A DNA stretch of 63,868 nucleotides, filler included, from Licmophora abbreviata (GCA_900291995.1; 13 parts of 13 records of this genome joined end to end with filler, not necessarily neighbours in it), one strand, 5' to 3'; shown: positions 1-63,868, numbered from the whole stretch's first letter. The notes: generated by a model not told the origin, from the sequence alone. Numbers and translations: made by a program.

Positions 1-666
1 GGAAGCCTCACTCTTGCGCGAGAATCACTAGCAAAACTTGTTAGCAATGAAGCTTTCCTTGGCCAGCGACTGAAGTCGTATCAAGAAAAGCTATCCAAGC
101 GAGACGAGCACCTAAGGAAAGCAGAGGAGGATGTCTTGAAAAATGTAGCTCATCCTCAAGACACAACTCTTTCGCACGAACGCGAAACCCTTCTGGACGA
201 ATCTATCGGTGATGGGGCATTGTCGAGTCACGCGGAAGGTGGGTTCGAGGATGAATACGAGCGGCCGGATCCCGCCAACGAGGAAGCAGAAGAAGATGAG
301 GAGGAGGATGAGGAAACGGGAGAAGTCGAGCGAAATCCTCTTTTGCATGCATCTCTTGAGGAAAGAGAACGTTTTCGTGTCAAGCTACGCGACGAACAGC
401 GATCACTGGAAGCGGTGAAAGAGACGCACCAGAACATACTGAACAACATTCGGCAGCTCAGAAAGAAGATAATGATATTGGAAGAAAAGAAACGAATAAT
501 TGTCAGTCAGACGAATGAATGCCGGGATTTTCTAGTGGCGGCTGCAATGGCAGACCATGCTGAATACGATGGCATGTTCGGGTACACGGACGACGACGAG
601 CAACATGATGGTCGGTTGGAAGGGGAGCGTCAAGCAGAACGATCATCTCCCACGGAAGAGGAGTAA
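1..666 (+). CDS. Hypothetical acidic/coiled-coil protein, 5'-partial
   Basis: Frame 1 is open from base 1 to TAA at 664-666. E/D-rich tract followed by a heptad-like segment (LEAVKETHQNILNNIRQLRKKIMILEEKK). No family recognised. Confidence 0.6.
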   Translation, partial: GSLTLARESLAKLVSNEAFLGQRLKSYQEKLSKRDEHLRKAEEDVLKNVAHPQDTTLSHERETLLDESIGDGALSSHAEGGFEDEYERPDPANEEAEEDEEEDEETGEVERNPLLHASLEERERFRVKLRDEQRSLEAVKETHQNILNNIRQLRKKIMILEEKKRIIVSQTNECRDFLVAAAMADHAEYDGMFGYTDDDEQHDGRLEGERQAERSSPTEEE

Positions 667-852
667 GTAAGCGGATCGTGTACAAAGCTACTGCTTGTCG
701 GCGAGCATGTTGTATTCATAGGACCGGCTTAAGGATGCACGACATCGAAGGGTAGTCTATTTGGATTACAGGTCATAGTTGGAGAAGCTTCTGCTTTTTC
801 TCTTCCCAATGCTAAGTAATACTTGAATTAAAACCGAATACTCAGTGCCTTT

Positions 853-2303
853 CTACAATCCCTGTAAAACCTTGCCCTTCAGGGCTTCCACAAACTTGAT
901 CGCGTCTTCCTCGAGCACCAGTTGCAGTTCCTCTTGTAATGCCGCATAGGACTTGCCTTCCATGACGTGCGCCAGGCAAAAGTCGATGAGCGTCCTTTCC
1001 TCCTCTCCCAAGTATTCTTGAATCTGCGACGCGATGTAGGCTCGCAGCAATGGACGTTGTGCCTCGGGCAGAGACGGAAAGTGCGTTTCAGGATTTGTCC
1101 CAGGGACCGCATCACCTGGCGGCGGTGCTAGTTCCGTAGCGTCCTCTAAGTCAAGCTTGGGACGCTTCCGGGGAGGTCCCTCCGGTGCGCCTGGTGGAGG
1201 CGGGGGTGGGGCAATCCTTCGGGTGGTGGAGGAGGGGGTGCACCAGGGGCCTGTGTCATCCATGCCGGCAAATTGGACATGCCTCGTTTCCCTGATTCTG
1301 TAGCACCAGGAGGAGGCGGTGGCGGCAGCGGTATCGGTGGAGGAGGAACTGATGGCAAGGGCGGTCGCTGTCGTTCTTGTTCCATCTGTTTTCGAATTTC
1401 CGGTAGAAGCTCCTGTATCTTGCGGATCACCAGTTGATTGCGCTGCTGTTGCTGCTTGGCACTGACTTTAGTTAGGTTCAAACGAAACTGTTTGACAGCT
1501 TCCAGAACTTCCGGGGCATTCAAAGGATCCGCGTCTTCGTCATACTGCCCTCCCGCCGCTGCAGCGACACGCTGTGCATCGAGCGCTTCGTTCGTTTCTG
1601 CCAACAAGGTGGCAGAATCGACGGGGAGCTCGTTGCTCTTCGGCTCGGTCACCGCTGATGGATTATTGTCATACTGCTCAATCAATAGGGCCCATTCCTG
1701 CTCGAGCTCTTGCACCAGCGCCTTCGTCGCGTCGTCTGCTTCTTGCGGAATCCTTGGCAATGGAATATCAGGAGACGGTGGTACCAAGTCCACAACGACC
1801 ATGTCCGACGAAAAATCCTTCAAATGAGGATACGCGCACGCCAATCGCCACGCCCCGTCACCATGCGACATGGTCACTAGCGCCATGGACGTACTATGTG
1901 ACTTTTCGTTGTCGTCTTTTGCTGGCGCCTTCGATAGTGCCGGATACCAGACGACCGTCCGCGGCGCGCCACATGGAGCCAGCCATTGGCGCACGGCCAA
2001 ATTGGATTGCAAATGGGGAGGAATATTTCGTAGCAAAATTACATTGGAAGGTGGCGGTACGCTCAAAAGAGTCGGAGGGCCACCGCTTCCTGGGGCTGTC
2101 GGCGGAGCCATTCCTACTGGCGGAGCGGGCGGTGGTACCAGCATCGGCACTCCGGATGCTCCGGGCGGCGGAGGCAACGCGGCGGGGGGATCTCCCATGA
2201 TGGGCGGTGGTGCCATTGCAGTACCATGGGATGGCGGGGGTTCCATGCCAGGGGGCAACGGAGGTGGTACACCGAGCGGAGGGGGCGGGCCAGACGACTC
2301 CAT
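853..2303 (-). CDS. Pro-rich RNA-processing protein with RRM-like region and C-terminal PWI domain (RBM25/SRRM1-type); 1-nt frameshift near 1208
   Basis: ATG at 2303 (MESSGPPP). RRM-like NVILLRNIPP...ALVTMSH, then GMSNLPAWM. PWI-like LRAYIASQIQEYLGEEERTLIDF...LQLVLEEDAIKFVEAL lies in the second frame. Adding one C to the CCCC run joins the frames (EGLPPPPPPPGAPEG). Confidence 0.75.
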
Positions 2304-2572
2304 GGTCACCACATCATCAGCATCACAACAAAACCTCAAACATGAATCTTTGTCGCTCGCGCAAAACCCCCAGCTGCAACGCATACTTCCACGTGGCACC
2401 AGATGAGACTTTGGCGCGCTTTGAGCTTTGTTCAAGATCCACGTCCCTAGGTTTTTCTCCGCGATGCCAAAGAACAATTTGAAATTATGGGAACTCCTTG
2501 AAGTATTGATTGATGAGTGATGGGTTCTCATCCTGTTCGAACAACATCATCAAAGTTTTGACTCGGTCGATA

Positions 2573-4528
2573 ATGTTGGAATCTTTGGAAGCTCAAGTTG
2601 CTGCGCAGCCGCTGGCGATTGCAGTTTTGGTCATGGTCTTTGGTTACTTTGCGTGGGATCACGGTCCTCCGGTTGCTGTGGTGGTACGAACCATCCGACC
2701 CCAAAGCGTTGTGATGGGAGGCACAGCATGGATCTTCTATCGTTTGTTATTGTTGTCTATCGTCGGCTCATCGTCCTCCAGCAGTAAGAGTTTGCTGGCT
2801 CTCTTGGTTGACATTCTCGATCGCATCGAGCATGCGGCATCAGAATGGGTAGTCCTTCCTACTCTACTACAAAGAGTCACGATCATTCTCTACACATTGT
2901 GGGAAGATCTCTTGGTCATCTTGATGCTGGCATCAGCCTACAGACTCCTCTACTGTCTTTACCATTACACCTTCACCGAATGGAAGGATATGGCGATTCA
3001 TCGCATCTACGTATGGGCCAAGGAGCATGTGCCGGTGGTCCGCCGCGAGATTCAGAAAGAGTGCATCAAGGTAAAGAAGGACATCAATAAGATTATCCAC
3101 AAGGATTTGACGGATCCATCTTCTTCTACGGCGATAACAAGATTGCCCACTCAAGGACAGTCCCACAAAGAGATCATTCAGCTCTTGACGGCGCGAGCCG
3201 AAAGTGACCATGCATCATGGAAGGCTGGCAAGGTGTCCGGGACGGTCTACACGACACAAGACAAGGATCATGCGGAACTCATCGAAGCTGTGTATAGTGC
3301 CTATGCCCTGTCAAATCCACTGCATCCCGATGTGTGGCCTAGTTTGAGGCAGATGGATGCAGAAATTGTTGCCATGACGGCGAGTATACTTCGTGGGGAG
3401 GAAACTACGAGTGACAAGGGCGAATCGATCAATGGGCACGGCCCTTTGAATACTCACTCTTCTGTGCATGACATTGTTGGAACGACCACTTCCGGTGGCA
3501 CAGAGAGCATCATTCTCGCCATCAAGGCGCATCGTGCCTACTTTGGAAAACGCCGAAGTATTGCCTACCCAGAGCTCATTTGCGGCTCGACCGCACATGC
3601 CTCGGTCGACAAGGCTTGTGATATGATGAATATCCGCAAGGTCTGCATCCCTTGCGATGCCGTCACGCACACCATGGTCCCGTCGGAGATTGAAAAGTAT
3701 GTGACGAGCAACACTATCATGATATTTGCATCCGCTCCCTGCTACTCACAGGGGACTATTGATCCAATCGAGGAATTGTCTAATATTGCTCAAAAGTATG
3801 ACATTGGACTCCATGTGGATGCTTGTTTGGGAGGATGGGTCTTGCCCTTTGCGAGGAAACTCGGGTATACACTCCCTTCCTTTGGATTCGAGCTGCCGGG
3901 TGTCACCAGTATGAGCGCCGATACTCACAAGTTCGCATACGCCAGCAAGGGTACCAGCGTTGTCTTGTACCGTCACAAGGAACTCCTTCATGCCCAGTAC
4001 TTTGCATACAGCAAGTGGACTGGAGGATTGTACGTTACACCAACGATAGCGGGATCGCGCCCTGGTGGGCTTTTGGCATGTGCGTGGGCGACACTGCAGC
4101 ATATTGGCGAGGCAGGGTATCTCACTCGAGTCCAGAATATTCTCGAAGCGTCGCAAGCCATTGCAGACGGTATCTCCAAGATCCCAGGTATTCACGTATT
4201 GGGTACGCAGCAGCCCACTATGGTGGTCTCCTTCGGCTCGGACGAAGTCGACATTTATCGTGTTGGAGACTTAATGAGCAAACGAGGCTGGCACTTGAAT
4301 TCGCTACAACGTCCCGCATCGTTGCATATTTGCGTTACGCTCAATACCGTCCCGGTGGTTCACGAGCTCGTTGACGCGCTTGGCGACGTTGTCGAAGCTG
4401 TTCGGCGAGAGGATTGGACTGGCAAAAAAGAAGGAATGGCGGGCATCTATGGAATGAGCGAGTCCTTACCAGCCGGTCCTGTCGATGAGATTTTGAATGT
4501 CTACACAGATATGATGTATACGCCCTAG
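2573..4528 (+). CDS. SPL: Sphingosine-1-phosphate lyase (PLP-dependent group II decarboxylase family)
   Basis: WKAGKVSGTVY, SNPLHPDVWP, TSGGTESI, HVDACLGG, SADTHK (PLP Lys), GSRPG, plus N-terminal TM segments. First ATG at 2573. Confidence 0.93.
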   Translation: MLESLEAQVAAQPLAIAVLVMVFGYFAWDHGPPVAVVVRTIRPQSVVMGGTAWIFYRLLLLSIVGSSSSSSKSLLALLVDILDRIEHAASEWVVLPTLLQRVTIILYTLWEDLLVILMLASAYRLLYCLYHYTFTEWKDMAIHRIYVWAKEHVPVVRREIQKECIKVKKDINKIIHKDLTDPSSSTAITRLPTQGQSHKEIIQLLTARAESDHASWKAGKVSGTVYTTQDKDHAELIEAVYSAYALSNPLHPDVWPSLRQMDAEIVAMTASILRGEETTSDKGESINGHGPLNTHSSVHDIVGTTTSGGTESIILAIKAHRAYFGKRRSIAYPELICGSTAHASVDKACDMMNIRKVCIPCDAVTHTMVPSEIEKYVTSNTIMIFASAPCYSQGTIDPIEELSNIAQKYDIGLHVDACLGGWVLPFARKLGYTLPSFGFELPGVTSMSADTHKFAYASKGTSVVLYRHKELLHAQYFAYSKWTGGLYVTPTIAGSRPGGLLACAWATLQHIGEAGYLTRVQNILEASQAIADGISKIPGIHVLGTQQPTMVVSFGSDEVDIYRVGDLMSKRGWHLNSLQRPASLHICVTLNTVPVVHELVDALGDVVEAVRREDWTGKKEGMAGIYGMSESLPAGPVDEILNVYTDMMYTP

Positions 4529-4594
4529 TAGCTAGCAGGTGCCTAGTCATCATTCTTTGTCTGTATGAGTTGAATCATCTCATCATCTTCTATT

Positions 4595-5868
4595 CTACAC
4601 GGATGCTTCCTTTACCATTCCATAGCCGAAGTAGTCCAACGTTCGACAAAGGAGCATGATGATTCCAAATAAGGACACGAAGATCACGCGACGCCAACTG
4701 GGACTTTCTAGAGTTGACTTTGACAAGGCCACGGCGTCCAGGCTTGCAACATCTTCGGCTGTCAGCGTCCATCCCAATGCACCAATCGAGTCGCGCGCTT
4801 GCTTGAGAGATCGACATCCGACAAGTGGAACTGTCCCATGCGCCATGCACCAGTTGAGTGCGATTTGGGCCATGCTCTTGTCATATTTGTTACTGAGCTC
4901 TTTCAAACAATTTCGAAGTGGCAGGATTTCTTTCCACTGCAGACGCAGCATCTTCGCCGGACGATTCGTTTTCCATGTCTGAGGGGTTAACGTGTCAGTC
5001 AAGAGACCCTGTCCAATAGGCGAGAAAGCAATGATCTTTACGCCGACGTCATGGCAGGCTTTTTCCATATCATTAAGCGCAGGGCTGTTATAGTCCAGCA
5101 AGCTGTAGTGAACCTGATTGACCACCACATCTACGCCATACTGCGTGAATAAAACAGAAACAGACATATGCCGTGAGATGGGATGCTGGTATCAGAAGAG
5201 GCTCCATCGACCATGGCGGTACACACCTTCTTCCCAGCGTCAACTGCGCGTCGAACTTGATTCGCGTCACAGTTGCTCAACCCAAACACTCGAAGGAGGC
5301 CTTTTCGTTTGCACAAAGCTGCACTCTCGACCCAGTATTCTATAGGACGCCAATGAACAGGGCTGTGCAATAGGTATATCGGAATGCATTCTATTCGCAG
5401 TCGTCGACATGACTCTCGCAAAGCTCGCTCAAAACAGCCATGACTATACCGCCATGGGACCGGTAAGAATTTCGTCATCAGGATCATGNNNNNNNNNNNN
5501 NNNNNNNNNNNNNNNNNNNNNNNNNNNNNNNNTTAATTAATTAANNNNNNNNNNNNNNNNNNNNNNNNNNNNNNNNNNNNNNNNNNNNACTACTAGTAGG
5601 AGCCTGCGCTAGTCGACCCAGACGCTTTTCAGACGTCCCTCCTCCATAGCCTTCCGCAGTGTCCCACAAGGTCACACCAGCGGATGAGAACTCTGAAACG
5701 ATGGCTCGTGCTTCTGACTCGCAAATGATTCCCTTTGGATTAATCACAGCTCGGTCTACCGGCGTCGTTCCCCACTGTAACGTCCCTACTGCCAAATTCA
5801 CCTTTAAGGCAATGTCTTCGCCAAGAAGGGTCCTTCGGTCGTCGCTTTTCTTTGATGGCAGGCATCAT
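4595..5868 (-). CDS. Aldo-keto reductase (pyridoxal-reductase-like), spans linker gap
   Basis: AVGTLQWG, WDTAEGYGGGTSE, YLLHSP, GLSN, NQVHYSLL, AFSPIGQG, QIALNW. Intron 5141-5226. The ATG at 5868 needs one A removed from the A-run near 5848 (MMPAIKESDDRRTLLG). Gap 5489-5588 lies inside. Confidence 0.85.
5489..5588. other. Artificial scaffold linker N44-TTAATTAATTAA-N44 (stops in all six frames); 12 copies
   Basis: Identical 100-nt linkers at 5489-5588, 7894-7993, 10299-10398, 12623-12722, 15318-15417, 26751-26850, 29167-29266, 32303-32402, 35919-36018, 47482-47581, 59490-59589 and 62541-62640. Confidence 0.98.
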
Positions 5869-6205
5869 GGTAATCTATTTTGGAGATGAGTACTATCTTT
5901 CTGTCGTCATCTCTCTCATCAAGATTTGACTTTCACAACTTGACGGTCTCCATTGTGACTGTTCACTATAGTCAGAATAATAGACCCATTGTTATGACCG
6001 GTGAAAAAAAGCCTATGTGTACAATAGAATATATTGGCTGGCATGCGCTCATTTTATTAACAATAAAAGACAGTCGGTACTCAAAAGATCTGCGCTGACG
6101 GCCGAAAAATTTCCTCTTGCCGCCAAAACTAAAAAACGTGACTGCACTGCTCGTCCACTCATTCACAGTCACTCCCACTTTGTCGCATGCTATCTTTAAA
6201 CCAGA

Positions 6206-6830
6206 ATGCAGCTCACCTGGATCTTACTGACCTTTGTCCTTCTAAAACGGGCGAATGTGGCCTACGCTGTCAAAGGTAGGTTCAATGGGGCAGCAGCAGT
6301 AGAAGACCAGACTCGTCGGCGTCGTCTAGGCAAGGACAAGAAGAGCCCCAAGGCCCCCAAAAAACTCGAGAAAGCCGAACAGGCCGATAAACAAGAGAAG
6401 AAATGTAGTGAGACAAAGATTGTTCGACTCTACGAGGATATGCATAGTGATGCTTCGTAGTGAAATCTGCGACTCAAGATGTCGGCACCATGGACTACGT
6501 CAATATTCCCATCTACGAGCTCGACGATGACGCAGCCGGGGCGCGCAGATCGGCATGTATCAAGGATCCATTACCTATCTTCCTCAAGGCGATTGTACTG
6601 GGAGCTACATGTGGAGTTTTGACTACAACGATGAGATCAAGGCCTACGAGACCCAACTCTTCACACCCCTCACATGTCTTGGACTTGCCAACCCAGTCTC
6701 GGGTGGTACGGGAGATGCCGTTGGTACGTCGGGTGAAATGTACCTATGCGGCAATGTGCTGAATCAGGGGAATGAAGAGACAGATGAAGCAATTGGGGAG
6801 ATTCTTTGTTTTGTCACGTGCACAATGTAA
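6206..6830 (+). CDS. Secreted protein with RxL/Lys-rich propeptide and a putative dirigent/allene-oxide-cyclase-like beta-barrel; two 1-nt frameshifts
   Basis: Signal peptide MQLTWILLTFVLLKRANVAYA, then RRRRL-GKDKKSPKAPKK. Three consecutive ORF pieces join by adding one base at TT (about 6454) and one at GGGG (about 6540). C-terminal ANPVSGGTG motif. Confidence 0.55.
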
Positions 6831-7462
6831 AACTCGTTTGCCACATTCATTCACGCCGCTAGTTGGAGATGCGCTGCAATCGCGACGTACATGACGTGCA
6901 AAGATTTAACATATAGAGTAGACCTATCAACCAGGGAAGTGTTGGCTCCCTTAGAAGCTTCTAGCATACGACTGGCATTAATAGAAAGTTGAGCACCAGG
7001 TGCGTTAAATGGCTCTCAATTTTCTTTGCGAACGTTCCATCCCATCGGGACCAGCACGCTGGGGGTCAACCATCTCCTGACACCCTATGTGGACTCCGGC
7101 GTTCGCCGGGGCGTGCTGAAGGCGATGGCCCATGGCATACTACGAATGATGGAATAAACGAATCAAACTAAACAACTTTCCTGGACAGAAGAGAGAGAAG
7201 AGGAGGGTACACATCAGCTACCGCTACAGGTAGTCTACTTGTCTCACGAAGTGACACAGCCTCCCCATTTCTCGATCGAGGCATTTATTCTGGTATAAAT
7301 CCGCATTCAAGCCACGCCTCGTTTGTTAACAGTCTCTTACGAAGTTTTTTTTTAGTTTTCAAAGATATTAGTGTAGCGTCAGTATATAATGTACAACAAA
7401 ACGAAGCTGAACACTCCTAACTGACGCAGTCGTCTCATCTGCAAAGCACAAGCTACAAACAT

Positions 7463-8530
7463 CTAGTAGCCAGCTTCGAGACCAAACAACATGACCGACG
7501 AAGGGGAACGAGAGAGCTTTCCCTCTTCTTCCTTGTCGTCATCGACAGTTGGGTGCTGCTTCTCTTCCCAGGCATGGAATCCTTTCGCATGCGTCTCGGC
7601 GTGCAAGTGATGAACAAACTCATCCAAGTGTTCTTCCAAGTGTTCATCGCTGTCCATCTCGAAGTGAGACTCGAGGTGGAAACGATCTTCGAGCGCATGA
7701 AAGTCCACAGGCGCGGTAGTGGACGTGATGACATCAAAGTTGCCCTTGGCAGAGGCGCGGCGGAAGTAGCTGCGGGCGCAAGCGTAGGGATCAGTAGTCA
7801 CGACCGGATTCTCCGGGTGGAGGAAGTCCACGGCCGACTTTTGGAGAGCCTTGGCATCCTCCAAGATACGGGCACGCTCTTGGGCTTCCTCAANNNNNNN
7901 NNNNNNNNNNNNNNNNNNNNNNNNNNNNNNNNNNNNNTTAATTAATTAANNNNNNNNNNNNNNNNNNNNNNNNNNNNNNNNNNNNNNNNNNNNGGCTTCC
8001 TCGACAGTCTCCTGTAGGGCAGCCGCGGAGGGACGAGAAAAGTAGTTGCGTCCACAAGCGCAAGGATCCGTGGTGAAGACGGCTTCCTCGGGATGGGCAA
8101 AGTACTGGGCGAGCTGCTTGAGCTGCTTGGCATCTTCCAAGACGCAAAGGCGCTCGGCAAGAAACTCGTCGTAGTCTGTGTATGCAGGGAGGAGAGAAAG
8201 TTCCGATTTTGTGGTGAGCGAACGAAAGATACTTTCAGGCAGGAGCAGTGTCGGTGTTTGAGATTGACACGTACCATCGTCTTCGTCGTCACTCGAGTCC
8301 TCGTCCGACTCCTCCTCGGAGGTAGTGATCGAGGGGGTGTCGAGGACAGAATGCACGCCTGCATCCAAGGACGACGGGACATCTTCCGCCGCGACGAGTG
8401 GGGTCGCCTTGGCGGCGGTAGAGGGGGTGGATTCACGTCCTCCCACGTTCAGATCTTTCGGCTCCTCCTTCTTCTTCTTGAAGATAGGAGTAGCCTTGGA
8501 CTTGACGTGAGAGGACATTGAGGATCCCAT
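7463..8530 (-). CDS. Tandem-repeat protein of unknown function (about 50-aa repeat LEDAKxL...HPE...TTDP.AC.R.YF.R.SA), spans linker gap
   Basis: ATG 8530 (MGSSMSS). Intron 8176-8274. One repeat copy on each side of gap 7894-7993. His/acidic C-terminus ending LSRSPSSVMLFGLEAGY. Confidence 0.75.
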
Positions 8531-9049
8531 GGTGAAAGATAAGGGGGGTAAAGGAAAGGTAGAGGATTACTCTTGACTGGTAAGCTTTTCGATTGGATTG
8601 TGAGACACAAGGATGAGATCACAGAGAGTTTCAGAACAAAACTTCCAATCCGAACGAACGCACTCCAAGCGGGATGTCGCAGATCCTGTTCCTCGATGTC
8701 ATGTGGGTCCTACCATTGCTGAAGAGTGTGTAGAAATGTACAGAGGAATCAGTATCTGTTTTCTCGCAGATTCAAGCCAGCGAGCCAATCAGAGCAGGAG
8801 GTGTCAAGTCAGTCGAGCAGAACGGAAGAATGACATCATCCTCGTGCCATGGATCAGATTGGAGCTCGGAGCTCGATAGCAAGAACCAACGTCTGTCCTT
8901 CCATCGAGTCATTCGTATCTTTCTACGATATTCACGAAACAAAGATCGCGACGGCGCATGACCTCAATGAGAAGCCGGGCTCTGCTGCTACTGCGTCAAG
9001 CATAGAATTGCTCGATCGTATGATACGAACAAGGAAGGCCCGGCCGCCC

Positions 9050-10298
9050 ATGACTCGTCTCTTTGCGCTCGTCCTCGGCTTGATCCTCGCTAGTTCCATC
9101 ACGAATACGTCTTTTGGTTTTGTGTCCTCGGCCTTGGCTTGCAACAGCAACAACAAGAAACAAAATCAGAGGGTCAGTACTACTTGTAGTACCGGTAGTA
9201 CTGGAACTTCTATTTCAAGCAAATCTAGTACTTCTCTTAGCAGCAGCACCACCACCACCACCAGCATGTCGTCGTATACTTCATCCTACCTTTCAGACAT
9301 CCCCATGGGACCTCCAGATGCCATTCTAGGCATCGCGCAAGCCTTTCGTGCCAGTACAGACCCTCGCAAGGTCAATGTCTGCGTCGGTGCCTACCGCGAC
9401 TCCGACGGTCTCCCATGGGTGCTTCCCAGTGTCAGAGCTGCCGAACAAGTCATGATTCAAGAAAATGCCAACAAGGAGTATCTACCCATTGAGGGAGACA
9501 CTGCCTATGTCAAAAAGGCGCTCTCCTTTGCCTACGGAGCTAGTGCTGCCGTGGATGATGGTTCTTTGGCGACTGACTCCTGTTTGGCGGGAGTTCAGAC
9601 TCTGTCGGGTACCGGTGCGTGTCGGATCGGCGGTGAGTTCCTCGGTAGGTTCCTACCCACCTCTACAATTTACATTCCGAATCCCACCTGGGGCAATCAC
9701 TGGAAAATATTCAAGGAGGCTGGATTGCAGACTGCAGGATACCGTTACTACAGCCGTGCTACCAATCGACTCGACATGGACGGTCTATTGGAGGACATTC
9801 GAACTGCACCCGACCATAGCATCATTCTCTTGCACGCATGCGCTCACAATCCGACAGGCTGCGATCCCACACTGCCAGAGTGGGAACAGATTGCTCGAGT
9901 CATTCAAGAGAAGCATCACATTGCCTTTTTCGACTCGGCCTATCAGGGATTCGCGTCGGGGGATGCGGAACAAGATGCGCAGGCACTGCGACTCTTTGTC
10001 GAGAAGGGACTGCCCGTCATGTTGGCGCAGTCCTTTGCCAAGAACTTTGGATTGTACGGGGAGCGCTGTGGGACCTTTTCCGTCGTTTGCGAGAATGCGG
10101 AACAGCGAGACAAGGTCATGAGTCAGTTGCGCTTGATCATTCGTCCCATGTACTCGAATCCACCGAAACACGGCAGTAGTATTGTGCGAACTGTATTGAG
10201 CGACGAGATATTGACACAACAGTACTATACGGAATGTGCCAGTATGGCGCGACGCATTGGAGAAATGCGAACGAAACTCATGGAGACGCTGAAGGCCG
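9050..10298 (+). CDS. AAT: Aspartate aminotransferase (class I), probably plastid-targeted; 3' end lost in gap
   Basis: PPDAILG, KVNVCVGAYRD, QTLSGTGACR, PTWGNH, HACAHNPTGCD, FDSAYQGFASG, SFAKNFGLYGER. Signal peptide MTRLFALVLGLILASS...SFG-F followed by a Ser/Thr-rich transit peptide. Confidence 0.93.
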
Positions 10299-10422
10299 NN
10301 NNNNNNNNNNNNNNNNNNNNNNNNNNNNNNNNNNNNNNNNNNTTAATTAATTAANNNNNNNNNNNNNNNNNNNNNNNNNNNNNNNNNNNNNNNNNNNNAC
10401 TCGCGGCTCAAGCATGGCGACT

Positions 10423-12884
10423 CTACTTCGGTACACTCTCGCCCCAGCAGTACGGTTCCTTCCCGTACATGAAGGGCGGCGCGACAAAGCGTTTCCTTTC
10501 CGTGATCTGATTCAATGCCTTCATGTCCGCGGCGGAAAGGTCAGAGCTCGTACGAGACGACAAGACGTCACGCATGTGCTCCTCGGATCGACACTTGGGG
10601 ACGACGGCAACGCCTTGTTGAATGTTCCACTTTAAAACAACCTGTGCCGCCGAGCATGCGTTGCGATTCGCAACTTGCTGGACGATTTCATGTGATAATA
10701 GATCATCGCTCCCCTGTGCGAGCGGGCTGTGAGCCTGGATCAGAATATCATTCTGGGCGCAAAAATCAACCAACTCCCATTGCGGAAGGAGTGGGTGGCG
10801 TTCAATCTGGTTGACCAAAGGCTGGATATTGCATTTGGTGAGAAGTAGCAGGAGTGCCTCTGCGTTGAAGTTGGAAACACCGAGGGCGCGAACGAGTCCT
10901 TCAGTCTGACAAGATTCCATTTCGCTCCACACTTCTTGCAATACTTCCGTCGCAATCACTTCCGCCGGCCAGTGCAGCAACAGCAAATCGGCTCTCTGGA
11001 GGTTGAGGTTCGACAAGCTATCGGTGAGTTCTTGGCGTACTTGAGATGCGCTGGTGGCTCGCTTGGGCACCTTGACTGTGAAGAATGATGACGAGTCACC
11101 GTCGAGGCCTTTGCCAAGCTTATCTTCGTTCTTGTAGGTCGGAGCCGTGTCGAAAGCCTCGAAGCCCAGTTGGATGGCCTTGGAAGCGATGCCTTGAGCT
11201 TTCTTGCGTCCCAGGCCCATGGTGCCGAAAGTAATCGAAGGCAACGAGACTGGTCGAAGAGGAGAAAATGAGCGTGAAGCGGAGCAGATCGGTTCTACGT
11301 TGGAAGGCAATGACAGCTTGCGGTAGAATTCGGCCAGTCTTGCCGCTCCTTCAGCCGTACGCGTGACACTAATCAACGCAAGTCCTTCCTCATATTTGGG
11401 CTTGACCATCTTGTCGGACGAGTGCATAGCAAGTTTGGCACCCGAATCGCCTTGCACGCCACCTTCATGATTCTCGCGCTCCCTCACACGCTCCTCTATG
11501 ACTTTCTTGGGTGGCGACAAGACCACAGCATGGACCGGTACGCCTGCATCTTGCGCGATCCGAATGAAATGCTCACGCTGCGTTTCATCCAAGTGCATTC
11601 GATCCACAACCACCGATTGCTTGCGCTGCAATGCCGCCTGCGCGGCCTCTTCGACAGCCCAACGCGTTCCCGGCGCGCCGTCGTTGATTGTATCTTGCGA
11701 CAGATGAACCCAGTCTGTGTTGCCTTTCTCGTTTCCGTAGTCATGACTCTCTTTGTTCCTCTGCACAAGAGTCTGACAGAAGGTCGATTTTCCAGAACCC
11801 TGCACTCCTACCATAATGAGTAGAATCGGACCCTCTAGATATCCGCCGGTCAGTGCCGCACGCGTCCCCAGCGCTTCCTGTGGTGGTACAGTGTACGCCA
11901 GACGCTGGTGCTTCTTGCGCAGCTCTTGATGACTGTCCCCAAAATACTCTTCGGGAGTGTAAAAGTGTAAAGTAGCACCTTTCAACTCGCCCACATTTCG
12001 AGCAAAGCCGACATCGACACCTCCCTGCGGATCATCCTCATGTTCGATACTGTCTCCAACATAAAAACTCGACCTGACATCCCACTCCTCATTATTCTTA
12101 CAGCAGCATTGCTCCGCAACCTTCCACATATTGGCCGACGGTTTGTGATATCCCGACTTTTTGTTGGTCGACATGACCACGACCGAAACAGGCCTATTGT
12201 ATGACAGAGCCACTCCACGAGAGACTTGACATGCGTCGCCTTTTTTCCCTCAAACGCTCCTCGAATCGCACCCTGATTGCTAAAGATGGCAAGTTGGTAG
12301 CCTTCTGCATCGTAGAGATGTCGGAGTTTGGCAAGGACCGCGCGATTCCAGAGTTCGTAGTGCTCCATACGACTCGGCCATCCCGAGATGCGCCATGTCA
12401 GCAAGGTGCCGTCCAAGTCAAAGGCAGCGAGTTTCGTACGCGAGGAGGCATCGGGTGGTGCTCGACGCAACCTTCGAACCAAACAGGCTTCTCGGTAGAC
12501 GGACCAGGATGCGTTCGTCGTACTAATAGAAGCGTTCACTGGCGTCGGAAGAATGGGATCAATCGTACCAGGTGATTCGTTGGTGATGGAAGAAGATGGA
12601 TCCGTTGTTGTTGCTGTTGTTGNNNNNNNNNNNNNNNNNNNNNNNNNNNNNNNNNNNNNNNNNNNNTTAATTAATTAANNNNNNNNNNNNNNNNNNNNNN
12701 NNNNNNNNNNNNNNNNNNNNNNGTTGTTGTTGTTGTTGTTGTTAGGACTCTTCTTCTTTGTCTGCTTCAGTGGAAAGAAGTTCGTAAGAGAAGACTGAGA
12801 GGGACGTTCGTCCGACTTTTGTCGCTTGCAAGCAGGTGATGATGACAAGTCTGCGGATGCGTCCACTCGAGTAGGAGGAGCCAT
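10423..12884 (-). CDS. Polynucleotide 3'-phosphatase (HAD) + 5'-kinase (P-loop) + aldo-keto reductase fusion with N-terminal PIP box; spans linker gap; 1-nt frameshift near 12192
   Basis: HAD motifs AAFDLDGT, FSNQG, HKP, FYVGDS...FYTPEEYF. Kinase GVQGSGKST...SQDTI...VVVDRMH...HEGGVQG. AKR FDTAPTYKNE, TVK, LLLHWP, LGVSNF, NQIERHP, AHSPL, QVVLKWNIQQG...PK. QSSLTNFF at 12774-12797 on the far side of the gap. Confidence 0.85.
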
Positions 12885-13381
12885 GCTGCTGCTGGTGATT
12901 GGTCGACTGCGGTGTTTTGGGCCGTCGGATGAGGAAGAAGAAGAAAATCTCGAGCGATACAAGAGGTCCTACTTTATCCAGGGGATTCGTATTCGACTGG
13001 ACGGATGGTAGCGAACAATGGAGGGAAATTTGCGAACGACGAACGGAGGGAACGACCTTGCAAGTGTCGTGGTTGTTGTCATTGTAGGACGATACTAGAC
13101 TGTGACATAACAGCTAGTAGACGAGAGAGTTTTCCGCCTTGTTCCGTTTCTTGTGACGGCCAGACTGTTGGCGCGCCACGACTCATCGTAAGTCACGAGT
13201 CCACGACGACGCGTACATACGTCGTCCCCAATTCGGAACGAAACGTCCCGAAACCATGGTGCAACTTGCGGCGCCGCGCTTGTAGACTACTTGTAGTTAT
13301 ATAAAGTGTTCTACTACTATACTTCCATCTTGCAAGGGTCACGAGGCGTCAAATACACTACCAATAGCAGCAACCATCGTC

Positions 13382-14479
13382 ATGGCGAGGATAGATAGTA
13401 ATAGAAGTACCATCACAAGACCACCACCACTGCAACAACAACAACACCAATCCACCGCCGAGCATAACAAAAACAAAACTTCACCACATCATCATCATCC
13501 TCAGTGGCGCGAAGCCGTCGCGGGTGCCTGTGCCGGTGCCTTGGCCAAGACAGCAGTCGCTCCCGTTGAACGAGTCAAGTTGTTATTGCAGTTGCAGAAT
13601 AGTATTCAAGATTCCAGCTTGTTGCAACATGACATGAAAAAGAAGACAAATGCCTTCCGAATAGCCCGTGCAGTCTATCAAGAACAAGGTCTGCTTGCCT
13701 TTTGGAGAGGCAATACGGCAAATGTCTATCAGCAAGCCGGCACGGTGGGTCTCAATTTCATCTTGATGGACTGGTATCGACACGTGGCCGTGTCACCCTT
13801 GCTGCATCAATCGCTACTGTGGTTTCCTTCCAAACGAACCTTGGAACAACGCAAGAGACGGCGAGACCTCATTGGGAGTTTCCTATCCGGAGGTCTAGCG
13901 GGAGGGACGGCTACGACGGTTCTGTATCCGATTCAATTTTTGCGGACGCGACTGGCCATGGACGTGGGTGGAGATCAACAAACACGAATCTACAATCGAG
14001 GCATGCGTGGGGCCTTTGTCAGTATCTATCAGTCGGACGGCCTTCGAGGTCTCTATCAGGGCTACCCGATATCCGTCCTCGGTGTCATTGTCTACCGTGC
14101 CTTGCATCTAGGAGGATACGATGCCTTGAAAACGGAGTTGCTCTATTCGAAAACGCGAAAGGCTGACACGTCAATACATGCTAGTACTAGTCCAAACACA
14201 ACGCTCTCTTGGACCGAACGATTCGCATTGGCTCAAGTGGTCAGCCTCACGGCGGGTACTATTTGCTATCCGATTGACTCGGTCCGACGACGGCTCATGA
14301 TGCAAGCGGGCGTGCCTATTCCAGATCGACTGTATAATAACTCCATGGACTGTATGAGACAGGTGTATCGTACAGAGGGTCTTCGGGGTTTCTACCTGGG
14401 ATTGGGGCCCAATCTTGTGCGCAGCTTCGGAGCTGCGCTATTGTTGGTGGCATACGATGTCTTCAAAGTCATGTTATAA
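13382..14479 (+). CDS. Mitochondrial carrier, divergent ADP/ATP translocase-like
   Basis: Three carrier repeats (APVERVKLLLQ, YPIQFLRTRLAMD, YPIDSVRRRLMMQ), FWRGNTANV, and the AAC-like RRRLMM signature. Confidence 0.9.
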   Translation: MARIDSNRSTITRPPPLQQQQHQSTAEHNKNKTSPHHHHPQWREAVAGACAGALAKTAVAPVERVKLLLQLQNSIQDSSLLQHDMKKKTNAFRIARAVYQEQGLLAFWRGNTANVYQQAGTVGLNFILMDWYRHVAVSPLLHQSLLWFPSKRTLEQRKRRRDLIGSFLSGGLAGGTATTVLYPIQFLRTRLAMDVGGDQQTRIYNRGMRGAFVSIYQSDGLRGLYQGYPISVLGVIVYRALHLGGYDALKTELLYSKTRKADTSIHASTSPNTTLSWTERFALAQVVSLTAGTICYPIDSVRRRLMMQAGVPIPDRLYNNSMDCMRQVYRTEGLRGFYLGLGPNLVRSFGAALLLVAYDVFKVML

Positions 14480-14481
14480 TC

Positions 14482-14482
<1 letters not shown>

Positions 14483-14566
<84 letters not shown>
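14483..14566 (+). repeat. (CAA)~28 microsatellite
   Basis: Perfect CAA run starting 3 nt after the carrier stop codon. Confidence 0.97.
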
Positions 14567-14630
14567 GAAAACTTGAAATACCAATAGCTAAAAGATGAGA
14601 CTTGGTGATCCCTCCCAACGCCGCACTCAG

Positions 14631-17087
14631 TCATGGTACGTCACTGCCGTGCGACGGTCCGTTTCTAGTATCACCACCACACACAGCTGCAATCGCCTCG
14701 CTAGAAAAATCTACCCGCAAGTGGAACGTTTGTCTAAGCTCCTCCTTCGTCAGGGCAACGTTTGTGGCTTGGTAGGCTAGCCAGTCAGACGACTTTTCCA
14801 GCTGCAGCACCGTAACGACTTGAGAAACGCGCTCCCACTGTTCCAGAAACGACACTGCAGTGTTCACCTCGGAATTTGCGACAAAGTCCGATACGTGATT
14901 CTGAAGCAGCCGCACTTGTTTCGAAAGCAGCAACGAGCCCCAGTCAGACATTCTCTTGCTCCCATCCCAGAGAGCATTTAGAATGACCGCAGCCAGCCTG
15001 CAGCTCAACTCTCTGCTCATCGCCACGGAAACTTCAGCATCGCATCGATCCAAGTTCCGAAGAATCCGCGCCTGTTGAAGACAGCCCATCATGTCACGTT
15101 CCAATCGTTCGTCAGCCTCGGCCACGGAAAAATTGTGGGAAGTTAAATTATAATCCTCGTGACGAAAGAATTCACGCAGTGCGTCCAAGCACAGTGTGTA
15201 ACCACCGCGTGTCTTTGTGGAACTCCGCTGCATCTCTGCTGTCCCACACCACTCGGAGAGAATCTCGCTGACTTGATCACTCAACAGGCTCCGGTAAGCT
15301 CCAGCATAACGTAGGAGNNNNNNNNNNNNNNNNNNNNNNNNNNNNNNNNNNNNNNNNNNNNTTAATTAATTAANNNNNNNNNNNNNNNNNNNNNNNNNNN
15401 NNNNNNNNNNNNNNNNNAGCGTAGCCAGGGACCCAAGGAAGCCAGTTGACGTTGGAGCACTTGAAGGCGGTGAAGTTGGGTTACTTTTGCTGCCGCCACC
15501 GTTGGCACCACCCAAATCGTCATCGAGCGCATCCAACAGAGCCGATGCAAACGAGTCTCTGTTTCCGCTCCTTGGAGGGGAATCGTTGGTTGATTTCGTT
15601 TCGATCGTTTCGTCGGGCACCGCCCAGCATCCACGCTGCTCCACCAAAGCTTGATGAACACCCGACTGAAACGTATCGTCTGTACTCCACACATCATGCG
15701 ACAAGGAATGCGCAACCGTTCCCATGGCTTGTACCGACCGCGTGGACGTGGCTCGCTCCAACGCTCTTGTACTTAGGTACTGCGCATCTTCCACCACACT
15801 CGGAACTTGCAGCGACTTGCCAATGACAATGTGTACCGGACAAGCAAGGTCGAGTGCACTTTGCCACTGTTGTGTTACCAGAAATCGTTCGAGCGCTGCA
15901 TACGTCCACGTCCAGTCCGGCAAAAGCTGGTCCGCAACAATCGTCTGCCTAGAATTCTGCATCAGAGTCTGATATCGCGCTAGTAGTTGACACCCAAACG
16001 CCATTTCTTCGATGACGGCATCAAGCTGTGCCAGGTCAGCAATTGCTTGTACGCTACTACCAGAAGCAGTTGCCACAGTGAGGCTCGTTGACGACGACTT
16101 TGTCATCCATCCCGGTATTGCCCGATCTTCCCAGAACCAGTCTGAAATTGTCTTGGTCAGACTCTGTGCTTGCTCGTCCAGAACCTGAATCGCCCCTTCG
16201 CACATGCGCCGCAACCACGTTACCATGCTATCATTCCCGTTCTCCACAGACGATGGTAGTCCTTGCATCCATACTTGTAGAGGATGCGCGAGTGCACTGG
16301 CCTGTCCCAAGATGACCGTCATGGCATGGGAGTGTGGCTGTGATGGCGCAGAAGAAGCGGCAGTAGTATCAGGATCGTCGCTATCCTCGTGCACAGCAGT
16401 CAAAGTAGACTTCATGGATGATCTTTGCTGTTGCGCCTTTCTCCAATGAGCTAAATGAGCAATGGCCTGTTTGGCCCGCTGGCGAAGTATCGATCGTTGG
16501 TAGGCGGCATACTGATCGACAATGTCTTGCATCATCTTCGACCCTACGGATGACTTATGGTGTTGTGATGCTGCAGATGGCGACACAACCATGGAAGATT
16601 TTGTTCTAGAGCCTTCTTCTCCATTGTGATTGGAGTCCCAGACTAGCAAGAGCGTCAATTCAAACAAACGCGCCACCGCTCCTTGATTCTCCACGAGTTT
16701 TCCCAGCGTGACAATGCTCTGCAGTGTATTCTGCATCCCCTCAAGTACTTTTTGTCGAACGTGCAAAAACAAGTCCCGTCTGGCAAAGTCATTTGTATGT
16801 TCCTCTTCCGGTCGATCTAGAATATATCGATGCAAGCGTGGCAGCTGATTCAATACGAGGTCTTCCAATTCGTACTGCCAATCTTCGACAGCCGGTGGAT
16901 CATGAGCCGCGTCGTCGGCGTCGGCGACTTGAGCGGAGACTCGCAAGTGCACTTGCTGTCTGTGTTCCTCTATTCGTAGAAGTATCTGTGCCACTCCGTC
17001 TTCAAAGGATGATGTGTTTGACGAAGCACTAGAATGCAGTGGCGGTGATGGAGGATGCTCGTCGTCTTGATGGCGTTGGTGCTCCAT
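14631..17087 (-). CDS. COG4: COG4-like (conserved oligomeric Golgi complex subunit 4), spans linker gap
   Basis: SVVEDAQYLSTRALERATST, WGSLLLSKQVRLLQ, ERVSQVVTVLQLE and LTKEELRQTFHLRVDF match the COG4 middle and C-terminal patterns. Gap 15318-15417 lies inside. Confidence 0.75.
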
Positions 17088-17559
17088 GTGCAATTCTTTT
17101 CCTTTTTTTTCAGAGACAAAGCTTCGAATTGGGGGGAAGCTAAACTATACTGTACTTCTTTAAAAACGAATGTGTCCGAATATGTCTCACGGTATCAACA
17201 AAACAAGAGCAGCGTCAAGAAATGGTGGTGGTCATCGTCGTCGTCGTCATGGTCGAATCGAAAAGTTGAGATCGAGTCGCGTCGTCGCATCATTCGTCGT
17301 CAGGCGACAGACAGACATGAAGTGCGAGCTCTGATGATGTTGAATGTATTAGTAGGAGCTCGAAACTTTTCCGACTGCCGCGCCGCCGCCAAATAATCTG
17401 CGCGACAACGTGGCCACAAGTTCGAAGAGAGACGTCGCCTCTATCATCAACAGTGCAATCAGAACGACGTGACCCTCGTCGTCCTTTGGCTGAGTTCTGT
17501 CGAACGTCTGTAGTGCTGCATCGTTTCGAGTCTCGCCAGGTGCTTTGAAGCTTGCAAGA

Positions 17560-18124
17560 ATGGGTCGTCGTGCGAAGAAGGCTCCCGTAAGTTTAATTTC
17601 GTCCAAGTCAGTTTATTAGTTCCGGAGCGCCGTCTCACTCTGCTTGTAAACTTTAGGTTCAAACTAAAAAGAGACCGACCCTTGCCAAACGTTTCAAATG
17701 TCCCTTTTGCGCCAACGACAATACGGTCGAATGTAAGATGGACTTTCGCAATGGCATCGGATCGTTGGAATGTCGATTGTGCGGTGCCAGCTATCAAATG
17801 GACATTCATGCCCTTCACGAGCCCATTGATGTCTTTAGCGAATGGCTCGATGACTGTGAAGCAGCGCAGCAGGGAAGGACGAATACAACTACCACGGAAA
17901 GTGGACATTACGCCGATGATGATGACGACGACGACGATGATGACTTGGGAGCAGCGTCGGGTCTCCATCGAGCGACGCCAGCGGTTCAATCTGTGGCGGA
18001 CAAAGGATCAGGAATGAACGAGTCTGGTCAAGCAACAGAAACCAATACTTCGGCGGCGGAGAGGCCATCGTATTCGGCACTCGGATTGGATGACTCGGAT
18101 GACGACGACGACGACGACGAGTAG
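17560..18124 (+). CDS. ELF1: Transcription elongation factor ELF1 (Zn ribbon) with acidic tail
   Basis: Exon 1 MGRRAKKAP (17560-17586), intron 17587-17656, exon 2 VQTKKRPTLAKRFKCPFCAND...CRLCGASY...LHEPIDVFSEWLDDCE. Confidence 0.92.
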
Positions 18125-18220
18125 TCTACTACTATAGTGCTGATGGTAGTAATGGTGATGGATCATGAAGCTACTCTACTACTAGCATGATCATTACTAT
18201 ACCATTTCAACTGCAGTTCT

Positions 18221-19162
18221 CTATTGCTCCTGCTGCAGATGATGCTTCTTCCTGTTCTTGTTGTTCAAAGTATCCTTGGCTGGAAGAAACTCGGTCGCAA
18301 TATCGCAATCCTGCACCTTGACCATGGGTACCTTTTCCCCCCTCGGCGCACTTCGCAAGTCCACCACATCGAACCAATACCTTTCCTTGTTGTAATCAAA
18401 GGCAATTGTCGTACCCTTGGTCAATGCACTGTAATGTTTGAGTTCCGTTTCTAATACGGCCTGTGGATTGGCAATGTTCTTTGCAAACTTGGACGAGTGC
18501 GGACGCAATTGTGCAGCACTGCCGGGTGGGACAGTCGTGATCAACCTCACGTCCACAACGTCTCGTGGATGCAAGCCCAAGGCTCGCATCATCCACCATG
18601 GTAAAAAGCAATAATTCGACGGTGCTCGAAAGTCCAAGGGTCCTCCGACTGCTTTATCGAGTTGCAGGAAGGACGCGTGTTCACTGCTAATAGTAGTACC
18701 TTCATCCTCATCCTCCACTCCTGATGCTGCTGCTGCTGCTACTACTCTCTCTTTCGTCACACCCTCTACTCGACTCACTTCCATCAGCCATGGGACTTCA
18801 GCCTGTGTCGTTTGAATCGCTTGCCAGAAATTCCGGGGCACCGACAGCTTGTCTCCCGTCTGAACGTGTCCGTGCGAAAAGACCCCCATGGGCGGGTCGA
18901 AACGATCGTCCAGGGGCAAACAAATGAGACGTCGTTTGGTGAGCGAAGACTCGCTGGCCACCAACTGAGCATTGTAGTCTTCCACGTCTTGTTCCAATTG
19001 TGCCCAAGATTGGGACTGTTCCAGGCGGTCTGCGAGAGTACTAGACGGAGGAGGTGACAGTAGGTTGTTCGTCTTCGAGGAGGAGGAAGCGTGGACGACC
19101 GATGATGCTGCCGACAGCAGCGCCCAGAGTGAGATAAGAAGCCTGGAAGATGAGGAGTTCAT
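18221..19162 (-). CDS. UFD1: UFD1 homolog with signal peptide; symbiont-type sUfd1 (SELMA) candidate
   Basis: GDKLSVP, GPLDFRAPSNYCFLPWWMM, LRPHS, NPQAVLETELKHYSALTKG. Signal peptide ends VVHA-S. No long UT6 tail. Confidence 0.85.
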   Translation of the reverse strand: MNSSSSRLLISLWALLSAASSVVHASSSSKTNNLLSPPPSSTLADRLEQSQSWAQLEQDVEDYNAQLVASESSLTKRRLICLPLDDRFDPPMGVFSHGHVQTGDKLSVPRNFWQAIQTTQAEVPWLMEVSRVEGVTKERVVAAAAASGVEDEDEGTTISSEHASFLQLDKAVGGPLDFRAPSNYCFLPWWMMRALGLHPRDVVDVRLITTVPPGSAAQLRPHSSKFAKNIANPQAVLETELKHYSALTKGTTIAFDYNKERYWFDVVDLRSAPRGEKVPMVKVQDCDIATEFLPAKDTLNNKNRKKHHLQQEQ

Positions 19163-19560
19163 TGTGGAGCAAAGGAAGAAAGAATGGATACAGTCCTACA
19201 GGCTGCTGTGTATGATAGCTCTCATACTGTGCAGGTGTGGTCGCGATCGCCATCAACCAGCAACATCACATCGCACCGGCGCCCGTCATCTGATTTTTGG
19301 ATATTTCCGCGTGGAGGCAGTTTTGGGGGAAACATCCACTCACATATTCAACCATGAACATTGGATATAGAAATTCCCAGGTTTCGTTCCCACATTGAAC
19401 ATTCAACCACATCACGGTCACAGTAGAGACCGTGCAGACTGCGATGCAACGCCTCGTCACACTTATCAGTCACCGTCGTCATTGCATCCCCTTGAATCTC
19501 TCTTCTCTCCTGCTGCAAGAGCATAGTATTGAGTCGCTTTTTCATATACCATACACTAGC

Positions 19561-21942
19561 ATGGCCTACGACGATGATTATTTCGTGCGTTATGACAGCT
19601 CTACTTCCGAGGACGGCTTTGACGCCTACGAGGAAACGACCGTCAATCCTGGAAATTGGGCCATATTCTCTTGTCTTCTCGTTTCCTTTGTCGTCATGTT
19701 CCTCGTCATGCCGTATATGGTCTATCGACAGAAGCAGAGCAAACGAGCAGCTAAAATTCAAAAACAAGTAAGCATGCTGGAATTCAAGTCCGACAAGAGG
19801 GCGGAAGCGACTCCGGGATCCTACATGTTTGTCCAAAACACCGAGCCAGAACATCAAGAGCCAGATGAGTTTGCGAGCCAATATAAGAAGATACGAGCTA
19901 CCTTCCGCACGATTGTCAGGATGGATCAAGAGTCGAAACGGATCCTCAACTATGCGCTGCCCTTTACCGTGAGTGCCCTTGTCAGCGCCATACTGGGCAG
20001 TACTGTTCTTGCATTGGTGGGCCACTTTGTGGGGACCAAGGAGCTTGCAGCGATTGCCGTAACCGACATTTTGTTGAGCTTGGTGGAGGACTTCTTGCAA
20101 GGGCCGCTCAGTGCTAATATTACACTCTGTGCGCACGCCGTGGGGGCCTCGAATGAATTCCTGGCTGGACAATACGTGCAGCTATCCTTGATTTTTTATT
20201 TTGTCCTGCAGGTGCCCTTTCTGTTCCTTTGGTACTTGTATACGGACGATATTATTTTATTTCTCGGGTGGGGTGATGAGGAGGAGGCTTCGTACGGACT
20301 TGCCTATGTACGAATCGCAATCTGGGGCGTCGTCATGGACTGCATCCATGCAGCCTTTGAGAATTTGCTAGAAGTGACGGGTCACGAGTACTACACGACC
20401 TTTATGGGACTCGTGTACGATGGAGCTGTGGTGTTGATCCTTGTCATTATGATTGTCGTCGGTGTCGATCTCAATGTCGAATTGGTGGCTCTCGTATATC
20501 TCGCTACCTCTGCTTTCTTCCTCGCCTTGACGATTGGACTGGCCTTTTTGGTTGGGTGGCTGGAGCCTTTTCGAAAGGGCATTTTTCGCAACTTTGCGCT
20601 GAAGAATAGAACTGCCATGTCAAACATGATCAAGACCGCCGTCCCCCTCACCTTTGGATCCATCCTGAGCAATGCAGAGGTACGTATTCTGTTTTGTTTT
20701 GTTTTCTGGGTCTTGTAAATGGCATTGCTTTTCGGTGCACTAACGAATCTGTTGTTCATGTATAAACTCATCACCCTCCATGTTTTGCCTGTATGATGTC
20801 GATGAATCGTCGATTGCCAATTGATATTGTAACAATAATAATAGTGGGCCATTCTGACCGTATTTGCGTCGCACATGGGCCTGGCCGAGGTGGCAGCCTG
20901 GGCTGTCCTGGGTTCCATCTGGGAGGTCTTTGAGTCGACGACGGAGGGGATTGGCGACGCGGCTGAGATTCGGGTAGCCTATCATTTGGGAAACAACCAT
21001 CCTTCCATGGCCAAGCTCTCGACCTACAAGTCCCTCTATTTCGGAATGATACTAGCCTCGACTGTCTCAGGTGTCATGTTTTTCGTGATGGATGACATTC
21101 CGGCGTGGTTCACAATGGACGAGACGCTGCAATCTATGATTGGCGAATGTCTGCCCCTGATTGGAATCGGCAACATCTTGATGACGTTCGGTATGTTGTG
21201 CTGGTACATGGTTGGCGCCCAAGGACGGTACAAGATTGCGACGTGGGTCCACTTTGGGACCAGCTATGGAATCACTCTGCCACTGGCAGCTCTGTCCGTC
21301 TACGTGTGGAACTTTGACTTGCAAGCGCTTACGTTTTCCGTCGTAGTGGGCTATGTTGGCGTCGGTGCTTCGTTGGCTTATATGCTGTTAACATCCGATT
21401 GGGCATACCGTGCTTACAAGATTCAACGGCAGAATGCCATGGAAGACGAAGACGACGATGAAGACGACGAAGAGAGTGATCAGGACGACGATGAGTTATA
21501 CATGCTGCTGCAGGCTCGACGCAGTCGTGCCGCGAGGGCCACGGCCACTGGAAATATCAAACTGCTGACGGCTCCAGCAGGACCACTCGGTATTGGCGTT
21601 GACTTTATACCGCATCGCGTAGGCCCCACCCTGACGACCGTACTCGTGACAAGTCCATTCCGGGGCATGTGCTTTCCTGGCGACAGTCTCTTGTCCGTGG
21701 ACGGCACGAATGTCTTGTCGCTTTCATTGGAACGAATCCATGAGCTGTTTGTCGGAGAGAAAGATAAGGACCGTCAACTGACAGTAATGAGTGCAACGCC
21801 ATGCCATTATCAAGAAGAAGGGACGTCTAAAGTTCTCCTCTCCGGTACAGTCCCTGACATTCCTGATTTTGAAGAGGAAGAAACGATCTTTCCCCACTGG
21901 TGGGAAGATCAAGAGGACAACGACGAACACGTCATACTGTAA
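19561..21942 (+). CDS. MATE-family transporter with C-terminal PDZ-like domain
   Basis: Two MATE halves (RILNYALP...GHFVGTKELAA...LCAHAVGA; MGLAEVAAW...IRVAYHLG...GAQGR). Intron 20680-20844. C-terminal APAGPLGI...VTSPFRG..FPGDSLLSVDG..V...RQLTV. Confidence 0.87.
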
Positions 21943-22146
21943 ATAGAAGTCTCTTGTTGTGAAAGTAACGTTTGGTCGTACATAAGAGGGAGTTGCATCA
22001 TGGAAGCGTACATGTACCTGGTACGTGTAGCGTCGACCCTTGCGTCGCGGGAAACTCGGTTTGAACCGTAGAAACCCGGAACTGACTTGTCCAGAAGGAT
22101 CGCGCGCGACACCAAAAAGAAAAATGGCGCGCCGACGACTGTGACC

Positions 22147-23247
22147 ATGATGGAATCTCGTCGAAGCAGCAGTAGATTGTCATGGCGACGCTGCGATAGA
22201 ACGAGTGACAGTCATCGTTATATGGTGCGCGCTGCTGTTGGACCTTTGCGCAGAGGTTCCTGGATAGTGCAAAAAGCAGGCGAATCGAGGTGGTCTCAAT
22301 TTGGGACCACATTCATCGTTGCAGGTTTCGCTTCATTTGCCTCAAGACTCCCTCTTCCCCAAGTGCTCTACTCAGACCCTCACTTGCTGGTGGTCAACAA
22401 ACCAGCTGGATGGATCATCTATGGGGACAGTAGAAAGAAGCAGGAGTCGTCCTTACTGGAGTATCTCCAGCAGGAGAAGCTCGGCGGTGGAGCAGAGTGC
22501 ACGTTCATCAAACCTCTTCACCGCATCGATCAGCCCTGCACCGGTGTAGTGCTGTTTGCCAAAACGTACGAAACGAGTACACGTCTCACACAAGCTTGGA
22601 AGCAGCAGCTTGTGACAAAGTCATATCTTTGTGTCTTGGAGAAGTCTTCTGCGAGGCTCAAGTACTTGCAGCAGCAGAGTACTCCTAGTATTGGCAATAC
22701 CAACAATACTAAAGGATGGCACGAATTGGGTGGATGGCTTTTGCGCTCGAACCGAAAAGGTTCCGTGTCGGTAGTTCCTTTGGATGCACATGAAAGCGAG
22801 GCGACAGATTCGGATGCAGCGCGTAGCAGTCAATTGCGACGTATTTCATTGGAGTGGAAGCTGATGATTACCAAGACGGAGGCTGCATCGTCACCGCTAC
22901 TGCTGGTTCGAACCCAAATGGGTGCACGGCACATGGTTCGTGCGTTGCTTTCGCGTATTGGCAAGTGTGTAATTGCGGGAGACATTCGGTACGGGGCCAA
23001 GAATACCGTACCCGACCGATCTGTGGCCTTGCATGCCTGGAGGGTCAAGTTGCCGTCGCCGTCCACGTCGTCATCACAAACGACGACGACGATGCAGCAG
23101 CAGCATGATGATGATGACAAAAATGATGGCTCAAGCGGTAGCAATACTGCAACTCTAGAACGACTCTTTGAGGCTCCTCTGCCACCGCTCTGGCGAGACG
23201 CATTTGGGATTCAGGAATGCAATGTGGCGGATGAATCTATTGGCTGA
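22147..23247 (+). CDS. RluA-family RNA pseudouridine synthase
   Basis: LLVVNKPAG, HRIDQPCTGV (catalytic Asp), K-Y motif, GARHMVR, IAGDIRYG, ALHA. Start uncertain (22147 or 22222). Confidence 0.85.
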   Translation: MMESRRSSSRLSWRRCDRTSDSHRYMVRAAVGPLRRGSWIVQKAGESRWSQFGTTFIVAGFASFASRLPLPQVLYSDPHLLVVNKPAGWIIYGDSRKKQESSLLEYLQQEKLGGGAECTFIKPLHRIDQPCTGVVLFAKTYETSTRLTQAWKQQLVTKSYLCVLEKSSARLKYLQQQSTPSIGNTNNTKGWHELGGWLLRSNRKGSVSVVPLDAHESEATDSDAARSSQLRRISLEWKLMITKTEAASSPLLLVRTQMGARHMVRALLSRIGKCVIAGDIRYGAKNTVPDRSVALHAWRVKLPSPSTSSSQTTTTMQQQHDDDDKNDGSSGSNTATLERLFEAPLPPLWRDAFGIQECNVADESIG

Positions 23248-24549
23248 TGAGCCAAGTCCATTAGCAATCTTAATCGCAAGGATAAGTGAATCCGCCTTCT
23301 TTTTCATTCGCTCCCGACGCTCTTGGTCCACACTCCAGTTTGATGGTTGAGGTTCTATCGTGGTAAGGAACTTAGGCTCTGTCCCTTTCCGTGACTCGTT
23401 GTCTGAAACAAGCGCATCCGAAGAGACGATGATCAATTACATTGTTCGAGGAGAACGTTTTGAGGATTGTGGTGGATTCTTGTGGACGTGGCGGAGTGTT
23501 TTGTCAGGGTCGCTCTTTCGCGTAGAGGGAGTATGGATCTTCTCGCGTCTCATTTTCTTTCAATCACTGCAATTCGTGCTTGCGGTGTTTATCATCTATG
23601 CCGTTTTTGTCATAGTTGAGGTAATTGCGGATGAAGCCGATAAAGCGAGTGCGCAACTGGAAGAAGACTGGCCCAGAGACTCATCTCTTGCACTGCCAGA
23701 TTGGGTCTACGATATCGTTCCCAGTGGAACTGAGGTTCCGAGGCGCATTGTACCCTGCACCTTGCGTCGCTGTTCTTGTTATGGGGATTCTGCTTTCAAT
23801 CTATCTTCCAAGTTACGTGAAGACAACTCTGATGTATAGATGTGGCATGCTTCCGTCCCTCAAGTCTCCTGACTTTACCAAATTTCGAAAGAACGTGAAC
23901 CTTGTAAGTATGTCCATCGTGATTTAGTAGTTTGTGACATGAATTCTCATTTCATGCTTCCAATACTCGCTAGGTTTACGGCAACATTGGAAATGCGGTC
24001 TACGCTATGATTGGAGCCACGTTCATATTCTGGGCGTTGACAGCTCTCGTGGTGTTTTGGTATATTTGGGACTTTTCCCGTGACTTTGCGTTGAAGTGCT
24101 GGTTCATTGGGCTTGGCGGTGGTGTTCTGGTGGGGCGCTTCACCCAATTTATCCTAGAGGCATGCTTCTGGGTAGGCCGCACGGACGTTCCGTTTTTGTC
24201 ATCCGACGTTTGGTTATTTGGCTACGCCTTTGACTATGTTCCGATGAACTTTCGCAAGGATCTACTCGTTCATGATGCCCATCACCACCCCTATGTCGAA
24301 CGTCTCCTTACCATGTATCTCATGAAACTCAAGACCGACTCGTTTTGCAGCGACGCTGGCGCGTGCTGGCGGCAGTTGTTTGTCGTATCATTTATGAAAT
24401 GGTTGATGAAGCATCGCGTCTTTAGCGACAAGTGCCTGGTGGATTCAATGAACGCGTGCGACGAGCAAGATATCGAGCGAGAGAAAGAAGAGGGACAAAC
24501 GGTTGATAGAGCAAATCACCAGTCGGCTTTGTCTCAGCCGGAAGACTGA
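23230..24549 (+). pseudogene. Truncated/degraded multi-pass membrane protein gene, remotely STRA6-like
   Basis: TM-rich pieces with an in-frame TGA at 23348-23350, a frameshift near 23737 and intron 23904-23973. C-terminus GRTDVPFL...[16 protein letters not shown]...[10 protein letters not shown]. No room for a promoter or N-terminus after the upstream gene. Confidence 0.5.
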
Positions 24550-24921
24550 TTCGAGTTCAGTGCTGAAGGCATATTTCTTGTGCATGGCTATGATACGGTA
24601 GGGCTTTGATGTATCTAACGATGTGGACGCCACTGAATAGCTTCTGTGAACGAGTTATAGGTGAACGCCGCGAAACGCTGTTGGTATGTCTGGTGAGATT
24701 GTAAGTCGGCGTCTGGCCGCCGGAGACTCTGTAGCATCGAAAAGATTCGTTCTACGTAGAAATGCAGTACTAAAATCCCGTAGAGGTCGAGCATATCGTT
24801 TTCCTTTCTCACCGCACTTTCTCTTGAATGGCTCGATGCTCGCGACAGAGTTGCGCCGATCACATGCGGCAAATATAGTTTCAAGAGGCAAGTTGCGAGC
24901 AGAGACAACCCTGTCGGCAGA

Positions 24922-25587
24922 ATGCGTCTCTCTTTCACTTTTTTCGTGGTGTTGAAACCGATCCTTTCATTATCGCTGAGTACGACGAAGCAGCCGCCGT
25001 TTGTTCTTTCCCGCCGGACGGCGCTTGTTGCCCCGTTGGTGATACCGGTACTGCCTCGATCTGTCATTGCTGCTTCTACTACTACGCCAGATCTTCAGTT
25101 TTCCAAGGCAGTGTCGGGTGTGGAGTGGGCTGATGCTAAGGTTGGCTCTGGCGAGCCGATCACAGAGGGATCTCCGGTAGCGGTGGATTATGTTATGAGC
25201 ACGAGTGGCGCTCGGTATGGGTCCAAGATCTACAGTTCAAAGGACAGCAATGCACCCTATCGATGGGTCCTAGGAGATGGTTCCACCATTTCTGGATTGG
25301 AGCTGACTATCATTGGAAGCGATGATATTCCTCCAATGAAACCAGGAGGTATTCGGCGAGTTATCATTCCACCCGAACTTGCGTACGCGTCGCTTGCCAA
25401 GCCAATCAAAGGGATGCAGGTCCAGGATTGTCAGGAGGGAGTCGGGCCTGGTCCGATACCACCGGCTGGAGAAGGTTCAGTTGCAGAGTACTACCAGCGC
25501 TTCAAGAATATATATTGCAATGCAAATCGACCGTATCAGCCCGACCTGGTGATGGACATCAAACTCTATGGAAAGCGAAGTCCATAG
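24922..25587 (+). CDS. FKBP-type peptidyl-prolyl isomerase, probably thylakoid lumen
   Basis: DAKVGSG...VAVDY...GLE...MKPGGIRRVIIPPELAY...LVMDIKL. Signal peptide followed by a twin-Arg SRR-hydrophobic-AA motif. Confidence 0.88.
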   Translation: MRLSFTFFVVLKPILSLSLSTTKQPPFVLSRRTALVAPLVIPVLPRSVIAASTTTPDLQFSKAVSGVEWADAKVGSGEPITEGSPVAVDYVMSTSGARYGSKIYSSKDSNAPYRWVLGDGSTISGLELTIIGSDDIPPMKPGGIRRVIIPPELAYASLAKPIKGMQVQDCQEGVGPGPIPPAGEGSVAEYYQRFKNIYCNANRPYQPDLVMDIKLYGKRSP

Positions 25588-26346
25588 GCACTCTTGCTAC
25601 TGGGGTTGGCATAGATAAGAGCTTGACCTTGTTGCCAATACCCCCTTCCTCATTTCGTATGCTGCCGGTTTTGTTGTTGGAACAGAGCTACTTTCTATTG
25701 TGTACGAGTACACATCAAATCTGATGGCGTGTTGCTGAGAGGTAGTGCGAACAATTGAACTGACTCGGACGGATTCAACTGGAAATAGGGAGCCCTCTAT
25801 CGAAAGCTTGAGCTATCAATAGTTAAGGAGAATCTAGCTTTGGCGCTAAAGGTTGGGATGAGCATGTTTCCCTCGTCTGTTACGGCTACAGTCGATCACT
25901 CATGTGTTGTCTTGTTGTTTGTGTTTGTCACTGGTCTAGCAGCAAAATTCCGAATTCCCAAACGAAGTAAATTTAGTCGACTGAGTCGAATTGAGTTGTG
26001 TGAGTCAGAAAGCGGGCCCAGGCCGAAGGATTGGCGACAGCTGCCACGTTTTGTACAACGTGCGTACTTTTGGTTACGTACAATATACTCCGCAGCCAAA
26101 CGGCACTGAAATGATTCTACTAGTATACATGAATGTATGTTATTTCAATCACGGCAATTCAAATAAGGGAGGGCGCGCGCAGAAAATATGTCCGAGAAGA
26201 GAAGGAATCTTCTAGAATCTGGATGAAAAGTGCGTGCTGTACACGCCGACGAGCGATGGTCGTGCGAGACGTACGAGTACAAGTTTGGGCATTGGCGGTT
26301 CTAACAAAGCAGCGTTTCTATCTGAACCCTGCTGCTGCGAAGGACT

Positions 26347-28114
26347 ATGGGTCGAGGTGGATGTAACCCCGTGGCGAACTGGCCAGCGAAGAACCCAGAA
26401 GCAGCAGAACTTACTACGCTAGCCGCTGCGACGAAGATATCCGCTGCACTTCTGGCGACGAAATGCACCCCCGACGAGTGCTGGATCGTCCACCGCGGCG
26501 TGGTGTACGACGCCACTGCGTGGCTGGCGAAACATCCGGGGGGATCGAGGACGATCCTCTCGAACTCCGGACGGGATGCAACGGCGGTGCTTCTTGCCAT
26601 GCATGATGCCAAAGTTCTGGAGGGGTCGCTACGCCGGATGAGGAGGGTCGGTATCCTCGTTGAAGAGCCTGCATCTGACGAGACCTTTGAAGAGGAGAAG
26701 AAGCAAGACGACGACCTCGATTCTGGGGTCGTTGGCCTCAGGAAGAGCACNNNNNNNNNNNNNNNNNNNNNNNNNNNNNNNNNNNNNNNNNNNNTTAATT
26801 AATTAANNNNNNNNNNNNNNNNNNNNNNNNNNNNNNNNNNNNNNNNNNNNGGTCGTTGGCCTCAGGAAGAGCACCATGGCGTGGAGGAAGCTTCGAGAAG
26901 CTGCGATCGAACGCGATTTCTTGTTGCTAGAAGAACGCCTAGCTCGTGAGGGTTGGTATGAGCCCGGACCTCGTGCTTATTGGGTCGCTGTGCTCAGGGC
27001 GCTCGTTATTCTGTGTGTCGGGCTCAGGTTGATCCTATGGGGTGCGGAATCGAGCACTTTTGGTGCGGTCGTGCTTGGATCGGTCTTTCTTGGATTGTTC
27101 TTCCAACAGGTCGCATTCTTCGGCCACGACGCCGGCCATGGCTCGATCACTGGCCACTTCTCGTCCGACGAGGTCATTGGCCTGCTCGTTGGAAACACCC
27201 TCGCCGGGATTGATATTCACTGGTGGAAATCGACCCACAACGTTCATCATGGCGCGACAAACTCTATCCACGACGACCCTGACATTCAGCACTTGCCCTT
27301 GTTTTGCTTCGAGGAAGACATGGTCCACAGTGCGGAAGAAACCGGGGTCGGACAAGAAGTTGGCTTGTGGTCAACCTACCATGGAAGGTTCATGTCGGCA
27401 AGCGACATTGCCAGGTCAATGATGCAATACCAGCATCTGTATTACTTCCCCGTCATGGCCTTTGCTCGAATCAATCTGTACATCCAGAGCATCATCCACC
27501 TTGCGCGGACGTGTCCCTTCCGAACTTCCGCTGGTACCTCTCCTGTCAAAGCGAACAGTGGTGGCGACCAAACGAAGACGCCCTACGAATGGGGTCATGC
27601 CAAGCCTGCACTGTGGACAGCGCAGGTCTTCTGCCTATGTGTCAACTACAGTCTCTGGTACATGCTGCTGTCGTCCCTTGACGCGACAAGCGCGTGGACC
27701 TGCTACCTTGTTTCGCACTGGGTTGCTGGAATTCTGCACGTACAGATCCTTCTGTCTCACGTTGCCATGCATTACCACAACCACTCCGCGAGGGATGGCG
27801 TTGACGACAACAGCGCCTCCCCAGAGCATGAAGTCGGGGTTGGCTTTCACGAGCTCCAGGCTCTGACTACGATGGACATTGCCTGCCACCCTTCTCTTGA
27901 CTGGTTCCACGGCGGTCTACAGTTTCAGCTGGAGCACCACTTGTACCCCCGCGTGCCTAAATTTAAGCTACGGGGACTTATCCCTTTGGTCGACGCGATC
28001 TTTGCCAAACACGGGGTGCCCGTCGTCCGCAAAGGATTCTTCGAGGGAAACGTCATGGTGTTGCGGCATATGGCACGAGTGGGAAAGAACATATCTCGGA
28101 TTAAGCGAGACTAG
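26347..28114 (+). CDS. Cytochrome b5-fused front-end desaturase (sphingolipid delta-8/SLD-like), spans linker gap
   Basis: MGRGG start, b5 HPGG, His boxes HDAGH, HNVHH and QLEHH, plus DPDIQHLP. The 24-nt overlap across the gap (26727-26750 = 26851-26874) restores one frame. Confidence 0.92.
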
Positions 28115-28321
28115 TTTGTTTCCCTGTGTACAAAGACGACAAGGTCTAACACAAGCCTGAAACCTACATCCAATTAAAGCAAAGTATAAAGAAAACAGCA
28201 ATTTTGTGTCGAACGCGTGGATTCAGTCATGATATAAGGATACAATTGTCGATCGTAGCAGGTATTTGAGTTGACGAACAAGCACAATCCTATTTAATTG
28301 GAAGTCGATTGAACTTGTCAT

Positions 28322-29166
28322 CTACAAGTGTCGCGCCTCTCCAGAGCCGGAGACAATCAGCGTTTCTAGAAGGCGACGCGGAGGAATCAGTACACCCTCC
28401 TGGTCGACTCGACCGTTCGTATCAACACAGGCTGAGTCGTCGCCGCCGTTCTCGACCCAAGCCCCACTCACTGTTCCAAAGACAAGCGCATCCTCCTGTC
28501 GACCCAAACTTGGCAATAACGTTTCATCTTGGACCGCCACCGGTGCCGCCTTCATGAGAACCTTATTGTCGTCGTCCACTGGCAATCCTAGATTCCTGCA
28601 AAAGTCCAACGCCGACTCGGCACTCGGCAGAAATAACAGTCGCGCCATTTCCTCTGCCGCAATTCCTTCTCTCTTTCCAAACGACGTGTTGTAATGCATG
28701 ACGGAACCCATGCGAAGAACATTGAGCGCAGGTGCCATGGCGCAGCGACACAGCGTGGCAAAGCGGGTGTCGTCACGGGTAGCATCATTGTCCGCCAGCA
28801 TGGCCAAGACGACTCGATGCAGTCCCATTTGTGCCGCCGCCGTGAGTTTCAAAGCCCAATGAAATCGTGGATAAGACGGATGATGATTTTGGTGATCGTC
28901 GTTGGTACGTGGTCGTTGCCGCCTTTTCAATGCCAATACCAAGACGGCGCCGTAGCCCTGGTGTGACGTACTCAGGTTCGAAGCGCTCGATACTACTATA
29001 CCATGCTCTTGCTGTAAGCATGATGCTATATGCAAGAGTGCCGTATAACACAGCACTTCATCTTCGCTTTCGTCAGTCCTGTGGCTTGTGTCGTCCCAAT
29101 ATGCACTCAGAGCTGTCCATAGCGCTTGTCGAGCAAACGTGGGCTCGTACTGTTTCCGATCCATTT
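28322..29166 (-). CDS. SAC3/GANP (PCI-like) domain protein, 5'-partial
   Basis: YEPTFARQALWTALSAYWD...EDEVLCYTALL...LNVLRMGSV...EMARLLFLPSAESALDFC..LGL resembles the SAC3/GANP helical plus winged-helix end. Truncated by gap. Confidence 0.6.
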
Positions 29167-29597
29167 NNNNNNNNNNNNNNNNNNNNNNNNNNNNNNNNNN
29201 NNNNNNNNNNTTAATTAATTAANNNNNNNNNNNNNNNNNNNNNNNNNNNNNNNNNNNNNNNNNNNNCAAAACCGATGAGTCAACTCATCGCCTGCGATCT
29301 GCGATTGTGGCTGATTTACCAGTACAAAAAAATGTCTTATCAGATATCTGAATCGCTAGCAAATGTGAGCAAATGCTAGTGAAAAATACGTATTTCAAAC
29401 GTACACACTTTTTCCGCGTCGATTCGATTCGACTAATTCGAATCGCACTGCAGCTCAGCGGACGCCTAGCAGACTGTCGCGCGTTTCATTTTGTTTGCGG
29501 TGTCGTGTCGGGAGGACAGCTCGACCAGGATACTCGAATACGGGTACCTTGTTGTTGAGAAAGCGGAAATATTGACGCAGGATGAGCGTGAAACAGC

Positions 29598-32219
29598 ATG
29601 AGGTCCCTGGCCGACGCTAAGGAATCCCCGGATGCGGATGAGACACTCGATTGTGTCCAGGAAGTTTGCGGCGTGACTCGAGAACGAGCACAAGAGCTTC
29701 TCGATGCCGCCGGGAGCATCGAGCGCGCGGTGGACGTTCACTTTGGAGCCGTCGGTGATAGGAGCGGAGATCATGAGACTGAAGTGGCTGTAAAGAGCAC
29801 TCGAGAGAGGAAGCATGAAGGTGCGCAGAATCAGAAAGCCGTCGGGGTACCTTTGCAGAAACGAGCCAAGACGACGCCGGTCAAACAGTCGACGCTCCGG
29901 TCGTTCTTTCAGGCGGGTGTCAGCCCCTTGATAGCGGCCGCGAAACCAGGGCCTGTGACGACAGGAGAGGCCTGCATAGAAGGCATCGGGAGGATGGTAC
30001 ACAACAGCGTTACTAGACCTCCTCACTCGGATACCGGAACTTCCATCGTGGGTAAAATGACGCTTCCTCTCGACAACGCCTGCGCCTATAATTTTGACCC
30101 TCGGCTGCAGTACCGGGCTTTGGCCCTCACGTTTTCCAAACTCGCAGGAACTACCAAGCGACTAGTAAAGATCAATTCACTGAAGATAGTGCTGAAGGGA
30201 GTTATTGAGGCAGTTGGAGGGATTTACGGCAGTGACGACGATCGACGCCAAGATGGTGTTGTTCTGCAGTGGGCCTTGGAACTCATTCTCGGTACCGCTG
30301 GCACGTCGCCCTTGCAGGTGAGTGGGTCGGCCGTATCAAAGGCAGTTCTAGCAGTGACAGGAACTTCACCGGGGAACTTACGAGAGGTATATCGCAAGAC
30401 TGGTGATTTGGGCGATGCCTCGGAGCACTTTGTCCGCAACCAAACGCTACTTGTACAGCCGAAGCCGCTGACGATATCGACTGTGCACGAGAGATTGCGA
30501 ACGATCGCGGCGCAAGAGGGCAAGGGCAGTCAGAATCAGCGACATTCACTCATGGTCAAACTTCTTCGTTCTTGCAAGGCGGACGAATTGAGATTTCTAG
30601 TCAGAACATTGCTCGGCAACATGCGGCTTGGTGCAAACATACGGACGGTTTTATCTGCGCTCGGTCATGCTGTTGCGGAGATCGAAGCGACCAAGTCGAA
30701 CGACAGTCCAGAGAGCTCAGCGGCGGCCAAGGCTGTTCAGGATACGTTTGACTTCTGTCCACGTTTGGATAAGTTGTCCTTGTCGCTACTTTGTGGTGGA
30801 ATCTCGTACATGGAGCAAACGTGCGCACTTCAAGTCGGCACACCATTGAATCCCATGCTCGCCAACGCAGCGCATTCCCTGGAGGAGGTTGAGAAGCTCA
30901 TGAATGGTGATCCCCAGAGTACACCCTTATTCGCTGTGGCTGAATGGAAATACGATGGGGTACGCTGTCAAGCTCACTTTGATGGGCATGAGGTGACACT
31001 GTACTCGCGACACATGCTGAACAACACGAATCAGTTTCCCGACGTCGTCGAGGCGCTGCTTGCTGCCAGACGACCAAAGGTGACATCGTTTATAATTGAT
31101 GCGGAGATCGTAGCGGTGGAACTGCTGGGCGATGACAGTGTGTCAGGTGGACACCATCTATTGCCGTTTCAAGATCTATCGACACGAAGAGGATCATCGG
31201 AAAGAGAGGATGGTAGTCGACCCATACCTGTATGCCTTTTTGCATTCGATCTTCTTTACGTCAACGGCTTTTCTCTGGTGAAAGAGTCACTCCATGTTCG
31301 TCAAGCCGCCTTAAAGAAGCACTTTGTAGAAACGGACATGCTGAAATACGCGGCTTCAATTGCCCTCCAGTCGTTCGACGAGAGAGCCCTTGGGTCCTTC
31401 CTGGAGGAAGCTGTGGCAGGAGGGGCCGAGGGCCTGATGGTAAAGCTGACTGGTGAAGAAAGACAGGCTACTCAATCATCAAGCCAGAAAGCTTCACCGT
31501 CGTGCACGTACGAGGCTGGTGCGAGGAGTCATACGTGGCTCAAGGTGAAGCGGGACTACGTCTCAGGCTATGCCGACACCATTGACGTCATACCCATCGG
31601 AGCGTGGTTCGGAAACGGGCGCAAGGCACAAAAGGGATTCCTATCACCAGTTTTACTTGCTATTTATGACGAAGAGGAAGATATATATAGGTCCATCAGT
31701 CGTTGCATGAGTTTCACGGACGCAATGTACGATGCAATGCGGAAGTTTTACTTCCATGGCACTCCTTACCCTGCAGATGTAGGTATCGACGAAAGGAAGA
31801 CAAGTACGACGGCGAGTGCCGGACCGAGTGAAATCGACGTTGACGACCACAGCAACGATGGAGAGTCAATCGATGCTGCTGCTCATGACGACGACGGAGA
31901 AGAAGCACGGCAGGACCGAGTTAACTGCTATCCGCACAAGCCTTCATCGGCACTGGTTGTGACCAACGAAAATCCTCCCCTGTGGTTCAAGCCCAGCGAG
32001 GTGTGGGAGGTTTCGTTTGCCGATTTGAGTTTATCGCGACAACACACGGCTGCTGCCGGGCTAGTCCATGAAAGTCGTGGTGTGGCGCTCCGCTTTCCTC
32101 GCTTCAAGCGAAGGCGACCCGACAAACGTATTGATCAAGCGACGACAAGCGCTCAGATTGCGAAGCTTTTTTCGAAACAGTCGAAGCATCAATCGATGTC
32201 TCGTACTGGTAGGGACTGA
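29598..32219 (+). CDS. ATP-dependent DNA ligase, LIG1 superfamily (LIG6/Adl1-like)
   Basis: DBD (YRKTGDLGD, ELRFLVRTL), PMLA, EWKYDGVR (motif I), FIIDAEIV, FAFDLL, EGLMVK, WLKVKRDY, ALRFPRF..RRPDK. N-terminal UBA-like segment and PIP box QSTLRSFF at 29886-29909. Confidence 0.93.
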   Translation: MRSLADAKESPDADETLDCVQEVCGVTRERAQELLDAAGSIERAVDVHFGAVGDRSGDHETEVAVKSTRERKHEGAQNQKAVGVPLQKRAKTTPVKQSTLRSFFQAGVSPLIAAAKPGPVTTGEACIEGIGRMVHNSVTRPPHSDTGTSIVGKMTLPLDNACAYNFDPRLQYRALALTFSKLAGTTKRLVKINSLKIVLKGVIEAVGGIYGSDDDRRQDGVVLQWALELILGTAGTSPLQVSGSAVSKAVLAVTGTSPGNLREVYRKTGDLGDASEHFVRNQTLLVQPKPLTISTVHERLRTIAAQEGKGSQNQRHSLMVKLLRSCKADELRFLVRTLLGNMRLGANIRTVLSALGHAVAEIEATKSNDSPESSAAAKAVQDTFDFCPRLDKLSLSLLCGGISYMEQTCALQVGTPLNPMLANAAHSLEEVEKLMNGDPQSTPLFAVAEWKYDGVRCQAHFDGHEVTLYSRHMLNNTNQFPDVVEALLAARRPKVTSFIIDAEIVAVELLGDDSVSGGHHLLPFQDLSTRRGSSEREDGSRPIPVCLFAFDLLYVNGFSLVKESLHVRQAALKKHFVETDMLKYAASIALQSFDERALGSFLEEAVAGGAEGLMVKLTGEERQATQSSSQKASPSCTYEAGARSHTWLKVKRDYVSGYADTIDVIPIGAWFGNGRKAQKGFLSPVLLAIYDEEEDIYRSISRCMSFTDAMYDAMRKFYFHGTPYPADVGIDERKTSTTASAGPSEIDVDDHSNDGESIDAAAHDDDGEEARQDRVNCYPHKPSSALVVTNENPPLWFKPSEVWEVSFADLSLSRQHTAAAGLVHESRGVALRFPRFKRRRPDKRIDQATTSAQIAKLFSKQSKHQSMSRTGRD

Positions 32220-32605
32220 GATAAGTGCACTTATCATAGAAGTGAGGGGTTTATCCTAGTCTACGTCGTACCGTGTACCAGGTATTCCGATCGATATTAG
32301 GGNNNNNNNNNNNNNNNNNNNNNNNNNNNNNNNNNNNNNNNNNNNNTTAATTAATTAANNNNNNNNNNNNNNNNNNNNNNNNNNNNNNNNNNNNNNNNNN
32401 NNTTATCCGCTTTTTCCAGCATACCGTCTGTACGACTACACCGTACTCTAGATGCAGTGTTTTCTGGAGCTCATAGCTCTTAACTACACTGAACACTGCT
32501 CTCTGACGTCATTCACGAACTCCGATCTTCTGCTAGATCTTGGTCGGCACTTTCGTCATCCACACAAAAACGCCGCCGGCACATTCTCTTCTTAGTTTCG
32601 CGACC

Positions 32606-34033
32606 ATGCTGTCGTCTCTTGTCCGCCGCTCGGCTGCTGCTGCTCGCAGTGGCAGTAGTTTTGTAACTGCCCAACACCGCTTCATGTCTAGTACCGCGTC
32701 GTTTGACTTGACGGGGTCGTTTGAGGTGAGAAAGACAGAGAATGCTTCGCGCCGCTCTTTTCTCTGTATTTTCGTATTCCAGTACTCACCGATTAGATAT
32801 TCCACCGATGTGATTTTATATTCATTGCTATTTCAACAGACTTACCAACTGGAGGGAGCTCCCGCCCAGACGGTCGAACACACCAAGGAGGAGCTTTTGG
32901 AAATGTTCGAGACCATGTACACGATGCGACGAATGGAAATCACCTGCGACAACGAGTACAAGGCTCGAAACATTCGTGGATTTTGCCACCTGTACGACGG
33001 TCAGGAAGCCGTCGCCACCGGCATCAACGCGGCCTTTGACCCGGAAGACAGCTGGATAACGAGCTATCGTTGTCACTGCGTCGCCCTGATTCGGGGTGGG
33101 AGCGTGGAAAAGGTCATTAGTGAACTCTTGGGTGCCACGGATGGGTATAGTAAGGGCAAGGGCGGTTCTATGCACTTTTACAACAAAAAACACAACTTCT
33201 TTGGCGGTGCCGGCATCGTCGGCGCTCAAGTGCCGGTCGGGACAGGTCTTGCCTTTGCCAACAAGTACAATGCCAAACCGGGAGAGCCGATGAACGTGGC
33301 GATTGGTTGCTATGGAGACGGCGCCGCCAATCAAGGCCAAGTGTGGGAGGCAGCCAATATGGCGAGTCTGTGGAAGTTGCCCATGATCTTTTGTATTGAG
33401 AACAATCAGTATGGTATGGGAACGAGCATTGATCGTCATTCGAGTCACAGCGACTACTACAAGATGGGCAATCACATTCCTGGTAAGCCAACTTGGATGA
33501 GGAGGGTGCACAGAAAGAAATAGGTATGCATACCAAGAGCTGTCTTGATTTCACAACATCGTCTCCTTGTACTTTGATTTCTGTTTTGCATAGGCATCCG
33601 CATCGACGGCATGAACGTCTTGGCAGTCAAGGAAGGCATGCGCTTCGTCAAGGACTTTTGCGGCAGTGGGAATGGCCCCATGTACGTGGAAATGATGACC
33701 TACCGTTACCATGGACACTCCATGAGCGATCCTGGAACGACCTACCGCAATCGCGAGGAGATTGCCTTTACCCGGTCGACACGCGATCCTCTTGAATTTC
33801 TCAAAAAGACCATGACGGAAGCGGGCTTTTCGGATTCGGAAGAGTTGAAAAGTATCGAAAAGAAGATTCGAAAGAGTGTGCAGCAGGCGGTCTTGAAGGC
33901 GAAAGAATCGGCGCGGCCGCCTATGGAGGACTTGTTTACGCATATTTTTGCTCCTGGTTTGGAAGGAGGAGGCAAGTCGGAATTTCCGAAGCATATTCGC
34001 ATGCCGGATTACGAAAAGTCGTTTTGGAGTTAA
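32606..34033 (+). CDS. PDHA1: Pyruvate dehydrogenase E1 alpha, mitochondrial
   Basis: IRGFCHLYDGQEA, KGKGGSMH, YGDGAANQGQ, ENNQYGMGT, TYRYHGHSMSDPG. Mitochondrial presequence. Introns 32726-32839 and 33483-33593. Confidence 0.96.
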
Positions 34034-34239
34034 ATAGTCTGTAGGAGAGAGGCGAGTGAATGCATCTTTGGAAGAGTTGGAGTAAGAAGTAGACGTGATG
34101 GTACTGTAACAGAGACTGTTAGAGCCGACAGCGTTGATGACCGTCTGTAGGGTTAGGGATAAGAGTTGTCACGTTCCAAATTTCGTGAGACAAGACTACA
34201 AACTACTCGAGTACGACAGAACAGGCCCACAAACTGACA

Positions 34240-37200
34240 ATGGCGACGACGACGACACACGAATCCACTTCATCGCGCCGTCCATCATCCCCGTCTGCGA
34301 GGGCAATTTGCTCCATCTGGATGCCCAACAGTATCGTTGGAAACGCGGACTGTAATGAATCAGTATTGCTGAAATTCGAGAACCATCAAGAGATTGGGCG
34401 ACGAGAACTACTCACGTGCATGCAGCGTGCGTGCTATCATCATCCTGCGGGTGCTGATAGCAGCAACGCACGACGGTGCCGACCGCGAGGCTGCTGCTAT
34501 TCCAAGATGAAGGAGTGGAGATCATTTTTGAAGCGCGGTGACATGTTAAAGGTCTTTTTGGATGATCTGGACGGGAGGGTTCATTTGCGAGTGCACGGAG
34601 AAAACGCGGCCATGATGGTACACGTCAACGATGACAAGGTCGTCTTTCGTGTTGCGGGATACCACGACTGGTCGGAGAACTCGGTTGCGATTCCAGAGGG
34701 CACTGTCATTCGTATTCAGCATCCGAACTATCCGGAGGCTGCATTGGAGTATCGCGTGCTGGAGAATCCGGCAGAGTTGGATGAATCAGTGACAAAGCAA
34801 TCGTCGTCACCATCAAAGACCACAGCAGCAGTGAACCCTAATGAAGACGATGGCTCATATTGTAAGAGTGACAACATCGCTGCGGTGGTACAGGCCGAGC
34901 GCATCCCAGCTTTTATTCGTACGCCATCGGCAACGCGTGCAACGAACACCGACGACGACGATGCCGACGACGACGATGCAGCGCCAGGGACGCAAGATTT
35001 GCTTCGACGGATCGGTGACAGCATTACGCGGGACGAAGATAAAGAAGAGGAACAAATACTGCTACGAATAGATTGTGGTGGGTCGAATACAGCAAATTCA
35101 ACTTCACCAAGTGTCATCGTCGTCAACAATGATGCTGATCTTCGGTCTGGAACGAACGTTGTGAAGCCCCCATCTGTGGAGGACCCTCCCGTTGATGATA
35201 TTAATGAGGCGTGTCAGGATGCAGCCGATTTTGTGGTACGCGATTCTACCAGACATAGAGCTTGTGAGCTGGATGGTGACATGAAGCGGACAACAGCTCT
35301 GGGCGAGAATAGTCAAGATAGCAGCGTCGTTCCGCCTTTTCCATGCTCGGTTTATTTCGTTTCGCTCGGGAGAAATCTTCCACCGAAACGTGTGGAGATT
35401 TTGATGAGAAGAGCCGAGGCTTTGGGAGCTAGTATTACAAATGACTTTCTACATTCGACGCACGTTGTTCTGGATGAAAGTCTCGAGGGAAATGCTCCGT
35501 CGGTCGCGGCGTATCTGGGATATCGGAATGCTGCAGAGTTGAAGTTTGTTCTCGACGAGGTGAGGTGCCATGCTATTGGCTGTGAGCGGGAAATGTGCTT
35601 TTGGACAATATCGTGCAACTCACTTGGGGCTTGGTTGACTGACTCTTCTACAGCGCACTATTCAGCCTGTAAAGGCCCGGTGGATTGCCAAGGCGGGCGA
35701 AAGGTTGCTAGCGCCGAGACTAGACGAGCTATGGAATGGACTTGCTCTGGTACAGGGCAAGGTATGATGCGATTACCGTTATTATCGAGGAAACGACGCT
35801 ATTTTGAATAAATCTACTAACCGTCCTGCCTCCTGTTTCCACTGGATGCAGAAACGCAACAGAACTGGCAATCGCGACGCAAGCGGCTCCAAGCACCCGA
35901 AACGGCCCGCCAGCCGAGNNNNNNNNNNNNNNNNNNNNNNNNNNNNNNNNNNNNNNNNNNNNTTAATTAATTAANNNNNNNNNNNNNNNNNNNNNNNNNN
36001 NNNNNNNNNNNNNNNNNNCCGGCGAAAGCCCGCCCCTGAGGAATATGGCCTTGTCGGAACTTTTCTTGAATATATCAAAGTGCTATCAAAAGTATGGCAT
36101 CGATGGTCGTGATGAATGGGGGCAATACGCGTTCAACAAGGCGGCAGGCCGCTTGAGGCATCTTGACTTTGAAATAGTGAACGACAAACATGTCCTTGCT
36201 CGAGTCGCCAAAGTGCCTGGCATTGGAGATTCGACCATGAGAGTGATAAAGGAGTGGGTTGATAAGGGGACATGCTCAAAGATGGAAGGGTTCAAGAACG
36301 ATCCACATCGTCGAGCTGTCAAGGCGTTTAAAGACATTTGGGGCGTGGGGCCAGCAGAAGTGAGTGATGATGGGGCAGTCTTTCATCTCGTGTCTCTCTC
36401 TCTCTATGTGTGGGGTTCCTCACTGTTCATTCCTCCGTTTCAACTCACCCTGACTTAGGCTGAAAAGCTCTATGCAAACGGATATAGAACAATTGAAGAC
36501 ATTCGTGCCGCTATTGCTACGAGCAAACTCCGTCTCTCACGGAATCAGCAAGTGGGCGTGAAGTGCTACGAAGACTTACTCGACCACATGAGCCGTAGCG
36601 AAGTGGAAGCCATTGGCGAAGTCGTCAAAACTGCGATTGTGGACTTGATTCCAGGTGCCAATGTGCTAATCATGGGAAGCTATCGCAGAGGCAAGTCTTC
36701 ATGTGGTGATATAGATCTCCTGATTACGCATCACGACCACGTAGCGACAACACCCTATGGTGCACTCGGCAAGATTGTCGATCGCCTTCGGAACGAGGGG
36801 CACATGTCTTATCATCTTACAGAACCAGCGGGCATGACTACACTGCCGGATCCCGATCATGAAACTAATACGTTCCACGAGATCGCCTCACCGTCCAAAT
36901 CACTCCATCTCCGCGAACACGAGTCGTCTCAAATGTACATGGGAGTCATTCGTTCGCCCGTTGCACCCCACCGTCAACGTCGAATCGACATCAAATTTTA
37001 CCCCTACGGCGAACGAGCCTTTGCTTCCTTGTACTTCACGGGCAATGGCTTCTTCAACCGAAGCATGCGTTTGTACTCCAAGGAATACAAGAAAATGTCG
37101 CTCAACGATCACGGTTTTTTCCCGTCGCCGCGGGAAGTGCTCAGAGTAGGAACGTCCGGAGACCAATGGAACGACTGCCGATTGAAGCCGATACGGAAAG

Positions 37201-37354
37201 GCAAGTGTTTGGTGTTTTGGAGTTGGAGTACAAAGAGCCGACGGAGCGCGACTGTTTCGATGCGGTCATTCCCAAGAACGGAGAGAGAATCAGGGAGTAC
37301 AAGCAGCACGAAGTCACTGGAGAAGGCAGGCACGATGTCAAGTGGGTCGACTGA
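34240..37354 (+). CDS. DNA polymerase X family (Pol lambda/mu-like) with BRCT and possible N-terminal FHA-like domain; spans linker gap; frameshift near 37115
   Basis: BRCT (VYFV...LGASI...THVVL...VKARWI). HhH VPGIG and IWGVG. GSYRRGKSSCGDIDLLIT, RRIDIK, LYFTGNGFFNRSMR, SLNDHG, TERQVF..LELEYKEPTER. Introns about 35560-35653, 35762-35851 and 36360-36458. Confidence 0.9.
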
Positions 37355-37419
37355 GCATTCATAGTATTAGGAGCGAACCAATCGTCCAGACTGCCTTTCC
37401 TACGCTTTCTTTCCTCTAT

Positions 37420-38287
37420 TCACCGTTTTCGCTTCTTCCTGTCACGTGTCCGCGGCTCGTCGGCCGCGACAATCTTGCGCATTCGTTCATTGCCACCCAC
37501 TTTCTCTTGCACGTACTTGTCGAGCTCTGCAAAGGTAGTCTCATTTATGGCATCGACATTGATTTCCATGTGCTCTGCGGGCGTAGTGTCGACCTGCTCG
37601 AGTGCTTCGGGACACTGCAGCTCGATTGTGGTAATGACGTGCGCCAGCTCCATGCCGGACAGCAAGAAGATGCCCGAGCTAAAGCGCGCCTTGGAATCGA
37701 GATTCGCAGTGGTAGCGGCGGCGGGAGAGGATCGTCGTCTCGCGGCGGGCTTCCTCTCACTCACTGCGTCATCCTCCTCAAAAGTGGCTTCCTCCTCTTC
37801 CATGTCCTCGTCCGACTCCTCCGGCTCACCGACTGGAGGAGAGAGATCGTGTGTGTAAGACGGACGGACGATGTCAAGCGAAATAGTGAAAGCAAGAGTT
37901 TAGAGCGACCCTAAACACTATCCCATGCGGCGCAATCGGCACAATAGACGTACACTCGTTTCGAACCTTCTTGTACTTTTCCTCGAAGCGCCGCGACAAC
38001 GACTTGGCTAGCATCCAAAAGTCGCTGCCCTCCATGTTGTAGGTGCAGGCGTTGACCCAAATGAGTCGAATGTCATTGGCGCATTGGAGATGGTTTTTAT
38101 ACTGCCTGCGTTCTAGTTTCCGCTTGACGGTCCCCAAATCCATCATCTTTTTGATAATCTTGGGATAATCGTAAAGTTCCAGGCCCCTCCAGTCTACGGG
38201 TTCCCGAAAGGGCCCCGTGTCGCTTCGGTTCATGAGCGAATTGACGAGCTTGAGCATTTTCTTCAGCGCGGGGTCTGTTGGAGCCAT
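37420..38287 (-). CDS. Bromodomain + NET/ET-domain protein (BET/GTE-like)
   Basis: PFREPVDW..L.LYDYPKIIKKMMDLGTVK...DIRLIWVNACTYN. Intron 37833-37953. ET-like KARFSSGIFLLSGMELAHVI...EINVDAI...ELDKYV. Confidence 0.88.
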
Positions 38288-38657
38288 GTTTCGACTACAA
38301 ACTACGTTCGCAAGGGTAAAAGAGGGGAAGAGAGTTAAAGAGAGTCCAAGGCCGGCGAGAAACAGGCTGAGAATCGAACTGACGCCGCTGCTCTCTCGGT
38401 CGATGTGGTTACGAGTAGAGTGAGCGTGATGAGCAATGAGATCGAGTGTCGCGGTCACGCAGGAGTTGAGTCTTCATTGGAGCTCGTGGAGCTCGAGCTG
38501 TGTTGGTTGGTACATACAAAAGACGCGTAGCTTTCACGTGGTTTGAAAAACATCGCAACGAAAAGAAAACAAAATCTTATCCACAATGAGCATCGCAACA
38601 AAGTAAGCGTCAGGCAGGGCTCATTTTGTTCTTCGTTCTTTCTCTTGTCGGCCCCAT

Positions 38658-39448
38658 ATGCTCTGCGCTGGTGTCTTCTGGCTGTTCTTGCTCCTTTGGA
38701 CGAAGTCTGCCTCCTCTCTTAGCAGCAGCAGTGCCAGGGACAGCGGAACAATGTCTACTTCGTCCAAAACGACATCACTGCCGCGCTGGTTCCAGCACGA
38801 GATCAGCGTTACAGCTCCTTCCCGCGGCTGTCATTTGATCACCTCGGACATCCACAAGGCCATACAGAAAGACCTCTCTCAGATCAACATTGGCATGTGC
38901 AATTTGTTTATTCAGCACACGTCAGCCTCTCTCACAATCAACGAGAATGCCGATCCTGACGTGAGGCGGGACATGGAGGTTGCTCTGAACAAGTTAGTGC
39001 CTGCGCAGTGGGTTCGCGATGGAACCTTTCAGCATACCATGGAGGGGGACGATGATATGCCGGGACATGTCAAGAGTAAGACCTTGTATTTATCATGTTG
39101 CGTCGTTCTGTCGTACTCCTATTCTTCATCACGGACATCTTATGTGCTTCTGTATTTCATACTATCATACTTCTCTTGTAGGTTCAATCATGGGAGCCAG
39201 TCTCAATATTCCAGTTGAGTCAGTCCAGGATTATCCGACGGGATACCTGCAATGTACTGCTGCAATGTGTGAGTGCTTTTCTCACACTGCTCTCTTGCTT
39301 GCTTGTCCAATCTCTTCTCTAGATTCGCAAAGGCCAATTGGCGCTTGGGACCTGGCAAGGCATTTACTTGAACGAACATCGCGATACCGGTGGGTGGGGA
39401 GGAGGACACAACCGGCGCATTCTCATTACATTGCAAGGACAGTCGTAG
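38658..39448 (+). CDS. YjbQ/UPF0047 family protein
   Basis: [47 protein letters not shown]. Introns 39076-39181 and 39214-39322. Possible N-terminal signal peptide (alternative start 38751). Confidence 0.9.
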
Positions 39449-39557
39449 TATCAAGTATTGGTAGCATAGCGTCTCGGATAATGCAGTCGATTTACAGTGA
39501 ATGGAGACCTACTCGTGTCTCTACCATACCATAGCTTCGTGTACTCAATTATTGTTG

Positions 39558-39977
39558 TTACCTGCGCCTGGCTCTCGCCGAATACTCTTCTCCCAGTTCC
39601 ACTGCATTTGGATCGTCATTTTTGAACAGATCTGGGTCATGCTGATACGTTCCATTGTTGAAATTCCATTTTGGATCCTTGCCGACATCCCTCGACCCAC
39701 TGTTCAGGAATGGCCCTCGTCGGATTTGAGCCTGCGTGAGGGCGTCATCTTTCGCATTCAGTGGTCCAATCCAGTTCATGGCCCAGAAAGGAATGCTGGC
39801 TGCGAATCCAGTGAATGCTACACACCCGATCAGCACGTTTCGTCGTTGCCGGGCCTTGTCGGAAGACGTAAATGATGCGGTCTTGCCTCGTGCTGCGGTG
39901 GTGGTCGAGGACGGCTTTTTCTGGACGTGTCGCAACAGTTCTCTAGTCACTTGGGGAGGCAGTTTGTTGGGTGGCAT
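39558..39977 (-). CDS. Small single-TM conserved hypothetical protein, probably mitochondrial
   Basis: Basic N-terminus, TM RRNVLIGCVAFTGFAASIPFW, and motif QIRRGPFLNSGSRDVGKDPKW. Confidence 0.7.
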   Translation of the reverse strand: MPPNKLPPQVTRELLRHVQKKPSSTTTAARGKTASFTSSDKARQRRNVLIGCVAFTGFAASIPFWAMNWIGPLNAKDDALTQAQIRRGPFLNSGSRDVGKDPKWNFNNGTYQHDPDLFKNDDPNAVELGEEYSARARRR

Positions 39978-40231
39978 GGTCAATGTGGTGATCGAATAGA
40001 CAAATGCAACGAGCAGTCTTTGGATACGGAACGAACGCGACGACGTTCAGGACATGGTCGTGAGTGTGATGTGTGAGAGTCAGTCAGTCAGAGTCAGTCG
40101 ACAGCTTTTGCGGTGACGAGCTATTCGTCGTCGGAGCTCGCCAACATTCAAACCGACGTTCGCGCCACCTCGGCGTATTTTGCCATACTTCTAGAAATGC
40201 AATCCTAGTTTCCTAATCGTGTTGACCATTT

Positions 40232-43200
40232 TTAAGCTGCAATTCCCTGTGATAGGTATTGGAAGTAGTCATACTGCTTGGTCCCGTAAGACGTTGTAGC
40301 TTGCTTGATCAGATCGAGTGCAAACGCCACCGTCGCTTGCTTGTCAAAGTCTGGAACGAATCGCTCCCTTAGCTTGGATACCACTTCTTCCGCATCGCGC
40401 CCCTCAAAGCACTTGAAAGAGCTTTCGTGACACGTAATGTCGACAATGGTAGCAAAGGTATCCACGTGCTCTCGCAATGCCAAAAAGCCGCAGCAAAATA
40501 ATGTAACAAACTCGGAAAAGAGGGGCGACTCGAGGCCACCCATGACGTCCAGCATCTCCTCGGTGATCTTAAAAGGGGTAGATAGCTCGAGGCTAAATGA
40601 GCCACCAGGAGCCACACCGAAGACAAATCCAAAATCGATATGAATAACATGTCCAGCCGTGTCGAGTAAGATGTTTCCGTTGTGACGATCCTTGAACATG
40701 AACAAATACGACAACAGTGAATAGGCTGCGAGACTCTTGACAAAGTTCTTTTGCATCGACAGGAATGCCTCGTCCGGGTCGGCGGTGAATTCTGTCATTC
40801 GCTTCAAATGCTGTCGGAGCCCTCCTCTACCGTAGCCTGGTCGTTTCTTGAGAGCGTCAAACGACATGGCGTTCCGTACCATTTCAATGATACCTGTCGT
40901 CCTACCGGTCGCGAGGATGCGATAAGGATGCAACCAGAGTTCAAGACCCGCCATTTCGAATGCCTCCTGACAGAGTTCAATGAGCTGCATCACAAATGCT
41001 TCTTGACGAAGGTCGTCGTTCGACTTGACGATCACACCCATGAGATCCCAGCCTGGCAAGGATCCTTCTGGACTAGATGCTGCGATGCGTGCCTTCTTCT
41101 CAGCCCATCGTTCGCCAAACGCGAAGCGGCCCCAAAAGTTGGAGTCCTCAATGAGTTTGTCGGTATTCTTGGAAGCTACAATCTCCGACTGCCGAATGAA
41201 ATTCAGGTCCTTCTTGACAAGTTCCAGCACTTCCCCGTTCGACACGACGCCAGCTTTCCACAGCGTCAGAGCCGAGAGAACAGCAGGGGGCAGAGAGCCG
41301 CAGCCAACAAGACGAGGGTCAACGTCCCCAGCTTGAATTTCAATTACATCACCCTTGTCGGAAAAACCCTCCTTCTCCGAGTCGGGGCTCCTAGGAGAAA
41401 CATTGAGTACCGACGAGGAATACCTAGACATAGCAGCAGCCGCAGTCTCAGGTGTCATTTTCCCCTGACCGACGCGATTCTGTAGCAAGAGGAGTCGCAG
41501 CGCTTCCATGGCCTCGTCCTCTTCAGTCGGTGCTTCCGTCTTACTCTCTTCCAAAGTTTGCTCAATAGACGCTTGATCGAATCCCATTTCTTCCAGTTTC
41601 TTCCTCGACACTTCGACATCAACATGGCGAGTTCTGTCAGGCTTGGAATCAGCTTCATTTTCCGCCTCGGCCTCGTCCTCACTATGAAGGATCAAGTCAA
41701 CGGCACGTTTCCGATCCAAATCCTGCAAACTGCGTTGAGCCGCGGCGGCAGCCCTAGACGCAATGGCATTCGCACCGTGAATTCCTTTCATCATTATTGT
41801 CGTAAGAACCTCTCGTCGAATCGAGTCGTTAGGGGAGGATCCCAAGGCATCACCCACGTCTCCCGACGAAGCAAAAGCCGACATTTTTCGTGAGTTCCCG
41901 GAGGAGAAGGAGCCGTTCAAACGTGAGGTTCGAGGCGAGCTTGTTTGGTCGACTGACGCTTTAGCTGTCGATGGTGGCTGCTCATCTACCCCGTTTACCT
42001 CTTCCTCGCCACCGTCGTGTGTGCTCTTGACCGAATCCTCTCCATCTTTGTCCAGGGCCGGCAAGTCCAACTGCATGTGTAACGCTGTATTCACAAGTTC
42101 TTCAACAGTAGCCTTCGTGGGGGTAGAAGGAGTTGCGGTTTGGTCATCCTTTGGTGGAAGCGTGGAATCGAATCGTCGTAACTTTCCAAGCGCTGACAAT
42201 CAGAGGCGCAACGTGGCGTTAGAAACATTTCTCCAGCCTATACACACCAAATACGCAATTGGGAACGTACCTCTTGGGGAGTGAGTAAGCATGAGTGACG
42301 AAGAGACGTCTGAGTCGGCACCGGGGTCCAGAACGTAGCGAGAGTCGCCTTTCTCTTCTGTCTTGACAGTGAGAGCTTCTGCTTTCGCAAGGGAGTCGCT
42401 GTCTGCGCCACCTTCAGCGACTTTCTGCACATGGCTCTCCGACGCATCGCCGGCATCTGCCTGTATTAACGCAGCGGCGACCTCGACCCTCTCTTTAGCT
42501 TGCTCTATAGTTACCCCTTCAGCTTCCAGAGCGGGGACAATAGCTTCAGCCGCTGTCGTCTCTTCCTGAGAAGCCGTGGACTCAGGCTTTGAAGATGCTT
42601 GCATGCCTGCTTCGCTGTAGGCCCTGGGCGATTCCAGCCCTTGTTCGTTTTCGTTCACCTCCGCTTCCGCTGCACCGTTCTCGTCCGAGGGCTCGCTCTC
42701 CGTTTCCGCAGAGCTTTCTCCCCCACTTGTTACAGCTGAACTATCAACCTCATTTTCCTCGTCGTCTTCGCTGTTCGACGACAGATCAGTGCCGGCTGCC
42801 TCTGTCTGCTCGGGCATTTCACCTGCAGCTGTTGGCTTTGGTTTCTTTTCGCTGCCTTCGTCTGAGCTTTCGTCTGGCATCTCCACGTCTACAGCATACT
42901 GATCAGCACGCATGGTGACAGTTTCTGAACCCGAATATTCGTTCGCTTCGTCTTGGCTCACGGCGGCCGCGCGTTCTTCAACATTTTCAGTCTTGTTTTC
43001 GAGATCGGAGTCTTGCATCTCGTTTTCTGCTCCATCTTGTAACAGCTCCATGAGCAACAAGACGGGCGTGCGCTCCTTGCTTCGAAACACATGCCCTTCT
43101 CGTGATGGAACGCGAACAACACGAATCAAATCGGTGCAGACTCGATTCAACGGATCGCCGCCCATTCCCCCAGATGAGTTGATGGACATTAGTTCTTTTT

Positions 43201-45094
43201 GAAGCACCGAAGCTCGTGTTTCAACCTCCATGAAACGAAGACGTTCCGCAATATCACACAGTCGTCTAGTAAACGACAAGTGTGAAGAGAAGTAGTCCGC
43301 ATTCCGGGCGATGCGCAAAGCCTCCTGCGCCGCTTCTTCGGGTGGCAATGTTTCCTTGCCATTTGTTAATTTTTCAATCCGAACCGAGCGCGTCAAAGAG
43401 GGAACACCTTGACGAAGGCCTTGCAGCTTGATCATCGCCTGCCGCAGGAGCGTCACCTGATGAGGAGCTGGTGATAGCATCCTGCGCAAGCTTACGCTCC
43501 CCCCGCCCCATCCATAGTCAAAGTCAAACAGCAAGGACTCTAGCTCACAGACGAAACGGAGGACCGAGAATCGTCTTCTTCGGCATGAAGCTCCACAAGT
43601 TGTCCCATGTAAGCTATCTTCCAAGTCCGCCACGTGACCCCATATCAGCTCCAACGCCAGCTGCACAGAGTACTTGACTGACACTGTCAGTAGAAAATCT
43701 TCCAGCATATCGACTCGCGCCAGCTCTTGTGTATTCTCCGGCGGCAACATGCGTAAGTGGATACACCGTAGCTGTGGCCAAAAGAAAGCAACCGAGGAGA
43801 TATCTCCTTCTTCGCAAAGATCGAGAAAGAAATCCAAGATATACGACAGCATATCCGTGTCATAACTTCCCTGGGCATGGTCTTGCAACAATTTCATAGC
43901 AGAACCCATGTCTCCAGCAACTCGAAATGCCTGCTTCTTCAATGAGCCGACTTCTAGCTCTTCTTTCGATTGTCCCTGCTGGAGCCCTTCTAGAAACTCC
44001 GCTGGAGCCCCGCCCTCCTCGAGTCGCAGACAGCCCACTTCCAACGGCGGAGAGCTGCGACGATAGGTGATGAAATTGGGAGACTGAATCAATTTCAAGA
44101 GGGCTTCTGTTGACGCAGCCGGAGCAAACAAGATGTCCTCGTCTTCGGTCTGCGCAGTCTCCAAGCTCACGTCCCGCATCGGCGCCCTATTTTGTTCGAC
44201 TGCTTCATTGCACAGTTCTCGTGCCGTCTCCAAAGCTTTCTGTTCGTACGCTTGGATTTCGTACAAGTCCGACAAGCGCTGTACATCCAGCAGCAGTCCC
44301 TGGCTCGTCCAACATTCAACACAAACGTCACATTTCGTCTCGAGTCCATAGTGAGGCAGTGGCGAGCTCAGGAGCTCGCTGCTCGTGAGACCGGTCTTTC
44401 CACAAGAATGACAGTACAGGTGTTGGGCATTGCGGGACTGAGCAAAGACCCCACGACGGGATTTCGTCGACTTGGGTGAGGGTGGATTTAAGAGCGATTT
44501 GGTCGGTTCATCAACAGCTTTCGACACGCTCGATGCATCCAAACTGGCTTCCAATCCCGCATGCAATGCCGCTAGCCAACAGTCGCGATCAGGGGCCGTC
44601 GGAGTCGAGCAGTAAATGTGCGTTCCTTGAAAAGTCACCATACGGAAGGACATATCCTTACTGCTACCTGCAGTCTCGGAGGCTGTCGTGCTGGTAGTGT
44701 TCCATGCACTGGCTCCAACAATGCGAAGAACCGACTGCGTGGCCAAGGAAGATCGGCGTGGGGGAAAGGCAAAACCATTGTGAGAAAGTCATCAATCTTC
44801 TTACTTATTTCAATCCAAAATTAGAGGTTTCGTCCCAGTCTCATTGTGTGTCTTATTTGTACTCACCGTAGGGTGATCCCCTCGTTTAAAAGCTTGAAAG
44901 TCCGCGTAACACGTCATGGTCACTCCCACCAAGACACAGAAATCAAATGTCTTGTTGGTCTTCGAGGAACGACTGCTGTTTGCATCTTGTTTTTGCTTTC
45001 GATGCGCCGACTGGGGAACTCCACACACGTACTGTCGCCACAGCGATCCACTGCACACGCCGTGAGCGCGTTGCGTATGCGGCGAGGCCGTCAT
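40232..45094 (-). CDS. Phosphatidylinositol 4-kinase (type III beta-like) with N-terminal PH domain
   Basis: Catalytic KSNDDLRQE, KDRHNGNILLD, HIDFGF, PFKIT. PIK-helical FFWPQL, FRSKERTP. PH-like CSGSLWR...DRDCWLAAL. Introns 44735-44866 and 42193-42270. Start probably 45094 (frame is open to 45298). Confidence 0.9.
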
Positions 45095-45296
45095 GGTCGT
45101 ACACGAGGCTTCAGGAACGGCCCAGTCACATGGCAATGCGCTCGCAAGAGTCACATTCCAAATTTTGTTGTGGCATCTCCATTTGGAGAGATATGACGTA
45201 AGGGTTCGGCTCAGACGAACGGGAAGATGAGATGCGAGAGCTCGAGACGAGGAGCTCGATGATGTGGAATGTGACGATGGCAAAGAAGCATGCACC

Positions 45297-45742
45297 ATGA
45301 CGGCGGATGATGGCGCAAACGGCCTCAGTGATGGCGCTGCAGTTCCTACGCCACCACTAGAGGAGGACCCTTCTCGTGCCTTGGCGAACTGGTGAGTCGT
45401 TGAAGACGGCGAAAGCTGAAATGGTTTTGAAACGCCTCGTCATCAACATTGAACATCGCCATCATCGTCCTAAGACCATAACAAGCTTTCCTCTTCTACT
45501 CGTTTTCGTTCTACTCTAGTTTACTCTCTCAGTATTACTTTTGCGCGGGAGGCCTAGGGACAGGGGTCGCCTATACGATGCGGACGAAAAAGGGTCGCTT
45601 CATGCCCATGATGGTGGGTGGGACTGTGGGGTCACTGGCAGACGTCCTCTACGCGCACACTGTGACATGTGTTCAGCAAGTCGAAGCATACCACAATAAT
45701 AACAATAGACAGACAGAAGGAAAAGCGGAACAGAGAGAGTAG
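45297..45742 (+). CDS. Small two-TM hypothetical protein (about 105 aa), not in the ORF track
   Basis: Exon 1 45297-45391, GT-AG intron 45392-45519, exon 2 45520-45742. Product MTADDGANG...EEDPSRALANCLLSQYYFCAGGLGTGVAYTMRTKKGRFMPMMVGGTVGSLADVLYAHTVTCVQQVEAY...RE*. Confidence 0.7.
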
Positions 45743-45795
45743 AATTGTAATCGACGATCTATAAGGCTGCATGAAATGATAATAAAAAAGTGATG

Positions 45796-46551
45796 TCACC
45801 GCTTCCATCCTTTCGCAAACTTGGCGGCGGCATATTGAACGCTCTTGGTTACTCCCGCAGTCAGTAGTCCCTTGGCGGTCTGCTTTCGGGCAGCCGGTCC
45901 AACGATATCGTGTTGCAACACATGCGTGAGTCTTTGCGGTGTGCGACTGCTACCACAATCTACCCGCTCTCGGACACGCCGTGGCACGTGTTCCCACAGC
46001 GCGGCTTGCGTTGCGACACACGTTGGATCCCACTCTATGATTCCATCCTCGCCGTCGTTGCTTTTACTACTGCATGCACGATGGATCAGCCCCTGTCCAT
46101 GTAATTTCTGGATTGCATCTCCATACAAGCTATCGAATCTCTGCACTTGTCCGTTGGACCCCATCACCAGTTTGACAATCTTGTCGGGATCTTCACCACC
46201 GACACTCATCCGAACATCACCGGCATAGCTCAGTTGAGCAATCTGTTGATAGAGTGTAGTGAGTGGGATGGATGCTCTGTCTTCTTGTCCAGCTTGCTGC
46301 TGCTGCTGCATCGAACCAAGTTGCAACAGTGCCGCCCCCAGTGCTGCGGGCAGGTTGCGTGTGTATTGGAGTTCTTGCATTTGTTCTTTCTCGCGGACGG
46401 CGGTGTCGTTGGAAGTAGTCTCAATCAGTATGGTTGGTTTGTGCATTCGTCCAGCAAGATACAAGTAGGTCCAGTCCTCCAAGTCTTGTACGACACGTCG
46501 ATGTTCGACCACACCGTACTTGATGAAGCGACTGCCGTTGCTGGTAGCCAC

Positions 46552-46627
<76 letters not shown>

Positions 46628-47055
46628 ACTAGTACTAGCGGATGAAAGAACAGTCCTGCTGCTGCATTCTGCAACAGACTACAGTATCTGGCACCGAAGA
46701 GTCGCGAAAGTCCAGCATAATGAGAAGCATTTTGTCCCAGATTGGCTTGATGCCACCTCGCACTAGCATCGTCGTCAATGACCAAGAGCATGTCCAGCAT
46801 CGGAAGTGTTTGTGGCGTTGTGACGCCTTGCTGCTGCTGCTGCTGAGAAAAGACTCCAGATCCATACCCAATGGCGTATAGGACTGGAGGAAAGCTGTCG
46901 ACAATGATGCGGCGGAGTTCGTCGTGGTGCGTGAGCTGTCCGTCCGGGACGGTGGAGACGGATGATGTCGTCGTACTCGAAAGCCGTCGATACGAATGCT
47001 GGAGGCGGGGAAGAATGGAATGCTTCATCCTGGAGAGGAATGTGTTTCTCGTCAT
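45796..47055 (-). CDS. TAM41: Mitochondrial phosphatidate cytidylyltransferase Tam41/Mmp37
   Basis: AIGYGSGVF.Q, MLD, IKYGVV, DLEDWTYLYLAGRMHKP, LSYAGDVRM..GEDPDK, QTAKGLLTAG..KS..YA..K. Mitochondrial presequence. Confidence 0.93.
46552..46626 (+). repeat. (TGA)~25 microsatellite, read as (TCA)n poly-Ser inside TAM41
   Basis: Perfect trinucleotide run, in frame on the minus strand. Confidence 0.96.
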
Positions 47056-47330
47056 CTTCTTGTTTTGTTCGCATCCATCTCAGCAGAGGGCGTGACACGG
47101 CATAAACACACCGCCATGGTGGATGGCATCATGCGGCTTTCTAGCCAGGACGAGAAGGAATTTGGAATTCCATAAAATGAGATATTGGTGCCAGTTTGAT
47201 TGGATTCAGTCGCGCGCGCGCAATGCATTTCAACCCCGCCGGGCTTTTATCTGTATGCAAGTATATATATGACTAATTCGAATACATGGCCACCGAGAAT
47301 TTCTTGCACAGCACACAGTCTGTAGAGACC

Positions 47331-47481
47331 ATGATGGCGACGACAAGCGAGAGCAACGACGGCGACCCTGGGACGCTCGAAGGCCAAGAGGAACGACATG
47401 TCCATTGGAAGGCATCTCCCGTGATGGACAAAGAGAATGTAAATTACTCACAGGCCTTCCAGACGCCGAACCAGGAGAATC
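47331..47481 (+). CDS. Possible N-terminus of a gene truncated by the linker gap
   Basis: Open frame MMATTSESND...HVHWKASPVMDKENV...TPNQEN runs into the gap, divergent from TAM41. KEN and SP/TP motifs only. Confidence 0.35.
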
Positions 47482-48415
47482 NNNNNNNNNNNNNNNNNNN
47501 NNNNNNNNNNNNNNNNNNNNNNNNNTTAATTAATTAANNNNNNNNNNNNNNNNNNNNNNNNNNNNNNNNNNNNNNNNNNNNACTGGGTGATACTATGATT
47601 GCTTGAAGCGTTTTGATATAAGCAATATGATAAATGTGGACCGAGAGAAAGATGTATTTTACAGGTACTCCAACCATAGACGCTGAAATCCGGTTAGCAA
47701 AGTAGTGTTCCCTAGGACGACGACGGTTACGGAAAACTTGCTAAGAAGAGTAGTAACCGTCTTCAGTGCCAGCCCAGAAGGCAGGAACAGAAGAGGTTCG
47801 AGGGACCGGCTGAGGGTGGTTTAGCTGTTGTATCCGCTTGTGTGACGCGGACAAGGAACGGTCTTCGACGCTACCGTAGATATCTTCGACTCTCTTGCTT
47901 GGGTGACCCTTTTGCAATAGAGAAGGGAAAAGGCTAGTTAAGGCGTAGCAAAGGGCCAAAATCTGTCTGCTCAAGTCTATGTTAGTCTATAGATAGTACG
48001 TAGGCGTAGTTTGAAGATGACACGAAACGGCATTTGAAGAATAGTTCGACTCACTCGACGCATTTCCAAACACACACATTGACCTTTTGACTCACTCCAC
48101 GACACCACATCACGACGATTCGCACTTGCCTCCTCTCAGTCCACCTTCCCGCTCTTCTGTCTATCAGAGAGCTTGAAACGCCAAGCTACCATTGTGTCGA
48201 ACAACACAGATCGTTTCTACGACATATCACGATTCCAGTTGGCTCATCTCGAAACTCTCAGGTAGGATACGGAAATCAGATGCCGTACGAGCTTCAAGAC
48301 TCCGATGTTGGACAGATCGTTTTTTTAGTTGGAGAATTCAACGTGATCCCTTGTCTGCGTCAAATGCTATTGCATGGTCGAAACAAATTCAAATGATCTG
48401 ACGGCTTTGCACGAG

Positions 48416-50923
48416 TCAACCTTTGACCAAGATTCGAGCTAACTCTTTCTGTAATACCTTCTTTTCGCATGGAAACGGCTTGAACATAAACGAGTCAGAT
48501 CCAGCGTCCTGAAAAGAGTCTTCCATGTCATTTGCGCTCAGCCCGCAAATAACGCTCGAAACCCCCTTGGCTCGCAAAGCACGAACAGTCTCGGTTCCCA
48601 GCAGTTGCTTGTTAACCGACGCCATGTACTGATCAATGAAAATCAAGTCAAAGTCTTTAGACTCCACCAAACGCAGCGCCGCCTCTCCGTTTGCCGCTTC
48701 TTGTAACGTCCAAGTGGGACAGACTCGTTTCAGGGATCGGTGGAACATCTTTCGCAAGACCAAATCATCGTCTACAAACATCACGGAGAGTGCTTCTGGA
48801 AGGGCTTGCTCCGAATCTTCGTTCGACGCATCCTTCTCACTCTCTTCGAGTTGCATGTTCGGGTCACAGGACGGTCCACCATTCGCGTCGTCCGTCTCAA
48901 GTGACAGCGGCCCAACCTTGAGATCTAGGACAAATCCACTCCCTGGGTAGCCTTCAACGCCACTATCGTATGTCTCGTCCAGCCAGATATCGCCTCCCAT
49001 GAGATCTGTCAGATGTTTACAAAGACATAAGCCAATACCAGTCCCTTGGTTCAACAAATCGAGACTCTCTTGAAACTTGGCAAAGAGCTGTCCGCGCTTC
49101 TCTGTAGGTATGCCCGGGCCTGAGTCTTCCACAAAAATCATCACGTTGTTGTCGTTTACAGTCGCACGCAGTCGAATAAAACCGTACTCTACAAACTTGG
49201 ATGAGTTGACCGCCAGATTCAATACGATCTGCTTGAGCCTCAAACGGTCCGACTCAACCACAAGATTTGACGGACAGTCTACATCCACCTTCACCCTATT
49301 CCCTCGTAAGTACAAGACAGCGGCGACAGGCTCAAAGACATCGCGGAGAATATCAGTCGGGGCCATGGTGATCTTCATAAGTTTGCTGGCGGCTCGGTGC
49401 ATATCCAGCATGTTTCGAAGTAGCTCGTTAATGAACTGAAGACTAGCTTCAATGATGGTGATATCGTCTCGAAGGGATTCTTGGATGGAACTGTCGTCTC
49501 CAGTATTGCGAGTCGCCGCGGAAACGAAGGAGAGCGCCGCCATTGCTGATGACAACGGATTGCGCACTTCGTGGGCAATATATTCGTTCAATTGTCGCTC
49601 AGCCGCTGCCTGTTGTCGTGCTGTGTCTACAATAAAAGTCGCTTTTTCTTGTTCACCCTGTGCCATGCTTTGATTCAATTTCATGATTCTAGAAAACGAT
49701 ATGGCCAGAACCATCGTCGAGAAGAGAGTGATTGCCGCGATCAAGACTGTATTTAGAATGTCCGGCTGGAAGGTACCGTCAACCGACACGACGGCAATCG
49801 TCCACACGCGATCGGCGATTTCAACCGTACGGCGTACGATGTGAGCATTTGACTTCAGAGGCAAGTCAGTCAGTTTTGTCTCTCGTAGTATTTCGAGCCG
49901 CTCGACGCCTCCCGTATCCTTGCTGTGCACCGTGGCGGCTCCCAGAAACACGTCCTCTTCCTCGTTACTCGAGTCGTAAATATATACCTGTTTCGTTGCG
50001 GTAGCAAAGTAAGCGGCACGATGAATGAGCGCCGGGATGCGAATAACCATGAGTGACATGTCAACCGGCGCCGTGAGGTCGGGGCGAGTGGAGAGCTTCA
50101 ACCCAGGATGGTGTAGCACAATAGAATATGAATAAGGATGCGTTTCCTGGACGAGTCGTAGTCGATTGGAAAGAGCTGGTTTCCATGTCGACGTCGCTCG
50201 TTCAATGGTGTTTCGCTGTGAAGGGACGCTGCCGTACAAGTCAAGGTGGATCGCCGCCTCATTCCCAACGACCGGTTCCACATAGTGTATTGGAAAGTAG
50301 AAGGGCTCAGCTCCATGCGCAGAGACGGAAAGTTCTCCCTCTGGCTGGTCTTGTTCGAGCCCTACGAAACCTCGATAGTTAACATGCGGATAGTTGTCTT
50401 CGTAGAATTCTCGAGCTTCCGCCTCGACGGCCGAACGGTCGACGTGAGTGACATTTGGAACAAATTGTGCCGACTGAAAGTCTAGTCCCATACTGACAAT
50501 ATACTCATAGAGCTCTCGAAACTCTTGTCGACTGCAGATTCCAAGTAGCGTGTGGTTGTTTGCAGGCTTGTAACGACAAGACTCATGAATCCATAGTCCA
50601 TACAGCTCGTATCCCGCCCAGGCATCCTGAACCGCCGTTGTAAAGTCCCTCGACACGAGATCGAAGAGTTCAGTCTGCTCCCGTCTGGCTTGAACGATCC
50701 CCAAAGTCAGAAAGACCCCACTCGTGAAGCAGCCAGTCAAGAGAATAAGCGACGTGTAAAAGAAGCGGCGACGACGAGACTGATGGAGGCGTGTGTCACG
50801 GTTGGAGCAAACATCAGGAACAGTGTCCGGCGTTGATTCGAAATGTAAACTGCTGGTGCTTGTCATGCCGGTATTCTTTGGACGATCCGTGGAGTGACTC
50901 GTCGCTTCGTCTGCATTGGTCAT
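48416..50923 (-). CDS. Hybrid sensor histidine kinase: TM-CHASE-TM-HisKA-HATPase-REC
   Basis: CHASE (YFPIHYVEPVVGNEAAIHLDL...RLVQE), AHEVRNPL, QIVLNLAVNSSKF, DSGPGI, GTGIGL, receiver FVDDD...IDQYM...FKPF. First ATG at 50923. Confidence 0.93.
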   Translation of the reverse strand: MTNADEATSHSTDRPKNTGMTSTSSLHFESTPDTVPDVCSNRDTRLHQSRRRRFFYTSLILLTGCFTSGVFLTLGIVQARREQTELFDLVSRDFTTAVQDAWAGYELYGLWIHESCRYKPANNHTLLGICSRQEFRELYEYIVSMGLDFQSAQFVPNVTHVDRSAVEAEAREFYEDNYPHVNYRGFVGLEQDQPEGELSVSAHGAEPFYFPIHYVEPVVGNEAAIHLDLYGSVPSQRNTIERATSTWKPALSNRLRLVQETHPYSYSIVLHHPGLKLSTRPDLTAPVDMSLMVIRIPALIHRAAYFATATKQVYIYDSSNEEEDVFLGAATVHSKDTGGVERLEILRETKLTDLPLKSNAHIVRRTVEIADRVWTIAVVSVDGTFQPDILNTVLIAAITLFSTMVLAISFSRIMKLNQSMAQGEQEKATFIVDTARQQAAAERQLNEYIAHEVRNPLSSAMAALSFVSAATRNTGDDSSIQESLRDDITIIEASLQFINELLRNMLDMHRAASKLMKITMAPTDILRDVFEPVAAVLYLRGNRVKVDVDCPSNLVVESDRLRLKQIVLNLAVNSSKFVEYGFIRLRATVNDNNVMIFVEDSGPGIPTEKRGQLFAKFQESLDLLNQGTGIGLCLCKHLTDLMGGDIWLDETYDSGVEGYPGSGFVLDLKVGPLSLETDDANGGPSCDPNMQLEESEKDASNEDSEQALPEALSVMFVDDDLVLRKMFHRSLKRVCPTWTLQEAANGEAALRLVESKDFDLIFIDQYMASVNKQLLGTETVRALRAKGVSSVICGLSANDMEDSFQDAGSDSFMFKPFPCEKKVLQKELARILVKG

Positions 50924-51286
50924 TGACTCCTTCAGGTCGCAAATTGTACGTGGGAGAGTAGCAGAGGGGTCGAGTGCTATCGCAGCAGCAGCACTCTGTT
51001 CAACAATGGTGGCCGTGAGCAATGTGGGGGCAACAGGGACCTGTTTTCTGTTTTGGCAGTTGTTCTTTGCATTTTACGATTGATGGCTTGGAGAGTGCGC
51101 GAGTATGCGCGCAGTTGACGCTCCAAGACTTTTTCTGATTCCGCGCCGTGCGCGCGCGGAGAAAAAGACGAGAGACAAATCCAATTTCAATCTCAAACTT
51201 GGTCGTAGCTACAGCTAAAAGTCGGTGTTGAGATCGACGTTATTGCCTTAGAGTATTGGTTTTGCACCACCGCAGACGGAAATACA

Positions 51287-52802
51287 ATGGTCATTGAGTC
51301 AGATAGAGACATGAAGATCTACGATGTCACGGTACGTGCTGAAAGCGCTCAAATTTCCCAAATTTGGAATGTGAAATCTTTCTCCGTCCTCGTGACTCAT
51401 GCAATGACCCGCCGACGCTTCACTACTCGTTCAGGTCTTGGATCCCCAGACGCATGGAGAAGGTCGCAACATGACCACGACGTACAGGGTTGACGTGGTT
51501 TCTTCCGTCAAGAACAGCACAGCTTACATTCGTCGTCGCTACAGTGACTTTCAGTGGCTCTACCATCGTCTCAACACAGAACGCCCCGGAAGTATGCTGC
51601 CCATGATTCCACACAAGCGGGCTCTCACACTCGAAGCGAGGTTCAGCGAGGAACTCATTACGGAACGATGCGGGCAGCTACAAAAGTTCCTGCAAGACGT
51701 CGTCGCCAATCCCGAAGTCACGCATGACTCGATCCCTCCCAGTCTCACTGTATTTCTATCCTACGAAGGGGCGGAAGCATTTGAAGAGGCCAAGAAGGAA
51801 CTGGAACGGATGAATCCCAACACATCGTCCGAGGGAGACGTGGAACGTATGATGGGCGGCGAAGGAAAGGCGGTTGGAACCAAAGTCCGAAATCTCTTGG
51901 CGCGGGGTGTCGTTGCGGCCCAAGTCATGGGTGGGAACGCCGAGCTGGAAATTACTGAAGACGAACATGAAATTGAAACCATGGTAAAGTATGTCGACAA
52001 TATGGAAGCATACATTAAGGGACTTGTAACTGCCGCGGCGGCTTTGGTCAAATCTACCAAGGACTCGGCGTTGGGCTTGACTGAGTTCAGTGAATCATCC
52101 TTTGGTTGGCTGGTAGCCCACCGCGAACGCTTTTGTCCGACGACTTCCAATGAGACTGTTGAAACTTTCCGCAAGGTGAGCGAGTTTGCCAAATACGCCT
52201 CGAAAATGCAAAGTGACAAGGCCAAGAATGAAGCAGAAGCCTTTGAGCAGTCCCTGCAGGATGTTCAGCGTCGTGTCTTGGCGGCCAAGGTTGCACTTGC
52301 CAAACGAAAGGAATATCAGCTCACATACACGACGCGCGTCAAACAAGTCGAGAATCGCAAGGGTACGTTGGCAAAGCTGCGTGTGAACGCTCGAGGTGTC
52401 AAGATCCAGCAGGGTGAGGTTGAACTTCGCTCGGCGCAGAAGGAGGCTGACAAGGCCAAGCAAGCCTTGGAGGTCGTCACCAAGCGTGTCTTGAGCGAGA
52501 TGGATCGAGTTCAGAAGGGACTTGACGATCAAGTCAAGGAAGCTGTGGCCGAGTATGCGCGTGTGCAGGTGGAAACCTCCAAACGATCTGAGGAGGCGTG
52601 GAGCAAGTTCATCCCACACGTGAAAGCACAAGATACCAACGGACATGGGCCACCGCCGCTAGCGGCGCCGCCGGCGCCTCCTTCGGAAGACGCGTTGTTG
52701 CATCCAATGAACGGTGACTCTGCCGCTCCCGAAGATCCATTCGCTAACGCCCCTGTTCCAACGCTGGAAGCTGAACAGGATTTGGAAATCGTCGGCATCT
52801 AG
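51287..52802 (+). CDS. Sorting nexin, PX-BAR (SNX1/Vps5-like)
   Basis: PX RRRYSDFQWL..L...PG...P.IP.K...ERCGQLQKFL, followed by a coiled-coil BAR. Intron 51332-51434. Confidence 0.88.
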
Positions 52803-52994
52803 AGAAAAATCAGTTGATCCACCCCTTGCAGTGACATTTTACGTAGAGGCGTTGGGCACTACGTGATCGGTGCTATGGTATAGTAGCGTCGTCTTGTCCG
52901 CGCATGTGTTTAGAACGCTAATGAGAATCTCGTTAGAACCTTTCAATACATGCCTATCTCTAGTCTTTGATTGTGCTGCACCAACGAGAAGAAG

Positions 52995-54513
52995 CTAGCC
53001 GGTCACCTTTGTAATGATACCCGTGCCCACAGTTCGTCCACCCTCACGCATATTGAAGCGAAGACCAGGCTCAGCAGCGATAGGTGTGATGAGCTCCATG
53101 TCCAGTGTAACATTGTCTCCCGGCATGACCATTTCAGTTCCCTCTTTCAAGGTCAAGTCTCCCGTAACATCGGCAGTTCGAAAAAAGAACTGAGGACGAT
53201 AATGCGAGAAGAAGGGCGTATGACGACCGCCCTCGTCTTTCGATAGAGCATAGACTTCCGCTTCAAACTTCTTACCCGTAGAGACAGTGCCCGGCTTTGC
53301 AAGTACTTGTCCACGGGTGACATCTTCTCGCTTCAATCCACGCAATAGACATCCGACATTGTCACCCGCCATGCCATAGTCCAGCAGCTTCTTGAACATT
53401 TCTACCCCAGTGCACGTCGTCTTTTGATCATTGCCCAAACCGACCACCTCAAGATCATCTCCCACGTCGACGCGTCCCTGCTGGACACGGCCCGTCACAA
53501 CTGTACCACGCCCGGCAATCGAAAAGACATCCTCAATAGGCATCAAGAAAGGCTTGTCCAAATCGCGAGTTGGCTCGGGAATATGTTCATCACATGCCGC
53601 CATGAGCTCCAAAACTTTGGCTTCTCCCATCTCTGGATTCTTTCCTTCCGCTGCGGAAAGCGCCGATCCACGAATAATGGGGGTGTTGTCTCCATCAAAC
53701 TCGTAGAAGTCGAGCATCTCTCGAACTTCCATTTCCACTAACTCTAGCAACTCTTCATCGTCGACCAAATCGCATTTATTCAAAAAGACAACAAGCGATG
53801 GGATTCCGACCTGTTTGGCAAGGAGAATATGCTCGCGTGTCTGAGGCATGGGTCCGTCCGTGGCGGCAACGACCAAGATTCCTCCGTCCATTTGCGCTGC
53901 ACCAGTAATCATATTTTTCACGTAATCTGCGTGACCGGGGCTGTTGCAATAGATAGAATGGTCAGTGTGAACTCTCACTCAGAAGACAGAGTCCTCAGTA
54001 CAGAGCAATCAGTCTTGAAATACGACGTCTTACCAATCAATATGTCCGTAGTGACGATTCTCCGTTTCATACTCAATGTGGGAGGTATTGATGGTGATTT
54101 TTCGCGCCTTTTCCTCGGGAGCCTTGTCGATATCTTCGTAGCTCATACTTTCGCTCCAGCCCTTTTCGCTGAGTACCCTGGTAATTGCCTGGGTAAGGGT
54201 GGTTTTACCGTGATCGACATGGCCAATGGTTCCGATGTTGACGTGAGGCTTGGCGCGACTGAACTTGTCTGTAGCGAAGGCTCGAAGCACCATCAGCCGA
54301 GCCGAGGGAGAGTTCAAGCGACTCCTACTGCCGGAAAGAAGAACCGTTGACTGCAGAATGGGAGAAGAGACATGTAAGATATTAGGTAGCCAAGTTCACT
54401 AGAATCAATCATGATGGGGCGTGGGAAGTTCACGAAAATTCGACAGAAAGTCTCAAATTTCGATTCTCCGCTATCAGATTCATCAAGGCAGCAAACAGAC
54501 TACTTACCATCAT
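52995..54513 (-). CDS. TUFM: Elongation factor Tu, mitochondrial
   Basis: [39 protein letters not shown]. Exon 1 ATGATG (54513-54508), introns 54351-54507 and 53941-54033. Presequence [16 protein letters not shown]. Confidence 0.96.
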
Positions 54514-54824
54514 GGTGCCTTATCCAGAATTGCTCCTCTACGTTCCCAGTGTCAACAACGGCGATGACGGCGATGCTGTACGAATGCTCTTGCTTGTCGC
54601 ACAGGCAGCAGGCGCGTCTCTCTCCACCTCACTTTCTCTTGCCCAATTTTGTGCGGCTGGGAGGCATCCACTCATCCTGGGACTCCCGATTCCCCATTGA
54701 AGCTGGGTATCTTTTTCATCTCAACACGTCATCGCGAGACCGCCCATGGTGGGGCCACCACCGACGAGCACAGCAGGTATTCCTTCTCAGGTGAAAGCAA
54801 CACTCGAACAGTGACAAGAGAACA

Positions 54825-55346
54825 ATGATGATCAGGTTCCTCCTCAGCTGCGTTCTACTGAGCGCTGCGACGGGCTTTTCTCCCGTCGTCCAGTCTCGCC
54901 GTCGCACGTCTACTCAGACGCTCCGCATGGCGCCTCGGTTTGATCCCTCCTCACAACGCTGGGAACCCACCAGTGAAGAAGAAACGGCCGCATATGGCTA
55001 TGACTCTGTCAAAGCGCTGTTGAGGCATGGCCCCAAAGCCTTCCTCACCCGCACCTTCAAGCCAGACGAGTGGGAACAAGCGGTACTGAAATACTTGGCT
55101 ACTGCTGGGGACTGCGAAAATCGTCTCGAGGCCGAGGGCAACATGGATGCCTACATGGAGAATGCCCAGGATTGGGCGCTCAATCGATTTGAGAGCCAAA
55201 AAACGGGACGCAAAGTCGATTACACCACCCTGAACAACAGGCAGATTGTGCTTACGGTCGTTTGGAGTAGTATCGTGTTCTTTACCATTGGACGAGTTGT
55301 GGACGTGATTCAGAATGGAGGAAACTTTTGGGACTTTCTAGTCTGA
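54825..55346 (+). CDS. Plastid-targeted conserved hypothetical protein with C-terminal TM
   Basis: Signal peptide + ATG-FSP (ASAFAP-type) + transit peptide. Core HGPKAF..R...EQAVLKY...EAEGNMDAY.EN..DW. Confidence 0.8.
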   Translation: MMIRFLLSCVLLSAATGFSPVVQSRRRTSTQTLRMAPRFDPSSQRWEPTSEEETAAYGYDSVKALLRHGPKAFLTRTFKPDEWEQAVLKYLATAGDCENRLEAEGNMDAYMENAQDWALNRFESQKTGRKVDYTTLNNRQIVLTVVWSSIVFFTIGRVVDVIQNGGNFWDFLV

Positions 55347-55910
55347 ACAAGAGGAAAAGAGGGTGCTACAGGACTGAACGATGGTCGCACTTCCGTCTGA
55401 AGTTTGGTCGGTCGCATGAAGAAGTTCGAAAGAGGTCAACAGAGGGTATCGAGTAAAGACTGAACACAAAATTCAGATGGACTTTGCTAGAGATAACAAT
55501 CACGCTGCGTCTACTAGAGTGCCATCGTGCCAGTCCATTCTGTCAAGGAGACAGAGCAATACCGATGCCCCCCTTTCGTCCATCCATGGGACTGGTCCAC
55601 AGAAGTCGACGAATGAATGAGTGAGTGAGGAATCGAATGAATCAATCGGATTGTACAATCCGAGAGTCGAATGAGTCAGTCACACTCGCGAAGATGGCGT
55701 CTGTCGCTCGACGGCGCTCGATCGTCGGCGTCACAATCATGGCGTCATGTTGGTAACATACCGACTGTAGACGGCACCGATGATGCGGTTTTATGGCCCC
55801 AATCCGTCTGTGCGTCTAGGTTGATTGATTCTGTCGTCCTCGAAGGCTAACCGTGGCTCTGTTTGGTCCAGTCTGCTCCTGGAGATGCACACGAGAGCTG
55901 GAAGATCAAG

Positions 55911-57225
55911 ATGAGAGCGCATACGGTCTTCTCAGTCGTACGGGTACTCCTCCTAGTACTCGTGCTTTGGACTGGTGAACCGGTGCTTGCGAATTCATCT
56001 CTTACCCTCCGTGCTTCTATGATCGCTCCCACGCGTTCGAAAACGCCATAGTCTTTCAACCGTTGCTCGACTGCGAGGAGGATCAAGAGATGAGAGCGCC
56101 ATGGGTCCTGTTTTTGTCGGAACGATCTCAAGAGGCCTTCACAGGCTCTTCGGAAGCTCGCCCGTAACCGCCTGGCAGTACGCCGAGGAGGCCTTCAAGA
56201 TTTCGGACTTGACAGCCCTGTTAGCCTGGAGTTTTCTTCCTGATATTGCTCTGCGATCGCTGAGCAATCGAGTAGTAAACCGTACTCTACGTTCAAAGAA
56301 GCCCCTGGCCTTTGAGGATACGCCATACCTCTCCAAGATAAGCAAAATGATATGTCAGCTCGGTCAGTATGGCATCTTGGTATATTGCGCAGAACTTCTC
56401 ATGGTCTTTCTGGCAGGTCTCGGTGTCCCGGGGCTAGCGGATAAACCAAAACTTCTTGCTTCCTTTGTCTACGGATTCTGGTTCGCCAGGAATCTCAGCA
56501 AGTTGAAACGGCATTTGCTTGACCAATTGCTGATTACGGGCAGGTACCAGGCTCGCCAGATCGGATCCCGACGTGCGCTCTACAATCGCATGCTAGATGT
56601 TGTTATATACCTTATCACTACTTTACTCTTTCTCGATGCAAACGGCCTGGATGTCGGTGTCGCCATGACCTCGCTTTTGACACTAGGGGGTGTGTCTTCG
56701 GTCGTCGTTGGTCTGGCGCTTAAAGATCCAGTCACCGAGATTGCACAGGGAACATCAATCCTCTTCAGCGACAAGTGCTCTGTTGGCGATACAATACGTC
56801 TCAGCGATGGTACGATGGGACAAGTACTGGATATGCGTTGGACGGACGTCATGATGCGCGGACTCGACAACAGCTTCGTTCGCATACCCTATTCGCAGCT
56901 GGCAAAGTCGCGTGTGATTAACTACACGCGCATGCCCTTTTCGCAATTCTCACAAGAACTCAAACTCTCGAACCGAGGAGCGGACAATATTCTGCAACTG
57001 GTATCAGACATCAAGGGGGAGATTCAGTCGAGTTGTGGTCTTAGGTTGATGGACTCGCGCTCTCATCGCTTCAAAGTGCACTGGACGGGTCTCGACGGAG
57101 ACAAAGCTATTGTGACGGTAGAATGTCATTTTCGGATTCCTCGACTCAGCGACAGCTTCTGGGAAACCCGACAGGACGCTCTTGTGGCCATTTCTCGAGC
57201 CGTTGACAAGTACAACAACAAGTAG
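55911..57225 (+). CDS. MscS small-conductance mechanosensitive channel with N-terminal presequence; 1-nt frameshift near 56041
   Basis: LLTLGGVSSVVVGLALKD...GDTIRL...GQV...IPYSQL...NYTR. The upstream signal-peptide ORF (MRAHTVFSVVRVLLLVLVLW...VLA) joins by removing one A from AAAA at 56040-56043, giving ...ARLRGG.... The core ORF is 56101-57225. Confidence 0.85.
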
Positions 57226-57543
57226 GTGTGATGTCCAACTCTCTTGCCTCTGCCATTGAATTATCGGCCGCCGGCGGACCAATGCAAGCATAGAGGTGCA
57301 TGCAATTCAAGACTATGTAGCTACTTCAAATAGAATTGTTGAACGTACTCAACGAAGGAGCAAACGAGCTTGTACAGCACTTCATTGTGTTTCGGGTGCA
57401 TAATGTGGTCTACAGTTTGTTTGTGATACAGGTTTACATGAATCATGTGGTGCGCCGACGGCATGCGCTAGCAATTTGTCGTCTCCAATTTCCCCGGTCG
57501 TCAACACCGACTTTCCCAACAGATTTCAACATTCTCTCTCCGC

Positions 57544-59489
57544 TTACACGTCCACATCACTGCGTTTGACGAAGCGCCCCTTGATGCGAGGGCGGCTGTC
57601 GGCTAGCTTCTTACGACAGTCGTACTTGATGCGCTTGCGCCAAATACGCATTTTGCGTTTAGAATGGAACTTGGCGATGCGAGCACGTCTGGCGTCTGGG
57701 AGATAAATCCCAATGCGCCCATCCTTGTTGAGCAACTCCATTTGAAACGTCGTGTGCTGCAGTGAACTATTAGCGTTGGCGGCGGCAAGAGACGACGGAA
57801 GCGTCGCCATTTCGGTAGACGCAGATGTAGCAGGCTGCCTGCTGGACGAGTCGCCTGTCCTGTCATGAAGAGAAGAAGATGTGCGATACGATGCTGCGTC
57901 TTGTCGTGAACTTATTGAGGACGACCTCGTCGACGCAGATTTCTTGTTCTTGCTGAATGCACTTCCGCGAGAGGTGCTGATAAACCGAAAACGAAGCGCG
58001 CCATCACGGGTTAGATATAGGTGGATCAAGACAGAGCTTCACGATGACCTCATGCCAGATATCGATGGGCTCACCTTGAGGGATCCGGAGCGTACGGTGC
58101 CCCAACAGCACTCGCAATGGCAATGCCCGTTGGGTCCACGAGATCAATTGAGTTTGTCCTCGACCCCGTGGCAAACAGTCTCTCTTCGTGGATTCCGCCT
58201 TCATGAAAGCTCACGGGATCAAAAATGATTGAGTTCCCGCGAGGTCTTGTCATGACACTTTGATCGCTATTCGCCGCTTCCGGAAGAGGCGGCTCGTCGG
58301 CATTGATTCCAAACGAAAAGAATTCAAACGACATGGCACGATCCCTCCCCTGCGGCGCAAATGATACGTCTTGCGATGCTGATCCAGTCGATCCCTTGCG
58401 GTGTCCCCTTGCATCGGAAGACAGAGAGGCTGTTCTTGGGTTCGACGCGGTTGCGCCCACACCGTCATGCGTTTGAGCCGAGCCATCAAACAAATGAGGA
58501 TCCAATTCATTTTCAATGTTCATGTCCGGAAACTCGAATCCAGCAGCTGGCGAATGTGAAAGAATGATGCGAAGATTAAATTAGAGACAATTTTAAGTAC
58601 AGCGAGATCGCCATTGCAGCGCATCGAAGCGATGGATTTGACTTACGATCAATATCAATTGAAAAGATCCGACTACGTCGCGTCATCGACGCACCGGAAG
58701 CGTCTACCGCTGGAGCATGCATCTGTTTTGATTCCGCCGCGAGTGGACACGGGACGGTCAGCATGGGTGCGGCTAAACCTCGATTTGGCACGTCTTCCTT
58801 AGCTGTGTCCCCTTTAGTCCCTGGCGAAGCCTTCACCACTGCAGAGTTCGGAGTGGGTGACACGTCTGATTGCACCAACGGATTGGGGACCTCAGACTCC
58901 GCTCTAATCCGAGTCGACTGCCTTCCCCCTACAGATGCTGGATTCTTCAAGGCGCTGCTATCCGAATGTCTCGTTCGTCTCATTCTCGGACTCCTTGGAG
59001 ATGCCGGCGGACTCTCTGATTCGTCCGAGTCAGCGCCGCCGCGCCTTCTCGTTCGCAGACCGTAGGTGTGCGGCTGGGCCTCCCCACCGATATCCTCGGC
59101 CTTTTCCTTCGATTTTTTCTGAGTTCTTTCGACTCGCGCGCGTAGAGCCGCAGCATCCTTGCCTTTCGAGCGAGGCTGCCCCGCAGTTTCCACGACGCTC
59201 TGCACGAGCGCCACTGTCATCATACGACGCTCAAACTGCGCAGTGTCGACGACGGGGTTTCCGTGTTCATCGATGCTTTCAATCTCTTCATCGCCCTCGA
59301 TCAGCATCTTTTCTTCTGCAAGTTCCAAAGCCCGATCCTCTTCCGCTGAGTCATGGAGCCCCGCCTCGTCGTGCTGGGCGTCAGACTCTTCCACCTTGGT
59401 GTGGCGAGAAGACCTCAACGTACGTTGCTCGCCCATTCCGCCACCGCTTGAGGGCGCGACCAGGGTAGTGCCTCCTGATCCTTCTCCGC
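57544..59489 (-). CDS. CCT-domain protein (CONSTANS/TOC1-type C-terminal motif), possibly 5'-partial
   Basis: IGIYLPDARRARIAKFHSKRKMRIWRKRIKYDCRKKLADSRPRIKGRFVK. Introns 58547-58646 and 57977-58074. The frame is open to the gap (nearest ATG 59436). Confidence 0.9.
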
Positions 59490-60333
59490 NNNNNNNNNNN
59501 NNNNNNNNNNNNNNNNNNNNNNNNNNNNNNNNNTTAATTAATTAANNNNNNNNNNNNNNNNNNNNNNNNNNNNNNNNNNNNNNNNNNNNCAGATCAAAAC
59601 TGGAATGTCCGTCACCGAATCATTCAGGCCCCAAGATCTTTCCGGATACCGTTTCCGCGATCTTCGGCCTTTTAATTTCTCTGTTCATGCTTCTCGCAGC
59701 ACTTGCTCTCCTCCCACATGTTCACTCACGCTAGGGTCAGCTTCTAGAAGAAGCCTGTGATAGTTGGATTCGTGTCGTTGTTCTGTCGAGACGTGTTTGG
59801 TACAGTAACTTGGATGTGGTCGAGTTGGCGCCGCAGAACATCAGCTTCAAACTATCCGACAAGTTGAAAATCGGTGGCTCTGAAGGTCACGTTTTCGAAA
59901 ACGATGAGATCTATGAATGTACTCAACTATGTAGGTCGTTATTTTTCATTCTATTTAAATACCGCCGCCAAAGAGGGACTGGCTGATAGGTCAGTCGTGC
60001 TTTAGTATGGAATGATACGTATAATCTACGCGAAGCATGAGTTTAGTAAGCGCAAAGAGGGATAAACCTGTCCTGCGTCCGTTAATCCTGTGCGTGCAGA
60101 GCCACGAGTTTGAAAGTTGCACGGATCTAGGCTTTCGCCACAACGGCCACACTCCAAAATTCTGTCTTGGGTTCCTTGTGATTGGCGGTGGCAGCAGACA
60201 GCGCAGTCGGCATTGATACTGTATCTTAGCGTGGGGAGAGACGATTACCTCGACGGAATAGAAAAGGCTTGTTTCAGTACCGTCGAGAAATCCAGAGTCT
60301 TCGAATCTTGCACTTCTTTTTCCCGTCGCCATC

Positions 60334-60969
60334 ATGAGGCAACTCAAGCACCACGAAAAAAAGCTCCTGCGAAAGGTGTCGCTGTATTCCTGGAAGGGGG
60401 AAGACAACATTCGCGTGGCGAAGGTTATGCGAAAATACCATATTCAGAATCGGGAAGACTATGTCGCCTACTCGCGGATCTGCGGTATGGTGACCAAACT
60501 GGCTGCCAAGCTGAAGGTGAGCGCCCATCGATTGGAAGGGGCGACTCACTGTACAAGCAAAGGTACCTTATGAAACTCACTGACATGCCCATTCTTCACC
60601 GCATAGACTCTCAAATCGGACGATCCCTTTCGTATCGCCATGACGGATCAGCTGTTGACGAAACTGACCGACATGGGTATTATTACAACGTCCAAATCCC
60701 TACAGAAGGCCGACGAGATTACGGCGTCGGCCCTTTGTCGACGACGCCTGCCGGTTGTCATGATGCGACTGAAAATGGCAGAAACTATGAAAGTGGCGGT
60801 CACATTTGTCGAACAGGGGCAGGTGCGAGTCGGACCGCACGTGGTGACGGATCCATCGTTCTTGGTAACGAAAGCTATGGAAGACTATGTCACGTGGGTA
60901 GATTCATCCAAGATACGGCGGACAGTGCAAAGGTACAACGACAAACTCGATGACTTTGACTTGTTATAG
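60334..60969 (+). CDS. IMP3: U3 snoRNP protein IMP3 (S4 family)
   Basis: MRQLKHHEKKLLRKV, IQNREDY..Y, CRRRLPVVM, EQGQVRVG, EDYVTWVDSSKI...DDFDLL. Intron 60517-60606. Confidence 0.96.
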
Positions 60970-61472
60970 TGGTGCATTACCATTCATATCGGGGTCCCAG
61001 GAAGCTTGCTGTCTTTGTCGTATGGATCAGGTCGTCTCGTCCTCGCTCGCCGGTCTCGGGAGCACGCATAGTCGTTAGGGCCAGCGTCTTGAATGGGTCC
61101 GGCATTCATTGTCTCGTTTCTGTACTCTGTAACAAGACTAGCTGCGGACCATCTGTATGAGGTTTTCGTTTGTCCTAATGAACACTTCCGATAAGGTAAA
61201 GGCGCCGCGGCTTTCCTTTTTTAAGCTGTCTAGATTTGGTCTGTACATCTGATGCAAACGTGCGCAAGGTAGAATCGAACTACTGGGCCGCCAAGCCCCC
61301 AAAGGTTTGAAGCCTTTGCCCACCACCAGGCAGGATCATGCACACCTTTTTAGACTCCGCACTACAGCGGCTATTGACAGCAGAGTAAACCTCGTTGTGA
61401 CAATCACAAGTCAACGGTCAGAAATAATGCTTCGTATCGTTTCGCGTGTTATGTCCTACTATCGTGGACCAC

Positions 61473-62359
61473 TTATGCCTTGCCGAGCGACGCCAACTTT
61501 TTGGCCTCTTCAACTGCAAGCGCCTTGGCACGCTTGTCGAGCTTGGCTTGCGTCTTGAGACCCATAATTCCTCCTCCCCACTTACGGACTAGGTCGGGGT
61601 TGTTGTTGTACTTGTCACTGGCAAGGTCCTTGAGCAAATTCAGCTGGGCCGAATCTTCCTTCGAGACGCCAGTAAGGCAAACGCACGCAGCCGTCTTCTG
61701 GTGGACCAAAGCACCGAGACGAGCCTTGTCTTTGACAATCATGAACGGGACGTCCATCTTGCGGCACAGCGCGGGCATCCACATGACGAGCTCAATTGGG
61801 TCAACGTCGCAAGCAATCAACACGAGTTCAGCCTTCTTCTCTTCGATGAGATTGGTGACATGCTTGAGCCCAAACTTGACCTGGTAGACCGCACGGCCGG
61901 AATTGTCTCCCTTTCCGGAAGCCTCGGCGGCGGCAGACTCCTTGATACGCTGCTTCTTGGCGGCAGGAGTTTCGGGTCGGTACTTGTTAAACAGAGTAAA
62001 AACGGTCATCGCCTCATTCTTGCCCAGCGTCTTGGTGAATTGGTTGACAGCAGGAGGCACCTTGAGGCGCTGGTACAAGACCGCACGCTGACGCTGGATG
62101 CGCACATACTTGGGCCACCTGACAAAGCGACTCAAATCACGTCCCTGAGGGCGGATGGCGCCTCCAATATTGGTGGTACGTGGGCGCGAGGGAAACAGAG
62201 GGTCTGCCTTGGCCGCGGCCTTCTTCGGAGCAGAGTCCTTCTTGCTGGTCTTTTTCGGAGCCTGTTTCGGGGACATAAATAGTGGGGGAGGGGGTCAGAG
62301 GTTATATAGCAAGGGGAGGGGCGGAAAAGCGACGTGCCGGTCATCGAACAACTCACCAT
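61473..62359 (-). CDS. RPL7A: 60S ribosomal protein L7a (eL8)
   Basis: RDLSRFVRWPKYVRIQRQR, LKVPPAVNQF, DVDPIELV..PALCRKM, WGGG.MG.K. ATG-only exon 1 (62359-62357) and intron 62262-62356 give MAPKK. Confidence 0.97.
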
Positions 62360-62927
62360 GGTAAACTTGCTTCAATTCGAGAGAATGTGTTTAGTATGGG
62401 GTTTCAAGGTTTTGCGGCTGTCGACGGGTTCTACGTAGAGTCAGGACCAATACTCTGATGGCGTTCAAGTAAGCGGTATTGGATATCTGCGATATGCGAC
62501 CGATGGGAGGGCCGGACGGACGGATTGGGAAGACGATGGCNNNNNNNNNNNNNNNNNNNNNNNNNNNNNNNNNNNNNNNNNNNNTTAATTAATTAANNNN
62601 NNNNNNNNNNNNNNNNNNNNNNNNNNNNNNNNNNNNNNNNTCCTCGCTCTTCGGAAGTCTATCTTGAGTCATGCTACCAGTGCTATGCTTAGACTAGACT
62701 ACCTTCCACACAGTCTTGCGCAATCGACAGTATACAGGCACCATGTCGTCGTTTGGGGGTGCTTTGATGTGTGATGTGCGGTCATCCTCTCACAGTTCAG
62801 TCGTCCCGACTTCGAGGTGCGCGATCGCGGCCGGCGCGCACACTATGCTCATTCGCGTTGTATCTAGTTGTATCGCAGTGTACCTATGATGATAGCAAGC
62901 ATCGTTCTTAAGTCTACATTCTTGTTA

Positions 62928-63868
62928 TTATGACTTGCCACGACGATAGGCTTGCATGCTGTCCTCTAGAAACCGAATCAAGTCTTCTCTTCGATCTCGT
63001 AAATACTCTTCGGGACATCCACGCCAGTTGGATCCTGCACTGCCCAAATGATAGAACCGAGCATGATTCTGACATGACGCCAATGACGACGATTCCTCAT
63101 GGCTACCGCCTTTCATCATGGAGCATGCACTCTCGCGTTCGGCATACTCCAGTAGCTCCGGTGTCACACAGTTGTCGGGAATGCCACCATTGCGCCTTTG
63201 TCGATCCATGAACACACACACTGGATTGGATGCAGGCGTACACTGAACGTTTCGAACCCAGCTGACATTGAGGTCGTTGTGATGATTGGAGAGGAATGCA
63301 AACGTTTGACCACCAGAATCGAGAGCATACTGCCTTCCATCCACAGTGGCGACGGCAGGTAGAAAGTCAAGCTCTCGATGGTACTCAAGCGGCAAGTGGA
63401 AGAGTGCAAAATTGGGCCACAGATACTTGACAATGCCTCGCTGCTGTGGCATCGATAGGATGTGTCCGCCTTCTAACTCTGACATCAAGTTGGTGGGTTC
63501 TGTAAGGAACATATCGCTGTCGAGCAGAAAGAGAATATCGCCCTGCTTCAGATTCAAATGGAAGGATTCGGAAGTACCATTTGTGTCGAGCAAATGAGAA
63601 AGACCCGTATTGAGCGCATGTCCGTGACTCAACGAAGCACCCAAGACCTTCCGTCGGTCGTCTACTTCTACATGATGTACGCCTAGATGTATGGCCATGG
63701 CGGACAAGGCCGCCATAGTGTCGTCGACCTGACTGTTGAGAACTGCCAGATATTCAAAGCGGTCGTGCTGCAGAAAGGTTCGCAAAGACTCGACTTGCAG
63801 TCTCATCAATTCTTCGTAGTGTGTCCATACGGACATGACGATGACTCTCCCATTGAAGTTCACACTTG
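62928..63868 (-). CDS. Putative GT-A-fold glycosyltransferase, 5'-partial
   Basis: LQVESLRTFL...SHGHALN...ILFLLDSDMFL (DxD)...YLWPNF...LDSGGQT...FYHLGSAGSNW. Open to the window edge. Confidence 0.65.
   Translation of the reverse strand, partial: SVNFNGRVIVMSVWTHYEELMRLQVESLRTFLQHDRFEYLAVLNSQVDDTMAALSAMAIHLGVHHVEVDDRRKVLGASLSHGHALNTGLSHLLDTNGTSESFHLNLKQGDILFLLDSDMFLTEPTNLMSELEGGHILSMPQQRGIVKYLWPNFALFHLPLEYHRELDFLPAVATVDGRQYALDSGGQTFAFLSNHHNDLNVSWVRNVQCTPASNPVCVFMDRQRRNGGIPDNCVTPELLEYAERESACSMMKGGSHEESSSLASCQNHARFYHLGSAGSNWRGCPEEYLRDRREDLIRFLEDSMQAYRRGKS

Follow-up and report, generated by a model that had tools for sequence, protein, structure and literature searches.

A predicted nucleic-acid end-healing enzyme fused to an aldo-keto reductase in Licmophora abbreviata and its relatives

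Domain organization of the fused gene

The window analysed here is a stretch of Licmophora abbreviata DNA (GCA_900291995.1) of 63,868 nucleotides in all. One protein-coding gene occupies positions 10423..12884 of its minus strand, and the sequence together with its relatives confirms the initial annotation, which saw in it a fusion of a PNKP-type end-healing enzyme with an aldo-keto reductase (AKR). All features described below lie on the minus strand, except for an assembly linker, which has no strand. The gene runs from a Met to a TAG and is interrupted by that linker and by one frameshift. Its start codon (12882..12884) is the first Met 3' of an in-frame stop upstream; relatives begin 10-40 residues ahead of their own PIP box.

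The N-terminal region carries a canonical PIP box (Qxx[LIM]xxFF), QSSLTNFF at 12774..12797, identified by motif match and from the relatives; it also fits the wider pattern Qxx[LIM]xx[FY][FY]. A basic cluster, KRQK, lies at 12816..12827, and relatives have K-R-x-K immediately before the PIP box. We take this cluster to resemble a nuclear localisation signal. Among the 93 relatives that have both a Met start and HAD motif I, 72 contain a PIP box in the N-terminal region, compared with 0.145 expected from 200 shuffles. No PIP box was found in 16 further members checked, which include centric diatoms, a haptophyte and the pennates Nitzschia and Mayamaea.

The next domain is a HAD DNA 3'-phosphatase that is split between two reading frames. 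Its N-terminal half (12213..12434, upstream frame) matches PNK3P positions 1-73 (E 3.3e-10) and contains motif I, FDLDGT, with D71 and D73 of the upstream frame at codons 12419-12417 and 12413-12411, and motif II, FSNQ, at 12281-12276. Its C-terminal half (11941..12186) matches PNK3P positions 82-161 (E 2.6e-7) and contains motif III, HKP (K codon 12144-12142), and motif IV, YVGD (D codon 12054-12052). Thus all four motifs are present, and they are kept wherever the relatives cover the region. Both of the families matched here, PNK3P and TIGR01664, consist of DNA 3'-phosphatases. The phosphatase is followed directly by the kinase in one polypeptide, although the frameshift at 12193-12196 breaks the reading in this copy. 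The match to TIGR01663 (E 1.6e-13, NCBIfam) does not reach equivalog level (49.9 bits versus 502.8), a score obtained with the downstream frame alone, from which half the phosphatase is missing.

The P-loop 5'-OH polynucleotide kinase (11323..11823; AAA_33, E 1e-19) contains the Walker A motif GVQGSGKST (K codon 11790-11788), a catalytic Asp in SQDT and the motif VVDRMH. Walker A is found in 118 of 120 relatives, the other two being gaps, and the catalytic Asp (SQD186T) in 119 of 120. Among solved structures, the best matches are two 5'-OH kinases of Mucorales, 9DRZ (E 1.4e-17) and 9D8A (E 9.1e-15), and the Asp of SQD186T aligns with their Asp-bearing motif. These kinases are described as requiring Asp36, as phosphorylating both DNA and RNA 5'-OH ends and as favouring GTP (PMC11571804). 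Mouse PNKP matches across the phosphatase and the kinase (E 2.3e-5). The domain is a predicted polynucleotide kinase.

The C-terminal domain is a DkgA/YvgN-like AKR (10426..11235) that ends in a family-specific tail, PPFMYG..YCWG. Its tetrad consists of D367 and Y372 in FDTAPTY (codons 11151-11149 and 11136-11134), K393 in TVK (11073-11071) and H426 in LHWP (10974-10972). Between kinase and AKR lies a variable linker (11236..11322) that contains no stop and no Met able to start a whole AKR barrel. As this linker is variable and probably flexible, a composite kinase-AKR active site is not implied.

Every motif listed in the initial annotation was present on the minus strand, and the three Pfam families that it proposed to check all pass their gathering cut-offs: PNK3P with 31.0 and 40.4 bits on the two halves (cut-off 22), AAA_33 with 71.7 bits (cut-off 27) and Aldo_ket_red (PF00248) with 138.6 bits (cut-off 24), the last over profile positions 2-290 of 291. 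According to the annotation, kinase and AKR lie in one uninterrupted ORF (10423-12213) with the C-terminal half of the phosphatase. The three do share one frame, but the extent given was slightly short: from one stop to the next, the open frame spans 10423-12249 (608 codons). Because the kinase-AKR junction lies inside this frame, the fusion is independent of the assembly gap and of the frameshift.

Conservation of the fusion and state of the Licmophora copy

The fusion is not peculiar to this genome. AAA_33 and Aldo_ket_red occur together in 120 of the 120 best database relatives, and PNK3P accompanies them in 111. Among these best 120, the named relatives comprise eight diatom taxa and two MMETSP transcripts labelled 'complete'. 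A 909-aa transcript from the haptophyte Haptolina is 39% identical across PNKP and AKR. The architecture is thus conserved among diatoms and also found in at least one haptophyte, and we regard the fused gene and its family as real with near certainty. The initial annotation named two findings that would speak against it, namely transcripts that end or are spliced before the AKR, and orthologues that are always separate genes. Among the orthologues, complete transcript-derived ORFs cover all three domains, and 111 of 120 relatives carry the three in one protein. The annotation also knew of no characterised PNKP-AKR fusion. Our literature search, in which some of the matches were seen at title or abstract level, likewise found no paper on one.

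The idea that neighbouring PNKP and AKR genes were merely read through in the assembly has next to no chance of being right and is already contradicted, given a junction without a stop or a Met placed to start the whole barrel, the one-protein architecture of the relatives (complete transcripts among them) and a Fistulifera solaris model that lacks the AKR only in the sense that it ends 23 residues inside it, as other 'AKR-less' close relatives likewise run into the AKR; nothing was found in its favour. Candidates for natural AKR-less relatives were rejected. Four models (P0139, P0146, P0152 and P0164) stop inside the AKR, and five others (P0141, P0143, P0153, P0155 and P0156) have no Pfam AKR match and their tails diverge. 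A search of short proteins for AKR-less forms returned 15 fragments only.

The three domains are not conserved to the same degree. Haptophyte-type members have lost HAD motifs II and IV, and one of them (P0198) also lacks the second Asp of motif I, whereas the catalytic residues of the kinase and the AKR are kept. In protein-atlas clusters, all members (100%) have the AKR and 94-100% have AAA_33, but outside diatoms only 19-48% have PNK3P; these figures serve as a lead only. Judged from these sequences, the kinase and the AKR are the conserved core of the family, even where the phosphatase decays.

The Licmophora copy itself has two interruptions. The linker at 12623..12722 (44 N + TTAATTAATTAA + 44 N) lies in the low-complexity N-terminal region and is one of 12 fixed 100-nt linkers of the same type in the 64-kb window. 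The piece past it, with its Met at 12884-12882, aligns to the N-termini of relatives; thus order and orientation across the linker are correct. The frameshift, which had been reported near 12192, is real in the given sequence and was placed at 12193..12196 (...WLCHTI / RPVSVV...). Frame A (...EWLCHTI) ends at base 12195 and frame B (RPVSVV) begins at the same base, so that one base is shared. As relatives run on without interruption at this site (...WLxxxIDRPLxxV), 1 nt (or 4 nt) is missing. An intron was rejected because there is no room for one: relatives are contiguous and at most 1-2 residues are missing.

We lean towards an error of the draft assembly, with its 12 placeholder linkers in 64 kb, as the source of the frameshift; about 590 codons downstream of it are open, with all catalytic residues intact. 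A real lesion is somewhat the less probable of the two, and it would concern this copy alone, independently of how the family is interpreted. It would leave a pseudogene, or an N-terminally truncated kinase-AKR protein starting at Met26 of the downstream frame. For such a lesion speak the shift in the sequence as given, where relatives run contiguously, and the lack of a homopolymer run that might invite a typical sequencing error.

Relatives of the kinase and of the reductase

Several known systems resemble parts of the fusion. Mammalian PNKP (FHA, 3'-phosphatase, 5'-kinase; 1YJ5, 3ZVL, 3U7E/G) likewise has a HAD phosphatase followed by a P-loop kinase on one chain, with the same motifs. It differs in having an FHA domain, whereas the N-terminal piece of the fusion matches no Pfam family and many members have a PIP box in that place. 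It also lacks the C-terminal AKR, and the kinase of the fusion is nearer another kinase subgroup than mammalian PNKP. The P-loop, catalytic Asp and DR motif of the Mucorales enzymes (RazKIN, 9D8A and 9DRZ; Ghosh et al., RNA 2024, PMC11571804) align with the kinase of the fusion, but these are stand-alone proteins of 165-176 residues that are described as assigned to tRNA splicing (PMC11571804).

The fused kinases fall into a clade of 50 rows (SH-aLRT 98) that includes all 47 AKR-fused kinases and two PNKP-TDP1 fusions of chlorarachniophytes. The latter, from Bigelowiella natans and Amorphochlora amoebiformis, are uncharacterised; their PNKP module is 37% identical to that of the Licmophora protein up to the end of the kinase, and a second enzyme is joined at the same C-terminal point, although the partner is a tyrosyl-DNA phosphodiesterase and not an AKR. 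One of these two records is named 'PNK FHA domain-containing' by its source. The presence of PNKP-TDP1 fusions inside the kinase clade shows that this C-terminal position can be filled by an enzyme whose product is a substrate for PNKP.

In kinases that are more distant, the fusion partners are aprataxin, macro, PBZ, WWE and a DNA polymerase. The initial annotation had noted that the kinase recalls that of plant aprataxin, and this likeness is borne out: 34 of the 127 kinase relatives scanned are kinase-aprataxin fusions, and the five whose names were looked up come from green plants or green algae. In these proteins (kinase, often macro, then HIT and zinc finger) a related kinase is joined to a DNA-end-cleaning enzyme, as in the fusion described here, but the kinase belongs to another clade and there is neither a HAD phosphatase nor an AKR. 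A weak match to TIGR01313 (E 5.6e-4) prompted a gluconate-pathway reading, with a gluconokinase-like kinase and a DkgA-like reductase. It was ruled out, as the matches to PNKP and polynucleotide kinases are far stronger and the fusion partners of the related kinases are DNA-damage modules.

The AKR is most similar, among characterised enzymes, to YvgN (E 4e-37) and DkgA (E 3e-36). Its match to the NCBIfam DkgA model (E 1.4e-46) scores 158.8 bits and does not reach the equivalog cut-off of 425; by sequence it is DkgA-like, not a DkgA. Each residue of the tetrad is present in 120 of 120 relatives and also in the haptophyte-type members. N460, Q481 and E483 are equally invariant (120 of 120), and K552 is also kept. 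In a tree of 122 rows, 43 fused and 9 partial AKR domains lie on one side of a branch with SH-aLRT 100, and all 70 nearest stand-alone AKRs lie on the opposite side. Identity is 43-73% inside the fused family and 37% or less outside it. The fused AKR domains thus group in a clade of their own that includes none of the sampled stand-alone AKRs.

YvgN (3D3F), DkgA (1MZR) and the prostaglandin F synthases (4FZI, 1VBJ) belong to the same AKR family, with about 270 residues, the same tetrad and 30-37% identity. The fused AKR, apart from forming a separate clade, differs from them in that residues are inserted after HWP and the C-terminus is extended by a conserved tail. In the pocket, P-K-R follows the catalytic Lys where stand-alone enzymes have W-N/P-x, so that the pocket Trp is replaced; His replaces Y/W at position 507 and R at 558, and the Asn found in 103 of 104 stand-alone AKRs at 562 has given way to I/L/V. 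We assume that these pocket positions are equivalent to those in aldose-reductase numbering. The three cofactor-pocket changes may alter cofactor binding. The fused domains are also somewhat more basic, with a median net charge of +1 versus -5 for 104 stand-alone relatives (Mann-Whitney p 2e-12), which is a modest shift. The basic charge and the P-K-R together hint at an anionic substrate.

Protein-atlas clusters of 69-266 members that list AKR and AAA_33 (with or without PNK3P) are mostly from Myxococcota, Acidobacteriota and Planctomycetota; these are candidate fusions known by their listed domains. An alignment pattern scan of 185,579 species genomes yielded 79 loci and 0 bacterial kinase-AKR fusions among them. 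The three loci inspected (L006, L021 and L074) each hold a stand-alone AKR or kinase, and among the other 76, the match is confined to the AKR part of the query in 73 and to its kinase part in three. A kinase-plus-AKR query of 301 Myxococcota genomes found 0 fusions and 87 with AKR-only matches; the long open frames checked in this search were GC-rich artefacts. When the kinase alone was used as the query, 401 Myxococcota genomes (a draw that overlaps with the 301) gave 0 AKR fusions and two places, one a lone kinase and the other a kinase with a metallophosphatase, and 301 Planctomycetota genomes gave 0 AKR fusions and three places, namely APH plus kinase twice and one bacterial Pnkp.

Possible role of the reductase

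The gene appears to be a real instance of a conserved, multi-domain nucleic-acid end-healing enzyme whose AKR is catalytically equipped. As an explanation of the whole we favour an end-healing enzyme whose AKR reduces an aldehydic DNA terminus, to which we give a probability of roughly 45%; that the AKR would act on some nucleic-acid-borne aldehyde we consider about as likely. In this model the protein would be nuclear, and the members that bear a PIP box would be tethered to PCNA. The phosphatase and the kinase would make 3'-phosphate/5'-OH ends ligatable, as PNKP does, and the AKR would reduce an aldehyde on a damaged nucleic-acid end, with NAD(P)H as the reductant.

The most coherent substrate would be the nucleoside 5'-aldehyde terminus that arises from oxidation of deoxyribose at C5'. 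Its reduction would give a 5'-OH, which is the substrate of the fused kinase, and the fused phosphatase would remove the 3'-phosphate across the same break. A single protein could then make an oxidative nick ligatable again by direct reversal, with no nucleotide being excised. We know of no enzyme reported to reduce DNA 5'-aldehyde ends. As a specific claim, that the AKR is a DNA-end aldehyde reductase which converts the 5'-aldehyde to 5'-OH is tentative and rather unlikely when taken by itself. Nevertheless, it fits the logic of the fusion better than the substrates that had been proposed earlier because its product is a PNKP substrate. Ring-opened abasic sites and 3'-unsaturated aldehydes are weakened as candidates, since their reduction gives no PNKP substrate.

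5'-Aldehydes are described as being among the most abundant strand-break ends of sugar oxidation (bioRxiv 10.1101/2025.02.19.636396; PMC12564780; PMC3825254). The end is characterised as abundant, as stable for days and as having no known dedicated end-processing protein (bioRxiv 10.1101/2025.02.19.636396; PMC12564780). Breaks of this kind are described with a 3'-phosphate or 3'-PG, and the resolution of a 5'-aldehyde at double-strand breaks is called 'essentially unknown' in the same source (PMC3825254). Long-patch BER is stated to handle 5'-aldehyde ends in vitro (PMC12564780).

Several points stand against a DNA-end role. The nearest characterised AKRs act on small molecules, and long-patch BER already removes 5'-aldehydes in vitro. 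Three positions of the cofactor pocket are changed, the shift in charge is a modest one, none of the 16 further members checked has a PIP box, the bacterial genomes and loci searched gave 0 kinase-AKR fusions, and the copy in the window is frameshifted.

An unlikely alternative is that the AKR, although attached to a repair enzyme, is an ordinary carbonyl reductase for small molecules that protects near DNA and takes no part in end repair. Its targets could be methylglyoxal, lipid-derived or polyunsaturated aldehydes, or the furfural and base propenals that come from oxidised deoxyribose. The small-molecule reductases YvgN and DkgA as closest characterised relatives, the invariant tetrad and a flexible linker suited to an independent catalytic module would all be expected of such an enzyme. 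It would leave unexplained, however, why none of the sampled stand-alone AKRs falls in this AKR clade, why the kinase-AKR core persists despite decay of the phosphatase, and why TDP1 sits in the same slot of a sister lineage. The Pro-Lys-Arg in place of the pocket Trp and the more basic domain also speak against it. Moreover, the link to diatom polyunsaturated aldehydes, which the initial annotation had drawn, is weakened by the occurrence of the fusion outside diatoms, in a haptophyte, and by the bacterial atlas clusters that list the same domain pair.

It is quite improbable that the AKR is an NAD(P)H-binding sensor or scaffold, no working reductase, that ties the activity or recruitment of PNKP to redox state. 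Kv-channel beta subunits, which have the AKR fold, are thought to couple activity to redox state in this manner. Three canonical cofactor-pocket residues do differ from those of stand-alone AKRs, and the place of the domain is taken in other lineages by recruitment modules or different partners. All 120 relatives share the tetrad as well as N460, Q481 and E483, however, which suggests that catalysis is under selection, even if a sensor AKR may retain the tetrad too.

More improbable still is a role in healing RNA ends, in tRNA splicing or RNA repair, with the AKR acting on an RNA- or nucleotide-linked carbonyl. Among solved structures, the kinase is closest to enzymes described as tRNA-splicing RNA 5'-OH kinases, but the same source describes them as phosphorylating DNA too (PMC11571804). 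The match of the phosphatase to the DNA 3'-phosphatase families PNK3P and TIGR01664, the PIP box in 72 of 93 relatives and the fusion of the wider kinase group to DNA-damage modules (TDP1, aprataxin, PBZ, macro, WWE and a DNA polymerase) also argue against RNA as the target.

If the AKR does reduce 5'-aldehyde ends, NAD(P)H-dependent reduction would join the chemistry of DNA repair. This would explain how phytoplankton under heavy exposure to light and ROS cope with 5'-aldehyde breaks, and it would provide a reagent that turns 5'-aldehyde ends into ligatable ones. A reductase fused to a kinase that uses its product turns the 5'-aldehyde question into one that can be tested at the bench. If our reading of the reductase is wrong, the family would still display an unusually clear domain-fusion logic in end processing, as the partners AKR, TDP1 and aprataxin are spread over two related clades of one kinase group.

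Structure of the phosphatase-kinase-AKR gene

The gene at 10423-12884 on the minus strand encodes a DNA 3'-phosphatase, a P-loop kinase and an aldo-keto reductase (AKR), in that order and with intact catalytic residues, and this arrangement is conserved as one protein. The downstream frame is open from stop to stop, from 12249 down to a TAG at 10425-10423 (608 codons). Pfam comparisons of this frame found, above the curated cut-offs, the C-terminal half of the phosphatase family PNK3P (residues 22-103; profile 82-161 of 161), the P-loop kinase family AAA_33 (residues 143-263; E 1e-19) and a full Aldo_ket_red domain (residues 339-583; profile 2-290 of 291; E 3e-40). The N-terminal half of PNK3P, with the motifs FDLDGT and FSNQ, lies directly upstream in another frame of the minus strand (12434-12213; profile 1-73; Pfam E 3.3e-10). 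These are the domains that the initial annotation had read from motifs alone, and every motif it quoted is present in the window. It had also held that the fusion does not depend on a gap or a frameshift in the gene. We agree, because the kinase-AKR junction (11322-11236) is stop-free and the sole methionine near the AKR start sits within the barrel (GTMGLG), leaving none ahead of it.

At the frameshift, the upstream frame ends in EWLCHTI and the downstream frame begins with RPVSVV; the last base of the first and the first base of the second are both 12195. As 16 aligned relatives are uninterrupted across this site (WLxxxIDRPLxxV), one base is missing at 12193-12196; counting the Asp codon as well, the loss is four bases. 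An intron is ruled out because these relatives read straight through and leave no room for one. We think that the frameshift is probably a sequencing or assembly error, since the assembly is a draft and about 590 intact codons follow the shift; a real lesion is a possible, less favoured explanation.

The 'gap' at 12623-12722 consists of 44 N, TTAATTAATTAA and 44 N and is a linker of fixed length (100 nt). The window contains 12 identical 100-nt linkers (5489-5588, 7894-7993, 10299-10398, 12623-12722, 15318-15417, 26751-26850, 29167-29266, 32303-32402, 35919-36018, 47482-47581, 59490-59589 and 62541-62640), each giving stops in all six frames. Thus, the window is a draft of joined contigs of about 2-12 kb each. 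Genes crossing a linker lose an unknown length of sequence. The piece beyond the 12623-12722 linker starts at Met 12884-12882 and reads M...KRQK...QSSLTNFF, like the N-termini of relatives; the join is therefore right in order and orientation.

Conservation of the fusion and its catalytic sites

A search of 5.8 billion protein clusters, in which 8000 candidates of 334-1064 residues were scored, gave 170 relatives at E <= 1e-5. Each of the best 120 of these 170 carried AAA_33 and Aldo_ket_red, and 111 also carried PNK3P; the nine without PNK3P were 421-610 residues long. Taxon names, known for a minority of matches, were Amphora, Epithemia, Nitzschia, Mayamaea, a Bacillariaceae MAG, Attheya, Cyclotella and Pseudo-nitzschia. 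Two matches were MMETSP transcripts marked complete, and the Thalassiosira profunda form of the protein has 1139 residues. A more distant cluster includes a haptophyte transcript (Haptolina brevifila, 909 residues) with all three domains; over the stretch between the phosphatase and the C-terminal end, its identity to the window's protein was 39%. The search for this architecture that the initial annotation had recommended recovered the fusion from the named diatoms and from at least one haptophyte.

One close relative, P0139 (Fistulifera solaris GAX19146.1), is annotated as a bifunctional polynucleotide phosphatase/kinase and breaks off after the first 23 AKR residues, so this model of a three-domain gene is probably truncated. 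Several other close models that seem to lack the AKR also end inside it, or have divergent tails. Complete transcripts with all domains, together with models that stop inside the AKR, contradict for the orthologs the two outcomes that the initial annotation had named as fatal to the fusion, namely transcripts ending before the AKR and orthologs that are always separate genes. Public-database names of family members are automatic ('DNA 3'-phosphatase', 'aldo/keto reductase', 'hypothetical protein'), and a literature search, with most matches judged from listings, found no study of a PNKP-AKR fusion family. The window holds no second copy of the gene.

When the 120 relatives were aligned with MAFFT, the Walker A Gly and Lys were present in 118 (the other two being gaps), the kinase Asp in 119, and D216 and R217 in all 120. 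The HAD nucleophile Asp was found in 105 of the 106 sequences covering that column. The sole exception is the closest full-length relative, P0005, in which motif I reads FGLDGT, with Gly for the nucleophile; this may reflect an error in sequencing or an inactive phosphatase. Haptophyte-type sequences have FANKG as HAD motif II and lack the Gly-Asp of motif IV. Another divergent member has changes in three HAD motifs: I (at its second Asp), II and IV. All of these sequences retain an intact Walker A, QDT Asp, DR motif and AKR tetrad. This pattern suggests that kinase and AKR are the pairing that survives decay of the phosphatase. Protein-atlas figures, taken as a lead only, point the same way: in clusters where 100% of members have the AKR and 94-100% have AAA_33, the share with PNK3P is 100% for diatom members but only 48% for the haptophyte cluster and 19-42% for bacterial clusters.

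The initial annotation did not mention a canonical PIP box, QSSLTNFF, at 12797-12774 on the minus strand, with KRQK ahead of it. The pattern Qxx[LIM]xxFF precedes the phosphatase in 72 of the 93 relatives that begin with Met and in which HAD motif I can be recognised, compared with a mean of 0.145 after the N-termini were shuffled. It was missing from all 16 further members checked, including those of Cyclotella, Thalassiosira, Attheya, Haptolina, Nitzschia inconspicua and Mayamaea. In other proteins PIP boxes mediate PCNA binding and nuclear action, and by analogy we infer the same role here. Five centric-diatom-type members (P0142, P0144, P0149, P0151 and P0105; 1059-1183 residues) have about 300-520 residues before the phosphatase. 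This region contained no PIP box in any of the five, and no Pfam family at E 1e-6 in the first four.

Kinase lineage and its fusion partners

Among solved structures, the phosphatase-kinase part best matched the stand-alone Mucorales kinases 9DRZ (E 1.4e-17) and 9D8A (E 9.1e-15), followed by mouse PNKP (C-terminal half of the phosphatase plus kinase, E 2.3e-5) and the kinase of bacterial Pnkp. According to PMC11571804, these Mucorales kinases serve tRNA splicing, phosphorylate 5'-OH ends of both RNA and DNA, prefer GTP and require an Asp; this Asp aligns with D186 of the window's kinase. The NCBIfam PNKP equivalog model matched both domains (E 1.6e-13), far under its cut-off. The module shares the defining motifs of PNKP and, by motif-level criteria, would work like it; it differs from animal PNKP in having no FHA domain and in matching below ortholog grade.

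With the phosphatase-kinase part as query, phmmer gave 916 matches at E <= 1e-3 from 1.84 billion representatives, and Pfam was run on the 127 new proteins among the best 150. The AKR was carried by 27 of them. Another 34 were kinase-aprataxin proteins (HIT plus zinc finger, often with macro or PBZ), and the five looked up came from green plants or green algae; the likeness to plant aprataxin's kinase noted in the initial annotation thus holds. Two were PNK3P-kinase-TDP1 proteins of chlorarachniophytes (P0170 and P0183; 1119-1159 residues), one of them named an FHA-containing protein by its record's source. WWE occurred in three; P0241 is a related kinase fused to WWE plus a U-box; single proteins carried a UBA domain (P0248, PNK3P-kinase) or a family-B DNA polymerase (P0249, a related kinase).

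In a tree from a short kinase alignment (111 rows, 181 columns; IQ-TREE quick search, LG+G4), 47 AKR-fused kinases, the two TDP1-fused kinases and one fragment formed a clade (SH-aLRT 98), with aprataxin-fused and plain PNKP kinases outside it. The TDP1 pair falls among the AKR rows through unstarred branches only. Up to the kinase end, where the partners diverge, the Bigelowiella-type PNKP-TDP1 and the window's protein share 37% identity. The same C-terminal slot, in a related lineage, therefore holds an enzyme that makes a PNKP substrate: a review's figure legend lists TDP1 among the sources of 3'-phosphate ends.

A pattern scan of species genomes yielded 79 loci, none of them a bacterial kinase-AKR fusion, and no such fusion was found in two overlapping draws of Myxococcota genomes (301, then 401) or in 301 Planctomycetota genomes. 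These searches turned up bacterial Pnkp-type genes in one Planctomycetota genome (L106, G541:C23; kinase, metallophosphatase and ligase) and one Myxococcota genome (L108, G269:C1; kinase and metallophosphatase), which are ordinary members of a known RNA-repair family.

Proposed function of the AKR and genomic setting

We propose that the AKR acts on an aldehyde borne by nucleic acid, to which we give a probability of about 0.45. In our model, the AKR would reduce a nucleoside 5'-aldehyde DNA terminus to a 5'-OH, the fused kinase would phosphorylate this 5'-OH and the fused phosphatase would remove the 3'-phosphate, making the nick ligatable again, while a PCNA tether would hold the protein carrying out all three steps. 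The 5'-aldehyde is proposed because of the TDP1 precedent, because the kinase-AKR pairing outlives the phosphatase, and because this is, to our knowledge, the one aldehyde-to-PNKP-substrate conversion that can be named in DNA-end chemistry. This specific substrate is a tentative choice. The substrates suggested in the initial annotation, ring-opened abasic sites and 3'-unsaturated aldehydes, are possible but less favoured, as they yield no PNKP substrate upon reduction. Passages in two reports describe the 5'-aldehyde end as long-lived and among the most prevalent hydroxyl-radical products, with no dedicated end-processing protein and with long-patch base excision repair as its presumed repair route (bioRxiv 10.1101/2025.02.19.636396; PMC12564780). 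Another text calls the fate of this end at drug-induced double-strand breaks 'essentially unknown' and describes such ends alongside 3'-phosphate or 3'-phosphoglycolate (PMC3825254). Should the AKR prove to reduce DNA ends, that activity would in itself be new.

The domain belongs to the AKR superfamily by model score and tetrad; it is DkgA-like, not a DkgA. Among proteins of at most 333 residues, matches fell into two tiers: fragments and partial models at 43-73% identity, including partial Phaeodactylum tricornutum and Pavlovales sp. records, and bacterial and fungal AKRs at 37% or less. In a quick-search tree of 122 domains from a short alignment, one branch (SH-aLRT 100, length 0.42) separated 43 fused and nine short or partial AKRs from the 70 nearest stand-alone ones, and none of the 122 was a stand-alone member of the fused clade. 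Comparing 116 fused domains with 104 stand-alone relatives, we found a median net charge of +1 versus -5 (Mann-Whitney p 2e-12). After the catalytic Lys, fused AKRs have Pro-Lys-Arg, whereas stand-alone ones have Trp first in 59/104 and never Lys second. Fused AKRs also have Arg484, His507 for Tyr/Trp, His558 (Arg in 78/104 stand-alone) and no Asn at position 562 (Asn in 103/104). In addition, they carry inserted residues after HWP and end in an additional conserved tail, PPFMYG..YCWG. Such differences would be consistent with a bulky, anionic substrate and perhaps with an altered cofactor preference.

The nearest characterised relatives are the small AKRs YvgN and DkgA and protist prostaglandin F synthases, and the domain might instead be a tethered small-molecule carbonyl reductase; with the residue changes just described, we consider this unlikely. 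A non-catalytic NAD(P)H-binding module is improbable: the cofactor-side residues N460, Q481 and E483 are each present in 120/120 relatives, and so are the catalytic Asp, Tyr, Lys and His. That the enzyme serves RNA ends, as the Mucorales kinases do, is very unlikely for a protein with a putative PCNA-binding motif.

The flanking genes have no bearing on the function of the PNKP-AKR gene. A class I/II aminotransferase gene (8834-10298, plus strand; Pfam E 2.4e-68) runs towards the 3' end of the PNKP-AKR gene and loses its C-terminal part to the linker at 10299. A mitochondrial carrier gene with three Mito_carr repeats (13286-14479, plus strand) is divergent from the PNKP-AKR gene and is followed by a long trinucleotide repeat (14469-14640) that reads as T, N or V runs depending on the frame.
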